Assembly (NCBI RefSeq): GCF_964204645.1
Contig: NC_134025.1
Location: forward strand, 19,505,101 to 19,569,100
DNA: 64,000 bases
Source: Tubulanus polymorphus
Lineage: Eukaryota > Animalia > Nemertea
Direction: 5' to 3'
Made by a program: the position numbers and the translations under genes. Positions 1 to 64,000 of the stretch are shown here, piece after piece. How positions within the stretch are numbered: position 1 is the first letter of the stretch; every line of letters starts with the position of its first letter. The notes beneath the pieces are model-generated. The model was not told where the DNA came from, searched no databases, and was given only the letters and a program-made list of their open reading frames with translations.

Positions 1-408
1 CTTTAGTTGATTTGGTTTTTGGGAGGAATATCTTTATTTGCACGACAGAAAATATCATTGACAATTGTGCAACGTCCGGGAAAAATAGCTTTTTCTCAAA
101 TCGGATGGATGACCTTGATATGCTAATTAGCCATGTGCTCAAACTGCAAATTCAATCGAATGTTGTTTTATTGAGCAAATTTCAGAAAATTCAATTCTGT
201 TCCGCATTCAAATCAATAAGACAAAGGGAAAAGATTTATCTGAGGTATTTGTTCCTGCCAGCTCCAGTCGCTGTTTGTGCTACTTATGAAAACACAATTG
301 AATTGTGTAAATTATGTATTTGGACAAATGTATCATTTGGACAGAATGCATCATTTGCCATTTTATAAAAAGCTGACAGGCTGGCCATAGTGCCCCTTCG
401 GGCTCTTG
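1..408 (+). mobile_element. 3' part of a non-autonomous Helentron-like element (family B)
   Basis: 1-165 is similar to 3973-4135; ends ctgacaggctggcc...gcccc-ttc-gggc-tcttgtt, like 5212-5248. Confidence 0.65.
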
Positions 409-579
409 TTGTACTGTTTGCTCAGTGTGGGATTAAGCTCATAATCAAGCGGCAAAAGGGTTAAGCTAGATCTAGTTAGATCTATGTCCGTGTCATAGGC
501 TAATAAAAAGCTTAACATATCACCAGTTCATTGATAAAAGCTGCGTTGATATTGATATTTGATCTTCTGAATCTTTTAG

Positions 580-691
580 GAACTGCACATCAATGGATGC
601 GTGAATCTTACAGATGAATCAGTCGATGCTGTCATACAATGCTGTCCTAAAATCAACATCCTTCTCTTTCATGGTTGTCCAAATATTACAG
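580..691 (+). CDS. AMN1: AMN1 homolog (leucine-rich repeat protein), penultimate exon
   Basis: ttttag|GAA...ACA G|gtaag; translates ELHINGCVNLTDESVDAVIQCCPKINILLFHGCPNIT, matching the AMN1 C-terminal LRR as recalled (CVNLTD.AVEAV...CP.I.ILLFHGCP.IT). Confidence 0.9.
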
Positions 692-741
692 GTAAGGTCT
701 ATTTGGAAGAGGTGTTTCAGGTGCTGATCACATAGGATCTT

Positions 742-1019
742 CAGAGCCGTTGGAAGGAATTTTTCAGTGGCGAGGCTTATTTCTGAAGGGGGTCTGGGGG
801 CCCTCGCCTAGAAAAATTTTGAAAATTCAATCGCCGGAGATGCGTTTTGGGGCCATTTCACAGTCTCATTCACAGAAGCATGAGAAGTCGTGAGCCAACC
901 ACCTAGTACAGAGAAGGACGAGCTGCTACGCGGTACAGCGTGCTTTTGAAAAAAATTTTGTTAAGCAAAAAAATGGGGCGGCTTTGGCTGCCCCTGCCGC
1001 CCCTGTTCCGACGGCCCTG
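742..1019. mobile_element. hAT-like MITE in the AMN1 intron
   Basis: TIRs cagagccgttggaa / ttccgacggccctg; atctt on both flanks (5-bp TSD candidate). Confidence 0.65.
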
Positions 1020-1353
1020 ATCTTTTTGTGAAATATATTGAGAAAATACTCCCAGAATGCACATAAGTGCATGCATTTTTCCAAAATTCCTGGCCCAGGC
1101 CCGCATATCGCGCTTATGCGATAAGTAACATGTTCATCTCTATAAAAATTGCGCCCAACCTTTCTCCATAGCTGCATCCATGCCTGAGTTTAGGTCCATG
1201 AAAAAGCTTTGAATTTTAAAACCTCTGTCTCTCCCACCTCACCGTTTCAGTGCAGTTGGAAATTTTGTCTGAATACATGAATTATGTGAATATCCAAATG
1301 GTTCTTTCTGACTATTAAAATGTTGATTTTATCTTGTGTTTGTCGTTATTTAG

Positions 1354-1427
1354 AGAGGTCAAGAATGGCTTTGGAAGAATTAATGGCAAATACTAAAGTT
1401 AGACAACTTACATGGACTGTGTATTGA
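1354..1427 (+). CDS. AMN1: AMN1 homolog, last coding exon
   Basis: tttag| phase-1 join gives (E)RSRMALEELMANTKVRQLTWTVY*; the Q.TWTVY terminus is characteristic of AMN1. Confidence 0.9.
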
Positions 1428-2600
1428 TCAAAACAAACTAGAACCATCAGGAGCACTGACATCAACATAACAAAAATCGCTCATGCATTTCAGGTTATGT
1501 GGATTGAATATTCATAAGTACAAATATTCCATTTCATCAAATGGTTTTAACAAGCAAAAAACCTAAATCCCTGTTAAATTATATATTTTCATAAAATACA
1601 GATAAAGCAAACTTCCTGAAACAAATAATGTTAAAACTGAAATCCCAATTTCGAAACTCAAACAAAAACCTTTTCGGATACCGGTATTTCATTCAAAAAT
1701 GTTTACCTGGTATGTATATTTATACATAGATTATATAAGTTTTTGTATAAAACTTGTTTTGTTATTTTTGTATTACATAAAAGATATTATTATTACGAAA
1801 TTCATAATTAAAGTTCGTTCTTCTGGAATCGGTTTTCTTTCCTTAATCTGCCTGTCATTCTCTCTGTATAATCGTATAAATCGTATAAACGTTTATATCC
1901 AGTCAGAGGGCGTGGCAACATTTACAAGGAAAAGATTTTTTTATGAAACTTTCATGTGTATCCTGTGGATCGATGTAACCTCAATCGCCAATTTCAGTGT
2001 AAATTTAATGTATTGTATGATATATGACGCATTCTATCATACGTTTACTTTGTATTTGCACCGTGATACGTGTAGGCTACTGTAAAAGATCGTAGCATAT
2101 TTTGTCAGAACCGAGTGATATGGCAATTTGCCGTTTTGCTTGCGGGGGTAGTAGTATTGACAGCTTCGTTGTTTTTCGTCTACAATTGAATATCAGATAA
2201 CAACCGAGTATTTTTGCAGAATATGAATATGCAATTGCATAAGGTCACTCAAAACGGATTCCTAGTTTAATCATTTCTGAAAACCTCACGCGTCAAATAA
2301 AATGCGCACTCCCGCTTCGAAAATAACTGCTCCCAATCGCTATACGCACCAACGTTTTAAAGTCGTCTTTTTAAAAATCGTTTAGCTGTACGTCGTTTAG
2401 TGTTATTGGCGACGGAATTCGAACGGCCGTAATGATTTTGTCGATAGAAATTACGTCAAAGTCAAGGGATATAATTTCCTTTTTAAGCTGGTCGGTCATC
2501 ACTTAAGACGATTAAACTACTGTGACAGAGGCGTACTTCGAAAATAAAAATCACCCCCTCGTCTCCTGAAAAAAGAAAGTAAATTGTTTTCATTTCAGCT

Positions 2601-5600
2601 TTTTAGCCCACTTGCGACTTTAGTCCCAGCGGGCTAATGCGTTCACTTTTCGTCCGTCCGTCCGTCCGTAGACGGAATCCAGTTATTTTGGGAAGTTTTG
2701 AAGACGCTTCAAGGTAACGTCTTGATATTTGGGTTACACATGTATCTACCCTAGACACATCTTCAGCCCAAAAACTGGCCCTGTCAGAATCAAGATGGCC
2801 GACTGGCAGCCATTGTTGTTCGTCAAAATCAGCACTTTTTACACATTTTTTAGGCCAGCCGTAGGCTGAGCCTATTACTATACAAATGGAGCGAATTTAA
2901 ATGACATGGTTTCCACACAAAAGGCTCTTTTGCTTGCCAAGTGAGGGCATATTCGAACAAATCACGTATTTAAGCATAATCCATTCTCAGAATCGTAGCG
3001 AGCAGAATTTTGAAATAGGGTCTCATAAAAATGTTTTCTGCATTTTTCACGAAAGTTAAATCGGGAAAATTTCAATTTTTATCAGCCAATCAGGAAGTTG
3101 TGTCTTCCCTGTGATTGGTTTATCTGAAAATATCAGCAGCTGTTCACGTGAATTATCGCGATTTCATTACTGGCGCTTTTGCGCATGACGTCATGTATCA
3201 ACACGTGACAATACTTCCGCGTTCGCTACGTGTTCGCTGATTGGCCCATTTACTGGGAAATTCCACAGAAGCCTAATGTGGTTTGTTACAAGCGCTGTGA
3301 TTGGCCCGACCCGATTCTGGCATGGCTTTAGCTTAGTGGGTTCGAATCCCTTGACGCGTGAAGATGATGGATCCTATCAATATCTATTGAAACAAATAAG
3401 TTTCCCGGTTGGGCAGCCGCGGATATCTACCGGAAGTGTTCCGGTTCGATATTTCGAGGTTTCTTTGAATTTTGGAGTGATATTGAAATCCGGTAAATAC
3501 CAGCGGTAGATTGTGAAAACCCATTGCATGATATTTGTATTACTTAATCCACGAAAAGCGTCGGGGCCGCGCCAGGAGTTTTCGTGATTCAAGTAGCGCA
3601 ATAGCCTACTTCTTCGTGTTCGTCCACCTCAATTTTCATTCCGCCGATCTCTGACACGGCTCTGTCCCCGTCGGCGCTGTGATTGCACTTTCGTACCACC
3701 AAAATTTTTTATTTCTATATCAGGGAGGTCTGGAGAATAAAAAAGTCAAAATTTGGATATCACATAGGCCTGATTTCATCGAATAAGTCGACCATGGTCG
3801 TTACGTTTCCGTACTTATTACCACCTAAAACCGTCTGAACAATTTTGTCACAACCAACATTTCGTTTACAGAAATCAGGTGTTCACGTGAACCCGCGGTA
3901 TCGTCTACTGTTTTACTTCCGGGTTTTATTTTAAGATTTAAAATTGTATTTCAAGATCGATTTCTATGAAATCTTTAGTTGATTTGGTGTTTGGGAGGAA
4001 TTTTTATTTGCTCTACAGAAAATTCATCCTTGACAATTGCGCAAGGTTCGCGAAAAAAATGGTTTTACCAAATCGGGTGTATGACCTTGATATGCTAATT
4101 AGCCATGTGCCCATATTGCAAATTCAATCAAATTTTATTCTGCCAAAAAAATGTTAAATACAATTCGCTTTCCGAGAGTTAATGGTATGCTGCATGGAAC
4201 AAAGTTGTTTTGAGATGGGTCTTGAAGCTATTGAGGTCGAGAGATAACCATCTAGATAGTTCGTGAGAGTTCCAAAGTTTTGAAGAGGCTTCAAGGTAAT
4301 GTCTTGATATTTGGTTTATACGTGTATCTACCCTAGACACATCTTCAGGCCAAAAACTGGCCCTGTCAGATTCAAGATGGCCGACTGGCAGCCATTGTTG
4401 TTCGCCAAAATCAGCACTTTTTACACATTTTTGAAGTTTTCGAGGGAAATTTTGAAGACACTTTTATCAATAACCTTGATAATTCGTATATATTTGTTTC
4501 CCCCGTGGGCCCATCGGCATGAGAAAAATTGGGTCGATCGGACTCAAGATGGCTGTACTGTGACCTTTTTTGTTCCCAAAAATGTCAATTTTGGCCTGAA
4601 ATCTGAGTACTGTAGCTTTCTAATGGTGTGCCATGTTTCATTGCAATTTGTAATGGGTATTCTTTGGAAAGGGATCTTTTATATCCGAGAGGGTATTTTT
4701 GACCAGGCAATTACGACGCACTTGGCGGCCATCTTGGAGTCATCAGTACTCATTCGTAGGTGGAAAAAAGTTTTTCCACATCATAATTGATACTTAAGCA
4801 TATTTTGCTACTATAATCAATTGGAATGATGTAGCTCATGACGTTCTATGATCGAGGTGAGTTTCAAGCTCATTGGTTTTTGTTTATGGCCACCAGGGGG
4901 CGTTGAACAATACAATAACTTAGTATTTCTATATTACATTCGTACCTATGCATATTTTGCTACCACAATCAATTGGAAAGTTGTAGCTCATGACATGGTC
5001 TATGATCTTGGTGAGTTTCAAGCTCATTGGTTTTTGTATATGGCCACCAGGGGGCGTTGAACAATACAATAACTTCGTATTTCTATATTACATTCGTTCC
5101 TGCTGTCTGTGTTAACACACGATTTTACTATGTAAATGATATTGAGCAGGGAGTGTATATTGATAAATATAACCAACAGATTAGGGCCTACATCATTTAT
5201 AAAAAGCAAATCTGACAGGCTGGCCATTGTGCCCCTTGGGGCTCTTTTTGAACTTTTTGAGGGAAATTTTGAAGACGCTATGATCAATTTACCTTGATCT
5301 TTCGAATATATATGAATCCCCCCAGGGCCCATCAACATAACAAAAATTGGGTCGGTCGGACTCAAGATGGCCGTCCTATGACCTTTTTAGTGCCCAAAAA
5401 TGTTAATTTTGGCCCGAATTCTGAGTCCTGTAGCTTCCTACTGGTTTGCCATTTCTCATTACAATTTGTGATGGGTATTCTTTGGAAAGGGATGTTTTAT
5501 ACCTGAGACAGGTATTTTTCATCAGCCAATTATGACGCAATTGGCGGCCATCTTGGTGTCACCAGTACTCATTCGTAAGTGGGAAAAAGTTTTTCCACAT

Positions 5601-6262
5601 TATATTGATACCTAAGCGTATTTTGCTACCACAATCAATTAGAAAGTTGTAGCTCATAACGTGTTCTATAATTGTGGTGAGTTCCAAGGTAATTGGATTT
5701 CGTATATGGCCACCAGGGGGCGTTGAATAATACAATATCGTAGCATTTCTTTATTATATTCGTACCTATGCATATTTTGTAACCACAATCAATTGGAAAG
5801 TTGTAGCTCATGACATCATCTATGATTGTTGCGAGTTTTAAGGACATAAGTTTTTCTATATGGTCACCAGGGGGCGTTGAATAGTAGAATAACTTAGTAT
5901 TTCCTTATTATATTGGTACCTAGGCATATTTTGTTGCCATGATCAATTGCAAAGTTGTAGTTCATGACATGTTCTATGATTGTGGTGAGTTTCGAGGTCA
6001 TTGGGTTTTGAATACGGTCACCAGGGGGCGTTGAATAGTAGAATGACTTAGTATTTCCATATTAAATTGGTAACGAGGCATATTTTGTTATCACAATCAA
6101 TTACAAAATCGTAGCTGTTGACATGTTCTATGATTGTGGTGAGTTTCAAGGTCATTGGTTTTTGTAAATGGTCACCAGGGGGCGTTGAATGTTGAAATTG
6201 TTAGATTGTTGAGCATTTGAAACCACTTCCCAAGTGGGCATGGTGTCCCTGGACCCCTAGTT
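2601..6262 (+). mobile_element. DINE-1-like HINE (Helentron family A), copy 1, interrupted by family B
   Basis: 5' tttt-agcccacttg(c)ga with a short hairpin, (GTCC)n microsatellite, 154-bp central tandem repeats, 3' subTIR tcccaagtgggc, hairpin ggtgtccctggacccc, then tagttt; sits in a T-run without TSD. Confidence 0.85.
2851..5244 (+). mobile_element. Helentron-like element family B nested in family A
   Basis: subTIRs ggccagcc (2853) / ggctggcc (5218); 3' hairpin gcccc-tt-ggggc; removing it restores family A (acacattttt|gaactttttgagggaaatt; compare 45661-45690). Confidence 0.75.
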
Positions 6263-6416
6263 TATCTTAAAAAGTTGATAGAAATGAAATTCGCCGCCCC
6301 CAACATATTTTGAAAAATTTTAGGACGAGAAACTAGAAATCAACTTCGAGTGACCTAAAATGTAATTATGGTGCTGTATTTCACGAGCAAGCGCGATTAA
6401 CTTTTTGATCATTATA

Positions 6417-6870
6417 CAGTAGAACTGGCGTAAGTCGGACACATTGAGACCTGCGCGAAAAAAAGTCCGACTTAGAAAAATTCCGATTATGAGTGAGTCG
6501 GATTTTGGAGGTTTTCTAAGAAAAATCCGAATTCTACAGAATAAGACCTTAAACCTTAACAACTGAGTGACAGTGGGTCAATACTGCAAACATGTGTTTA
6601 TCATGCGTCCTTCGACTGATAAATCGATCTACCAGTACACAATAGACGCTGCGCGCCAGTAAAGAACTTAAAGAATTGAAATTAGCCGCCGGACTTAGAG
6701 ATTGAAAATGCATTGCTTTCAAACGTTCGTAACACATATTTTAGCCGAGTTTCCGACCTGTAGAATCCGACTTTAAGACAGATTTTGATAGGAAAATGAA
6801 CTGAAAAAGACGGGACCTTGGAATTTCGGCCGACTTTCCGACTTATGTCCGACTTACGCCAGTTCTACTG
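6417..6870. mobile_element. Tc1/mariner-pogo type MITE
   Basis: 25-bp TIR cagtagaactggcgtaagtcggaca; TA on both flanks. Confidence 0.9.
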
Positions 6871-7011
6871 TACCAAGCATATCATCGGACATCGTCACCT
6901 ATCGACGATCTTTTCGTAAAATTCCAATCGCAACAAAAAAGTTTTGACATCGGGCTGTACTGTATGTGATTACAGAATAAAACCACTGCTCTATAATAGC
7001 TAGTAATAACT

Positions 7012-7590
7012 ATAAATGGGCGTAACACCACGTATATATGTCACCCCGGTAACATATACGTATTGAATAGTGGACAAATACTATATCTGCACAAAACTAA
7101 AATGGCAAATTGCCGTTTTTATCTGAAAAATCAAGCCATATATTGGAACAGCGAGAAACTTTGTATTTGGAACGTGTGATCCATTGACCTAACTTATCAC
7201 ACCTACCAAGCTCCAAGAAATTGCACGTCTTCGGTAGTGTATAGACTGCTTACGAGGAACATTCAAGATGTCCACCTTCGTGGCAAGTTTGAAAGAATTG
7301 GGAGCTTGAATATATGGGGAAGGTCACATAAATTAAGTCCATCCTGGCAGCCAATTTGGGACGGTGAGAAATCCGATTTTCGATAGGTGTAATCCATGGA
7401 TATGGCTCATTATACCTACCAACTTTCGAGAAAATAGAATTACATTTGTAATGTCTGTAGTACTGACAAGGAATTCAAATGTCTGTTATGACGGCCATAT
7501 TGTATGAGCGAGAAAGCTCATTTTCGATAGGTGTCATCCATGGACCCAACACATCATTACGGGGGCTGATTCGGGTCACATAAGAAAGAA
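7012..7590 (-). mobile_element. Degenerate HINE-like repeat
   Basis: Inverted subterminal motifs tatgtcaccc / gggtcacata; internal degenerate tandem units (ttttcgataggtgt twice). Confidence 0.4.
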
Positions 7591-7812
7591 ATATGACACC
7601 CGATCCCAACAAATTACTACTACCTTAAAAGCAGTTTCTCGTTTTAGGTTTGAAAAAGTATTAGGTACCAATAAGGTTTGATCTTTTTAGTTTTAATGCC
7701 AGGCTTAAACAAACGTGTCGTCTTAAACCAACTTTCCTTAAATGGCGTTAAAACGAAAAAGACCGCATTAAAACCAAAACCACCATGTTAAAACGAGAAA
7801 TCTGTGCGTATA

Positions 7813-8228
7813 CAGTCAACGTCGCTTAATTCGTCATCGTTTAATTCGTATAGCTAATTCGTATTAAAGTGAAAGTTCACGATTTTTTCCTTCATTATTC
7901 CCTTTAACCTACGAGCAATTATCTAAGTTAGATAATTGCTACGTAGCTTTAACCTTGGAGTAATCATTGAATGATTACTCGCAAGCTTTAACTAACATAG
8001 GATAGATCGTACTTCGTAGTCTGTAAATCGTAGCGACGTCGTACGTATTTTCCCGCCCTTTAAATCAACCACAGTGGAAACAAATTTTTGCAGGTTTTTT
8101 TAGTTTATACGAATCAATAGATAAATCGGTAATTCTATGAAATATAGATAATTCATAGAAAATACGAATATGTCTAATTCGTAGAAAAACCACGGTACCA
8201 AGAGATACGAATTAAGCGAGGTTGACTG
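7813..8228. mobile_element. Tc1/mariner-pogo type MITE
   Basis: TIRs cagtcaacgtcgcttaattcgt / acgaattaagcgaggttgactg; TA flanks. Confidence 0.88.
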
Positions 8229-8946
8229 TATATATACTAGCTACCATATACATTCAACAACACAGCTACATCATTTTGAGCAACAGCGCACGGAATATTA
8301 CAACTGGCAGACGTTTTTTTGATAAAACACTTTATTAGCGGAGGGTTTACATACGTACGTGTGTATAATATGTAAAGAGAAAACAAATAAGCATCAATGA
8401 ATTTATAACAGCATGAATAAAAAATGAATTTCTGTTATATATGCATTTACTGATATCACATATTCCTTTGACTTAAATCATTTTGTCAAAAGCTCCATAT
8501 GTACATGAAAATGATTTGTTAGTTGTGGGTTGAATTTGAAAGTGATAACAACTGCGGAATTGAGCTCCAAACAAAAGTAATCATACATATACGGTATGAT
8601 AAAATGAATATATACATCTTCAAAAAAAGAAACTTAACGGAATAATACGAGAACGCTCCTAACACTTCCGACCGACATGGTCGCGATTTTTTCTAGTAGG
8701 TGAAATTGACACGCGATAAACAACATAAAGATACGTATAACGCCCAATTTCCAATCGCCGATTGCAAAATTCGCCAAGTATGTTGCCTCCACCTGTGAGC
8801 AAATCAGTATTTGCACCCAATTCGCCTAAATGTTTCAACCTTGGTTTTCGGTTAAGAGAGCAAAGTCGACACACATTTATGATAAGAATTTTCATATATT
8901 GTCTCTCAAAGTCATAATATATTATTTTCGAAATAATGGTAACAAT

Positions 8947-10714
8947 AAAGAAGTTTCCAGTTTCTAGGCGCCATTTTGTGTCGGTACCTCGAGGTCCGCA
9001 TTGTTGCGAAAATTTGCACTCATTCTTAAAACATAAGTTTTGATTGAATATCATATAGCTCTGCAGTCCCTTGCTTGACTAACTTCATTAATACACCATT
9101 CTAAAGGAAATGAAAAGTAGATATTTGCCGGTGATTATTGGATTTTTTTGAACGTAACAATTGAGAGCAGTGACGATGTGAAACCAAGGACCGCATATTT
9201 TTACCGCGCGTAAAAAAATTGCGATTTTTATTAATTTTGAAATATCTTTTCTAAATAGGGGTTACTAAAGCTATATTTCCAATTTTTACTGAGGTTAAAA
9301 TGCGTTATTTGCAGTTTTGGCCTACGTTGAAATTTTTTAATATCTTTCCTGACGACTGATATGTAATGGATAGAATTTGAGTTTACGCGCCAAAGGGGTC
9401 ACTCACTGCGCACCGCCATTTCACTGAACATTGATATTTGGGAAAGGAAATGGCAAAAGTACAATTTTATACTGGTTTCTAGTTATCAATGTTGCTTCTT
9501 AAGGTTATACGTTACCTTTATTTTCGTATGGTTGAAAATGGACTTTGAGTGCTTTGAGGAGCACGAGTTTCGTAGCGTCGAGAAATTAAAGGATTTCTTG
9601 AAAGAAAGGAGACTTTCTGTGCTGATTGTTAAGGTGACCTAGTTGAGAGCCTATCTTTGCGTGTGAACAGAATGTACCGCTCATGGTTGGAGACTATAGA
9701 ACAGTTAAAATAAAATCAAGGTTTTGATATGTTTTTGAATGTGGCTCATTTGAATGTTGCAAAAATGGATGTTGACCCTCCAAAACAGAATATTAAATGG
9801 GGGACAGATATGATATTCATGATATTGGAATTTGATATCAGTAAGGTTTTCTGGTCATGTTTTCCAGCAGGAAGGTCGATATTCAGTAAATTCATCGTAT
9901 GATCCCAGAATGAGGGATTACGAGAGAGACTTATGTTTTTAACATGTCATAAGCGTTTAAATTGATGGCCACCATTTCACCGTCGACTCCAAAACGTTTT
10001 AGAGTCCATGATTTCGAACAGAAAATCGGCGCTAAGCTGGACGGACTCAATTCGACAATTCCAAAACTGCGCCGTTCAAACTTCAAGAGCGGGAAAAACC
10101 GGATCCCGAAAGCAAGCTTAAACGAATGCACCCGCCAAATATTGTACAAACAAGATTGGGATTATAATCTCAAAATACCCTCATGGAAAATATGAAGAAA
10201 TTAAATGGCATTTAAAGATTTCTTGTCACAAATCACAATGTTCAGTGAAATGGCGGTGCGCAGTGGGAGACCCCTTTGGCGCGTTATCTCAAACTCTAGC
10301 GGTTTCAGATCAGTCGTCGGGAAACATATTTTTAAAATTTCAACGCAGGCTAAAACTGCAAATAACGCCCTTTAACCTCAGTAAAAATGGGAAAAATAGC
10401 TTTAATAACCCCTAAGATATTTCAAAATTAATAAAAATCGCAGTTTTTTTACGCGCGGTTAAAATATGCGGTCCTTGGTTTCAGGTCGTCACTGCTCTCA
10501 ATTGTTGCGTTCAAAAAATCCAATAATCACCGGCAAATATCTGCATTTCATTTCCTTTAAAATGGTTCATAAATGGAGTTAATCAAGCAAGGGAATGCGG
10601 AGCTATATGAAATTCAATCAAAACTTACGTTTTAAAAATGAGCGCAAATTATCGCAACAATGGGGACCTCGAGGGACCGCCACAAAATGGCGCATAGAAA
10701 CTGGAAACTTCTTT
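8947..10714. mobile_element. Internally deleted DNA transposon with ~485-bp TIRs (ISL2EU/PIF-Harbinger-like)
   Basis: Arms 8947-9432 and 10236-10714 are diverged reverse complements; AT on both flanks; SAP-like remnant SVEKLKDFLKERRLSV..KGDLVE from ATG 9538 (+). Confidence 0.7.
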
Positions 10715-11956
10715 ATTATTTTGTAGTACCGATAGTTTATTCATGTTATTCCACATCGAGATTTCACTCTTTAGTAAACTCCGTATGCCATAGTGAATTA
10801 TGTTATCTGTTCACACTAATAACAGTCAAGAGAATTCTGCTTATATGTTATTCATGAAGTGCGCATTCTCATGACACCGACTTGAAAATAGTTTTGCATG
10901 GTAAACAAAACTCGCAGGTTTAACCCGACCATGGGCGTATAGACAGAGTCGAATACGTCCGTGATCGGATGAGACCAATGTCAGCTGCTTATGTCCGACT
11001 TGCCCAAGGCACTTGATATACATTTCATGATAAACCTATTTTTCTAGCTATGTGCATTAACTAAATGCTGTTTATGACGGAACACAACGGGGCAAATTGC
11101 TCATGCTGGCTAGATCCAATCGTTAAATCAACCAACCGATCCATATACTCGCCAATCCAACATGGCTGTTAACTACTTATATGCCCAGCGGACCGGGTGT
11201 CGAAATCGCCCTAGTTCAAAAATAATTACAAATCCATATTGTAGATGACACATGTCACGTTAAGAAAGAATCTAGTTATCTATCCATACTAGGTGTCACA
11301 ATTGCTCGAGTCACATGATCAAAAATACTTGAAGTATGGGGTAAACGAATATTCCGAAAATACATTTTATTAAAATGTAATACATTTTATTAAAATGTAA
11401 TAGGACTACAGCTGTAGTCCAATTCGTCAGACATTGTACTAATTATTCCAATTTCGAGAACCATTTCAAATGTCTTTCCCTCGGTTTACGATTAGTAGTA
11501 AACACGTATTTCCATGGATGACACAAACATTTCAAGCCGCACAGTAAGCACAGCCGCACGTAAGTTGCACCTAGAACTACATGTTATGTAACGATTTTCG
11601 ATAAACGATAACAACAAACGATATAACAATGATCGACAACCGCATATTTGCATTTAACTAGAGATCACAATGCTGTAATAAGATCAAATTTTCATTCATC
11701 ACCAGAAATGCAAGCTATCGAAACAATTTTCTGCTCATAGCCCGGTACATAGTTTGTTTGCGGTAAACGTCGTATATCACTTGTATTACTCAGTTTACGA
11801 TGTAAAGTGACAACGGCGGTAGTTCACTAATTCACGCTACACCAAGAATCCATTTTCTAGTTTGCTAGTGTTTTATCAAATCGATAAACGAATTTGACGC
11901 GTCGATGGATCAGCTAATTAATTGCAGTTCGTTGAAAGACGGAATGATATACATAA

Positions 11957-12300
11957 GCCGCGACCACACGGAGACGATTTGGCCCGGGCCAGATTGGCAC
12001 GGATCAGGTTTTGGCCAAATTTGGCCCGTGCCTAATTAGAGAGCGCGTAAATCACTCAATCGATACTAAACAATGTTTAAACACAGCGAAGTGGATCATT
12101 TCCGGTGCCAGTTCAAACGCCAGTGCAATTCAAACGCATTCATTTGTCTGGTGCTAAAATTTGGCTCGGGCCTGGTTCAACGTTTTTGGTCGGGCCAAAT
12201 TTGGCCCGGGCCAAACAGGTTCGGGCCCATTTGGCACCCGTGTGAACAGTTGTTCCGGGCCAAATTTGGCCCGGGCCAAAAATGCTCGTGTGATCGCGGC
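11957..12300. mobile_element. PIF/Harbinger-type MITE
   Basis: TIRs gccgcgaccacacg / cgtgtgatcgcggc; TAA/TAT flanks; repeated subterminal palindrome tttggcccgggccaaa. Confidence 0.8.
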
Positions 12301-13391
12301 TATAGCCTATATACCAAGCAGAAAAGATGATCGACTTCAAGAATCCCATATGAAGTTATCAAATTCGTGATTTGATACATTACTTATAGCAATTAAATAT
12401 TAGCAATAAATATACTGGTAATGATAGTTGTAATCACTATAATCAATGAAATCAAGGTTTTCTGCGTAATGTAAAATTTAGAGATGAAGACACGATTTCA
12501 TCCAGCATCGTCTAACTGCATTGGAAGAGAGAACATGCGCATAAAGTATGCTTTTTACAATCTCTAGAATCGGATCCAGTTCTGTATAAAAATAAATTTC
12601 CCAATATATAGTTCAACATTTCTTAAGAAAATATATGTACATGTATGTACGTAGATAAAATATAAATAGATGTAAGGAAAACTAATTTCGAAAACATAAC
12701 AGGATGATTATCAAAACCATCGCTCTCGTTTGTTCCGTTTCAATTACATGTATATTGAATGTGCTAGATATACTTGTCATTCAGTTTGAGTTTTATTATC
12801 TGATTACTATTCTGAATAAACTCAAATAGTTCTTATAGAATATGGAAATCATCGATACAATCTCCCAAGAAAAGCTTTTTGTAAGGCATTTTGTGGCAAT
12901 GTGCACTATATAGGCCTACTGCTTTAGTTGGTACTAATTGATATCAGTACGTATAGTGGATTGTATGCCTTTTTGTGAGACATCTTTCAAAGTGGCAACT
13001 ATAAAATAATGCGCTATAGGCCTACTGCTTTAGTTGGTACTAATTGATATCAAAAAATGATAGATAATTCGGCGATAAATCGGTTTTGAAAATTAGTGAT
13101 ACGTACGTAGATATAATGCGAAGTGATGGATTCTAAGGATCGTAAAGTAAGGTACCGGTACGTAATGTTATCAAGTACGATGAATCATATGAACATCGGT
13201 GTGCAAACGTATTATCAAGCTTATACGTTCAAGCGCTGTGCTACAACAACAAGTACGAATTCAAAACGTATAAGCCGACGAATCTTTTGAAAAGTAGTAC
13301 AAAATATTTGTACATTGTATCAACATATATATAGTCCCCTTGCTTACCGCCACACCCAACATCTAAATCATTTATGGCACTTATCAACCGT

Positions 13392-13590
13392 TCACAAGCC
13401 ATTCTTGCTTTTGTCGTTAGGGGTTCGCGTATTGGAAGGACAGTTAAAAACAGATTGATGTTCCGATAAGGAGTACCACTGGGCAATCGGTTTACGAGGG
13501 CTTTCTAACATTTCGAACCAATGGTCGCGACCCACTCCCAGAATTTGTGGTCCGATGGCAATGCATCCCATCAGCTCGTTGTAACCAACC
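13392..13590 (-). CDS. Synaptotagmin (SYT9/10/6/3 group), last exon, end of C2B
   Basis: cag| (R)VGYNELMGCIAIGPQILGVGRDHWFEMLESPRKPIAQWYSL...KNGL*. Confidence 0.92.
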
Positions 13591-15203
13591 CTGAAATGTA
13601 CGATTGAAAAATTAAATTTTAATAACGATTCTTAAAAATAGATTCAATCCCTTCTGGTGTCTCTTCGTAACTAACAGAGATCAGAATACCATTCCCCGAA
13701 AGCTACGATTAATTTGAAACGCGTGTACTATCGCTTGTGATCGTCTAATGTGTTCTCCTAATCTTCCGATAAAGTATTGCATTTACCCCCCAAAACATGC
13801 GTCTGTCAAAGTGGTTTCTTGTCAAAGATTAAAGCACAACACAACACCGGCGGAAATAGAGTGGTAAATTGCATGCTAGTTCAGGCGTAGGCGCTCATAC
13901 GTATCTTCTGTGGGCAATTGGTGAAACATTAAATTAAAAGAACCGATAACGCGTTTTTTTTATTATTTCAAGCAAGCAATTGAGTGTTGCAAGATGCGTC
14001 TTCTAAACTAATAATAAGCTTATTAATGATGATAATCTAAATCCTCCAACTCATTATGATTAGGTGGCCTGTTCTCTGTCAAATAACACAAAAATCAGAT
14101 CCATGAGACTAAAAACTACTACATGGTGACAGATTTATTAAAGGATTACGTCCCTTTTGTACCGACTTATCATTACAATTTACTCTAAAAAAATTCCCAC
14201 ATGCCTGAATGGTTTTACACCAGGAAAAGACTTTCTTCACATAAACAAATCATGTACTGCAGATTTGTATCGAATGAAACGATGTAGATCATTTCCGAAA
14301 TCAATAAAAGGAGCTACTTAATCACAACAGTTTGAAGATTCGGGTATCGCAATTGATCTGGCTAGTCATAGAATTATTAAGTATAGGGAATTTTTTCATA
14401 CGGCCAGTTTACATTACGAGTGTGTATGCCAAAATGAATATGGAGATGCATTCGGTAGAGTAACTTACAGTATGCCATCGTATAGGTCTAAGTAAGATAT
14501 TACAGCAAGTTACAGCTATTTACGATGATGCCATGGTTCGTAGGCAGACAAATAAAAAGGAAAGAACGAGATTTCCAATTCGATCTAAACTAAGGGTTGA
14601 CAGACGACATGCCCATTTGATGAAATGCTTGAAAATCTGACAACTTCTATAGCGGCGTCCACACGGAGATTTCAGTACGGTAACGTAGCGGCGTTTACAC
14701 AACACTAAAATACTAGGCTTATTACAGTAGCTAAATAACGCACCGAAATCCCGATCTCCATACGGCACTGAACTGGCCGCGTATTTTCTGTACTGATGTA
14801 GAAGTGTGAACGCAACCAAGGGATAAGTGTCGTTTATTCACGCACATAGTAGTTTTTACTCGTTTTTGACTCCAGTTTTTAACATAAGAAGCCACCAAAA
14901 AGAACGAAGATTTATATATGATATCATAAGTAGTGCCAATACAAATGGAAATACTATGTTATTCCGCCATATCACAACAAAATTACATGAGAGTTGTCAT
15001 GAGCTAAACCTTGCAATAGATTGTATCACAAAAGGTCTATATAAATGGCAATTTCAGTATTCAACACCACCTGGTGGAGAGAAAAAAAAACCAATGATCT
15101 TGACGCTCAGTCATAATCATAGAACATGTGATGAGCTACATTGCCATTAGATTGTGGCTGCACGAAACATACATGTTTCAGCGTAAATGTTTATATCATA
15201 TAC

Positions 15204-15375
15204 CTGTCATAATCTATGCATTTGATAAGTATCGACACATCTTCGATATTTTCCGCCGGAACATCAAACACCAACGCTTCGTTGTATACTGGATTCAACG
15301 TGTTCTTCTTCACGGTCGTTTTCCTCTTTTTGATCCGTTTACCCTGGCACATTAACGAAACCTTCACGTACGGAT
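15204..15375 (-). CDS. Synaptotagmin exon (C2B)
   Basis: (D)[56 protein letters not shown](R); AG/GT sites with consistent phases. Confidence 0.95.
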
Positions 15376-16225
15376 CTGAAATGTACACCACTTATATATA
15401 TTCTATAATTCTATGATACACATATATCTAAAGCAGCACTGCATGTGACAGCATATCGTGTGTTCAAGGGAGTAACAAATTCGAAGTCACGCATTGTGAA
15501 AACCTCGAGAGATGGTCTAATGGGGTCTAAACGTTTATTTGGCCATTTTACACGATGAATTACAACGCATGGGAATTATTCGAAACTTCCCCGGTTAAGC
15601 CTACAACGAGACACTTTGCCAGTTATGTAACATGAATGTAGTAAAAGACGAATTTCATGTACTTTTACCCTTTCTACAGTGAAGAGCGGGAAAGATTTAT
15701 TCCGAGGAATGTACGACGAAATCCTAATATTTCCAAATGTGTAAGATTTTGAAATAATCCATGTAACATGAACATCCTTCACCAGCATTCACCAGTATTT
15801 ATTCACTAGGGTTTCCCTGCTGTTATTTTACCTCAATGTATATAAACAAGATAATAATGTCTATATTATCATAATTATAATTGTATTCATTATATATTGA
15901 CGTAAATTATCCAGGAAATAAAATGATATGATATGATATATAGAGTTAAAGTAAAATGTGAATGAATGTCTGATAATTTGCGGGTATAGAAGGAATGCGA
16001 TTTCGTAGACATGGATTGCACATGGAATGTGAACATTGAAACTACGACCAAGCTGCAGTATCATAGATGTCAAACTGGTTGAAGTTCTAGGGATTAGCCA
16101 CATTCTACTGTGTCACTTTGATCATACGATGAGCCCGATCTCATCTACTTTCCGGTAACATCAATGCGACATGTTTTGCCCTTTATTTCGTTGCATAGAA
16201 ATCCTGATGATATCACTTATAATAC

Positions 16226-16346
16226 CTGAAGAGCCAGTTATGTCCATGGCTTTGAGATTTCTTGCTTTGAGGATAGTGACTGTTAGACGTCCTGCTGTAG
16301 GCAAATAACATAACGAAACCATCAATTCCCCGAGATCCACTTTCTC
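16226..16346 (-). CDS. Synaptotagmin exon (start of C2B)
   Basis: [40 protein letters not shown]; [11 protein letters not shown] is typical of SYT3/6/9/10. Confidence 0.95.
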
Positions 16347-17086
16347 CTTAAACAAGAGAAACATTTTCGCTTGCTTTCAAATGATTACCAACATACAAAA
16401 TCGTTTGAGATTGAAAATATCATATTGCATGAATTATAATGCTATGCTCTATACACGTGAAAACCATTGTTGCTACAAGGGAATTAACGTACGTATTTGC
16501 CCAGTCTATTTGCTAAACGTTTTACAATCAACATTGATGTTTTTTTAAATAATCCAACTTATTAACAACAATCTAATATATGATACGAAAAAAATTGCGA
16601 CGCGGGAATAACCCGGGCAGGTTGAACAAATGAAACAAATGATTACAAATAATCTAAGGAATTGAAATTTCTCGTCCAAAAGGTTTCAAATAGATAATAG
16701 GTGAGTTGGCTAGTTACATTGCAGAAAAAAATGTATCGTTGTGCCGACAGTGATATGGCCGATGAAAGCTTTCGAAATAGACAGTTGGACGGACTAGACA
16801 CATCAGACATTTTTTTTTGAAAAATGTATGAGTCCTGCACATGTGTAGCACACAGCATTGGAATAATGGAGCGGTTGTTAGGGCAACTGCAGTGAGCAAA
16901 CTACACGATGATTGTTTGCTTGTGCGGAATACTAATAATGCGTAGAATGTGTATTCGAAAGTTTTTGCGAGGTTTCTCTGAACTGTCAAAATATTTGCAT
17001 ACCAATTTAAAACAAGAGTGCTTCGCTAACTAAACGTTCTATCATCCTAGTTGAATTAGTCGATTACTGTCAAACACAATCCTTAC

Positions 17087-17919
17087 CTGCTGCGTACAAA
17101 TGACTTCTTGACAATAGTCTGTTTCCTTCGATAAATCGGTATCGCTTAGTAAATCTCTCACCAGAACAATGCCGATCAAATCGTGGCGGGAAAAGCGATC
17201 GAAGTCGTATAAACTGAACTGTAACATGCGCTTCGGCAAATCGTTGTAAGGTACTGCGAAGTTAAATGTCTCATCAAAATCGGGACACAATGTTTTCCTA
17301 TGGACTTTCGTGTGGAATTTGTTCTTTCTGTCCGGGAGTAGGTACACTTTTATGTATGGATCTGACGTTCCTGAGAAGTCTTTTGCGGGCAGTTCTTCGG
17401 CTTTGATTAAATTCACGACTAAATGCTCAGTTATTTGATCGTATAAAAGTGAAAAATATAAACGGCCGCAGGTTTTCGTGAAAATGTTAGAGGGTCGTCT
17501 GTCGTCAACGGCTAACTGTCTGTACAGTTCTGGTTTTAACGTGCCGATATCGGGTTGACTTCTCATGTTGAGTTTGCTAACGGTAAACTCAACATTTGAC
17601 ATGTCAAGTTTATGCGACAATTGACGCTGGAATGACTGATGACGCTGGGGAACCGTTGGCAAGGTCGTTTGCCTAAAGACCATCTTCCCCCAACCGAATT
17701 TTCGCAATGAGGAATGCTTATCCTCGTTGAGATCTGGCGTACTTTGACTAATTTTCAAGTTAGTCGTTTTAAATCCTGGCGGTGTATGGTCAGGCGAGCT
17801 CACAATCGAGTGGTCTTTCCTTTTTGCTTTCCAGCAGTACCACGTACAGTATGCAACTATGAGCATGACAATCACGCTCACTGATACCATTACAATGATA
17901 AGATATTGCAACGGTAAAC
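17087..17919 (-). CDS. Synaptotagmin exon (TM helix, linker, C2A)
   Basis: Hydrophobic helix then CTWYCWKAKRK; C2A motifs LPAKDFSGTSDPYIKVYLLPDRK and YDFDRFSRHDLIG; tttcag| and |gtaag boundaries. Confidence 0.95.
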
Positions 17920-19455
17920 CTGAAAGATAGATAGATCGCGTTGATATATTTATACATATAGGTTGAGACAATCGATTGCTTTCATCTGAGTCGATGCAAA
18001 CAAACATTCAGTCGGCAAGGAAATGCTTTTATACTTTTTTTCGATCAGTATTCGGAGAACTAAATTTGTCTGCATCACAATTGACATTAATGTACCACTT
18101 AACATGAATCTCGAGGAAGTAACTGACAAATAGCAGCCTGTCAATTTAGGCACATCAGATGCGCAAGACAATAAGTGATTCTGTTTGTCGTGCAGCAGTT
18201 GTACAACAGACTAAAGGCTAGGTATATACCGATAATATGAAAACACGCGAAACGATTCATTTTTCTCAAAATCCATATTCAATTTAATACAGCGATGTGG
18301 ATAATTTTCTAATGGCTCCGAGGTGACAAACACTCAATTCAACCAGCGTAAACCAGTTCATGAGTTACAGATATGAAATGAAAAAATACAAATCCCATTG
18401 ACTTTGACGTGAAAATAAGAAATGTCTTTCTGTGACCTTGACCTTTGTCCTACAGAACCCAGCATCTAATCAATTACTCACAGTCCCAAGATCAACCCAT
18501 CAATACAATTTTACCTGGGTCATCTAAATCGATTTATGAGATAGACCCCGGAAATACAAATTAATATCAACTAAATTTCTTAACACCGACTCGCTGACAT
18601 CAGTGTGAGGGATTTCAATACAAATATTAAGTTCCGCGTTAATGTAGTATATATATCCTTGATGAATCATGGCCGCTGTGCCGCTTGGTCGAAATAATAA
18701 CGAAGTGAGATTTCGTCGAGAAAATCAGAATTTCTGGGCAGTGGAAAAATGAACTAAGAGCCTGAACGAAGTTGGGAGTCGGGGGCAAAGTTATCAAGCA
18801 TAGTTGTATTGTCAGAATATATATGACAAATAGTACACGTGACACATTTTTCAATAATCAAGAATTATTCAAAATAACGCTCCGAATTTTAGTTGATATC
18901 ATCATGATTCGAAAAAATAGAACTTATAAACATTTGTTGTTCTGTGTGTGCTCAATACAGTTGCCACAGATTTGATCAATAAAACTATGCCGATAATTTT
19001 GTGACGTTGTGACAATACAAAGTTTATGAATGACATGAGGCGGGTATGATTATGATAGACCCAATCAATAATTTAGATTTGTGTAATCAGTATCCACTAG
19101 AGGGAGAATGACGTACGTAAACGCATGGCTAATTAGCATAATACAGGATGCTGCGTGAATGACGATTGGGTGCACTAATACTACCGAAGTACCGAATAAG
19201 ACCCTCCACTGGGGCAGTAGTCTAAATTCATAAAAAAAGCTACCAATTTAGTTACGAACTGAATGGGAGCTTGCATATACGACTGCTTGAAATCTGGGAA
19301 AGTTGAGTAAGCTATCACGTTTCCTAGCCGTTGGTGAAATTCCATTACAAATATTCTGACCCATAACGTAAAAATCCTAAAATTCCCCGATCTTTTCAGT
19401 CGGTATTCTATGGTGGCTGATTCGGGCTATGTAAAAAAAATCACAAATGGTGCAA

Positions 19456-19909
19456 TTTTTTTTTTGCAGACGCCTAAAAGTCGTTTTATCGCGCAATAAA
19501 ACGAAAATTACCGCGCTAAAACGAGAAAAAGTGTGTTTTATTGCGCGCTAAAACGAGAAACAGTCCTTTTGCCCCGCGATAAAACTAACTTTTTCGTTTT
19601 ATTGCCGCGTTAAAACGGAAAAGGGAGAAAAAGGAATTTGGTCTTTCGTTTTGTCATGGTGTATAAACGAATAAAAAATCATTTCATTGCGTTAATTTTC
19701 TCGTTTTATCGCGCTATTTTTGGTTTGAACGCGGCAATAAAACGAAAAAGTTCGTTCTAACGCGCGATAAAACGATTTTTTCTCGTTTTTATCGCGCAAT
19801 AAAACGACTTTTTCTCGTTTTAACGCAGTAATTTCTCGTTTTTACGTGGTAATTTTCGTGGTAATTTTATCACGCGATTGAAGGACTTTTAGGCGTCTGT
19901 AAAAAAAAA
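19456..19909. mobile_element. Fold-back MITE-like element with internal subrepeats
   Basis: Ends T-run-gcagacgcctaaaagtc / gacttttaggcgtctgt-A-run; interior built from taaaacga / tcgtttta / cgcg units in mirror arrangement. Confidence 0.7.
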
Positions 19910-20271
19910 GTTTACTCGGTAAAAAAATACGGTCTAAATAGAGCTGAGTTAGGCGAAGTCAATTCGTGCAAATCATGACCCCCCATTAACCAAACGTTCT
20001 GCACTGACTACAAATTAGTAAAATAGTTTTTAAAAATTTAGAAATGACCAGAATGTTAAGTTAGGTCCTATCCCATTTTACATTTTTACAATTGTGATTG
20101 CTATGATATTTTTGTAAACGGCCATTAAAGCGTAATGTTTCGTCTGCAATTCAATGCAAATAGTTACGTATTAACTACGCAAATTTATATGTTTTTGGGC
20201 GGACGATGAAGTGAATATACGCATACAGTATGCACCCACAACGCGTTGAGAGGCATGAAACAGGTACACGT

Positions 20272-20844
<573 letters not shown>

Positions 20845-21424
20845 ATATATGATATGATTATTTACAAGTTTTTGGATTTGCTTCAAACTGCCAACAATGA
20901 TAATGACAGGAACTGTTGACCGAGGCAGGCCTAATCGCGGTGAGATAAATGTGTCCTTCCCAATTATACAGTATGATTATACAGTAATGAAGTTAGTACC
21001 AGACACGCCGTTAACATTTGTCCGACAACTGCGGAAGGTGGCAGAGTTAATTATCAGTTGATAATCATCAATGTTAAATGTCCTAGAGAATTCAGACCCC
21101 AGTTTTGCAAAGCTTATCCAGAAATCGCATCGCTGAAAGCATTAGAAATGAGAAGGTTGCGCAACAGTTTATATGCATATAAACTGTTGCAAAAAGTGAC
21201 ACTGATTAATTTTGGTTCATCAGAATAGAAATGTTTTTCAAGTGAGTCTCGCCCAAGTGTAAAAGCTGTGCCATGGCTGTAACGAATACATCAGAGACAC
21301 CAGGTTATCTCATCTGGAGAACCGGCTGCCTGGTGATAATACCGTATACGCTACCTCAGTGAAATGAGAGAGATACCGAAGATATTTTAGTATCATCGCT
21401 AACGATTATCAATGTTTAACTTAC

Positions 21425-21463
21425 CAACTTCTTGCGCGGCTCCCATCGGCTCTTGTACATTAC
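21425..21463 (-). CDS. Probable first coding micro-exon of the synaptotagmin (ATG at 21446)
   Basis: ctttcag|gtaatgtacaagagccgATGggagccgcgcaagaagttg|gtaag; 39 nt; phase-1 donor joins in frame to give MGAAQEVGLPLQYLII. Confidence 0.7.
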
Positions 21464-23441
21464 CTGAAAGCATAACCTTCATTGTATAAGTCATATCCAC
21501 ATGGTATTGCTGTTCTATATTTTAAGAATCCAGCGTCTGTGTCAACATGAGTGCCAGATTTATGATGGGTTTTTCACTTTCAGTGCTGCTGTGGTGACAG
21601 AAAATTACGGAATGTATTCATGAGATGATAAATTGACTTGAGAATTAAGAGACCAAACCTAATCAGTGTTCTCCCATTGCTCTCCTAATCGGTAAATTTG
21701 AGTTGCGTCATGATAAAATCCTTGATCAATAGTGAGGGGCACATTTTCTATTTCAGCAGATATAGAATAAAGAACAACATGAAAATTTGAAATCGGGACT
21801 CGACTCAGCCAAAATGTCTGTGTCCAGATATGGAGTTAATCGATCCTATAAAGTTTATAATGTAAACTAACAAGGATCAAAGGTCTTTCTTCATAAACAC
21901 GAGGGCGTAGCTGTTGGATCGGTTCTAGAGGAAATTTAAGTCCATTTCTAACATTTATGACCATTTTGGACTTAGATTTGGGCTGGGGATTCGCACTTTC
22001 GACCGTCATCAGCTCACACTGCACCTGAACGATCATATACGCATAGTTTGATTTATGCTCGGGAAGCTGAACTAGATATAAGATACTGTCACCCAGGGTG
22101 TTGATAATTACCATTATCAAACGAAGACACAATACTTATACCGTGTCATTAACATAGCCTGATGGGAGAGTCAAAGAAGGGGCAATTTGTTGATGGTTCA
22201 AGAACCACAGCTTACTGCGTAATCCCTTATTTCTCATCAATTTTATACGTAGGATAGGCCTTTCAACAAATATCAAACCGATAATGATCTTGTTTTCGCT
22301 TCCAGATATTCATTATGAAAATAATATCCCTCTCTCGTAACGGGGGATATCGTGTCAAGTGGTAAATGCGATTAAAATTACTGGCTATACCTCTCATTGG
22401 ATAATGACTAGGGCCTCTCGCTGATCAATCTGTTTACATCAAAAGGTGTTAAATCTTGCGATTTCGATACTTCGTGTGCCACATATGCGGGACTCGGGTC
22501 GCTCCTACGGAGCGCGTCTACCAACCGCACGTAATGTATAGTATTACAAACCACAAAACTCTTTAAAAGCTTTTCAATCTAAATATAGATCTACAGGATA
22601 AGAAGTATTTCTCGTAGTGAATCATTCTACAAACTGCGGAATAATAATCGATTGGTTTTATTCCTTTGTGTAACAGCAAAATTGAATTTACGAATTTCAA
22701 TTTCCAGTGGAAAAGGCCATTGAGAATATGGTCACGCACATTACATAGGGTTATTGCCGGCACGATCGTGAACACAATGACTAGCCACAATTCAACAATA
22801 GTAGGAAGGTCTGTTTTGGAAACTGACAAACATCATCAATACACAATGAAGAAAATGATTCCATATGATATACCTTGGTATACTTGTTGTCTGGTATGGT
22901 CTGATACATATCTCTTATCAACGGATGATAGCAGTTCGCCAGCATTTGGGTACATAATTAATTGTTGGTCATGTCTTCTATCGGCTTCCGGTGGTAACTT
23001 CATAACTCTTTTCAAACCATGTTGTTCATGCAAACAACTAGAGATGTATCTGTAATTGACAGAAAAATTAATTGATCTTTTTATCATTAAAGTATGGAAG
23101 GTCGGAAGCGCCCTCAGGACACCATTTAGGAAAAAGTAAGAATATCATTTTACGTTTGAGTTATATCAACATGAAAATAATTCACGATTAATAAATAGTT
23201 TTTCCGATTTAAGGTCGAGTTGTTATCCCGACAATTCATTTATGCACGTTTAATGAAAAGTATTTCTGACATTTGGCTGATTTTATGTGGAGTATACATG
23301 TCTTGACATAAAATCAAATTTTCATTTTTCGCAAATCATTTTATGTCGAGATAATAAATCAACAAGAAATCAAGAAAACCTTTTAGCAATAGTTAATGAT
23401 TTTCAAGTTGAGATACAACTCAACATAGAATAAAATCCTAG

Positions 23442-24171
23442 TGTTATACGATTTAGCTATTTTGGCTAAATAGTAATGCTGTTTGTAAAGTATTTTTATA
23501 TAACTTTTGGCAGAACATCTGCTGTTTTTGAAACATTGAGTGTAGATGAGAAGACCCTTCAAGACCCTTCAAACTGGCATCTTTAGTAGGCTTCATTGTT
23601 CCAATTCATAGTTAGTATCCATTCGGCTTATTATCATATAAACATTGGTTAAACCATGGTCTTGAGTGGCGATCTCTCTGCTTGTAGAGCTTTTAAGAGT
23701 ATTTTAGTTATATTATTGTATAGAATGCTGGGGAGTTTATTTAGTGATTAACTAATGGAAAGGGATTGAGACTTAGGGAAAAAAGGGAGTTAGTTCAGTA
23801 GATTCGGGGGGAACTGGAGAACTAGCGAACGAGAACTAGAGAACGAGGGAACGAGAACTAGACGGGAGTGGGAGCTAAGTTAAGTCCAGAGAAAGGTAGT
23901 CAGGACGAGGGATCAGATCGGGATCGTACGGGGAGAATAGTCGAGGGATTGGATCAGACGGGTTGACTATATGATTTACGCTGGATTTGTACCATACATT
24001 ATAGAAGAAATTATATCTTTGATGATGGAATAAATATATACTCATATTATACAAGATTAAGGCAAACAGCTGAGTTAAGTATACTTTTTATATCCCGTAT
24101 TCTAGGAGCTAAAAATAGATTATCGGTATTAGGAGATACTGGGAGGTAAAATCAGAGTTATCGTAGCGACA
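23442..24171 (+). mobile_element. Possible solo LTR inside a degenerate tandem-repeat element (~23140-24690)
   Basis: TGT...ACA ends with imperfect inverted termini (tgttatacgat / atcgtagcgaca); AATAAA near 24029; GA-rich simple repeats; no clean TSD. Confidence 0.45.
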
Positions 24172-25099
24172 TCGAAAACCTACATCGTTTCACTGTGGAC
24201 AGCTAAAAGAAAAAGAAAAAATTTGATTTTATATCGAGTTATTAACTCAAAATGAAATAACTTAAGAAAAAAACGATTAGATTTCATGATGAGATGAAGC
24301 TCGACATAAAATCGGCACAACTTTTTATTAATCATAAAGCATTTGATGTCGAGACAAGTCAGCGAAACATTTTATTAGTCGTAAATGAATCACCGTAATG
24401 TCGAGAACAAAACTGATCAAAAATCAAAATTTGAATTCGATAATGATGTCCTCTAGACAGTGGATCTCGAGGAAAATCGTACTTAGAATTAAGAAGCAAA
24501 TGTCTGATTTTAATTTAAGTTCGAGGTAATAACGCCAAATAAAATCGACAAAACCTTTTTTTAATCGTAAATGAACTAATGTTGGGAAAAATGAAATTGA
24601 GAAAAATATTTTTCAATTGTAAATGGATCAACTGCGAGACTTGACTCTCGACGTAATCAAATTTGCATTTTTCAGACGACGGTTCCCTATATGAAACTAA
24701 TCATAAAACCCGTATTCTCATAAGAAATGGTCCACGTATATTGAAAAAAAATCTACTCTGCCCTCAATCTTAAATTTCATCAAATCAATTTGCGAGGAAA
24801 CCTAACTGTTTGCAATCGAAACTAAAGGTTAGCAGTTACAAATTTACTTTCCGTAATTGCCTTCAGTAGACAGTGGAGGAAGGTGTCTGATTTATAAATA
24901 ATTCAGATAATTCCGATCCCCTTGTTGCGCACAGGGCATTACGGCCTTCGTTGGCTGAACTCGTCCAGATAAAATCAGGACACCATGGTAACACCGATCT
25001 CTAATGGACGGTTATGGAGTGATTAACATTTGGTTCGCTTAGAAAAGATGGATATATGCACAAAGAATAAAAACTCAGTTGGTCCCGTTATTTACAGCT

Positions 25100-25565
25100 T
25101 CAAGCCCAAAATCAAAATTCTGTCACATGACACCTTCATGACCTTCACTGGCTCCCAATCAAATCTTGTATCCAGTTTAAAATCCTAGTCTTAACATTCA
25201 AATCCCTAAACGGTCTTGCACCACAATATCTACAGTCACGTGTGCAATATGAATCATCCGCTAGAGTTTTAAGATCTAACAATCAATCCCTGCGATTCAA
25301 TTCCCCGCGTTAATCTAGTCTCAGCCGGACGTAGCGCCTTCGCGTACTCTGCCCCAGTACTCTGGAATCCTTTCCTAGTCCAACTAAATCTAGTCATTCA
25401 ATCGATGTTTTTAAATCTAAGCTCAAAACCAGTTGTTCAACAAAATTTTCTAATTAAACTCGTTCTAGTTTTCTCTGTTTCTATGTTCACTTTTAATACA
25501 TGGTGTAAAGCCAATGAGCATATTTTATATGGATTTTAGGCTGAATAAACGATCATTATCATTAA
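25100..25565 (+). mobile_element. 5'-truncated L2/CR1-group LINE, 3' end
   Basis: DLHWLPIKSCIQFKILVLTFKSLNGLAPQYL is the typical L2-clade ORF2 C-terminus; 3' tail tgtaaagccaatgagc...aataaa then cattat repeats. Confidence 0.8.
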
Positions 25566-26237
25566 TAAGTTGAAATTAGAAAATCGTTGTAGATTATCGA
25601 CTGCTTCCATTACAAAAATGACCAAAAAAATTCCAATCATATCCAAGCATAGAATTAGCTGTGCCCAAAATGAGCTCATGTGCCCATTTAGAAACAGCAA
25701 ACTAAGTGCTAGTTTCAAAAGGCTACATTTTACCTAACGAACTAAAGGAACGGACCAATTTGGAACGGACTTATCGCTAGTGTGGACGCTTTGGTCCGGA
25801 ATTGGAGCGGTCCAAATTTAGACCGCTCTAGATAACGTAGGTCTTTCATTTATGTTTTCGTATAAACGTATGATAATATTTACCGAAGATCAAATCTGGA
25901 ACCTATCCGCATACAATATGGGATTATCGACGAATGGATACGTTTCGTGACACAAGTCGTGATATCTGCGTTTAATATGATCCTCAATCAGGTGCGAATA
26001 TATCATGAATAATTAAGAATTTGAATTGCGTGCCGGAGTTATATGATACCAACCCACGCCTTCCATCTTATCTGTCTTGCATTTCATCAACCGATCTAAT
26101 ATTTGAGAATCATCGTGATAGCTAATATTTGAGACAATGTTAAGATCAATATCATCATATTGCAATTCTGGTTACCTGTATGGTATTATATTATTCGGTG
26201 ATGGATATTGACCACGACATATGCGTGGACCAGGTGG

Positions 26238-26485
<248 letters not shown>

Positions 26486-28915
26486 ATTTAGAAATGAATT
26501 GAGTAAGTCCCCAGGTTGAAGTTAGTACTAGTCTATAAAACCGGGCCGGGGTGTATGAAATATGAGTATATCCCTGAATTATAGGTTATAAATTGTAGCC
26601 TTTGATTCAGGGAAACTGTGCGTGAAGTCGTATCAATATCAGAAGATTTACTACCATCCATAAAGATTAATTTTCACCATATTATCCCGAAAGACAACAA
26701 CTTGTTTTTCCAGGTCTCGTTTGCATTCTGAGGATTCCTTTGTTGAGAATGTCATAAAATCAATCCTGTAGTCAAAATTATAAAAGGTATTTCTAAAAGG
26801 TATTAGGACCGGTTACTAAATACAATTATCTAACTTTTTTATAGATCTGCATATACGTTTAGATTAAAGTTACTATTCAAGATAGATTTTATGAATAAAT
26901 ACGTGCCGTCTCATTTCGAGGTATATTCATCAGCTTGTTCAGCGGTAACTCTCGTCGGTATTCAGTATTTCGTGGGAGATACAGAATACCAAGTAATCTC
27001 ATCACCGCAACCGAAAATGTTCATTAATTCTTACTCAGGGTATCTAGCCCGGGAAACCCATTCAACTGATCTTTGATGGTAATTTTTCGATCATCACCAG
27101 GGATGCAATCGAAAAATATCAATTTATATCTGCAGTCTAGTACCACGGGATAAGAAAAATGGAATTAATTCGCCATTGGATTAGTAGGCCCTGACCAATG
27201 AAAAATGCTTAGCCCCAGTTTCGGAAGTAAACCCAAATTAAAGCGGCTGTACGAAAATATCTTCCTCGACACAGTTTTAATTCTAGAATAGGCCCGATTG
27301 GAAGAATTGCGAACTCACGCGAATATGGTGACGAGAAATCGTAACGCACGTAACCTACTTCTTTCTGCTGCTTTCACGCCCTATAAATTATCAATATGCC
27401 TGCTGAACTGAATATATATTCATTCAGTTCAGTAAGTAGGCATACTGAGAAACGCAAGAAGATATATAGATAGAAAAAACATGTATATCCTACCTTTTTT
27501 CTCTATATCAATACTATGTCCACTTCACTCTCCAGGTGAGCGGTCGCGTAGCATGTAATCATCATCAAATCCCTGACCCAAAGAAATCGAAACAATATAT
27601 GTTCACTGCTCGGCAATAGCAAATACTACGTATACTGGTTGACTCAACAGGCTCTGTATGAATCCAGCAATAGTTACCACTAGCAACCAGGTACCTTATT
27701 GTCAGTTTCCAGTTGCAGCAGTCGTAGAAATATACCCATGCCAAAATCGTTTGATCACTCATTTATCTATCGACTTTGCCATTTATGTAGTCATTTTCAA
27801 GTTTGCACACAATGAAAAACATTCAAGAATATATAGAAAACAATATCTACAAGCATCCCATTTCTAAAAATACCTGCCAATTACTGAGAAAAGATTTAGA
27901 ATGAACATGAATGATTTAGATCAAATTTCAAAACGTTGCAAAGATTGGACTCATTAATTGATTACTTCATTACTTTAGCCACGGAACTAGACGCCCATTC
28001 GTGGAGGTCAATGATGAATTTCGAGAAAATCTAATCAACCGAAATGCGTCTGTATATACATGCAAATATAATGATCGGATTTACAAGTTAAAATTAAGGA
28101 CGGATAGCTGTCACAGGATATGCTTTGACCCTAACTTTACAATGTATTTAAAATCACCATCGAATGAGCAATATTTATGGGCTTTTGCTAGTGTATCTGA
28201 ATCTCCTCCTGTCTGTGTTTAGCCAGCTAAAAGCTAGACGGAAATCTAATCACTGGAACAGAGAGCCTGGGGGTAAGTGCAGGAAATGTATCCAGTATCC
28301 GGAATAATGGAAATATGCATGATGTCTACAAATATTCGCGAGCTCTGGTATACTTGGGGTCGTAATTGATACGAAAGTATTCCCGTCGAGAGGGCAGTAG
28401 AGATTACTTATTGATGTTATCATATGCCGTTCACATAATGAAAACTAATTTGTGCTAAAGTAGTGGTGAACAATGCGGGCATGATCCAACCTCGTGGCCA
28501 AATGGGGCTAATAGTATGAACTATTTGCAAAGAGGTACCTGGAAATATTTACAGAATGTGTTCATTTTGGTAACCGCGCATTCACGCCTCGAATTTTCGG
28601 TAATGGTACCTTAACTCCCTTTCTCAGAAAAGCATACCGACTGTTTTTCGCCAGAAAGCGTGATGCAGACAAATTACCCTTTACAATTACACCACCAACT
28701 GTGCTCGGAAAAAGTGGTCATAAACGAACATGTTGCAGGCAAACCGACCATAAAATAATGGGCTTAATTTCACGTACAGAAGTGTTGACATGGCGGCTTC
28801 ATAATAGTGTCACCGATGAAGCTATAATCCCATATGATTAAATGTATTACCCGAGCAATTCGTGACTGAATTGACGATGTCTCCGAGAAAAAGAAATCAT
28901 CGTTCTTTTTTGGTT

Positions 28916-29848
<933 letters not shown>

Positions 29849-30447
29849 ATACATATTTATATAGCGTATAAGCTACATCTTAGCGCGGGCACGTCAGATT
29901 GATATAGTAAGTGCAATAGTTAGCGTTCTCGTTGTCTGGATCAGAGAAACTTTACACCAAACGGTTCCGAATAACGGAAAGACAGCAGTAATAGGGGTAA
30001 TAGGCTTTCAAATCAAAGGTCGAACGGTCGAGCTCATAAAAAATGAAAAACATGAAAATAATAACAATTTCTACTTGAATTAGTCGCGAAACTCATAAAA
30101 AATGAAAAATAATTCTCACACACTCGAATTTATTTTTCATTTTTACTCGCTAGAAAAAAGTGTGAGTAAAGTGTGAGTGAAATAAATTCGAGTGTGTGAG
30201 AATTATTTTTTATTTTTTATGGGTTTCACTCCTAATTCAAGTAGAAATTGTTATTATTTTCATGTTTTTCATTTTTTAATGAACTCCACCATTCAACCTT
30301 TAACCTGAAAGCCTATTACCCCTATTACTCTTAAAATATTCATATACATGAATAAAATATATATGAATAACATATAAATTGATAGATTATTCAATATAAG
30401 TGTGAGTGAAATAATTCATATTAAAAACAGTGAATATTTATATTTGA

Positions 30448-31081
30448 ATGAGTTTTAATAAAAATTTTGTTATAAAAATGAAGAAAGAAGAAAAAGAACC
30501 CAACTTTAAAATCGAAATCAATGAAACCAATAAATCATTTTCACAGTTTTACATTAAAAATTATATTTCAGCAACAAATTTTGTGTCCGCAAGGTATTAT
30601 AAAATCAAAAATATTACTGTAATTAATCAAATATTATCAAATGAAACATATTTAATTACTGAACTAGTAGATACTTTTGATAATGGCGTTAAAAATCCTA
30701 AAATATTCAATACAGTTTTAAAATTAAAAGGAATTTTAGATGAAAACATAATAAATTTTCTTAATACTCCTTTCAATGAAAGAAATGATGATTTAATACT
30801 TTCTAAAGATTATAATGATTTGATTAACTTAAGAATTGAAAAAAGACAATTATATTATTTCAATTTTGATAATAAACAAATTATCTATAATGAAAATTCA
30901 TCAAATATTGGAATTCAATGTGAATTAGATAATGAAAAATCATTTAAAGATATTGCAGTTCAATGTAATTTAGATGATGAATTTAGAAAATTCAATCCTA
31001 ATGAAAAAGTGCATTGTTATTGCGGAGGTAAATATTTAAAATCACATAACAATTAAAAATAAAAACTGGCGTAAAGAGTAA
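30448..31081 (+). pseudogene. Element ORF1, left copy (~215 aa ancestral; C-terminal CxC..H..H zinc finger), 17-nt deletion near the 3' end
   Basis: 202-aa ORF 30448-31056; compared with the right copy it lacks aatcaaagcattatgga. Confidence 0.75.
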
Positions 31082-31133
31082 CAATTCTACATTACAATTA
31101 TTGAATTGAGTTAAATGATTTAAATATCTAATA

Positions 31134-32390
31134 GACTGTTAAAATGATAAATTGTTTAACAGTTGAAATGATAAATTGTTTAACAGTTGAAATGATAAAT
31201 TGTTTGACGGTTGAAATGATAAATTGTTTGACAGTTGAAATGATAAATTGTTCGACAGTTGAAATGATAAATTGTTTGACAGTTGAAATGATAAATTGTT
31301 TGACAGTTGAAATGATAAATTGTTCGACAGTTGAAATGATAAATTGTTCGACAGTTGAAATGATAAATTGTTTGGCAGTTGAAATGATAAATTGTTTGAC
31401 AGTTGAAATGATAAATTGTTTGGCAGTTGAAATGATAAATTGTTTGGCAGTTGAAATGATAAATTGTTTGGCAGTTGAAATGATAAATTGTTTGACAGTT
31501 GAAATGATAAATTGTTTGACAGTTGAAATGATAAATTATTTGACAGTTGAAATATTAAATTGTTTGACGGTTGAAATGATAAATTGTTTGACGGTTGAAA
31601 TGATAAATTGTTTGACTGTTGAAATGATAAATTGTTTGGCAGTTGAAATGATAAATTGTTTGACAGTTGAAATGATAAATTGTTCGACTGTTGAAATGAT
31701 AAATTGTTCGACAGTTGAAATGATAAATTGTTCGACAGTTTAAATGATAAATTGTTTGACAGTTGAAATGATAAATTGTTTGGCAGTTGAAATGATAAAT
31801 TGTTTGACAGTTGAAATGATAAATTGTTTGACAGTTGAAATGATAAATTGTTTGACAGTTGAAATGATAAATTGTTCGACAGTTGAAATGATAAATTGTT
31901 TGACAGTTGAAATGATAAATTGTTCGACAGTTGAAATGATAAATTGTTCGACAGTTGAAATGATAAATTGTTTGACAGTTGAAATGATAAATTGTTTGGC
32001 AGTTGAAATGATAAATTGTTTGACAGTTGAAATGATAAATTGTTTGACAGTTGAAATGATAAATTGTTTGGCAGTTGAATTGATAAATTGTTTGGCAGTT
32101 GAAATGATAAATTGTTTGGCAGTTGAAATGATAAATTGTTTGACAGTTGAAATGATAAATTGTTTGACAGTTGAAATGATAAATTATTTGACAGTTGAAA
32201 TATTAAATTGTTTGACGGTTGAAATGATAAATTGTTTGACAGTTGAAATGATAAATTGTTTGACTGTTGAAATGATAAATTTTTTGACAGTTGAAATGAT
32301 AAATTGTTTGACAGTTGAAATAATAAATTGTTTTACAGTTGAAATGTTAAATTGTTTGACAGTTGAAATGTTAAATTGTTTGGCTGTAAA
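31134..32390 (+). repeat. 24-bp tandem array (~52 units, atgataaattgtttgacagttgaa)
   Basis: Direct reading; the MINCLTVE periodicity in the ORF track reflects the 24-bp unit. Confidence 0.97.
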
Positions 32391-32506
32391 TTTCATTGTT
32401 ATTTGATTTAATCATTTAAAAGTTTAATATTTTTAAAATGATTATAAAATATTTAATTAAAAACTAGCAAATATTTTATAAACTGTTTAATTTTTCTCTT
32501 AAATAA

Positions 32507-32716
32507 ATGGATGGTTTCATCCCAACTGGGAAAAGTGATTTGAAACATTATTTAGTAGCAGGCGGATAAATATTGGCTGCGCTTTTCTTTTATTATGAAA
32601 ATATCAGTAAGGATTTGATTAATGAAAATATAAAATTGAGCAAGAAATTAAAGAAGTTAAATGGAAACAATCACAGAAATAAAAAAGTTAATGATTTAAA
32701 TGATTTGGAGGATTAA
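32507..32716 (+). pseudogene. Element ORF2, small putative membrane protein with one internal stop
   Basis: taaATG; MDGFIPTGKSDLKHYLVAGG*ILAALFFYYENISKDLINENIKLSKKLKKLNG...DLED*; in-frame TAA at 32567. Confidence 0.5.
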
Positions 32717-32763
32717 AACAACATCTTTTAATTTAATTTATTCTATATATTTTGTCTATAAAA

Positions 32764-33069
32764 ATGAGTGAAAATAAGGTATTAGAAATATTACATCTAA
32801 TATATAAAAATCAACAGAATATTTAATCAATTATTATGATTTCAGGTTTATTTTCATTCTCAGTTTATACTATAAAACAGTTGTTAGAATTCTATGATTG
32901 CTGTAAAATTAGATACACTGAATTAATAGAAAATATGAATTATATTTCAGATAGATTGAATAATATTAAATGCTGTGAAATATGCAATAAAAGATATAAA
33001 AATAAAAAATCATTAAGGAATCACATGTATCTTCACGAACTTGATGAAAAATTATATGAATCAAAATAA
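32764..33069 (+). pseudogene. Element ORF3, small C2H2 zinc-finger protein with one internal stop
   Basis: MSENKVLEILHLIYKNQQNI*SIIMISGLF...CEICNKRYKNKKSLRNHMYLH; in-frame TAA at 32824. Confidence 0.6.
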
Positions 33070-33224
33070 GAAATCGACTGTTAAATTAGCTGAAAATATA
33101 AAATATATTAGTTGAAATGTATGAAAATGAGTAAATTATATTTACGTTAAAAAAGGAGGGTTGAGGTATCAATGTATTAAATACGTATTAAATACGTATC
33201 AAATACGTATTAATGGTATTAAAT

Positions 33225-33432
33225 CATCCGTCAACTGTCAAACAATTTATCATTTCAACTGCCAAACAATTTATCATTTCAACTGTCAAACAATTTATCA
33301 TTTCAACTGTCGAACAATTTACCATTTCAACTGTCAAACAATTTATCATTTCAACTGTCAAACAATTTATCATTTCAACCGTCAAACAATTTATCATTTC
33401 AACTGTTAAACAATTTATCATTTTAACAGTCT
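33225..33432 (-). repeat. 24-bp tandem array, inverted copy (~8-9 units)
   Basis: Reverse complement of the 31134 array. Confidence 0.95.
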
Positions 33433-33483
33433 ATTAGATATTTAAATCATTTAACTCAATTCAATAATTGTAATGTAGAATTG

Positions 33484-34097
33484 TTACTCTTTACACCAGT
33501 TTTTATGTTTAATTGTTCCATAATGCTTTGATTTATGTGATTTTAAATATTTACCTCCGCAATAACAATGCACTTTTTCATTAGGATTGAATTTTCTAAA
33601 TTCATCATCTAAATTACATTGAACTGCAATATCTTTAAATGATTTTTCATTATCTAATTCACATTGAATTCCAATATTTGATGAATTTTCATTATAGATA
33701 ATTTGTTTATTATCAAAATTGAAATAATATAATTGTCTTTTTTCAATTCTTAAGTTAATCAAATCATTATAATCTTTAGAAAGTATTAAATCATCATTTC
33801 TTTCATTGAAAGGAGTTTTAAGAATATTTATTATGTTTTCATCTAAAATTTCTTTTAATTTTAAAACTGTATTGAATATTTTAGGATTTTTAACGCCATT
33901 ATCAAAAGTATCTACTAGTTCAGTAATTAAATATGTTTCATTTGATAATATTTGATTAATTACAGTAATATTTTTGATTTTATAATACCTTGCGGACACA
34001 AAATTTGTTGCTGAAATATAATTTTTAATGTAAAACTGTGAAACTGTGTTTTTCTTCTTTCTTCATTTTTATAACAAAATTTTTATTAAAACTCATT
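33484..34097 (-). pseudogene. Element ORF1, right copy; intact C-terminus, frameshifting indel near the 5' end
   Basis: Ends VHCYCGGKYLKSHKSKHYGTIKHKNWCKE*; 43 nt of the left copy are replaced by cacag near 34045. Confidence 0.75.
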
Positions 34098-34660
34098 CAA
34101 ATATAAATATTCACTGTTTTTAATATGAATTATTTCACTCACACTTTTATATTGAATAATCTATCAATTTACATGTTATTCATATATATTTTATTCATGT
34201 ATATGAATATTTTAAGAGTAATAGGGGTAATAGGCTTTCAGGTTAAAGGTTGAATGGTGGAGTTCATTAAAAAATGAAAAACATGAAAATAATAACAATT
34301 TCTACTTGAATTAGGAGTGAAACTCATAAAAAATAATTCTCACACACTCGAATTTATTTCACTCACACTTTTTTCTAGCGAGTAAAAATGAAAAATAAAT
34401 TCGAGTGTGTGAGAATTATTTTTCATTTTTTATGAGTTTCGCGACTAATTCAAGTAGAAATTGTTATTATTTTCATGTTTTTCATTTTTTAATGAACTCC
34501 ACCATTCAACCTTTAACCTGAAAGCCTATTACCTAGCCTATTGCTAGCGTCTCCTCTAATCGTTTCAGCTGACCGTTTGAATAATCAAAACATAGACAGA
34601 AAATGCAGGCCTCCAAGTAGAGATCCAGTTTTCAAAGACTACAAAGTCTTATCCTCACTA

Positions 34661-34796
34661 CAGTCGAACCTCACTATAACGAACCTTGATACAACGATTT
34701 ATTGGATGTAAAAGACATAACATATTCAATCTCGCAATGAATACAAATAAGTATGGTTGTAACAATCGGCTTCGTCGTAACGAGTATAGTCGCTGT
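34661..34796. mobile_element. Degenerate pogo-type MITE fragment
   Basis: ta-cagtcgaacctcactataacgaacc start; weak right end ...gctg-ta. Confidence 0.45.
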
Positions 34797-36533
34797 ATTA
34801 AAAATAACCGCTGTGTTTCGTGAATGTAATTCCATAGACCACATGCACTTGGATGAGAAACATCGTACAGGTAAACGTCAACTCTGTTTGGGGGGTCCTT
34901 CTTTTCTGGCATCATTATAGACATCAGTAGATTGCTTTGTGTGTGTAAATGTGTTGAGTAAGGAATGACAATAATACCTGGAACGACTTATATACTGGTA
35001 TGCCTGATTACGAAAATTTAAAGTAGTTTTCTGTGTGTAACATGTTATCACTGATTAAAATATAAAAATGGAATAAAATCCTATAGTAGGTGTCACGTCG
35101 AGGTAACGGCAGATCACGTTGTTCATCTCGGATTCTCTTCTCACTGGTCGGGCCAACCCTCCGAGGGATCACATTATACATACAACAAATGTATCATTTG
35201 ACATAAGAAATATATCAATCGTGCAATCTGGAGGCATGAATACGTGAATATGACTTACCAGTATTGAAATTTCCTTTACATGCTAAACTTACAGCTTTAA
35301 GTATACATGTAGTATGGATCCAAGGTCGTGTTTGTAATCTGTTAATGTAATGAAAAGATGGCATTCTATTTCATTTGTATCTTTAGAATATCATAACATC
35401 CTATAATGATGAGATTACTTCCTCTCAAAATTGATCTAATCGGATGTGCGCACTGTGCGGTATGCCATCCAAAAACACCAATTTTGTACTGATAAAAATA
35501 CTGGAAATAAATCTACTCCACAAGATGCATGCATCCATTGTAAGAAGTTATCTAAATACGTACATGTACGATCTCTATATGCCGCATCAACAAACCTCAG
35601 TAAACTAACAAAACAAAATAGCAAATTATGAATTTAATAGTTTCTATTACATAAACCACCCAAATATTCCATTTAGAAACTACATAATGAATAAATATTA
35701 ATTTCTCATACATCATCATGACCCAACACATCAACGTGGACTCATTCGAGAGTCATCTTGGAATCATTCAACAGTTATTCCGAGGTCATACATGGAAAAA
35801 GGTGGTGAAGGCTGCAAGACTAAAGGCTATGATGGATACCAATCCCACTAACATAACCCAGCTTATGACACAAGCTGTATTCCACAAGTTGGCAAAGCCT
35901 ATGCTTCCAGTCTTAACTAAGTGCAACTGGCCCGAGTTCAGCTATGATGCATCAGAACTTCTTACCAATCAGAGACAGCATACGTGTTGTACACAATATG
36001 TTAAACACTGTTAGCGTCATTATAATGCTATAGTCAAACTTTCAAACAGTTTCGACGCATACTTAAGCCTCAGCATATTGGATAAAATCAGAACAAAAAG
36101 GATGAAAATGTGAAATTCGAATATCACAAGTATTCAAATTCATTCTCAAAATTTTCATCACCTGACCATCTATAGTCAGTTCAGTTGCCAGCAATCATAG
36201 CTGACATAAGCAGGGAAGCAACTGGCTGGATTTCATATCCCACTAGTTGCTGCAAATAAAGCACAACCGATACAAGCTGGGTTCTGATTGCATTTCCTCC
36301 CAGGCAGGTCAGTATCAGTGACTTTGTTGCTGACATAAAAAAATCTGAGATAAAATAATTACATTTCAATAAGTTTACTCTCGAGTCAAATCTTAACTGA
36401 TAACTGTGAAACCGGCTCTTGATGGTTAATGTAGGTGTGAATCTTTGACCTGGACCAATGCTTCAGACATGCCATACTACCTTCAAAAATCAATATACTA
36501 CAACAGAATGCGCTATAAACTCCTAAGCATGAA

Positions 36534-36999
36534 CAGCCAAAGCTCGTTATACCGCCAAATTCACCTATTGCCAAGAATTTCCTAGTGCACAGTTCATTTC
36601 GTATCTATGTGTATATGTATGTAAATAGCTCTTGTTATACCACCTCTCGCCCTCCGCCATAACGCCAACGAAATCCTAGAACAGTCCTATTCAAACTTAT
36701 AGAGAAAACATTCGTTGTTATACCGCCAACGATTTTTGGTCAACCATATTTCCTGTCTGTTATGTTAAGAATCGAAACATATGGTTAGCAGTATCACAAA
36801 TCTATTGTATCATTTTTTCTATTATCTAAATGAAATAAGCTAAGACCTTGAAGCTTCCTATATTAAGATTAATTGATGTCAATTCTGGATTTGGTCGATA
36901 GTCATGTCTTGCATACTATGTCAACTCTCATGATCGCCTTTTCGTTATACCGCCAAATTTTGACAGTCCCGGGGCTGGCGTTATAACGAGCTTTGGCTG
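36534..36999. mobile_element. Tc1/mariner-pogo type MITE
   Basis: TIRs cagccaaagctcgttataccgcca / tggcgttataacgagctttggctg; internal gttataccgcca repeats. Confidence 0.85.
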
Positions 37000-37972
37000 T
37001 GTATATAACTCAATCCACAAATTAACAAGGCCTAAATTCCTCAAATTGCACAAATTATGATTTTTCTATCAATTTTCGTCATCGAGTATCTGGTACTCAC
37101 TTTATCAGGGATATAAATGTGCCGCTTTGAAGATCTAATGTCTCATCCTAAAAAAATACTATCAAGTGAAGGCCCCATCCCCTATCATACCGGAAGAGAA
37201 TCATGCCATAAATCAATGTTTTCTAATCTGAAATCGATATAGTAGCTGCTATCATCAGTTTTTGAGTAAAGACGCATGTGAATTGATGATGAATGCAGCA
37301 AAAATTTGATGAGTTGCCCGCACATGAGAGCGTACTTTGAGCTGCGTTGAAAAATATCGAACATGTTAGATATTTGGCGAAAGGCAAAATTTCACGGACA
37401 AAATAGCCTCAGCATGTCCCCAATTATAATCAAAAACAATATCACACCATCTTCTAAAATTACTCAATTCCGTCTATGGCCAGATGGGCATCAATACAAC
37501 AAATGAATTGATGGATGGTTAACTGACAAAAAGTGAATTCAAAAGTGAATTCAAGTCCCATAAGGCTGAAAACCATGCCACCTCCAAAGATCCTCCGATT
37601 GATTGGTTATGGAGGAACTATTTGCAATACTGTTATGACTTATGATATCAGTGCAGTTCATTATTCATAGCTTTCAACATGTCATTTTTGGTGAACTAAA
37701 CAGTGCACATTAAACATATGAAAAATACATCACAAATTATTTCCACATCTATAGTATACAGTAAAATATGGATATGTGCTTGATCACTTGAGACCAATAA
37801 GTGGACCCTATAATAAATTGGTACTGTATTTTACGATTATTAATCCCCCAAGTAGTGAGCCAGAAAAAATAATAAGCATAAATGCACAAATAGACAATCA
37901 CGATTTATACTGTTGTATACTGTAAAAACAATCACAATGAATTGTAAACTTCAGAAAAACACAACAAAAACT

Positions 37973-38281
37973 TTAAGCATCACTGATTTGAACAGTCTCA
38001 TCAACAGTCATATCATTTTGATTACTTTGCATTACTTCTATCATGTCGATTGAGGCCTGTTGTCCAGTGTCGGCCATCTGCATCAATTGTTGAAGTATTT
38101 GAACAGCAGCTTCATGCTGCGCTGAATTCTGAGAGTCTACAATCACTTCTGATTGTACTTGATCCATTCCAACAGGCATTACAAGTATTGTTGTGGTTTC
38201 TTCTTCACTGTTCAGTCCTTGAGCTACTTGGTTGACCACTTCTACTGTCGACTCATCAACTATCAGTGCGCCATCTTCAGT
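37973..38281 (-). CDS. C2H2 zinc-finger protein, last exon (acidic/Q-rich tail)
   Basis: ttgcag|TEDGALIVDEST...VQISDA*; phase 0 matches the upstream exon. Confidence 0.85.
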   Translation of the reverse strand, partial: TEDGALIVDESTVEVVNQVAQGLNSEEETTTILVMPVGMDQVQSEVIVDSQNSAQHEAAVQILQQLMQMADTGQQASIDMIEVMQSNQNDMTVDETVQISDA

Positions 38282-38764
38282 CTGCAATCATCAATATCAC
38301 TTACTATCAAAAGGAAATTGGAATTCAAATTTCAAAAATCCTATGTGCAGCCTTTCTTAGAAGCTGCGCTGAATTCGTTTTTTCTGCAATATCTTAGTGA
38401 CTATATATTGTATTCTATTATTGCAATCATTAATAAAGATTATCTACTACAATTCTTTATTTGTTTGTTAAATGCACTAGCGGGCAGACGTATTCTTTCG
38501 GAATAAGACAAAATGTCAAGTGTCAATATACCAAACATGTACACAAATTATTGAATTGATCTACGGGTCCAGGGACAACATGCCCACTTGAGAAGTGGTA
38601 CTGAAATGCTCAACAATCTGGCAATATCAATATTTACAACGCCTCCTTGTAAAAAGCATAATAAAAGCAAATCACATTGAAACTGAACACAATCACAGAA
38701 GATATCATGGGCTACCACTGTGCAATGACTCCTGGTTGCGACTATCCCACCAGACGGCATGAAT

Positions 38765-39024
38765 AACACAAGGAGCCTATCGGCTTATATAGCAATAGAA
38801 GCTGAATATCTAGGGGTGCCCCCTTGTGGCCAAATCCAAAAGGGCTTTGTACTTTGTAGGTATTGGTCCATAGAACATTCATACCAAATTTGGAATTGAT
38901 CTGATTAAAACTGTAGGACTAGTAGCGAATTGAAGCAAAAGTTGACGGACGGACGGACGGACGGACGGAATAATCCCCCTAACCCATCAGCTCTGCTGAC
39001 CTTCGGTCACAGCGGAGCTAAAAA
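38765..39024 (-). mobile_element. Short HINE-like element (family C)
   Basis: Minus-strand 5' tttttagctccgctgtgaccgaaggtcagcagagct hairpin followed by (GTCC)n. Confidence 0.65.
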
Positions 39025-39399
39025 GGACAACCCAATCAAAATTTTGTCTATTCTCCACTTATTTCTATTTAGATCATTAACCCCTACATCTCAAATTATG
39101 TAAATTACATTTCTCAATGAACTCACATTGACCTTCAAGGTTGATATTAATCGTTAAAATATTCATTTGTCATTCATTCACCGAGATTTTAAGATGGTTG
39201 CCAATCGTGTAACCATCACGTAAATAACCCCGCGATGAGCTGGTGTCGGGGTCGGTGATTATATTAACCAGAATGATTCTAGAAACAATGTATCAGTCAT
39301 AGTTAGAAAAGAGGCAACGAGCAGGCTTAACGCGTTGAATATTCCCAACTGCTCAACTGAGTTCAACTGATCGTTTGATGACTCAAATAAGCAGACAAC

Positions 39400-39665
39400 G
39401 CGCCCCCCCCCCCCAATTGCAAGATTGTCATTTTATACACAAGAGCTAAGAATTTTCCCCCCAAAAACAGTTTTTTGTACAATTTTAACAAAGTTGACCA
39501 TGTCATCGATAGAGGTTCGCCATATCTTCGATCGCATCGAGTATACATCGTTTCGGCCGAGAACCAATGAAACAGATGCTCACATAAAAAAACATACTGC
39601 GATTTTACATAATTGGCTCAATGTGAACTTCAATATCGCTGACAACGGTAAACCAAAAATATCAT
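39400..39665 (+). repeat. Dispersed repeat fragment; second copy at ~47580-47865
   Basis: Both copies have a C-run, caagagctaagaattttccc, aacaaagttgaccatgtcatcga and ggtaaaccaaaaat. Confidence 0.75.
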
Positions 39666-39829
39666 GACAATCCATCGAAGCATCTTTAAATTCTCAGAAT
39701 AGCAGGATTCTGTGTATGGACAAGACAGTAGAAATGGTTGATTTCTAATAATAAAAGGATTTGAAGATGCAGGGACGAAGTGGGCTTAAAGTGTCAAGAA
39801 TTGAGTAAACAATATCTATTAATACTCAC

Positions 39830-40549
39830 TGTTGTTATATGATTAATGAGTGTCTGTGGATGGATAAGTTTGTTTGTTTCATCCAAATTCACTATTGCTT
39901 GCGGTAAAGCAGCAATTGCATTTTCTTGATGGTGTTTGTGTTCCTTCACCATATGTCTATGAACAGTGCTGCGATGTTTTGCCCGAAACGGACAATAGAA
40001 GCATTGATGCGGCATTTCCCCTGTGTGTACCGGTAGATGATGCTTCAATATTGTCGCAGTTTTGAAACTTTTACCGCATGTTTCACATTTATAGCGGCGT
40101 GTCGTTTCGTCGCTCGTATGCGAGTTACGTATATGAGACGTCAACGTTTTTTGATCGCGGGCTCGGAAATAACAACTCTCATACGTGCACACATAAGGCC
40201 GGTGTTCTGTGTGAGTTCGAAGATGCGTTTTCAATGCTTGCTCCTGCATTGTTCCGTACGGACAAAATGAGCACCGGAACTTCTTCGGATCGTGACGTTT
40301 TTGCACGTGACACTTTAAATATAGTCGATCGGTTGTTTCGAAGCCACAAATCTCACAACGTAATATCGGGTTATTACTGTGCTTTCTGCGACGGTGGTTC
40401 ACAACGCTACTTGGATTTTTAAACTGTTGTCCACAAATATCGCACATAGCCATTTTTCCATCAAACTTATGAACCATGAAGACATGTTTTTGTAGATTGT
40501 TTTTCTGTGGAGCACGATATTTACAGTATGGGCATGGAAATCCTTTATT
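39830..40549 (-). CDS. C2H2 zinc-finger protein, main tandem-finger exon (~7 fingers)
   Basis: CPYC..H..H, CDIC, CEIC, CSFC..HLRTHTEHRPY, CTYESC, CETCGKSF..HLPVHTGEMPH, CFYC; 720 nt, phase 0-0. Confidence 0.93.
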
Positions 40550-40687
40550 CTGTAATGAATAATAATTACACATTGGGTTCATGAGGACATGTTATTCATA
40601 AATAATCAGTCTTTTCATCATCTTATGATCTGTTTACACACTTATTTTGTTTCATCGGAAGCGAAATTGTAGCTAAAAAATACAAAC

Positions 40688-40757
40688 CTCATGTTTAATC
40701 ATTCTATGACTTTTCAGCGCGAATGAATGTTTAGCAACATAACCACACACCTCACAG
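40688..40757 (-). CDS. C2H2 zinc-finger protein exon (not in the ORF track)
   Basis: catag|(T)CEVCGYVAKHSFALKSHRMIKHE|gtttgt; phase 2-0 links the neighbouring exons. Confidence 0.85.
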
Positions 40758-42896
40758 CTATGACAAAATAAAGAAAACATGAATTATAATCACATTCTGC
40801 ATAATATGGTATTTACTAAGTGTATTTGTTTTAAGTAGCACACTTCAAATATGGTTTGTAGGCATTTTGGTAAAACTTAGCTAAGGCCACACCAAAAGAA
40901 CACCCTTTTCTGGGACCGACTTGATATTTCGCCATTTCGATTAATCATTTTCAGAATAAAACAAAATTGCCTACCGCCCTTTTTCAAAATTGTGGGCGAA
41001 ATAACTTTTTTCATAAATATATATGTGGGTAAATGTTTTTATCTTCTTAATCAAATCGTGATGTTGGCATTGAGATCAACATCATATAAATATCTTATAA
41101 CATCGGATTTAACAATTTGATTCTGAAAATGATACAGCCATGCTCAAACCACTTAGCTAATAAGACATTGATGGCAACCTTGGATTGTTAAATAAGGGGA
41201 ATTCCGTGAAATATGTTCAAAATTTGGTCCGGTAAAAAAGTATTTATGGCAACCAACCCATTTTCAGAAGTAAACCCGAAATTTTATTATCTATAAAAAT
41301 AAAAATAAATTGCTTATGGGCAAAGTGTGGTTTACCTTGAAAGCTAGAGGTTGTTTGGAGTAAGGGCATTACTGGAAAAATCTTTTAAATTTGTGACTTC
41401 AAAGTTCTAGAAGTTTATATTGTATTTTATCTTTCTTAAAGAATTATTTTGTAGTCAAATAGGACCAAAGATAAACATTTGTTTATGGTCTATGTCCAAA
41501 ATTTCGTAGGGTACAGGTAGGGGCGGCAGGGAAACTATTTTATATTTTCAAAAAGTTATTTTTCACAATATGAAAAAATATTCAAATAAAATCCATATGA
41601 TGTCACATATCAGAGGGTGGCTGAATATTGAGTCTTGGGAACGAACCTCTTCCAATGTATGGACGCGGAAGCTAAAACACCGTAGTATTAGATTGTATTA
41701 AATCCTGGAATTTACCACTTCAATATTCAGACCTCGACCTATAGCTATAGTTTGCTGCTTAGTATTTTCAGGTCACAAGAAATTACAATTTATTACAAAT
41801 CCTATCCAACAGAAAACACAGCGCTCATCTTCAGCTACAATGATTATTCAGACTGTTATCATACCAAAGTGCACGCACCAAGCATCACCATATAGTATGA
41901 GTGTGTGTTTGTATGTGCAACAGTCTAATGTCTAGCACTCCTGCGCACATGGAGGCCTTGTGTAATAACGTTCGCTTCACATTAATGTCAATCAACACAA
42001 TCACTGGGTATTAAAATGAAACAATACCTATGGCGATATGTGAAATAATTAGGGTTTTCTGTTATTTCACAGAAAACCCTATTGATATCCGCGTGATTAT
42101 TATTATTATTATTTTCTTCCACACTATTTTTACCAAAAGAACATAGGCTTTGTTACCTTACCGCTGTTTCATATACAATCCATATAATATCGTTCAGCTC
42201 ACTGAGATCTACAAATAGCCCGCGTGTTTTTCACGAATCATCGTTACAAAAGCGCTGTCGGGCCGTAAACATCGAAAATTTAGCCCCATTCAATGGGGCG
42301 ACATGTTTTTCGAGTCGCCATCCCGAAATCAACCCGCAGGCCGACTGTCACTTCGATTACCAATTCAAGTATAAATGAACTAATTTATTGCCGCAGACTT
42401 CACATTCAGTTGCGGTCTTCAAACAGTGATTTTAACAATAGCCCATTTTCCTCATCAAATCATATTACCGATACACTGGAAATTTACTACTTTAGATTTT
42501 AAAAGCACTGTCGAGCCGTAAACATCGACGAATCGACGTGTGTTACTACATCGTCGTTCCGGGGATCAGCTGCGAGTTTCTCCTCATCATGAACCTACGT
42601 GAAGTGAGCCTGTTATTCCAGCCTCGTATTCAGATATAGTGTGTACACACTGTACAGCTGCCTGTAGATACTGGTTGACATGAAATGTATAACTTAGCAT
42701 GACGGAGCGATGATAACTAACGTTAACGTTAGTATATAGCATCGGATACTGATACTCAAATTTCTCTGAAACAAAAACTCCAGGTTTCGTAAAAACTGAG
42801 TATATTACTGAGTAGGCTCGATTGTTCAAGTAGATATATAAAGTAAATGTCTGTGCATCGATTTGTTCAGGTATTATTTCAACTCACGATTGCATC

Positions 42897-45800
42897 ATTC
42901 CGCGACAATTCATTATTTTGGTTTTATCGCCCGCGACAATTCAATATTTTGGTTTTATCGCCCGCGATAATTCATTATTTTGGTTTTATCGCCCGCGACA
43001 ATTCAATATTTTGTTTTTATCGCCCGCGACAATTCATTATTTTGGTTTTGTCGCCCGCGACCATTCATTATTTTGGTTTTATCGCCCGCGTCAATTCATT
43101 ATTTTGGTTTTGTCGCCCGCGACAATTCATTATTTTGATTTTGTCGCCCGCGACGATTCAATATCTTGTTTTTGTCGCCCGAGACGATTCATTATTTTGG
43201 TTTTATCGCCCGCGACAATTCATTAGTTTGGTTTTATCGCCCGCGACAATTCATTAGTTTGGTTTTATCGCCCGCGACAATTCATTAGTTTGGTTTTGTT
43301 GCCCGCGACAATTCAATATTTTGGTTTTGTCACCCGCGAAAATTCAATATTTTGGTTTTATCGCCCGCGACAATTCATTACTTTGGTTTTATCGCCACCG
43401 ACAATTCATTATTTTGGTTTTTTTCTCGCCCGCGACAATTCATTATTTTGCTTTTATATTTTGTTTTTGTCGCCCGCGACAATTTTCTTTTTTGGTTTTA
43501 TCGCCTGCACAATTCAATATTTTTGTTTTATCGCCCGCGATTATTCATTATTTTGGTTTTGTCGCCTGAGACAATTCATTATTTTGGTTTTAACGCCCGC
43601 GACAATTCATTATTACGGTTTTATTGCCCGCGACAATTCATTATTTTGGTTTTGTCGCCCGCGACAATTCACCATTTTGGTTTTGTCACCAGCGACAATT
43701 CACCTTTTTGGTTTTGTCGCCCGCGACAATTCACCATTTTGGTTTTGTCGCCCGCGACAATTAACCATTTTGGTTTTGTTGCCCGCGACAATTCATTATT
43801 TTGGTTTTATCGCCCGCGACAATTCATTAATTTTGATTTATCGCCCGCGACAATTCATTATTTTTGTTTTGTCGCCCCGACAATTCTTTTTTTGGTTTTG
43901 TCGCCCGCAACAATTCAATATTTTGGTTTAGTCGCCCGCGAAAATTCAATATTTTGGTTTTGTCGCCCGCGATAATTCATTATTTTTCTTTTATCGCCTG
44001 TGACAATTCAATATTTTGGTTTTATCGCCCGCGATAATTCATTATTTTGGTTTTGTCGCCCGAGACAATTCATTATTTTGGTTTAATCGCCCGCGAAAAT
44101 TCTATATTTTGGTTTTATCGCCCGTGATAATTCATTATTTTGGTTTTATCGCCCGCGAAAATTCATTATTTTGGTTTTATCGCCCGCGACAATTCAATAT
44201 TTTGGTTTTATCGCCCACGACAATTCATTATTTTGGTTTTATATTTTGTTTTTATCGCCCGCGCCAATTATTTTTTGGTTTTGTCGCCCGCTACAATTCA
44301 ATATTTTGGTTTTGTCGCCCGCGACAATTCATTATTTTGGTTTTATCGCCCGCGACAATTCAATATATTTGTGTTTTATCGCCCACGACAATTCATTATT
44401 TTGGTTTTATATTTTGTTTTTATCGCCCGCGCCAATTATTTTTTGGTTTTGTCGCCCGCGACAATTCAATATTTTGGTTTTGTCGCCCGCGACAATTCAT
44501 TATTTTGGTTTTATCGCCCGCAACAATTCAATATTTTGTTTTTATCGCCCGCGACAATTCATTATTTTGGTTTTATCGCCCGTGATAATTCATTATTTTG
44601 GTTTTATCGCCCGCGAAAATTCATTATTTTGGTTTTATCGCCCGCGACAATTCAATATTTTGGTTTTATCGCCCGCGACAATTCATTATTTTGGTTTTAT
44701 CGCTTGCGACAATTCATTATTTTGGTTTTGTCGCCCGCGACAATTCAATATTTTGGTTTTGTCGCCCGCGACAATTCATTATTTTGGTTTTATCGCCCGC
44801 AACAATTCAATATTTTGTTTTTATCGCCCGCGACAATTCATTATTTTGGTTTTATCGCCCGTGATAATTCATTATTTTGGTTTTATCGCCCGCGAAAATT
44901 CATTATTTTGGTTTTATCGCCCGCGACAATTCAATATTTTGGTTTTATCGCCCACGACAATTCATTATTTTGGTTTTATATTTTGTTTTTATCGCCCGCG
45001 CCAATTATTTTTTGGTTTTGTCGCCCGCTACAATTCAATATTTTGGTTTTGTCGCCCGCGACAATTCATTATTTTGGTTTTATCGCCCGTGACAATTCAA
45101 TATTTTGGTTTTATCGCCCACGACAATTCATTATTTTGGTTTTATATTTTGTTTTTATCGCCCGCGCCAATTATTTTTTGGTTTTGTCGCCCGCGACAAT
45201 TCAATATTTTGGTTTTGTCGCCCGCGACAATTCATTATTTTGGTTTTATCGCCCGCAACAATTCAATATTTTGTTTTTATCGCCCGCGACAATTCATTAT
45301 TTTGGTTTTGTCGCCCGAGACCATTCATTATTTTGGTTTTATCGCCCGCGACAATTCATTATTTTGGTTTTGTCGCCCGCGACAATTCTGTAGTTTGGTT
45401 TTGTCACCCGCGACAATTATTTTTCAGTCCACTTGGGACTTTAGTCCCAGCGGGCTATTGCGTTCACTTTTCGTCCGTCCGTCCGTCCATAGACGGAATC
45501 CAGTTATTTTGGGAAGTTTTGAAGACGCTTCAAGGTAATGTCTTGATATTTGGTTTATACATGTATCTACCCTAGACACATCGTCAGCCCAAAAACTGGC
45601 CCTGTCAGATTCAAGATGGCCGACTGGCAGCCATTGTTGTTTGCCAAAATCAGCACTTTTTAAACATTTTCGAAGTTTTCGTGGGAAATTTTGAAGACGC
45701 TTTGATCAATTACCTTGATCTTTCGTTTATATTTGAATCTACCAAAGGCCCATCAGCATAAGAAAATTGGGTCGATCTGACTCAAGATGGCCGTCCTATG

Positions 45801-47040
45801 ACCTTTTTAGTGCCCAAAAATGTCAATTTTGGCCAGAATTCTAGGTCACGTAGCTTCCTACTGGTTTGCCATTTCTCATTGCAATTGCTGATGGGTATTC
45901 TTTAGAGAGGGATGTTTTATACCTGGGACAGGTATCTTTGATCAGCCAATTATGACGCAATTGGCGGCCATCTTGGTGTCATCAGTACTCATTCGTAGGT
46001 GGGAAAAAGTTTTTCCACATTAAATTGATACCTAAGCATATTGCGTTACTATATTCAATTGGAAAGTTGTTGCCCATAACGTGTTCTATGATTTTGGTGA
46101 GTTTCAAGGTCATTGGTTTTTTTATGTGGCCATCAGGGGGCATTGAATAATACAATAACTTAGTATTGCTATATTTGTGCCAAGGCATATTTTGTTACCA
46201 TGATCAATTGCAAAGTTGTAGTTCATGACATCGTCTATGATTGTGGTGAGTTTTTAAGGACATTAGTTATTCCATATAGTCACCAGGGGGCGTTGAATAG
46301 TAGAATGGCTTAGTATTTCCTTATTAGATTGGTACCTAGGCATATTTTGTTACTATGATCAATTGCAAAGTTGTATTTCATGACATGTACTACGATTGGG
46401 GTGAGTTTTTAAGGTCATTGGGTTTTGCATATGGTCACCAGGGGGCGTTGAATAGTAGAATAACTTAGTATTTCCATATTAAATTGGTAACGAGGCATAT
46501 TTTGTTATCACAATCGATTACAAAATCATAGCTGCTCACATGTTCTATGATTGTGGTGGGTTTCAAGGTCATTGGTTTTTGTATATGGTCACTAGAGGGC
46601 GTTATGTATTGAAATTGTTAGATTGTTGAGCATTTGAAACCACTTCCCAAGTGAGCATGGTGTCCCTGGACCCCTAGTTTGGTTTTGTCGCCCGCGACAA
46701 TTCATTATTTTGGTTTTGTCGCACGCAACAATTCAATATTTTGTTTTTGTCGTCCGTGACAATTCATTATTTTGGTTTTATCGCCCGCGACAATTCAATA
46801 TTTTGGTTTTATCGCCCCCGACAATTCATCATTTTGGTTTTATTGCCCGCGACAATTCATTATTTTTGTTTTGTCGCCCGTGACAATTCAATATTTTGGT
46901 TTTATCGCCCCCGACAATTCATCATTTTGGTTTTATTGCCCGCGACAATTCATTATTTTTGTTTTGTCGCCCGTGACAATTCAATATTTTGGTTTTGTCA
47001 CCCGCGACAATTCATAATTTTGGTTTTGTCACCCGTGGTT
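42897..47040 (+). repeat. 31-bp satellite (cgcgacaattcattattttggttttatcgcc), interrupted by HINE A
   Basis: Arrays at 42897-45420 and 46680-47040. Confidence 0.97.
45421..46679 (+). mobile_element. HINE family A, copy 2 (intact, ~1.26 kb)
   Basis: Same termini, GTCC tract and 154-bp repeats as copy 1; inserted in a T-run of the satellite. Confidence 0.9.
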
Positions 47041-48793
47041 TGTCGGAACATTAAGTTTTTTGGTCGAACAGTGTGTTAAGGTCGTTTTGGAAATTTACTC
47101 GGTCTGGTATATTTTGGATTACTGTGTATGTCATTTGTCAGGACATTAAACAGAAGACGACTTAGGATACTACCTTGCGTGACTCCACTAGCTAGACCGT
47201 CTCATTCCAAGATGAGGCGTTCCGTTGATTTCGGTTACAAGTTTCCGTTCAGAGATAACTGCTGAGCCATTTGGGCGACCTATCATTGATACTGTTTCCT
47301 AATAGCCTGTTTAGTAATGGCTGATGTTGAGCCTTATCAAATGCTTTGTTGAAATCCACCGTTGAACAGGATTCTAAGACTGTGCAGAAAACCCGTTATC
47401 GCTGCTTTGCAGCTATATTTAATAATTATATTCTCACCAGCAATGAGCATTCAAAATTCGCACATATACGGCACCTAGTCCATTAAAACGTTCGCCATTA
47501 ATGGCTTTTATTTTAAGTAGCGCCGGAATTCCCCGTATATCCCAAAAACCAGCCAATCACATTCGCTCGTAAAGACAAGCCCCCCCCCCCCAATGGAGGT
47601 CATTGCAATTTTTTACGCAAGAGCTAAGAATTTTCCCGCCAGAAACAGTTTTTCGTCAAATTTAAACAAAGTTGACCATGTCATCGACGGAGGTTCGTCA
47701 TGTCTTCAATCGCATCGATTATACGTCGTTTAACCCCAGAACCAATGCAAAATGTTCACATAAAAAAACGTACCGCGATTTTACATGCTTACATTTTACG
47801 TGATTTTACATTTTACATGGCTCAATGCCAACCTCATACTGCTGACAAAGGTAAACCAAAAATTCCCTACCTACCTACACATTTTGGTGATTGCCCAGCC
47901 CGAGGATGTTTTTTTGGTGTGGCCTATTCTATAACCAGATCATTTTTGTATACATGTACAAAATGTACTGCTAATTTAAGCATTATCAGATATTTGTCTC
48001 ATTTCAGTGGAAAGACTGCGAATCAAATTTCATTTTGTTTAACATAAATCCCTGGCCAAATCCTTCTAAATTTCAGTTAAATTCGATCGAAAACAATGAA
48101 CCCTTTTCTAACAAACTATCCATTATAACGTAGTCCTAATACATCTCATTGATCCAACGCAGTCAATTGATCATGTATGGTCAAGTTTTGACAACGTAGA
48201 AGCTGAGGCATAAGAAATTAGACCTAAATGACAAGACAAGCATTTTGTTTTCAATGGACCCAATATTTCATGTGATGCTAGGCCCTAGGGGGATACACAC
48301 ATGAACCTCAAGACAATCGATCAAAATTTAGTGTCGAAACCGCCAAACAACAATGACTGCTAGTCGGCCATCTTAATTCCAATCGGGCCAATTATTGGGG
48401 CAGCAAGGGTAGATACTCACATAAACCAAATGTCATGATCCTGCATCAAAGCATATCGAAAACTTTCCAAAACAAGTGGACCATAAGGTCCATATAGTCG
48501 GAGACAGATCATGATGTTTAAAGTTTACTAGTAGTGAATGTATGAGGAACAAATTTGAATACCGGGTATCTCATTAAAATTTTTGTTCTATTACGCACGC
48601 CATGAACAGGTGGTGTTTTATTTTCATTGACAAATATTTTGGACGAATATCTAATAACAAATACTTTCTTCCGTCAAATAGATCCAACAATTATCATGGT
48701 TATAAACTTTTCATTTTGGCCCTTGGTTCATTAGAACAAGGTTTCACTGTACACATAAATGTTCCATAAAACGGATCAATAAGGCTAAAAAGT

Positions 48794-48901
48794 GGAGCAG
48801 TGTGGCCGAATGGTTAGGGCGTGGGCTTCCCAATCTGGAGATTGCGTGTTCGCCCCGACTGTTCTGCAGTGCCCTTAGGCAAGGTATTAATTCACATTTG
48901 C
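48794..48901 (+). mobile_element. tRNA-derived SINE fragment
   Basis: A-box tggccgaatgg and B-box-like gttcg, followed by CORE-like gtgcccttaggcaagg. Confidence 0.6.
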
Positions 48902-48917
48902 TACTGGACAGACATAA

Positions 48918-49078
48918 GCTGCATTCGCACTAGGAAATTATTTGAGGCCTATTCGTGGCTTATTCAGTTCCGTACTGAAAACAGCAGCTTATTGAGCGCA
49001 GAATGCGATTCCTCTTCAAAAACCTGATCTCAGTACAGAACTGAGCTGGGTGCGTATTTTCTGTAGTGTGAACGCAGA
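48918..49078. mobile_element. Small Harbinger-like MITE
   Basis: ctgcattcgcacta / tagtgtgaacgcag imperfect TIRs; TAA on the left flank. Confidence 0.45.
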
Positions 49079-49145
49079 TTCGCCGCTTAGCTAGCCGCAG
49101 CTTAACTCAGTTGACAGTATAGCAATGCATATTTTTCAAACTCAC

Positions 49146-49316
49146 GTCCATGTGCCTGGAGCTTGATGACGTTCTTCATGTCTCTTCCAAGATTGGTAAA
49201 GTTGAAACTTGGCACCACAAATGGAACATATGAACTGAGATTTCTTCTTATGTACAGTGCGAATATGATCATGCATGTGGCGTGTGGTCTTCTTAACTAT
49301 TCCACAAATTGGGCAC
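49146..49316 (-). CDS. C2H2 zinc-finger protein exon (2 fingers)
   Basis: (Q)CPICGIVKKTTRHMHDHIRTVH...CSICGAKFQLYQSWKRHEERH; phase 2-2. Confidence 0.9.
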
Positions 49317-49366
49317 CTATCAAGTGTATACAAAATTGATTATCAGTAATAAACCTGATTTAAATC

Positions 49367-50314
49367 AAACTAGGGGTCCAGGGACACCATGCCCACTTGG
49401 GAAGTGGTTTCAAATGCTCGACAATCTGACAATTTCAATATTCAACGCCCCCTGGTGACCATATGCAAAAACCAATGACCTTAAAACTCATCACAATCAT
49501 AGAACAATAGAACATGTCAGCAGCTACGATTTTGTAATTGATTGTGATAACAAAATACGCCTAGGTACCAATATGATATGGAAATACTAAGTTATTCTAC
49601 TAAATTTCAACGCCCCTGGTGACCATATGCAAAACCCAATGACCTTGAAACTCACCACAATCATGGAACATGTCATGAGCTACAACTTTGAAATGAATCA
49701 GGGTAACAAAATATGCCTAGGTACCAATGTAATAAGGAAATACTAAGTTATTCTACTATTCATCGCCCCTGGTGACCATGCAGAACAACTAATGACCTTG
49801 AAACTCACCACAATCATCGCCCATGTCATGAGCTACAACTGTGCTAACAAAATATGCATAGGTACAAATATAACATAGAATTACTAAGTTATTGTATAAT
49901 TCAATGCCCCCTGGTGGCCATAAACAAAATCCGCTGACCTTGAAACTCACCACAATTAATTGTGGTAACAAAATATGCTTAGGTATCAATATAATGTGGA
50001 AAACATTTTTTCCACCTACGAATGAGTACTGATGACACGAAGATGGCAGCCAACTGTGTGATAATAGGCTGATCAAAGATACCCGTCTTAGGTATTAACG
50101 TTTCCTTTCCATATTAAAATAGCCATCACAAATTGCAATGAAAAATGGCAAACCAGTAGGAAGCTACAGGACTCGGAATTGGGGCCAAAATAGAAATTTT
50201 GGGCACAATAAGTCTTTAACTTCTCAAAATAATTGGATTCCGTCTATGGACGAACAGACTGATGACAAGTGAACGCAATAGCCCCTGGGAATAAAGTCCC
50301 AAGTGGGCTAAAAA
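49367..50314 (-). mobile_element. HINE family A, copy 3
   Basis: aaactaggggtccagggacacc...gtcccaagtgggctaaaaa; internal deletion. Confidence 0.9.
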
Positions 50315-50390
50315 GGGTCAGGCTTATGCAGGGGGATTCGAGTACACATGTAAAGGAGGGAAAAATCGAATAAATCCCAAATTCACTTAC

Positions 50391-50520
50391 TGTGTATTCA
50401 CAGGTTTCTGCCATGGAAATCTTTTTCCAGCACGATGATCCTCAACAATATGGTTAATAACTCTGAACCATGCAGTGAATTGTTCATCACATGTAATGCA
50501 CTTAAATCCTTCACTATCAC
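50391..50520 (-). CDS. C2H2 zinc-finger protein exon
   Basis: (G)DSEGFKCITCDEQFTAWFRVINHIVEDHRAGKRFPWQKPVNT; phase 1-2. Confidence 0.85.
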
Positions 50521-50877
50521 CTTAAGATGAAGATTGTGGATTAAGAAATGTTCAATACATATACAGATCGAGATATGATTAAAATACGATGTGAGTTATT
50601 TGGAACTAGACTACATATATCAGTCATATTAGACGTCCAAATTATTTTCAAAATATGAATTATCAACAGAGCCTGGATCCATTTCACTAATCAATTCAAT
50701 TCAACAGTTGACTCCTACAGTACCGGGTACCCATAAGATGATTTCAAAATGACCCGGTTGAATTACAAAATCATTTTTTCATATACCCATAAATGGCAAT
50801 AAATATGATGTTCCTCGAAGATGAGAGGAAAATTGTTGGGCTGGATTGCAAGCTAAAGTGTCCTCTGCTATACATAC

Positions 50878-51183
50878 CATCTAGATGGCACTTCTTATGC
50901 AGTTGAAGTTCCTCGAGGGAATGTAGGTAAATAGTTTTGCAACGGCTACAACGATACGGTTTAACATTTGCCACTTTTCTTAGTCGTGGCTTCTTAAAAG
51001 GTTGATTTGTCGATCTATCAATGTCATCCCATTCGTTACGTGAAGATTTATCAGTTATGTGTGGCAATGAGGGCCAAACGGCAATATCCGCATGATGCTG
51101 AATGTAATGATCTCTAAGTCCATCCCACGTATCATAGCGTAATGTTGAATCACAGCATAGGGTGCACACAAATTTTGCTTCTT
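50878..51183 (-). CDS. C2H2 zinc-finger protein exon
   Basis: CTLC..HYIQHH and CSRC..HKKCH; phase 1-1. Confidence 0.88.
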
Positions 51184-51646
51184 CTGAAATGTAATGACCA
51201 TAGTTTATTGTATGATGGATTTAGAACCAGAGGCATTTCCAGACAGTATTTGAAGGAAAATCAGGGACATGTAAAATGTAGACCCGATCCATGCCTGTAC
51301 TAGATTTTTAAAATTTCACATCATCTGAGCTCAATCCAGAGTTACTTTATGGGATTGCTCCTCAAACTCCTGTATACGGTATGAGCTTGTAATTCCAAGC
51401 TTTTATTATTGTAAAATTACCAGCTGATATAGCTCAGCAGTGTGTTTGTACATGACCTACATAGCATTGAAGTTTTTTCCAAAGAAATTAATTCATCAGG
51501 TCTGAAGTATATTTAAAAGTGAAAAGCCGAGGTCCGTAGATGAAACATACCGAACCAAGTTTCGGAGTAGATTAAATCAAATCAAATCTGTGAGACTAAT
51601 AAGTAATTCAAGTAATGTCAATGGACCCCTATACTATGGAAGTATT

Positions 51647-52071
51647 AGGCCCCGGAAAAAAATTGCTCGTTTCTCATCATTTTCATTTTACGCGCACGTC
51701 AAAATAAGGTTGTCAGTAAAAAATAAAAATGTGCATCCCACAGGCAGTTTTTGTTTCTTTTTAAAAAAAGTAAAATACTCCTGCGCGCATCGCGATAAAC
51801 AACCTGATCACACTTTCTTATGTTTTTCTTCATGGTCATTACCCAATTATTACTGTGGCAGGTAAGCATTTCGGTAACAAAGTGCTTTCCATTCCGATTC
51901 GAGGTTGTTAACGCCTAAATTTCCCCATTTAAAAAATAAAAAATTGGTCGCCCTCGTAACTTTTGGAATAAGGTTTTTTTTTTCCTTTTTTTCAAAAATG
52001 AAAACCTGCCACCCTTGTCACTTTTCCAAAAAAGAGCTGATGAGAAACAAGTGCATTTCTTCACGTGGCCT
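51647..52071. mobile_element. Kolobok-like MITE
   Basis: aggcc..gtttctcatca / tgatgagaaac..ggcct imperfect TIRs. Confidence 0.6.
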
Positions 52072-52743
52072 TGATGGCACAGGCCAGTTGCAAGTGGCAA
52101 CTTTTTATTTGCTTGTCCATCCTGCTCTAGCACCACCTCAGTGTATATTTTTCTAAACTAATATGATATCATAATTTTCAACATCTTTTTTTTAAGTCTT
52201 CTTACATAACAAAAAACTTGAAACTTGGGTAACTTACTTAATTCAGATTTTGATTTAAACTGTAGTCACTTATTAATCCTGTCCATTTTGCCATTTTAAA
52301 TGAAAGAAAAATATCTCTTTTATTCGAATCCAAATTTTCTTAATTCAGACCAAAATTTCAGTTCTTTTTGGAAATTTCTATTGGAACAATTACATCTTTA
52401 TTTGGCTTTTATTGATGACCATATTTTAGGTATATAAGGGTGGTGATAGCTAATTCGGATTTGGTCTAATTTTGACAAAATTTGTTCATCCCCAGTGATC
52501 CGAACAAAGCAAGTTCAACTAGTTAGACATGCCTAGTCCAAGTGGCTATCAGCACTAGACCTGGCCCAATCCAGGTGTCCATTGTCAAAAAGAAATCAAT
52601 AATATTGGTGCATTTCTCTTGCATCTATTTTTCAGGTGAAATAATGTGTTTGTATAACCGCAATTTCTATATTTTATCTGGATGAGCTCAGTTTAATTCT
52701 TAATGTAACAAATGTATTTCTTTGACAATTATTTGAACTGTAC

Positions 52744-53634
52744 CTAAGCAATGTGATTGAATATGAATTTCAATTTCATTTTTACATCCTCTCATCAGAA
52801 CACAATGAGGACAAAATGACATGATACCACCAGGCCTTTCCTTCTCATCTGCTATTTCAATCTTTGTTCCTTCACCTTGTACCGAAGAAGAATTTTCATG
52901 TATCCAGAATGTCTCTAATACTGGCATTTTATCGAGGTCGCCTTGTGGAAGTTGTGTTTCATCATTACTGGTTCCATTGACTATAATATTTGCATCTGCC
53001 TCATCATCTTGTTCCTCTTGTTGGCGTTTCACCTCAGTTTCAATGGCCTCGATTAAATCTTCAAGAGTTTGTGCTGGAGCAGGAGTTGTCAAATCAGTAG
53101 TTTTCGACACGGATTCAACATTGACCCCAATACCAACCAACTGTTCCTTAACATCAATGTTTCCATCAGCCTGTTCATTTACAATAGATGCATCATATAC
53201 ATTGCATCCTTGAAAATTAACATCATCATAGGCATCTCCAATCATAAAAACACCATCCAAACCTGGGAATGGCATCACTCTAAAATCAGAAGGTTTTTTT
53301 GCGAGTTTTATTTCAGTGGAATGATGCTTTGGAGGTCGGCCTCTGCGTCTGCACCTCACGCTAGGAGCATTGCTGTTAGATTTAGACAATGCTGTTTTTT
53401 GTGAAGGAGTATACATGTCCTCTTCTTTGTTATCAAGTTCTTCATTGTCAGAAATGTCATCCTCGTCCATAATTGGCTTTTTTGGGGAAAAAACATCACT
53501 GTGTTTACTGTGTCGGGCTATGATGCCATCAATTCTTTTCCGATCATTTTCATCATGCTCAGCAAGATGCAAGAACATCCGACACCAGGTCCTATACTCC
53601 ATTTCACACCAGGGACATCGAAAATGTTTTTCAT
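52744..53634 (-). CDS. C2H2 zinc-finger protein exon with AT-hook (RRGRPPK) and acidic linker
   Basis: CPWC..HLAEH and CPHC..HIQSH; 891 nt, phase 1-1. Confidence 0.9.
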
Positions 53635-53826
53635 CTACCAAGAAATTTAAAATCATATACAAGCTTGAGAGAGCATATAAAACTACTTAACTGCTTGGAA
53701 GAACAAGACAATATAAGTAAGACAGTAAAATAAGACTTTATTGGACATAAGTTGTGAGGAAAAATTAATTTCCGAAGCATTGACTCTGAATGTACATCCT
53801 GTTATGTCGACTGTTTGTAAATAATT

Positions 53827-54221
53827 GGGCCTTTTTTTAATAGTTTGGTTTACGGGGTAGACCTATTCAAATATCATTTCAGGGGAAATAAATAAAAAAT
53901 AAATTTATTCCCTCAGTGAGATAAAATCACTTTTTGAAGGAATTGGGAACTGGCGATAGGGCAATATACATATGTCCAAACAAATGACTCTGGGAAAGTT
54001 TGAATTCTGCACAATGCAATGAAAAAAGAACTTCACACTTTTCAGTTTTTTCCATCATTCAAGCCAGGATTCTCATTCGGCGGAGATGAAAAAAATTTTT
54101 TGCTCATTTTTTCACCGAATTCGTTCCCACAGACGGGAATTTAAAAAAAAATTCATTTTGATTTGACTTTTATTCAAATTTCGGAGGCGATTACCGTAAA
54201 CCAAGTTATCAAAAAAGGCCT
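53827..54221. mobile_element. Kolobok-like MITE
   Basis: ggccttttt..tagtttggtttacgg / ccgtaaaccaagttatcaaaaaaggcc. Confidence 0.7.
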
Positions 54222-54249
54222 TGCCATGGAAAAATTTAGAACAACTTAC

Positions 54250-54371
54250 CTAAAATATGACAGGTGAAATGCTGTTGTAAGATTTTATAGCCAGTCAGAA
54301 ACTCCATGGGACAAATTGGACACGCAATTGGCTTTGTGTCATCTTCTCGTTTTATTTTTCTTGTAGGACGA
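54250..54371 (-). CDS. C2H2 zinc-finger protein exon
   Basis: (S)RPTRKIKREDDTKPIACPICPMEFLTGYKILQQHFTCHIL; phase 2-1. Confidence 0.88.
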
Positions 54372-55406
54372 CTGAAAAATGTAATAGCGAAAACAATGAT
54401 CTGAGGTGGCATGGAATCTTCTAAAATTTGGGTGGCAAAAAATTGGCTCTACTGAAAATCAAAGCCATATCAACAGAATGTATATAAATATTCATAATGA
54501 AACAATAAACTCATTGAGCACTTTTCAATCCCTTCATGGCAAACACTTGGTATGAAAACCTGTCTGTCGTATTTCAGGTGGGTAAATAGCTAAAATATTA
54601 TAAATCTAAATCTAAATATTGCTGCAAAGCTACGCAATAACAGGTTTTCTGTTTTAATTAAGTTACTTGGAAGCAGTAACTCCTTATTGAATTTTTTGTC
54701 TGAATTGTAATCCTTACTGAAGCCATACTACTAACCACGTAAAGGGAATCCCCAAGAGTACAATATCTTCAAGTGGCGCAGTTTGCGTAAATGTGATGGA
54801 GACCCTCTCCCAGTCAGTGTAAACCACGAACTGGGCAGTTCTGTTAATGAACTACTTTCGAATAAATCAGTCCTCGAGCACTGCAAAGATTACGATGGGG
54901 ATAACTCTTAATTGCCCAGTAAAACTAATAAAAACAACTAACTGACTGGTAGGTCGTTATGTTCCCTCAAAACTTTTCAAAACTTTATCAGAAATTGGAA
55001 AACCTATATCCAACATGCTATGATGGCCATAGCTAGAATCACGAACACAGGCAAATGACGCATTAGAGGCATTTTTCTACAGAGTATTGGCACTACATCC
55101 ATGGTAGTAGAGAAACTACAGGACATGTTGTTCGGTGAATGGCTAGATTTTTACAAGATACAATGCCTATATGGCCTCTGACCATAAAAACCAATGACCT
55201 TGAAACTCAAACACAATCAAGTCTTATCGATGGGGACATTTTGCAGTACAGAATCTTTATCGATGCCTTCACTTCCGCCGTCGACTCACACCTATCTAAC
55301 GTGCAGAAGTTTCAATACTTGCAAGGTTTGTTGTCTGGTGAAGCATCATAAACAATTCGCTGATTGACACTCAAATCGATGATTATGTTCATGCACGGGA
55401 ATTGTT

Positions 55407-56514
55407 AAACTAGGAGTCCAGGGACACCATGCCCACTTGGGAAGTGGTTTCAGATGCTCAACAATCAAACAATTTCAATATTCAACGCCCCATCCAATGA
55501 CCTTGAAAAATCCAATGACCTTGAAACTCACCACTATCATAGAAAATGTCAGCAGCTACAATTTTGTAATTGATTATGGTAACAAAATATGCCTAGTTAC
55601 CAATATGATATGGAAATACTAAGTTATTCCACTATTCAACGCCCCTTAGTGACCACATAGAATAACTAATGTCCTTGAAACTCACCACAATCATAGACCA
55701 TGTCATGAACTACAACTTTCCAATTGATTGTGGTAACAAAATATGCATAGGTACGAATATAATACAGAAATATCAAGTTATTGCATTCTTCAATGCCCCC
55801 TGGTGGCCATATGCAAAAACCAATGACCTTGATAGTCACCACGATCATAGACCATGTCATGAGCTACAACTTTCCAGTTGATTGTGGTAACAAAATATGC
55901 TTAAGTATCAAAATAATGTGGAAAAATTTTTTCTACCTACGAATGAGTACTGATGACACCAAGATGGGCGCCAATTGTGTCAAAATTGCCTGATCAAATA
56001 AACCTGTTTCGGGAATAAGAGATCCCTTTCCAAAGAATACCCCATCACAAAATGCAATGAAAAATTGCAAACAATTAGGAAGCTACAGGACTCAGAATTC
56101 AAGCCAAAATTGACATTTTTGGGCACAAAAAAGGTCACAGGACAGCCATCTTGACTCTCGGGGGATACAAATATGTATGAACGATCAAGGAAATAGATAA
56201 AAGCGTCTTCAAAATTTCCCTCGAAAACTTCGAAAATGTGTAAAAAGTGATGATTTTGGCACACAACAATGGCTGCAAGTCGGCCATCTTGATTCTGGCT
56301 GGGCCAGTTTTTGGGCTGAAGATGTGTCTAGGGTAGATACATGTGTAACCCAAATATCAAGACATTACATTAAAGCGTCTTCAAAACTTCCCAAAATAAC
56401 TGGATTCTGTCTACGGACAGATGGACGCTACGACGGACGGACGAACAGATGGACGACCGAACTAAAAGTGAACGCAATAGCGCGCTGGGACTAAAGTCCT
56501 AAGTGGGCTTAAAA
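55407..56514 (-). mobile_element. HINE family A, copy 4, inserted in Pao gag
   Basis: Splits the conserved gag ELL..RYG stretch at an A-run. Confidence 0.9.
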
Positions 56515-58109
56515 CCGATACGGGCATGACTTAAATAATCAATGCGTACATTTCAGCTTTGTTAGCTCTAGAAAAACCATTGTCTACGATCGCCAGCCTG
56601 CGACATTTCTACGATGAGATGGAATCACACATAAGAGGATTTTCGGTGCTGGGGAAAGCTGAGGGATCTTACGGTGACTTGTTGATACCCGTTATCTTAG
56701 AAAAGCTACCGAATACCATAGGGACTCAAATCCGGTTGCTCACGGCGACAAGCAATGGGAGTTGTCGCAATTACGCAGAGTAATTCTTGGGGAAATCAAA
56801 GCCATGCAGGCCGCTTCTTCCTCACCACTGTATCAACAAGATTTTGATCTTGCTGAAAATTCGTACAGTGCTGCATTTCACGTTGGCGGGAAACCGAGAC
56901 CTACAAGAAAGCCTCCTGCACTGACTCGTGGTGGACCCTCAGCGTGTGTTTTCTGTGGTGGGAAACATTTCCCTACAGATTGCGATGTAATTACTTCGGA
57001 GGACACGAGATTAGCATTAACTTAGAAAAACCAACTGTGTTTCAATTGTCTCATGCGTTATTTAACCAAGAAGTGGTTATCTTCAAAAACCTGCAAAGTA
57101 TGTCAAGCAAAACATCATACAGCACTCTGCGATAGAAAATCTTCCGACAAAGCAGAAAAAACATATGCTCGTCGTAACAACAATGATGCTGACAACTGCA
57201 AGCATTTGGATACTGAAAGGGTCACATTTACTCAGCTAAATGGTCAGGTGATGCTGAAAACAGCAGCTGCAGAAATAACGACTGGTGACGTTGATTTATA
57301 CAACCGAACATCCACATTCGTTTTGTTTGATGAAAGCCCGACCAAATCCTTCATAACACAACAGCTGAAAGATATATTAAACTTGAAAGTTGAAAGCCGT
57401 GAACTCATTAACCTGATTGTTTTTGGTGAGATTGAAGCAAAAGAGCGCAATTTAGAATGTGTAAAAATTAACATTATAGATAACTCCGGTAATCGGATAC
57501 CGATATCCGCCTTCGTTGTTCTTGAAATATCAACTTCCATGAAAAACTTAGTTACAAGGGACGCGTCGCGACTGAACTATTTCGCGGGAATCAAATTAGC
57601 GCATCCTCCGTCAACTATGGACTCGTTTGATATATCTGTTCTTGTAGTGATAGAATCCTGCGCGGTGATGGTCCTACTGCAGTTTCGAGCAAACTTTGGT
57701 TCTTGCTGTCTGGACCCACCCCGTTTGAGCCTATCAAGAAACACGTGCTTGCTACCTGTTAGCCGATACATCAAGCAATGATGATTCTCTGATGCATCTC
57801 TGGAACCTCGAATCCATAGAAATCATAACACCTCCTCAAAGCCAATCAACTGGATGACTCTGCGAAAAAGTACATTTCGAAATTACCGTGGAAGGCAGAG
57901 CACCCGACTCTTCCTACAAATTACGAAGTAGCGGCAGGAAGAACTCGTAACATGGTTCTTACACTACCCTCCGACGTAATAAAGGTGTATGATCGCATAA
58001 TGTCTGAACAATTAGATTGTGGATTTATCGAAATTGTAGAAGACGACGATACGAACTTAGGGCATTATTTACCCCACAGAGCTGTGAAGAAAGATTCGAT
58101 TACTACGCC

Positions 58110-58505
58110 TGTCGTAGTTTCCAAGAAACTACTCAGTTGTACTAGTTAGTTTAGTTTATTTTCAAATTGTCCTAGTTTAGTTTTTTTGTGCTGACATGGA
58201 TTTGCACAAGATGGTGTAATGTGTAGTACTAGCAAGTTGAATGTTGGAGATTACTTAACACAGTAGAACTAGCTCAACGATTTGTAAGTAAATGTTTAAA
58301 TTGTTTCTTTAAGAATGATATTCCAGGTCTTATTTAGATAAGCATAGTTTTAGAGATTATTAGTTTGATAGATGTGTGATGTTTGTTTTTCTATATTTGT
58401 AGAAAACTGTGTCAGTTTGCGTCTGTTTTGCGTTTGTTAGCGTCTAAGTTTGATGGATCTGCATTGATTATGCAGTCTAAAAACAAAAATAAAAACGACT
58501 CCACA
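58110..58505 (+). mobile_element. Solo LTR (396 bp) inserted in Pao RT
   Basis: TGT...ACA ends, AATAAA near the 3' end, perfect 5-bp TSD ACGCC (58105-58109 / 58506-58510). Confidence 0.88.
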
Positions 58506-61370
58506 ACGCCGATTCGAATCGTTTACGATTGTTTGCGCAAGATAGGAGACATGCCAAGTCTCAACGGATCTTGATAGTGAATTTGTTATGTACAGATTCA
58601 CTTCAGTAGCCCCACTATACTTAACTCCGTTATCAGACATCATTTATCAAATGATGAGTCTTCCGTGACGCAAAATATGAAAGAAAGTATCTACGTCAAC
58701 AATCTGGTGGGTGGAACAAATTCTACTCAAGACGCTGTGAAGTACTACGAAAAAGCTAACTTTTTGATGGAAACCCCTGGTTTCAAGTTGTGCTTATGGG
58801 CAACGAATGATGCTACCGTAAATGCTAAGGCGGCCCAAGATAGATTAGCAATCGCCGGTCAAAACAATATGCCTATTTTAGGAATGCTTTGGAGCGTTTC
58901 CGATGACAATCTTAAATACAAAGCGTACAAACATGAAAATTCAACTTAAGAAGTAATGAAATGTCAAGTAATTAAAAGGGCATCTAGCGTGTATGACCCT
59001 TTAGGACATTTATTTACTAACGGCCAAATTTCTGATAAAACTTATACCGAGAAAGAGCCGATTCGCAACTCTGTTAATTCAAGAAACTCATGCGAAGGCG
59101 CTTAATTGTGGATTAAATGCGACTATCGGTTTATTGAGAGAGAATTATTGGCTCACTAGAATAAGAACAACTGTTAAATCAGTTCTCTGGCTTTGTTACA
59201 TGTGTGTTCATTTATGCGGTAAAGCTTACGCTAAAACTCTCAATGCTCCTCTACCGAGGTTCAGAGTCGATGATCAATCTCCGCCGTTCACCACCACCGG
59301 TGTTGATTTCACAGGGGAAATGTTCATTAAAATGATGATGGGAGTCGCTGGAAATGTTACGTTTGCTTATTCATGTGCGCTACGACACGAGCGGTGCATT
59401 TGGAATTGGTCGGTGATTTGCGCACTGAAACCTTCCTTTACCTGTTCAGAAAGTTTACCGCTCGTTGTTCGTTGTCGAGAAATGTACATAAGGTTTTCGA
59501 TAACGGGAAACATTCATGGCCACTGCTGCCGAACTTGAAGAACTCTTTAAATCACCAGAGTTTAAACGGTTTATGTCGGAAAGAGGTTTTCGTTGGTCAT
59601 TTATTAAGAGTGGTTTTGGGGAAAAAATGGTCAGGGCTACGAAACTAGCAATCAAGAAGGTGCTAGGGTGCGGATAGGTTACATTTGACCCACTAGCTAC
59701 CTTACTGTGCGAAATAGAGGCGTCTATTAATAACTGACCTCTAACCTACGTTTAGGCCTATAGTGATATTAAAGAGCTGTCACCGCTAACGCCGTCACAT
59801 CTTTTGTACGGCCAAATTATTTATACGATACCTCACCCGTTTGTTGTTTCAGATGAAACCAATGATCCGGATTATATTCAGACTTGTGATGAAATTCTAC
59901 TGCGAAATAATAAACTTGCGATTCTCTTCGATTGATTCTGGAAGCGTTGGAGTTCCGATTATCTGCTGGCTTTGAGAGAGCGATCGAGTAAGAGAAATCT
60001 CAACGGAACTGTCAAAATTAAAATTCGTGCCAGAGACGTAGTATCAGTACATTCCGATAATCGTAAACGGCTGCTCTGGGACAGGGCAGTTGTAACGAAA
60101 CTGCTTCCCAGTCCCGATGGTTTGGTTAGATGTGCGCAGATTCGAACAAAATATAGAATTACAAACAGGTCGATTACGAAGTTATATTCTTGAAATAATT
60201 GATAGTCTCGAAATAGGTGACCCGAAAGATACCGTAGATTCCGATCAGAATGAAACAAAATCGCAAGAACGTGAGAAATGCCTAACTCAAAAATCAGCAG
60301 ATCTTGTGAAAATTAACATCACGAAATGGAATCGGGACCTTTTACATGATAGTGAATAATCATTTGAACTATGCATATAATCATATATTCTCTTAAAGCT
60401 CTTCAAGCTCTGATATATAATCTTACAAGAAATGCGTGGTTTGTTTCACGGTTTTTTGATAAATTGGTTGTAATATGAATATGTAGTGTTTAGTTTCTTA
60501 CGATTGACACGTAATTATGTCGAGAAGTTCTGGGTCAAGCTCGCCTTAATCATGTTTACAAGTTGTCAGACTGTAGTTGATATATTTACCACTGCTTCAT
60601 TTTATAAGTGGGTCACAGTATCTACTTCATTACTACTATAGCCATCTATGAATTAGTATTCACGCTGTTTGCCTATATGTTTATCTAGAACAATTTTTTT
60701 GTGTTTAACTTACGCTGCCATTTGTTTTCCCGGTTTTCAAGTGTTTTAGGATTGTGCATTTTGACTTTTACTTTCTTTTACTTTTGTTGGCCGGGACTAT
60801 GTGGTAAACCACTCATACATATAGATTAGCCAATGATGTATTTACTAAACACGCATGCCCCGCCCTATTTACTAACAGCAGCAGGCTCACGTGGTTAGCG
60901 TGTGTTTGCTGAATAATTAGCAGTTACTATCTATCATTCACCAAATTCAGTCGTTTATCTCGTTTCTATATTATTGTTGAGGATCGTTTCAGGTGTGGAT
61001 CGCCACACTTACCCCTACCCTACCTACCACACCCATCAAGAAGCCGATTTAAATTAACTAATGAGTCCAAACAAAATCCCTTTTTCATTGAACTCACAAC
61101 CATCTAGTAGACACACGGAAACAGCTTAAGACCCAATATTCTTCAGCATAGAGAGTTTTGAGAGGTGCTTACCCTACTCGGGCCACACCCATCAAGAAGC
61201 TGATTTGATTTACTTTTGTGCCAAGCAAAATTTTAATGAACTCAAAACCATCCAAGTTCAATATTGAGACTCCGTGAGACCCACTTATATTAACCAGAAG
61301 CAAACAAAGAAGAACAAAGAAGAGGGATGCTTTCCCTTAATCAGCCCTTTTCCTAAAAGCTCAATTCTAG

Positions 61371-61600
61371 CTAGGGACCCAGGGACACCACGCCACTTGA
61401 AAAGTGGTTTGAAATCCTCAACAATCGATAAATTTCAATATCAAATTCAACCTGGTGAACATATTAAAAACCAATGACCTTGAAGCTCACCACAATCATA
61501 GAACTTGTCATTAGTTACTAAAAATATCCATTACAGGTACTAATATAAATAGACAAATGGTATATTATTCACTATTCTTCTCCCCCTGCTGGCAAGAACA
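61371..61600 (-). mobile_element. HINE family A, old 3' fragment
   Basis: ctagggacccagggacacca..ccacttgaaaagtggttt. Confidence 0.7.
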
Positions 61601-61839
61601 AAAAAATCCATGGGAAGAGATCAACCCTATGGCAGTGATAACAGTTATCAAATATCAAGCCTACAAGCAAAAAACTTTTTTATGTTGTAGACATGTAAGT
61701 CTAAAGGCTTTGATACAGGTAGTAGTGGAGGGGTCAAGCCAGCCATAATTTGTCGGATTGGATTAGAGGGACGAAAACGAGAGAAATCCCACGATAAACT
61801 CAGCCAAAACGAGAAACTTGAATAGAAGAGTATATATAT

Positions 61840-61885
61840 TTGCGCAACGTTTCGGCTAAAGACTATTAGCCATCATCAGGCATAC
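61840..61885 (-). ncRNA. Minimal type I hammerhead ribozyme motif (Penelope-like element type)
   Basis: Minus strand: augc-CUGAUGA-uggcuaa(uagucu)uuagcc-GAAA-CGUU-gcgca; intact core, stem II and palindromic AACGUU stem III. Confidence 0.7.
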
Positions 61886-62010
61886 TTAGGGACGAAAGTC
61901 TCAATTATGCCCTAAGGCACAAACTCTTTCTAATGCATCCAAAGAGAAAACTAAGACCAGCATTTGCGATGAAGACGATTGATAAAATGCTATATCCGTG
62001 TTGAAGCGAT

Positions 62011-62211
62011 GTAGAGAGAATCCCACAATAATAAGAAAAACAGTCCGAAAATGTTACTTTGAGCTCGTAGTTTATTCAACGTTTCAACTATATCCTTATA
62101 TCCATTATTCCTGAAGATGACTATTAGGATATAGTAAAAACGTTGAATAAACTACTAGCTCAAAGTAACATTTTCAAACTGTTTTCGTTATTATTGTGGG
62201 ATTCTCTCTAC
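62011..62211. mobile_element. Penelope-like inverted pseudo-LTR remnant with a degenerate hammerhead
   Basis: ~80-bp inverted arms; CTGAAGA-tgactat..atagt-aaaaacgttg-aataaa on +; truncated copy with intact gaaacgttg on -. Confidence 0.6.
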
Positions 62212-62243
62212 ATTGGCGATGAAGGTATCAACAACAAACTTAC

Positions 62244-62380
62244 CTATGATTAACATTATTTCTTCTTTTGCATTGAAGTTTCTCTTCAATGTGAACTGCC
62301 TGATGAGCAAGAAACTGACCATACTGAATGAATTCTGTCTGACAAAACGTGCACATAAATTTCACGCAGTCAGCTGGTAG
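62244..62380 (-). CDS. C2H2 zinc-finger protein exon
   Basis: tttttgcag|LPADCVKFMCTFCQTEFIQYGQFLAHQAVH...NH-AG|gtaag; phase 2 matches the 54371 acceptor. Confidence 0.88.
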
Positions 62381-62455
62381 CTGCAAAAATGAAACGTCAG
62401 TTATCATAGACCTCATTGAAAAGACAATAGCCACGCTCGAAATAGATTCACGTAC

Positions 62456-62638
62456 TACTTCATCAATTGGCTCAGCAGTATCATCCGCTACAGTGGAAGA
62501 TTCAGATATTCCAACAATTTTTCTAGGACGTCCTCTCTTCTTCCTTACAGGTTGAGCAGTTTCTGCCTCAGCAACAATTGTGTTAATTGTGTTTTTAACA
62601 TCAATGTTAGTTTCTATTCCATTGAATAGGTTGTCTTG
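62456..62638 (-). CDS. C2H2 zinc-finger protein exon with AT-hook (KKRGRPRK); 5' end of gene unresolved
   Basis: cattgcag|QDNLFNG...PIDEV|gtacgt. Confidence 0.75.
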
Positions 62639-62659
62639 CTGCAATGTAGACATAACTTT

Positions 62660-63790
62660 AAACTAGGGGTCCAGGGACACCATGCCCACTTGGTAGAATG
62701 CTTGACAATTTTAACAATTTCAATATTCAACACTCTTTTGTGAACAAATACATCAGTACAGCAATCTTTAGAGATGATCTCACCACAATGATAGACTTAT
62801 CATCAGCTATAGTTTTTCGATTGAAGTTACAAAAATATGCATAGGTACAAATTAATATAGAAATTCCATGTCATTCCACTATTCAACGCAGAAGCACCTT
62901 GTACTGTAGCATTGTGTGATAACATCATACCATTTAAAACACAGTCCCGTGTTTCAGACGTTACTGACATATGGGCCTATAATCGTGAATAAATTGGGTT
63001 CTAGTCCTGACAATGTCACTTTCCATTTTACTCACACAATTGATTTCCGTACGTGAAGGATTTCAGGTCTGATTGAAGGCTGCATCAAGCATGGCTTGAA
63101 TTTTGTTTGAATTTTAAACATATATTACAGCAACAATTATACTAGAGCTAAGCTAGCAATACCCTATGCTGATGAAAGTTAAGTAGGCCTATTTGACAAA
63201 ATAAATAGGGATCAATAACTTTTGAAGAAGATGGCGAAGGCTATGCTTCACCCTGCCAAACAAGAACAAGGTCTTACTTAACCCAAAATAGCCAATGGTC
63301 AGCCATTTTGAATACAACTGTGATGCACATCAATAAGGCTTGTTATCTTCATCCAATATTGCTACCAATACATAAGGAAATAGGCCTACTATTCAACACC
63401 CCCTTGTTTACAAATACATTAACCAATGATCACAATCATCAACAAGGCAATTTGATACTACTGTGGTATCAAATTGCCTTGATGATGTGAGTCCCAAGTG
63501 GGCTAAAAATGGGTAGGGCTATTACCAATTCTATGTGGAGAGTGTCTATGTCCATTGTTCCACACTTACATGAATGACAATGCAAACAACAATAGAAGCT
63601 AGTTATTGAATCGAATCGAATCAGGCAAGTATTTGGGCTATAGATTTGTCTAGGGTAGTACGTAACTCCAAATATAAGGACAATCCATTGAAGCGTCTTC
63701 AAAACGTCCCAAAATAACTGGATTTTGTCTACAGATTGATGATGGATGAAAGTCACTAATTCGGCATTGAACTTTTTCAAAGAAGCAAAT
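62660..63790 (-). mobile_element. HINE family A, fragmented old copy or copies
   Basis: 3' end at 62660-62890, 5' terminus gtcccaagtgggctaaaaa near 63491-63510, body fragment 63620-63770. Confidence 0.6.
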
Positions 63791-64000
63791 TTTCTTTTGT
63801 TTATTATTTTGCCAATGAAGAATCACTTGTATGATAACAATAGGTTGTTCACTTAGGCTATGTGAAAGTCCATAAAACCACCTCAATCCTGTTCAACAGT
63901 TACGCGCTCAAATTTGACTCAGATTTAAAACATAACATTAACTCACAACTATGGAACTGGATTCTATGGAGCAAAATGTAGAATAGTCACCTCAATGTCA

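Follow-up and report, generated by a model that had tools for sequence, protein, structure and literature searches.

What kind of DNA is a 4559-bp segment of the Tubulanus polymorphus genome that is laid out as a mirror of itself, and how did it come to lie there? An earlier note on this locus saw in it a hairpin-ended, virus-like element that fits no standard transposon class. The element lies in a window of 64,000 nucleotides (the whole stretch of DNA that was analysed), within which no second copy of it was found elsewhere. The mirror architecture that the note described is real: hairpin, ORF1, 24-bp array, core with ORF2 and ORF3, inverted array, ORF1 and hairpin follow one another, with hairpins of 343 and 329 bp and 1.35-kb inverted repeats that contain ORF1 and the 24-bp array. 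Its AT-richness, also remarked on there, is borne out by a GC content of 23.5%, as against 34.0% and 37.0% in the 5-kb flanks. The features are these (window positions).

29984 to 29986, plus strand: possible 3-bp target duplication, left (AGC; chance possible)
29987 to 34545, no strand assigned: whole element, 4559 bp, 23.5% GC; left end set by loose read ends
29987 to 31334, plus strand: left long inverted repeat, made up of hairpin, spacer, ORF1 and the first part of the array
29987 to 30329, no strand assigned: left terminal palindrome, 343 bp; AGT...ACT ends, 9-bp tandem end repeat, asymmetric central loop
30448 to 31056, plus strand: left copy of ORF1, 202 codons from the first ATG; a deletion near the 3' end cuts the zinc finger
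31134 to 32382, plus strand: 24-bp tandem array, 52.0 copies, 95% matches
32507 to 32716, plus strand: core ORF2, 69 codons, interrupted by an in-frame stop at codon 21; hydrophobic stretch followed by a basic tail
32764 to 33069, plus strand: core ORF3, 101 codons, interrupted by an in-frame stop at codon 21; contains a single C2H2 zinc finger
33231 to 34545, minus strand: right long inverted repeat, pairing with 29987 to 31334
33231 to 33431, minus strand: inverted 24-bp array, 8.4 copies
33484 to 34073, minus strand: right copy of ORF1; deletion near the 5' end; C-x-C-G-x-x-Y...H...H finger whole
34217 to 34545, no strand assigned: right terminal palindrome, 329 bp; last 12 bases irregular
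34546 to 34548, plus strand: possible 3-bp target duplication, right (AGC; chance possible)

On both sides a palindrome occupies the outer end of the inverted repeat. Folded as DNA, the left one reaches -128.9 kcal/mol (z about -29) and the right one -146.9 kcal/mol (z about -30), each compared with 30 dinucleotide shuffles. Both hairpins are imperfect and have an asymmetric loop, whose relative orientation does not differ between the two ends, and the end motif is repeated at the inner foot of each hairpin. The right end of the element is irregular (a 3-bp insert and one substitution), and the outer 50 bp of the right palindrome resemble the inner arm, not the left tip. Outside the arrays, the inverted repeats align over 1091 pairs with 7 indels and 17 substitutions, of which 8 fall in the outermost 50 bp; left and right repeats each have their own deletions. 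At 13 places at least 80% of reads are unlike the left copy, nine of these being common to both repeats and four confined to the left. The element's two repeats are homogenised.

ORF1 (twice), ORF2 and ORF3 are the sole genes outside the arrays, the long frames that span the arrays being taken as by-products of the 24-bp unit, and all four ORFs are broken. A second ATG of the left ORF1, at 30478, is preceded by TATAAAA; the core genes are oriented like the left ORF1 and the start motif of ORF3 is the same as that of ORF1. The absence of transposase, integrase, RT and Rep that the note had reported holds up: none of the four frames, with ORF2 scanned from its stop onward, matches any of these families in Pfam and PHROGs, and PHROGs and Rfam yielded nothing useful. 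The 4.6-kb copy has no ORF encoding either protein-primed DNA polymerase B or a retroviral-type integrase, no capsid, packaging ATPase or protease gene, and neither an NS1/Rep with HUH and SF3 domains nor a parvoviral capsid gene. The zf-C2H2 match of ORF3 has an E of 2e-4, under the Pfam cut-off, and the portion of ORF2 after its stop has no Pfam match above cut-off. The ORF1 finger has 12 protein matches (E 7e-7 to 1e-3), four of them with a GIY-YIG domain; these are weak, unnamed and without a tie to Polintons. A full HMMER search at all lengths found no relative of the ORF1 main body among 1.84 billion representatives, and word-indexed searches with the right ORF1 and ORF3 found no homologue of near length. 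ORF1 looks to be under constraint in its family: the 23 variable places listed are distributed 12, 8 and 3 over codon positions 3, 1 and 2, respectively (P 0.048 and 0.026; chi-square P 0.07), and the only one of nine indels listed from reads that lies inside ORF1 is 3 letters long.

That there is a family follows from the raw reads of one run, made from another sample of the same species; the read checks on the element covered its left end, flank, ORF1 and hairpin. Mean depth is 3.0 in the flank (13 bins) and 296 over ORF1 (8 bins), ~99-fold higher, and at the hairpin it is 2795 at place 30013 and 998 at place 30314. The tips, ~900-fold over flank, are ~nine-fold commoner than ORF1, and most ends therefore come from other subfamilies or shorter forms. 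Loose read ends pile up before 29987 (1355 reads) and before 29986 (483 reads); agreement among these more than 1,800 ends is 0.35 and 0.34, and the flanks are therefore unlike one another. A 988-base contig, from a run that is possibly the window's own source, matches the left junction (29060 to 30016) with 0 differences. The element is integrated, as the earlier note had it, and is a gene-poor member of a multi-copy family. A single-copy fold-back or mis-assembly, which the note had set against its own reading, fails to explain that family, with its read depth and more than 1,800 fixed ends. This copy has decayed; the mobile DNA family to which it belongs is abundant.

The hairpin belongs to that family and not to this copy alone. 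Further loose ends, at exact mirror places, come from 870 reads behind 30043 and from 278 reads before 30273. The two sets are each other's reverse complement at 26 of 28 letters, whereas only 17 of 30 letters agree with the arm in the window. There is, in other words, a second subfamily whose arm differs in sequence and is likewise mirrored, at the corresponding place, and the hairpin is for that reason a family trait. In a shortened form, present in 118 reads and in contigs of all three contig runs, 30088 is joined to 30227, which leaves 102 bases of one arm and 103 of the other. Five of the six read joints examined are asymmetric about the hairpin axis. The hairpin's inner end runs on into the same internal sequence, at a depth of ~1000 as against ~2800 at the tip.

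That more than 1,800 reads stop at one and the same base, beyond which their flanks differ, points to enzyme-made integration. The element's end reads AGTAAT, five of six bases of (AGT)2, and not AGTAGT. With the right end at 34545, the flanks match over only 3 bp (AGC); there is no match of 2 bp or of 4-10 bp, so this copy has no 6-bp duplication. The note's finding of no convincing target duplication accordingly stands for 6 bp, but a 3-bp match, possibly due to chance, is present. Three flank groups have in common A at -5, G at -3 and T at -2, a preference recognised post hoc (P ~0.03 for three of five columns, with two of five control columns agreeing too) that agrees weakly with a symmetric target of 6 bp but also with one of 3 or 4 bp.

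These properties direct attention to Polintons. Vertebrate Mavericks have terminal inverted repeats of 46-1447 bp, a range that takes in the element's 1.35 kb, and the end motif of Polintons/Mavericks is (AGT)2 or (AG)3 (PMC8097293). Animal Polintons/Mavericks also resemble it in their AGT...ACT ends, repeats up to ~1.5 kb, intronless ORFs and mostly decayed copies (PMC8097293, PMC10748475); in contrast, the element lacks protein-primed polymerase, integrase, ATPase, protease, capsid and 6-bp duplication, and its repeat encloses a whole ORF and an array. The words hairpin and palindrome are absent from the main text of both papers (PMC8097293, PMC10748475). The assertion that Polintons have no such hairpins is nevertheless too strong, since a 2026 preprint reports palindromes at the repeat ends of integrated virophages (subtypes 1, 2, 5 and 6) and of one Polinton-like virus (PLV) subtype, subtype 4, of Halocafeteria seosinensis, where they are tied to replication genes other than protein-primed polymerase and where hairpin priming has been proposed (10.64898/2026.07.28.741278). 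Those elements are likewise integrated and low in GC, with palindromes at their outer ends, but they are complete, possessing target duplications as well as genes for capsid, integrase and replication, while the element described here is in an animal and has no core gene; their palindrome as drawn is 52 nt long, as against 329-343 bp here (10.64898/2026.07.28.741278). GIY-YIG domains are common in Polinton-like viruses (PMC12220804). The AGT...ACT ends, the repeat length and a zinc finger in common with GIY-YIG proteins may be recorded as pointers to Polintons.

The claim that the element fits no standard class is thus unsupported, since its sharp ends, its end motif and the length of its repeats agree best with the Polinton/Maverick group. 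We do not file it as a Polinton, because the copy is without polymerase, integrase, capsid and 6-bp target duplication. On balance, it is probably non-autonomous and derived by internal deletion from a Polinton/Maverick-like element; it would have been inserted by its parent's integrase and copied by priming from its fold-back ends; that it is internally deleted, as the earlier note had it, we infer. A longer parent would supply a retroviral-type integrase recognising the AGT...ACT tip. The excised single strand would pair through its inverted repeats and the terminal palindrome would fold back to serve as primer, so that the repeats would share variants and arm sequences would be copied on to each other. 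Morphogenesis and replication genes would have been lost between the arrays, leaving the repeat-borne and neighbouring accessory genes, and the copy would later have decayed in place.

Long inverted repeats with unequal tandem arrays are a property of foldback transposons (FB, Galileo, TU) and of Tlr1 of Tetrahymena, and the element is like them in having arrays of unequal length inside its long inverted repeats, the classic foldback layout. It is nevertheless unlikely that the element is a non-autonomous DNA transposon of the foldback type, or two palindromic MITEs combined, and that it owes its movement to an ordinary DDE transposase generating 3-bp duplications. This reading would accommodate the AGC match at both ends, the ~nine-fold excess of tips over ORF1, and C at -1 in at least 26% (background 19%), in keeping with a symmetric target of 3 bp. 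To our knowledge, however, foldback transposons and Tlr1 have no hairpin within each repeat, and the AG ends match none of the 3-bp superfamilies CACTA, PIF/Harbinger, Academ and Zator. Continuation of the hairpin's inner end into common internal sequence at ~1000 depth also speaks against a free MITE there, though lone palindromes may exist as well, and transposons do not usually carry intronless, AT-rich ORFs that have a start motif in common and a finger of viral type. A 3-bp duplication does not single out such transposons, since endogenous mavirus-like elements likewise leave duplications of 3-5 bp (PMC8547959).

It is distinctly improbable that the element represents an undescribed, non-Polinton virus or plasmid of invertebrates, with linear, hairpin-ended DNA that is copied by rolling hairpin through a nickase or resolvase of its own and is integrated by that enzyme or by host repair. 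Imperfect hairpins form the termini of parvoviruses/AAV and of poxviruses, and poxviruses also have gene-bearing repeats with arrays and TAAATG-like starts; the element shares all of these, its looped hairpins lie in the same orientation, and its end motif stands at the inner foot of each, the predicted site of a resolution nick. The irregular right end resembles a templated repair junction, and an ORF1 main body lacking relatives among so many representatives would suit such a replicon. The note's analogy with these viruses holds for shape; beyond shape it fails, in that the copy has no Rep/NS1, capsid or resolvase, and base-exact ends with unlike flanks in more than 1,800 reads are better accounted for by an integrase than by repair capture. 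Parvoviruses and poxviruses do not, as far as we know, leave hundreds of base-exact genomic ends.

Nor was a related contig found in viral or metagenome scans, and a parent that carries integrase or polymerase genes did not come to light either. The end motif picked out four viral and no metagenome loci, and the hairpin pattern 27 viral loci; none of these 31 matches the element by blastn, and arms are paired in only three of the 27. Rejected among the candidates were two phage-like contigs in which a larger palindrome encloses the motif (L011, L015) and one locus containing an unrelated inverted repeat (L016). ORF1 scans confirmed none of 91 candidates in viral contigs and none of 600 in metagenome contigs.

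That the family is real but the mirror local, a one-ended insertion having had its other end rebuilt in inverted form by template switching so that the 4.6-kb unit was never mobile, is very improbable: it would explain the irregular right tip with its outer 50 bp following the inner arm, the missing 6-bp duplication and the unequal arrays (52 versus 8.4 copies), but the right repeat is no copy of the present left one (own deletions in each, four of 13 tested places left-only), and the core genes are oriented as the left ORF1, with a start motif common to ORF3.

A broader proposition is possible though rather doubtful: that the family represents an undescribed virus-derived integrating lineage that has dropped protein priming, copies itself from long terminal hairpins, inserts by integrase and maintains its own non-autonomous swarm. 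If true, this would be a hybrid of Polinton integration with parvovirus/poxvirus-type replication, with hundreds of ends in one animal genome. For the start of replication in Polinton-like elements without a protein-primed polymerase, hairpin priming is a recent proposal based on short palindromes in a protist (10.64898/2026.07.28.741278). That proposal becomes testable in an abundant animal family whose hairpins measure 330-340 bp and which has several arm types and internal variants. Such a class of non-autonomous elements would escape annotation based on polymerase and integrase genes, and no description of the layout in an animal was found in the literature outside subscription papers and Repbase.

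As to the ORF1 protein itself, a single-sequence model of the left copy has a mean pLDDT of 34.8. In the protein atlas the top scores are 0.83-0.84 (recognition 1930), a lead only, and two of the three top clusters are viral.

The element at 29987..34545 (4559 bp) is real and abundant, and it is a variant of an already known kind. The layout that the earlier note had described (hairpin ends, inverted repeats bearing ORF1, tandem arrays, AT-richness) is present in the sequence itself, with these terminal palindromes:

29987-30329, left palindrome, folding at -128.9 kcal/mol
34217-34545, right palindrome, folding at -146.9 kcal/mol

Both fold energies lie ~29-30 standard deviations under those of shuffles (30 shuffles each). 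The palindromes are the outer portions of a ~1.35 kb inverted repeat that also contains ORF1 and the beginning of a 24-bp array, with 52.0 copies on the left vs 8.4 on the right; the GC content of the element is 23.5% vs 34.0% and 37.0% in neighbouring DNA. The hairpin loop carries a 16-bp motif (30160-30180) that is found again in the spacer ahead of ORF1 (30399-30414), in both repeats, and is a possible protein-binding site. Where the core meets the right array there is an 11-bp repeat (4.8 copies, 33166-33224).

Part of the element is contained in four runs of a single study. Four of 10 candidate sequencing runs were aligned to 29060-31130 (left flank, hairpin and left ORF1): three contig runs and one raw-read run, the latter from another sample under the same species label, with ~12% of the run used. 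Raw-read depth has a mean of 3.0 over the flank (13 noisy bins, range 0.04-7.0), and is 296 over ORF1 (8 bins), 998 at the inner foot of the hairpin, the end facing ORF1 (place 30314), and 2795 at its outermost end, the tip (place 30013). To an order of magnitude, ORF1 is present in ~100 copies across the family, and there are several hundred ends. The loose letters ahead of 29987 (1355 reads) and of 29986 (483 reads) agree at merely 0.35 and 0.34, respectively; the tip is therefore base-exact and adjoins many unlike flanks. One contig crosses the left junction with 0 differences, its run possibly being the window's own source. A single-copy accident or mis-assembly, which the earlier note had raised as a counter-reading, is excluded as the origin of the family by the read depth and by the fixed tip beside unlike flanks.

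The hairpin is a trait of the whole family. A second arm type diverges from the window behind 30043 in 870 reads and before 30273 in 278 reads, two exact mirror places in the hairpin; the loose ends there pair as reverse complements over 26 of 28 letters and have 17/30 identity to the window arm. A shortened form, in which 30088 is joined to 30227 and 102 + 103 arm bases are retained, is backed by 118 reads and by contigs in all three contig runs. Counting against the hairpin as a family trait, five of the six joints examined are asymmetric (84 further joints lie outside this sample). At 13 places at least 80% of reads are unlike the left repeat; nine of these are common to both repeats (four are left-only), so that the repeats were homogenised after this lineage split from most of the family.

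An element with fixed ends, many insertion sites, a conserved fold-back and homogenised repeats, all directly observed, would have been inserted by an enzyme provided in trans; Pfam and PHROGs scans of its ORFs found no mobility enzyme. We lean towards a Polinton-like derivative, non-autonomous and internally deleted, in which hairpins likely do the priming, because of its end motif, its repeat length, target and duplication comparisons, and a precedent for palindromes in virophages as well as in Polinton-like viruses (PLVs). Its end is identical at 5 of 6 bases to the Maverick motif (AGT)2, and its ~1.35 kb repeat falls inside the 46-1447 bp range of Maverick repeats (both from PMC8097293). 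Three separate flank-read groups (1355, 483 and 229 reads) have A at position -5, G at -3 and T at -2 in common, a preference that fits a symmetric 6-bp target and also allows 3 or 4 bp (post hoc test, P about 0.03, with two of five control columns also agreeing). Target duplications are 5-8 bp for Polintons (PMC10748475) and mostly 3-5 bp for endogenous mavirus-like elements (PMC8547959). A preprint (10.64898/2026.07.28.741278) places palindromes at the repeat ends of virophages (four subtypes) and PLVs (one subtype), associates them with non-pPolB replication genes, and suggests hairpin priming while also allowing an accidental origin.

Set against these comparisons, a foldback or MITE-type transposon is a rather unlikely alternative, and a hairpin-ended replicon outside the Polinton group is less probable again. 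Likeness of the repeats is expected if they pair during copying, and an inverted duplication on site would equally yield the pattern of nine common and four left-only places; even so, a mirror formed locally is quite improbable. The Polinton-like derivative that we favour acts as such and yet is not classed as a Polinton, because polymerase, integrase, capsid and a 6-bp duplication are all absent from the copy examined, at 29987-34545. No description of its layout in any animal was found in the literature covered, including the accessible parts of PMC6431247, PMC12747079 and 10.1101/2022.07.28.501842 (Repbase and subscription papers were outside this scope), and scans of viral and metagenome contigs by end motif, hairpin pattern and ORF1 found no related locus. 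Two of the contigs that those scans picked up stand out. One, phage-like and unrelated to the element, opens with a 434-bp imperfect hairpin (L015, 1-434; 117-bp perfect arms) that is possibly a genuine hairpin end; the other is one perfect palindrome throughout (L011, 1-5448), likely an artefact of assembly or of amplification, or else a hairpin junction.

ORF1 appears to vary like a protein gene. Among the 23 variable places listed in the best 40 of 221 rows, 12 are at third, 8 at first and 3 at second codon positions (P 0.048 and 0.026 for the bias, chi-square P 0.07, on the same best 40 of 221), and the single listed indel inside it is of 3 letters. For the main body of ORF1, a search of 1.84 billion representatives yielded no relative; 12 weak matches (E 7e-7 to 1e-3) centre on a C-terminal C-x-C-G-x-x-Y...H...H finger. 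A GIY-YIG domain is above cut-off in four of these 12, and none of the 10 clusters checked has an informative name. Among Polinton-like viruses and among virophages, GIY-YIG genes occur widely (PMC12220804), but a finger of the ORF1 type is not restricted to these groups. The one C2H2 finger of ORF3 scores under the Pfam cut-off. The sequence TATAAAAATG is located at the start of ORF1, in both copies, and of ORF3, and occurs once in the remaining 59.4 kb of the window. Within ORF1, a 45-bp repeat (30887-30981 and 33601-33695) encodes IGIQC and IAVQC, candidate motifs that we take to be similar to those bound by dynein light chain LC8.

This copy is decayed in its genes: each ORF1 has a private deletion (left, close to the 3' end; right, close to the 5' end) and codon 21 of ORF2, and likewise of ORF3, is an in-frame stop, so that all four ORFs are broken. 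With the arrays left out, the repeats differ by 17 substitutions in 1091 aligned pairs and 7 indels, and the outer 50 bp account for 8 of the 17 substitutions. The right tip is irregular, its outer arm resembling the inner arm and not the left tip. The sole flanking match is 3 bp, AGC (match lengths 2-10 tested).

The synaptotagmin exon and the multi-finger C2H2 exon of the window show that the host is an animal. The surroundings in the window hold the following features, of which we take the retrotransposon remnant to be BEL/Pao.

4791-6190, 46008-46603, 49440-49956 and 55507-55917, scattered short arrays, in both orientations, built of a 154-156 bp repeat
17042-18007, minus strand, synaptotagmin exon, C2A domain (E 6e-53 to synaptotagmin-3)
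20273-20842, perfect (AGC) run, 190 copies
39794-40591, minus strand, exon-like open frame of a multi-finger C2H2 zinc-finger gene, with a Pfam match
42900-45418 and 46678-47035, 31-bp tandem array whose higher-order units measure 73 and 104 bp
50771-51220, 52700-53686 and 62240-62662, minus strand, exon-like open frames of C2H2 zinc-finger genes, with no Pfam match
57026-59538, plus strand, broken LTR-retrotransposon remnant with a weak Integrase_H2C2 match

Follow-up and report, generated by a model that had tools for sequence, protein, structure and literature searches.

A multi-copy, AT-rich element of probable foldback type with long palindromic tips in the ribbon worm Tubulanus polymorphus

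Introduction

Galileo, a member of the P superfamily, has a target duplication of 7 bp. Chimeric copies of this element and sequence exchange between its copies are reported in the available part of its description (PMC3573991). Tetris, from Drosophila virilis, shares with the MITE DAIBAM no more than the terminal portion of its inverted repeats, which contain tandem repeats, according to the part of its description drawn on here (PMC4079207).

We also considered other mobile and viral DNAs with conspicuous ends. Parvoviruses and densoviruses, with genomes of 4-6 kb, end in imperfect palindromes that contain bubbles and have an asymmetric apex, and in some genera these ends form inverted terminal repeats. 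Transpovirons, found with amoebal giant viruses of the Mimiviridae, are AT-rich linear episomes of ~7 kb with long terminal inverted repeats, a zinc-finger protein and a helicase gene. Polintons (Mavericks) have AG...CT termini, long inverted repeats, a 6-bp target duplication, and polymerase and integrase genes. As far as the available parts of the cited accounts go, Helitrons and Helentrons have no long inverted repeats, insert at A-T or T-T and carry a short 3' hairpin, and Replitrons and Helitron2 have short direct terminal or short asymmetric inverted repeats and only short hairpins (PMC3627910, PMC10288648).

Here we describe an insertion in a chromosome of the nemertean Tubulanus polymorphus that carries a long imperfect palindrome at each end. 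The available parts of the literature on foldback and hairpin-ended transposons, transpovirons and palindromic termini name no element whose long inverted repeats end in palindromes, and the available transposon literature, including that on the host species and transposable elements, names no nemertean example of such an element.

Results

Within the 64,000-nucleotide stretch of chromosome that we analysed (the window), the composition profile showed a GC content of 22-24% in the insertion (Table 1) vs. 32-46% in the remainder; the element as a whole has 23% GC against ~37% in the host. Its left boundary was set by 1,838 reads (483 + 1,355) that depart from the reference at 29986/29987 into unlike flanks. 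Agreement among these reads was only 0.34-0.35, and therefore many insertion sites are represented. The right end was placed at ~34540 by comparing the tips: over its outermost 20 bp, the right one shows a single substitution and a short insertion relative to the left. The element reads AG...CT at its ends and is flanked here by C|A, and the 6 bp on either side are unlike (GACAGC vs. AGCGTC). Neither Rfam (gathering level) nor ARAGORN, which was used for tRNAs, gave a match within the window.

The terminal inverted repeats measure 1.3 kb, extend 1 kb past the palindromes, and each hold a palindromic tip, an ORF of ~200 codons and part of a 24-bp tandem array whose copy number is unequal between the two arms (52 vs. 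8.4). Aligned over 1,108 ungapped columns, the left and right repeats show 15 substitutions, besides nine indels, and are 98.6% alike.

Table 1. Features of the insertion, in positions of the window.
Feature	Position	Strand	Remarks
Whole element	29987-34540	.	4,554-bp insertion; left end from reads, right end from left-tip alignment
Left terminal inverted repeat	29987-31334	+	Palindromic tip, ORF1, start of 24-bp array; inverted-repeat pairs I1, I2, I9
Right terminal inverted repeat	33231-34540	-	From inverted-repeat search and alignment to left repeat
Left terminal palindrome	29987-30329	.	343 nt; DNA fold -128.9 kcal/mol, z -28.5
Right terminal palindrome	34217-34540	.	DNA fold -146.9 kcal/mol, z -29.9 (folded over 34217-34545)
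Outer 57 bp	29987-30043	+	Sole part in common with the commoner subfamily; depth about 2,400-3,060
Left outer-arm patch	30011-30037	+	7 substitutions (6 transitions) and a 1-bp indel vs. the other three arms
Mismatch bubble, outer-arm side (TCGC)	30084-30087	+	Unpaired in all four folds
Left apex, asymmetric spacer	30136-30182	+	Two GTGTGAGT motifs through an 11-bp duplication
Right apex	34360-34392	-	Reverse complement of left apex without the 11-bp duplication
Second AAGTGTGAGTGAAATAA copy	30398-30414	+	34-65 bp upstream of ORF1 start codons; mirror at 34130-34146 (-)
ORF1, left copy	30448-31056	+	202 codons; 17 bp shorter than right copy
ORF1, right copy	33484-34062	-	192 open codons; complete CxCGG..H..H motif
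ORF3	32836-33069	+	77 codons, in the unique centre; one C2H2-like finger
24-bp tandem array	31134-32382	+	52 copies, 95% matches
24-bp array, inverted	33231-33431	-	8.4 copies; from inverted-repeat and tandem-repeat searches
Possible 3-bp target-site duplication (AGC)	29984-29986	+	Second AGC at 34541-34543; one copy, chance 1 in 64

Both tips are imperfect palindromes of ~330 bp, far beyond what chance would give, which confirms the original prediction of terminal hairpins. Shuffled versions of the left palindrome folded as DNA to -27.2 +/- 3.6 kcal/mol, and none of 100 equalled the native energy (Table 1); its minus strand reached -133.4 and that of the right palindrome (34217-34540) -142.5 kcal/mol. 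An alignment of the four arms recovered the anticipated 9-bp repeat of the tips (AGTAATAGG/GGTAATAGG) and the difference between outer arms (TAGTCGCGAAAC) and inner arms (TAGGAGTGAAAC), which is kept at both ends. It likewise bore out a patch in the left outer arm that is unlike the three other arms, themselves identical there. The partners of the bubble lie at 30228-30231 (left inner arm), 34315-34318 (right inner) and 34441-34444 (right outer). The left tip is longer in two places, with an 11-bp duplication in the apex and 7 bp more in the inner arm. The apex is asymmetric as proposed; the apex string that had been quoted is, however, that of the right apex on the opposite strand. Each palindrome contains both end sequences, AGTAATAGG...CCTATTACT.

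Two short motifs recur in the element, both as predicted. AAGTGTGAGTGAAATAA, from the apex, occurs four times (30169 and 30398 on the plus strand, 34130 and 34354 on the minus strand) where 0.01 would be expected, and the copy at 30398 stands upstream of ORF1. GTGTGAG occurs nine times, against 0.12 in shuffled sequence.

We used raw public reads from a run labelled with the same species and scaled copies to the depth of the single-copy flank, which is about 6. The tip depth (Table 1) corresponds to about 500 copies per flank depth. Depth was about 1,200-1,570 in the stem, about 515-530 in the apex (about 85 copies), about 1,300-1,330 at the junction of inner arm and internal sequence (about 220 copies), and 64-117 in the unique centre, and the internal copies number about 15-30. 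The family is heterogeneous: 219 reads were 99% or more like the element, 1,845 were 95-99% like it, and most (4,468) fell at 90-95%. Given this repeat family, with sharp ends and 1,838 end-junction reads leading into many unrelated flanks, the insertion is a transposable element, by its architecture of foldback type.

A commoner subfamily appeared in reads that leave the reference within the palindrome. Behind 30043, 870 reads depart into one common continuation (agreement 0.81). Another 277 reads diverge before 30273; their median overlap with the reference is about 77 nt, so they continue past 30329 into internal sequence. The continuations of the two classes, judged by eye, are mutual reverse complements over 22 letters. 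This shows that the commoner subfamily is palindromic-tipped as well, with a different stem interior. The palindrome centre is unstable in the family, and joints omitting 138, 60, 73, 75 or 147 nt around the apex are represented by 45-123 reads each.

Copying of one arm from another, which the original prediction had proposed, was supported by two observations. Seven of the 15 substitutions between left and right repeats cluster in the 27 bp of 30011-30037 (scan-corrected P about 1e-6). At 30287 and its mirror sites, three of the element's four arms share a letter that is missing from 637 of 683 family reads (93%), which have C>G at 30287. For that letter to stand where it does, it must have been transferred by copying both within the right palindrome, from arm to arm, and from one repeat to the other. 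Short reads are sorted between near-identical arms, which biases the variant tables.

Hairpin-primed replication with flip/flop isomers, also proposed, was not supported: tip variants do not leave the arm, outer or inner, to which they belong. Nor is the right tip the left one inverted, since its outer arm retains the outer-type TCGCG marker and is changed in the patch only. Reads of the outer arm continue into the unlike flanks (1,838 reads, agreement 0.34-0.35) and not into internal sequence, and depth stays steady over the end of the inner arm (1,331 to 1,303 across 30329/30330), where no large class of loose ends was found among those listed from the 150-nt reads. Among the listed variants (40 of 70), none had an inner-type letter at a marker site except C>A at 30085 (25%), and none formed a joint swap of all marker letters; 30084, 30087, 30228, 30230 and 30231 are absent from these variants. 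This is a weak test, with 150-nt reads and only the listed variants (40 of 70) and loose ends (all but 244 rows).

We found no Pfam match above threshold for ORF1 or ORF3, and hence no transposase domain, integrase or, in ORF1, GIY-YIG catalytic domain by that search; ORF3 approached zf-C2H2 (21.8 bits) and zf-C2H2_4 (23.0 bits), both under the cut-off. Pfam and HMMER showed no HUH motif or Rep domain in the ORFs of the element, and no Rep/NS1, polymerase or capsid gene emerged from these searches or from a comparison with PDB sequences. The left ORF1 frame stops inside the zinc-finger motif because 17 bp are missing relative to the right copy, and the upstream ATG of the right copy is out of frame because 38 bp near its start are missing relative to the left. 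An exhaustive HMMER search with ORF1 returned 12 matches, all to the zinc finger only (residues about 141-192; best E 6.9e-7). It revealed no full-length homologue, and a word-based search gave no match at all. The ESM Atlas yielded no usable match, the PDB sequence search with ORF1 gave nothing below E 0.39, and an AlphaFold2 model without an alignment had a mean pLDDT of 36. Four of the 12 listed read variants in ORF1 are synonymous, with no sign of purifying selection. The low GC and the intact-looking ORF1 (~200 open codons, 23% GC) fit a more self-sufficient element and count against the reading preferred below.

Of the 12 metagenomic proteins matched by ORF1, four bear a GIY-YIG nuclease domain, a combination with the zinc finger that we take to be typical of giant viruses. 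Pairwise BLAST of ORF1 against P0011 aligned 110 columns. We rejected ORF1 as a decayed GIY-YIG nuclease, as hhalign aligned only 21 zinc-finger columns and a profile of the nuclease part gave 1.8 bits, a score reached by 754 of 3,000 shuffles. In IMG/VR, the tip pattern found no relatives, none of 11 candidates found by ORF1 was confirmed, and none was confirmed by P0004 or P0009; P0011 found three loci that match its nuclease half only. The tip pattern also found nothing among metagenome contigs.

Discussion

In our judgement, with a probability of roughly 0.55, this is one copy of a multi-copy AT-rich foldback-type DNA transposon that likely inherited its palindromic tips of ~330 bp within the 1.3-kb inverted repeats rather than gaining them through hairpin-primed replication. 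The class is assigned by architecture only, since no foldback element in the cited descriptions has long-palindrome tips. Such an element would lack a transposase gene and depend for its movement on an enzyme supplied in trans that recognises the 57-bp tip. The outer 57 bp is probably the end sequence to which the transposase responds, and each palindrome would present it twice, once outside and once inverted inside. Gene conversion or template switching inside the element, together with exchange with other copies, may keep the arms and the repeats similar; the right outer patch was probably overwritten from its inner arm, and the left tip would keep the outer/inner difference usual in the family. 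The asymmetric apex may act as a spacer that stabilises the long palindrome, one apparently lost or shortened in many family members. ORF1 and ORF3 probably encode small zinc-finger proteins, for which the GTGTGAG motifs or the 24-bp array may be binding sites, and both ORF1 copies here appear to be disrupted by indels.

Galileo and the Drosophila Foldback element resemble the nemertean element in their long, internally repetitive inverted repeats, their subfamilies, and their chimeras and exchange between copies, chiefly in the inverted repeats (PMC3573991). Galileo, however, has a P-type transposase gene, of which we found none here, and the available part of its description does not present its tips as self-complementary (PMC3573991). 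The likeness to Tetris/DAIBAM of Drosophila virilis, within the part of that account available, includes an apparently non-autonomous, modular and highly rearranged build, terminal inverted repeats that are long and contain tandem repeats, and an inverted-repeat end in common with a more abundant small element, presumably served by the same autonomous mover (PMC4079207). Tetris differs in its insect host, in having no ORF in the inverted repeat and, as compared by description, in repeats of about 220 bp vs. 24 bp here; palindromic tips are not mentioned in the same part of the account (PMC4079207). Polintons share the AG...CT ends and long repeats, but the 6-bp flanks here are unlike and polymerase and integrase were not found by Pfam.

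Each tip alone resembles a palindromic (foldback) MITE, with arms of ~150 bp, a short spacer and high copy number. Each palindrome could then be a complete small foldback MITE, and two inverted MITEs would mobilise the intervening DNA. Such a composite origin agrees with the presence of both end sequences, AGTAATAGG...CCTATTACT, in each palindrome and with the many variants that are short perfect palindromes without an apex (the joints), and the excess of the tips (~500 per flank depth) over the inner junctions (~220) could be made up by solo palindromes or simple ends. We nonetheless consider it unlikely: the tips here are joined to conserved internal sequence and cap a 4.5-kb ORF-bearing element, and the inverted repeat continues 1 kb past the palindromes. 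Moreover, because depth is maintained across 30329/30330 (1,331 vs. 1,303) and the loose ends listed there include no large class, the junction with the next 26 bp appears to be conserved in about 220 copies, the second subfamily included.

It is quite improbable, in our view, that the family represents a novel class of mobile DNA in animals whose ends are processed in hairpin form, either a Rep-less, hairpin-ended linear replicon or a new transposon superfamily with an enzyme recognising terminal hairpins of ~330 bp; the fold itself would be the substrate, and the tip would for that reason be kept across subfamilies with unlike stem sequences. We find it very improbable that the element is a self-replicating, hairpin-ended linear DNA, akin to parvoviruses, poxvirus telomeres or linear plasmids, that uses hairpin priming and entered the chromosomes many times. 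The ends do recall parvoviruses and densoviruses, each being a long palindrome that is imperfect, contains a bubble and has an asymmetric apex, and the total length (4.55 kb) is in their range; the GC content (23% vs. about 37% in the host) and the ORF and tandem repeats inside the inverted repeat point the same way. Because six of the seven patch differences are transitions, the strand with the tip at its 3' end retains G-T pairing and has the slightly more stable fold (-133.4 vs. -128.9 kcal/mol). Yet the hairpins are twice as long as those of parvoviruses and densoviruses, the inverted repeat makes up more than half of the element, and Rep/NS1, polymerase and capsid genes were not found by Pfam and HMMER. 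There was no flip/flop sign in the arms or, among the variants and loose ends listed, in the 150-nt reads, and no IMG/VR relatives were found. The tens to hundreds of chromosomal copies, 5-10% diverged and with exact ends (1,838 junction reads), are like a transposon family. A single-strand transposon of HUH/Rep type (Helitron/Helentron or IS200/IS605-like), with an external enzyme recognising single-stranded terminal hairpins, seems to us slightly more doubtful again. Terminal hairpins are a general recognition feature of Rep transposases, and described ones, in the available parts of these sources, are ten times shorter than those here (PMC10288648, PMC3627910). The palindromic tips are retained in two subfamilies with differing stems, as such recognition might lead one to expect; against it, the element has long (1.3-kb) true terminal inverted repeats, AG...CT ends, flanks of C|A and not A|T or T|T, and ORFs in which Pfam and HMMER detect no HUH motif or Rep domain, and the ends of Replitrons and Helitron2 are of another kind. 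Most remote of all is an endogenised relic of a giant-virus-associated element such as the transpoviron, a linear episome. The small size, AT-richness, linear appearance, long terminal inverted repeats and zinc-finger protein are shared, and four of the 12 metagenomic proteins matched by the ORF1 zinc finger have a GIY-YIG nuclease domain. That nuclease part is, however, unlike ORF1 (21 zinc-finger columns; 754 of 3,000 shuffles as good), helicase and other transpoviron genes were not found by Pfam and HMMER, IMG/VR gave no relatives by P0004, ORF1 or P0009, and the element is present at high copy number in an animal chromosome.

Animal genomes do not maintain long perfect palindromes stably, and here is a transposon family with a palindrome at each end, a design that two or more subfamilies with unlike stems have retained. 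It offers a natural system for the survival of palindromes through spacers, bubbles and arm-to-arm copying, in which the arms and inverted repeats of one element are near-identical while copies drift by 5-10%. The transposons of ribbon worms have hardly been described, and an unclassified transposase may be reached through this family. Should the hairpins prove to be the substrate of movement, the family would represent a mode of transposition new to animals.

Architecture of the Element and Its Terminal Palindromes

The element is an AT-rich insertion of 4,554 bp, with a GC content of 22-24% compared to 32-46% in the rest of the window and a CpG observed/expected ratio of 0.75 compared to 0.99 in the host part. 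Its terminal inverted repeats, of which the palindromes form only the tips, align over 1,108 ungapped columns with 15 substitutions; nine indels also separate them. Each repeat follows the same order: palindrome, AT-rich leader with a 17-mer, inward-reading ORF of about 200 codons (ORF1), and 24-bp tandem array.

The terminal palindromes described in the original prediction are real. As single-stranded DNA, the imperfect 343-nt left palindrome folds at -128.9 kcal/mol (-27.2 +/- 3.6 in 100 dinucleotide shuffles; z -28.5) and its opposite strand at -133.4 kcal/mol, while DNA folds of the right palindrome give -146.9 kcal/mol (z -29.9) and, for the opposite strand, -142.5 kcal/mol. The finer anatomy was also confirmed with minor corrections only, by a 17-mer count and a four-way alignment of the outer and inner arms of both palindromes. 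The alignment recovers the tip repeat AGTAATAGG/GGTAATAGG, a four-base mismatch bubble (TAGTCGCGAAAC in the two outer arms, TAGGAGTGAAAC in the two inner ones), and a patch in which the left outer arm is the odd one, the other three being identical. The recurring apex motif, the 17-mer AAGTGTGAGTGAAATAA, occurs four times (0.01 expected), in both apexes (the asymmetric spacers at the hairpin tops) and upstream of each ORF1 copy. The element also contains nine GTGTGAG motifs, compared to 0.12 in shuffles. The left apex has an 11-bp duplication, the left inner arm has seven extra bases, and over its outermost 20 bp the right tip is slightly unlike the left.

Features of the element, with read depth and approximate copy number per flank depth (unique centre: reads mapped on the whole element)
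Feature	Position	Strand	Description	Depth	Copies
Element	29987-34540
Left terminal inverted repeat	29987-31334		inverted-repeat search
Right terminal inverted repeat	33231-34540		inverted-repeat search
Left palindrome	29987-30329
Right palindrome	34217-34540
Patch	30011-30037		left outer arm
ORF1, left copy	30448-31056	+
ORF1, right copy	33484-34062	-
Tandem array			52 units on left, 8.4 on right
Unique centre	~32383-33230		77-codon ORF3; one C2H2-like finger, score below Pfam cut-offs	64-117	~15-30
Flank				~6	1
Outer 57 bp				2,400-3,060	~500
Stems				1,200-1,570	~200-260
Apex				515-530	~85
Inner arm/internal sequence junction				~1,300-1,330	~220

A Repeat Family With Defined Ends and Subfamilies

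Copies of the element were assessed in a raw-read DNA run with the same species label, mapped on 29900-30430 and separately on the whole element; four further sequencing runs contain parts of the stretch. Most reads (4,468 of 6,532) are 90-95% like this copy, with 1,845 at 95-99% and 219 at 99% or above. Exactly at 29986/29987, 483 and 1,355 reads depart from the reference, and their loose parts agree at only 0.34-0.35, which indicates many different flanks. An exact end with many flanks is what marks a transposable element that has a defined end. The preceding base is C in 26% of the reads leaving there, as it is in the present copy, so neither a TA nor a TTAA target is apparent. AGC stands on both sides of this copy (29984-29986 and 34541-34543), a possible 3-bp target duplication observed only once. 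With the element removed, the flanks around AGC are mirror-symmetric (AGAC-AGC-GTCT, again seen once); the target site could be palindromic, or the inverted repeat of this copy could extend a few bases further out.

Two subfamilies share the tip. Matches to the outer 57 bp are seen in 870 reads that diverge behind 30043 into a common continuation (agreement 0.81), which recurs in the right tip at the mirror place behind 34273 (184 reads). Another 277 reads join the reference before 30273, coming from a shared sequence (agreement 0.94) that is, by eye, the reverse complement of this continuation over 22 letters; their median of about 77 nt on the reference means that they pass 30329 into internal sequence, and 285 others diverge behind 30355. 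What the commoner subfamily has in common with this copy is limited to the 57-bp tip and to 26 bp inside the palindrome; its own tip is likewise palindromic but has another stem interior. The presence of a palindromic tip in two subfamilies implies that the design predates the present copy and was kept while the stem sequence changed.

Many family copies have altered centres, with joints around the apex that skip 138, 60, 73, 75, and 147 nt (45-123 reads each). Long palindromes are known to suffer central deletions, and these joints are of that type. Separately, some family members have the direct 17-mer copies of the apex and ORF1 leader (30176-30418) fused: in two runs, contigs skip the 241 bases between them, and 42 raw reads have a joint going back 242 bases between the same two. 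Some copies would thus be without the inner arm, leaving the tip non-palindromic.

Copying Between Arms

Seven of the 15 substitutions between the repeats, six of them transitions, lie within the 27-bp patch (binomial with scan correction, ~1e-6), a clustering that is not random decay. One of the seven falls at 30287: there and at its mirror sites, three arms (left inner, right inner, right outer) have a letter absent from 637 of 683 family reads (93%), a rare change that must have been copied both between arms of one palindrome and between inverted repeats. These two results support the earlier proposal that one arm was copied from the other. The form seen in the left outer arm is the one that reads place beside flanks. 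On the simplest account, the left tip has preserved the outer/inner difference usual in the family, and in the right tip the inner arm has overwritten the outer patch. The inverted repeats, 98.6% alike (99.3% without the patch), are closer than family copies, which differ by 5-10%; this too requires either exchange inside the element or that one half was duplicated very recently. Candidate routes of arm copying may include gene conversion, template switching, or hairpin repair.

Proteins of the Element

A ~200-codon open frame is very unlikely by chance in DNA of 23% GC, so ORF1 is a gene now or was one recently. Its two copies are damaged relative to each other: 17 bp are missing from the left one, within the C-terminal motif, and 38 bp from the right one, close to its start. 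ORF1 matched no Pfam family, and no full-length relative was found by word-based searches or by exhaustive HMMER against 1.84 billion representatives, which returned 12 proteins at E <=0.001 (best 6.9e-7). Eleven of these cover only residues ~141-192; the alignment of P0011, a metagenomic protein, starts at residue 92, a stretch that did not hold up in the nuclease comparison below. The C-terminal motif (Cys-x-Cys-Gly-Gly...His...Thr-x-Lys-His, residues ~160-192 of 33487-34062, minus strand) recurs by eye in the matched metagenomic proteins, often in several copies each. No Pfam family reaches threshold for it, and it resembles a zinc-finger type not yet catalogued. Four of the 12 proteins have a GIY-YIG nuclease domain at their start. 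ORF1 as a decayed nuclease of this kind was rejected: hhalign aligns only 21 columns, in the zinc finger, and the nuclease-part profile scores 1.8 bits, equalled by 754 of 3,000 shuffles. A single-sequence structure model was unusable (pLDDT 36). Judging from sequence, ORF1 and ORF3 are best read as small zinc-finger proteins, possibly DNA-binding, and no enzyme for the element's own movement is recognisable among its ORFs.

Other Features of the Window

Long ORFs are sparse in the window; C2H2 fingers and a C2 domain are encoded by flanking ORFs. The C2 domain lies in a large exon (17042-18007, minus strand) that is synaptotagmin-like and 99% identical to Tubulanus polymorphus synaptotagmin-6-like (NCBI name), with next-best matches in another nemertean and molluscs; the window is thus part of a nemertean chromosome. 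A second foldback at 62009-62213 (97-nt arms, 90% complementary, 11-nt spacer) is unrelated in sequence to the element and resembles a palindromic MITE from another family. Long self-complementary simple repeats lie at 26239-26505 and 28903-29063, the latter including (TA)26 (29000-29051), which lies upstream of the insertion and within 1 kb of it. The region 43290-45575 combines strong AT skew (-0.22 to -0.32) with several overlapping long plus-strand ORFs, for which only a weak, below-cut-off Med25 match was found; it is probably low-complexity coding or repeat sequence. At 20185-20919, GC reaches 46% and each strand has open ORFs of 200-230 codons; the one ORF tested had no Pfam match.

Origin of the Element

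We favor, at a probability of roughly 0.55, a non-autonomous or transposase-less member of a foldback-type family, with inherited palindromic tips, moved in trans, its arms homogenised by exchange. An enzyme acting in trans would recognise the 57-bp tip, which the palindrome, as an inherited part of the inverted repeat, would present twice in inverted order. Exchange, as supported by the patch and the 30287 letter, would homogenise arms and repeats, while the asymmetric apex and bubble may serve as spacers tempering palindrome instability.

The original prediction had offered hairpin-primed replication, alongside conversion, as the source of the arm copying, with flip/flop apex isomers as a test. 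Rolling-hairpin replication inverts the whole palindrome, so about half of the termini would be expected to have outer and inner markers exchanged together. In the right tip, which is not a flop, the outer-type TCGCG marker still sits on the outer arm, and the patch alone is of inner type. Outer-arm reads continue into unlike flanks, and their loose-end consensus is not the internal sequence that would be expected if a large share of outer-type arms lay inside. At the inner arm's end, depth is steady and no loose-end class appears among those listed (the smallest with 229 reads); we read this as fewer than about one in six inner-type arms adjoining flanks, if the classes are ranked by reads. 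Among the 40 of 70 variants listed, marker sites show G>C at 30083 (40%) and C>A at 30085 (25%), and none at 30084, 30087, 30228, 30230, or 30231. These results do not support hairpin priming, and a hairpin-replicating linear element is improbable. The prediction had set against itself a single apex orientation together with random decay of arm differences; one orientation was found, as seen with 150-nt reads that the mapper sorts between near-identical arms, the listed variants, and loose-end classes with 244 others outside them, whereas the arm differences cluster in the patch. A composite of two foldback MITEs, doubtful though possible, is weakened by the conserved inner junction. We consider a single-strand HUH-type transposon quite improbable and a giant-virus-linked relic the most improbable of all. 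Membership among parvovirus-like elements, Helitrons, Polintons, or transpovirons was tried, and each failed on tested features. The element is a transposon family and not a viral genome.

The nearest described systems are Drosophila foldback-type elements. In excerpts of their descriptions, Tetris has only the final part of its inverted repeats in common with the MITE DAIBAM and contains tandem repeats within those inverted repeats (PMC4079207). For Galileo (PMC3573991), subfamilies and chimeric copies are described, as is sequence exchange among copies, chiefly affecting the inverted repeats. Those excerpts do not mention tips as long palindromes, in contrast to the palindromic tips of our element, and passages returned by full-text literature searches included no element with long-palindrome tips and no nemertean transposon of such kind. 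The main interest of this family lies in a palindromic tip that was kept across subfamilies and in the enzyme that would mobilise it.
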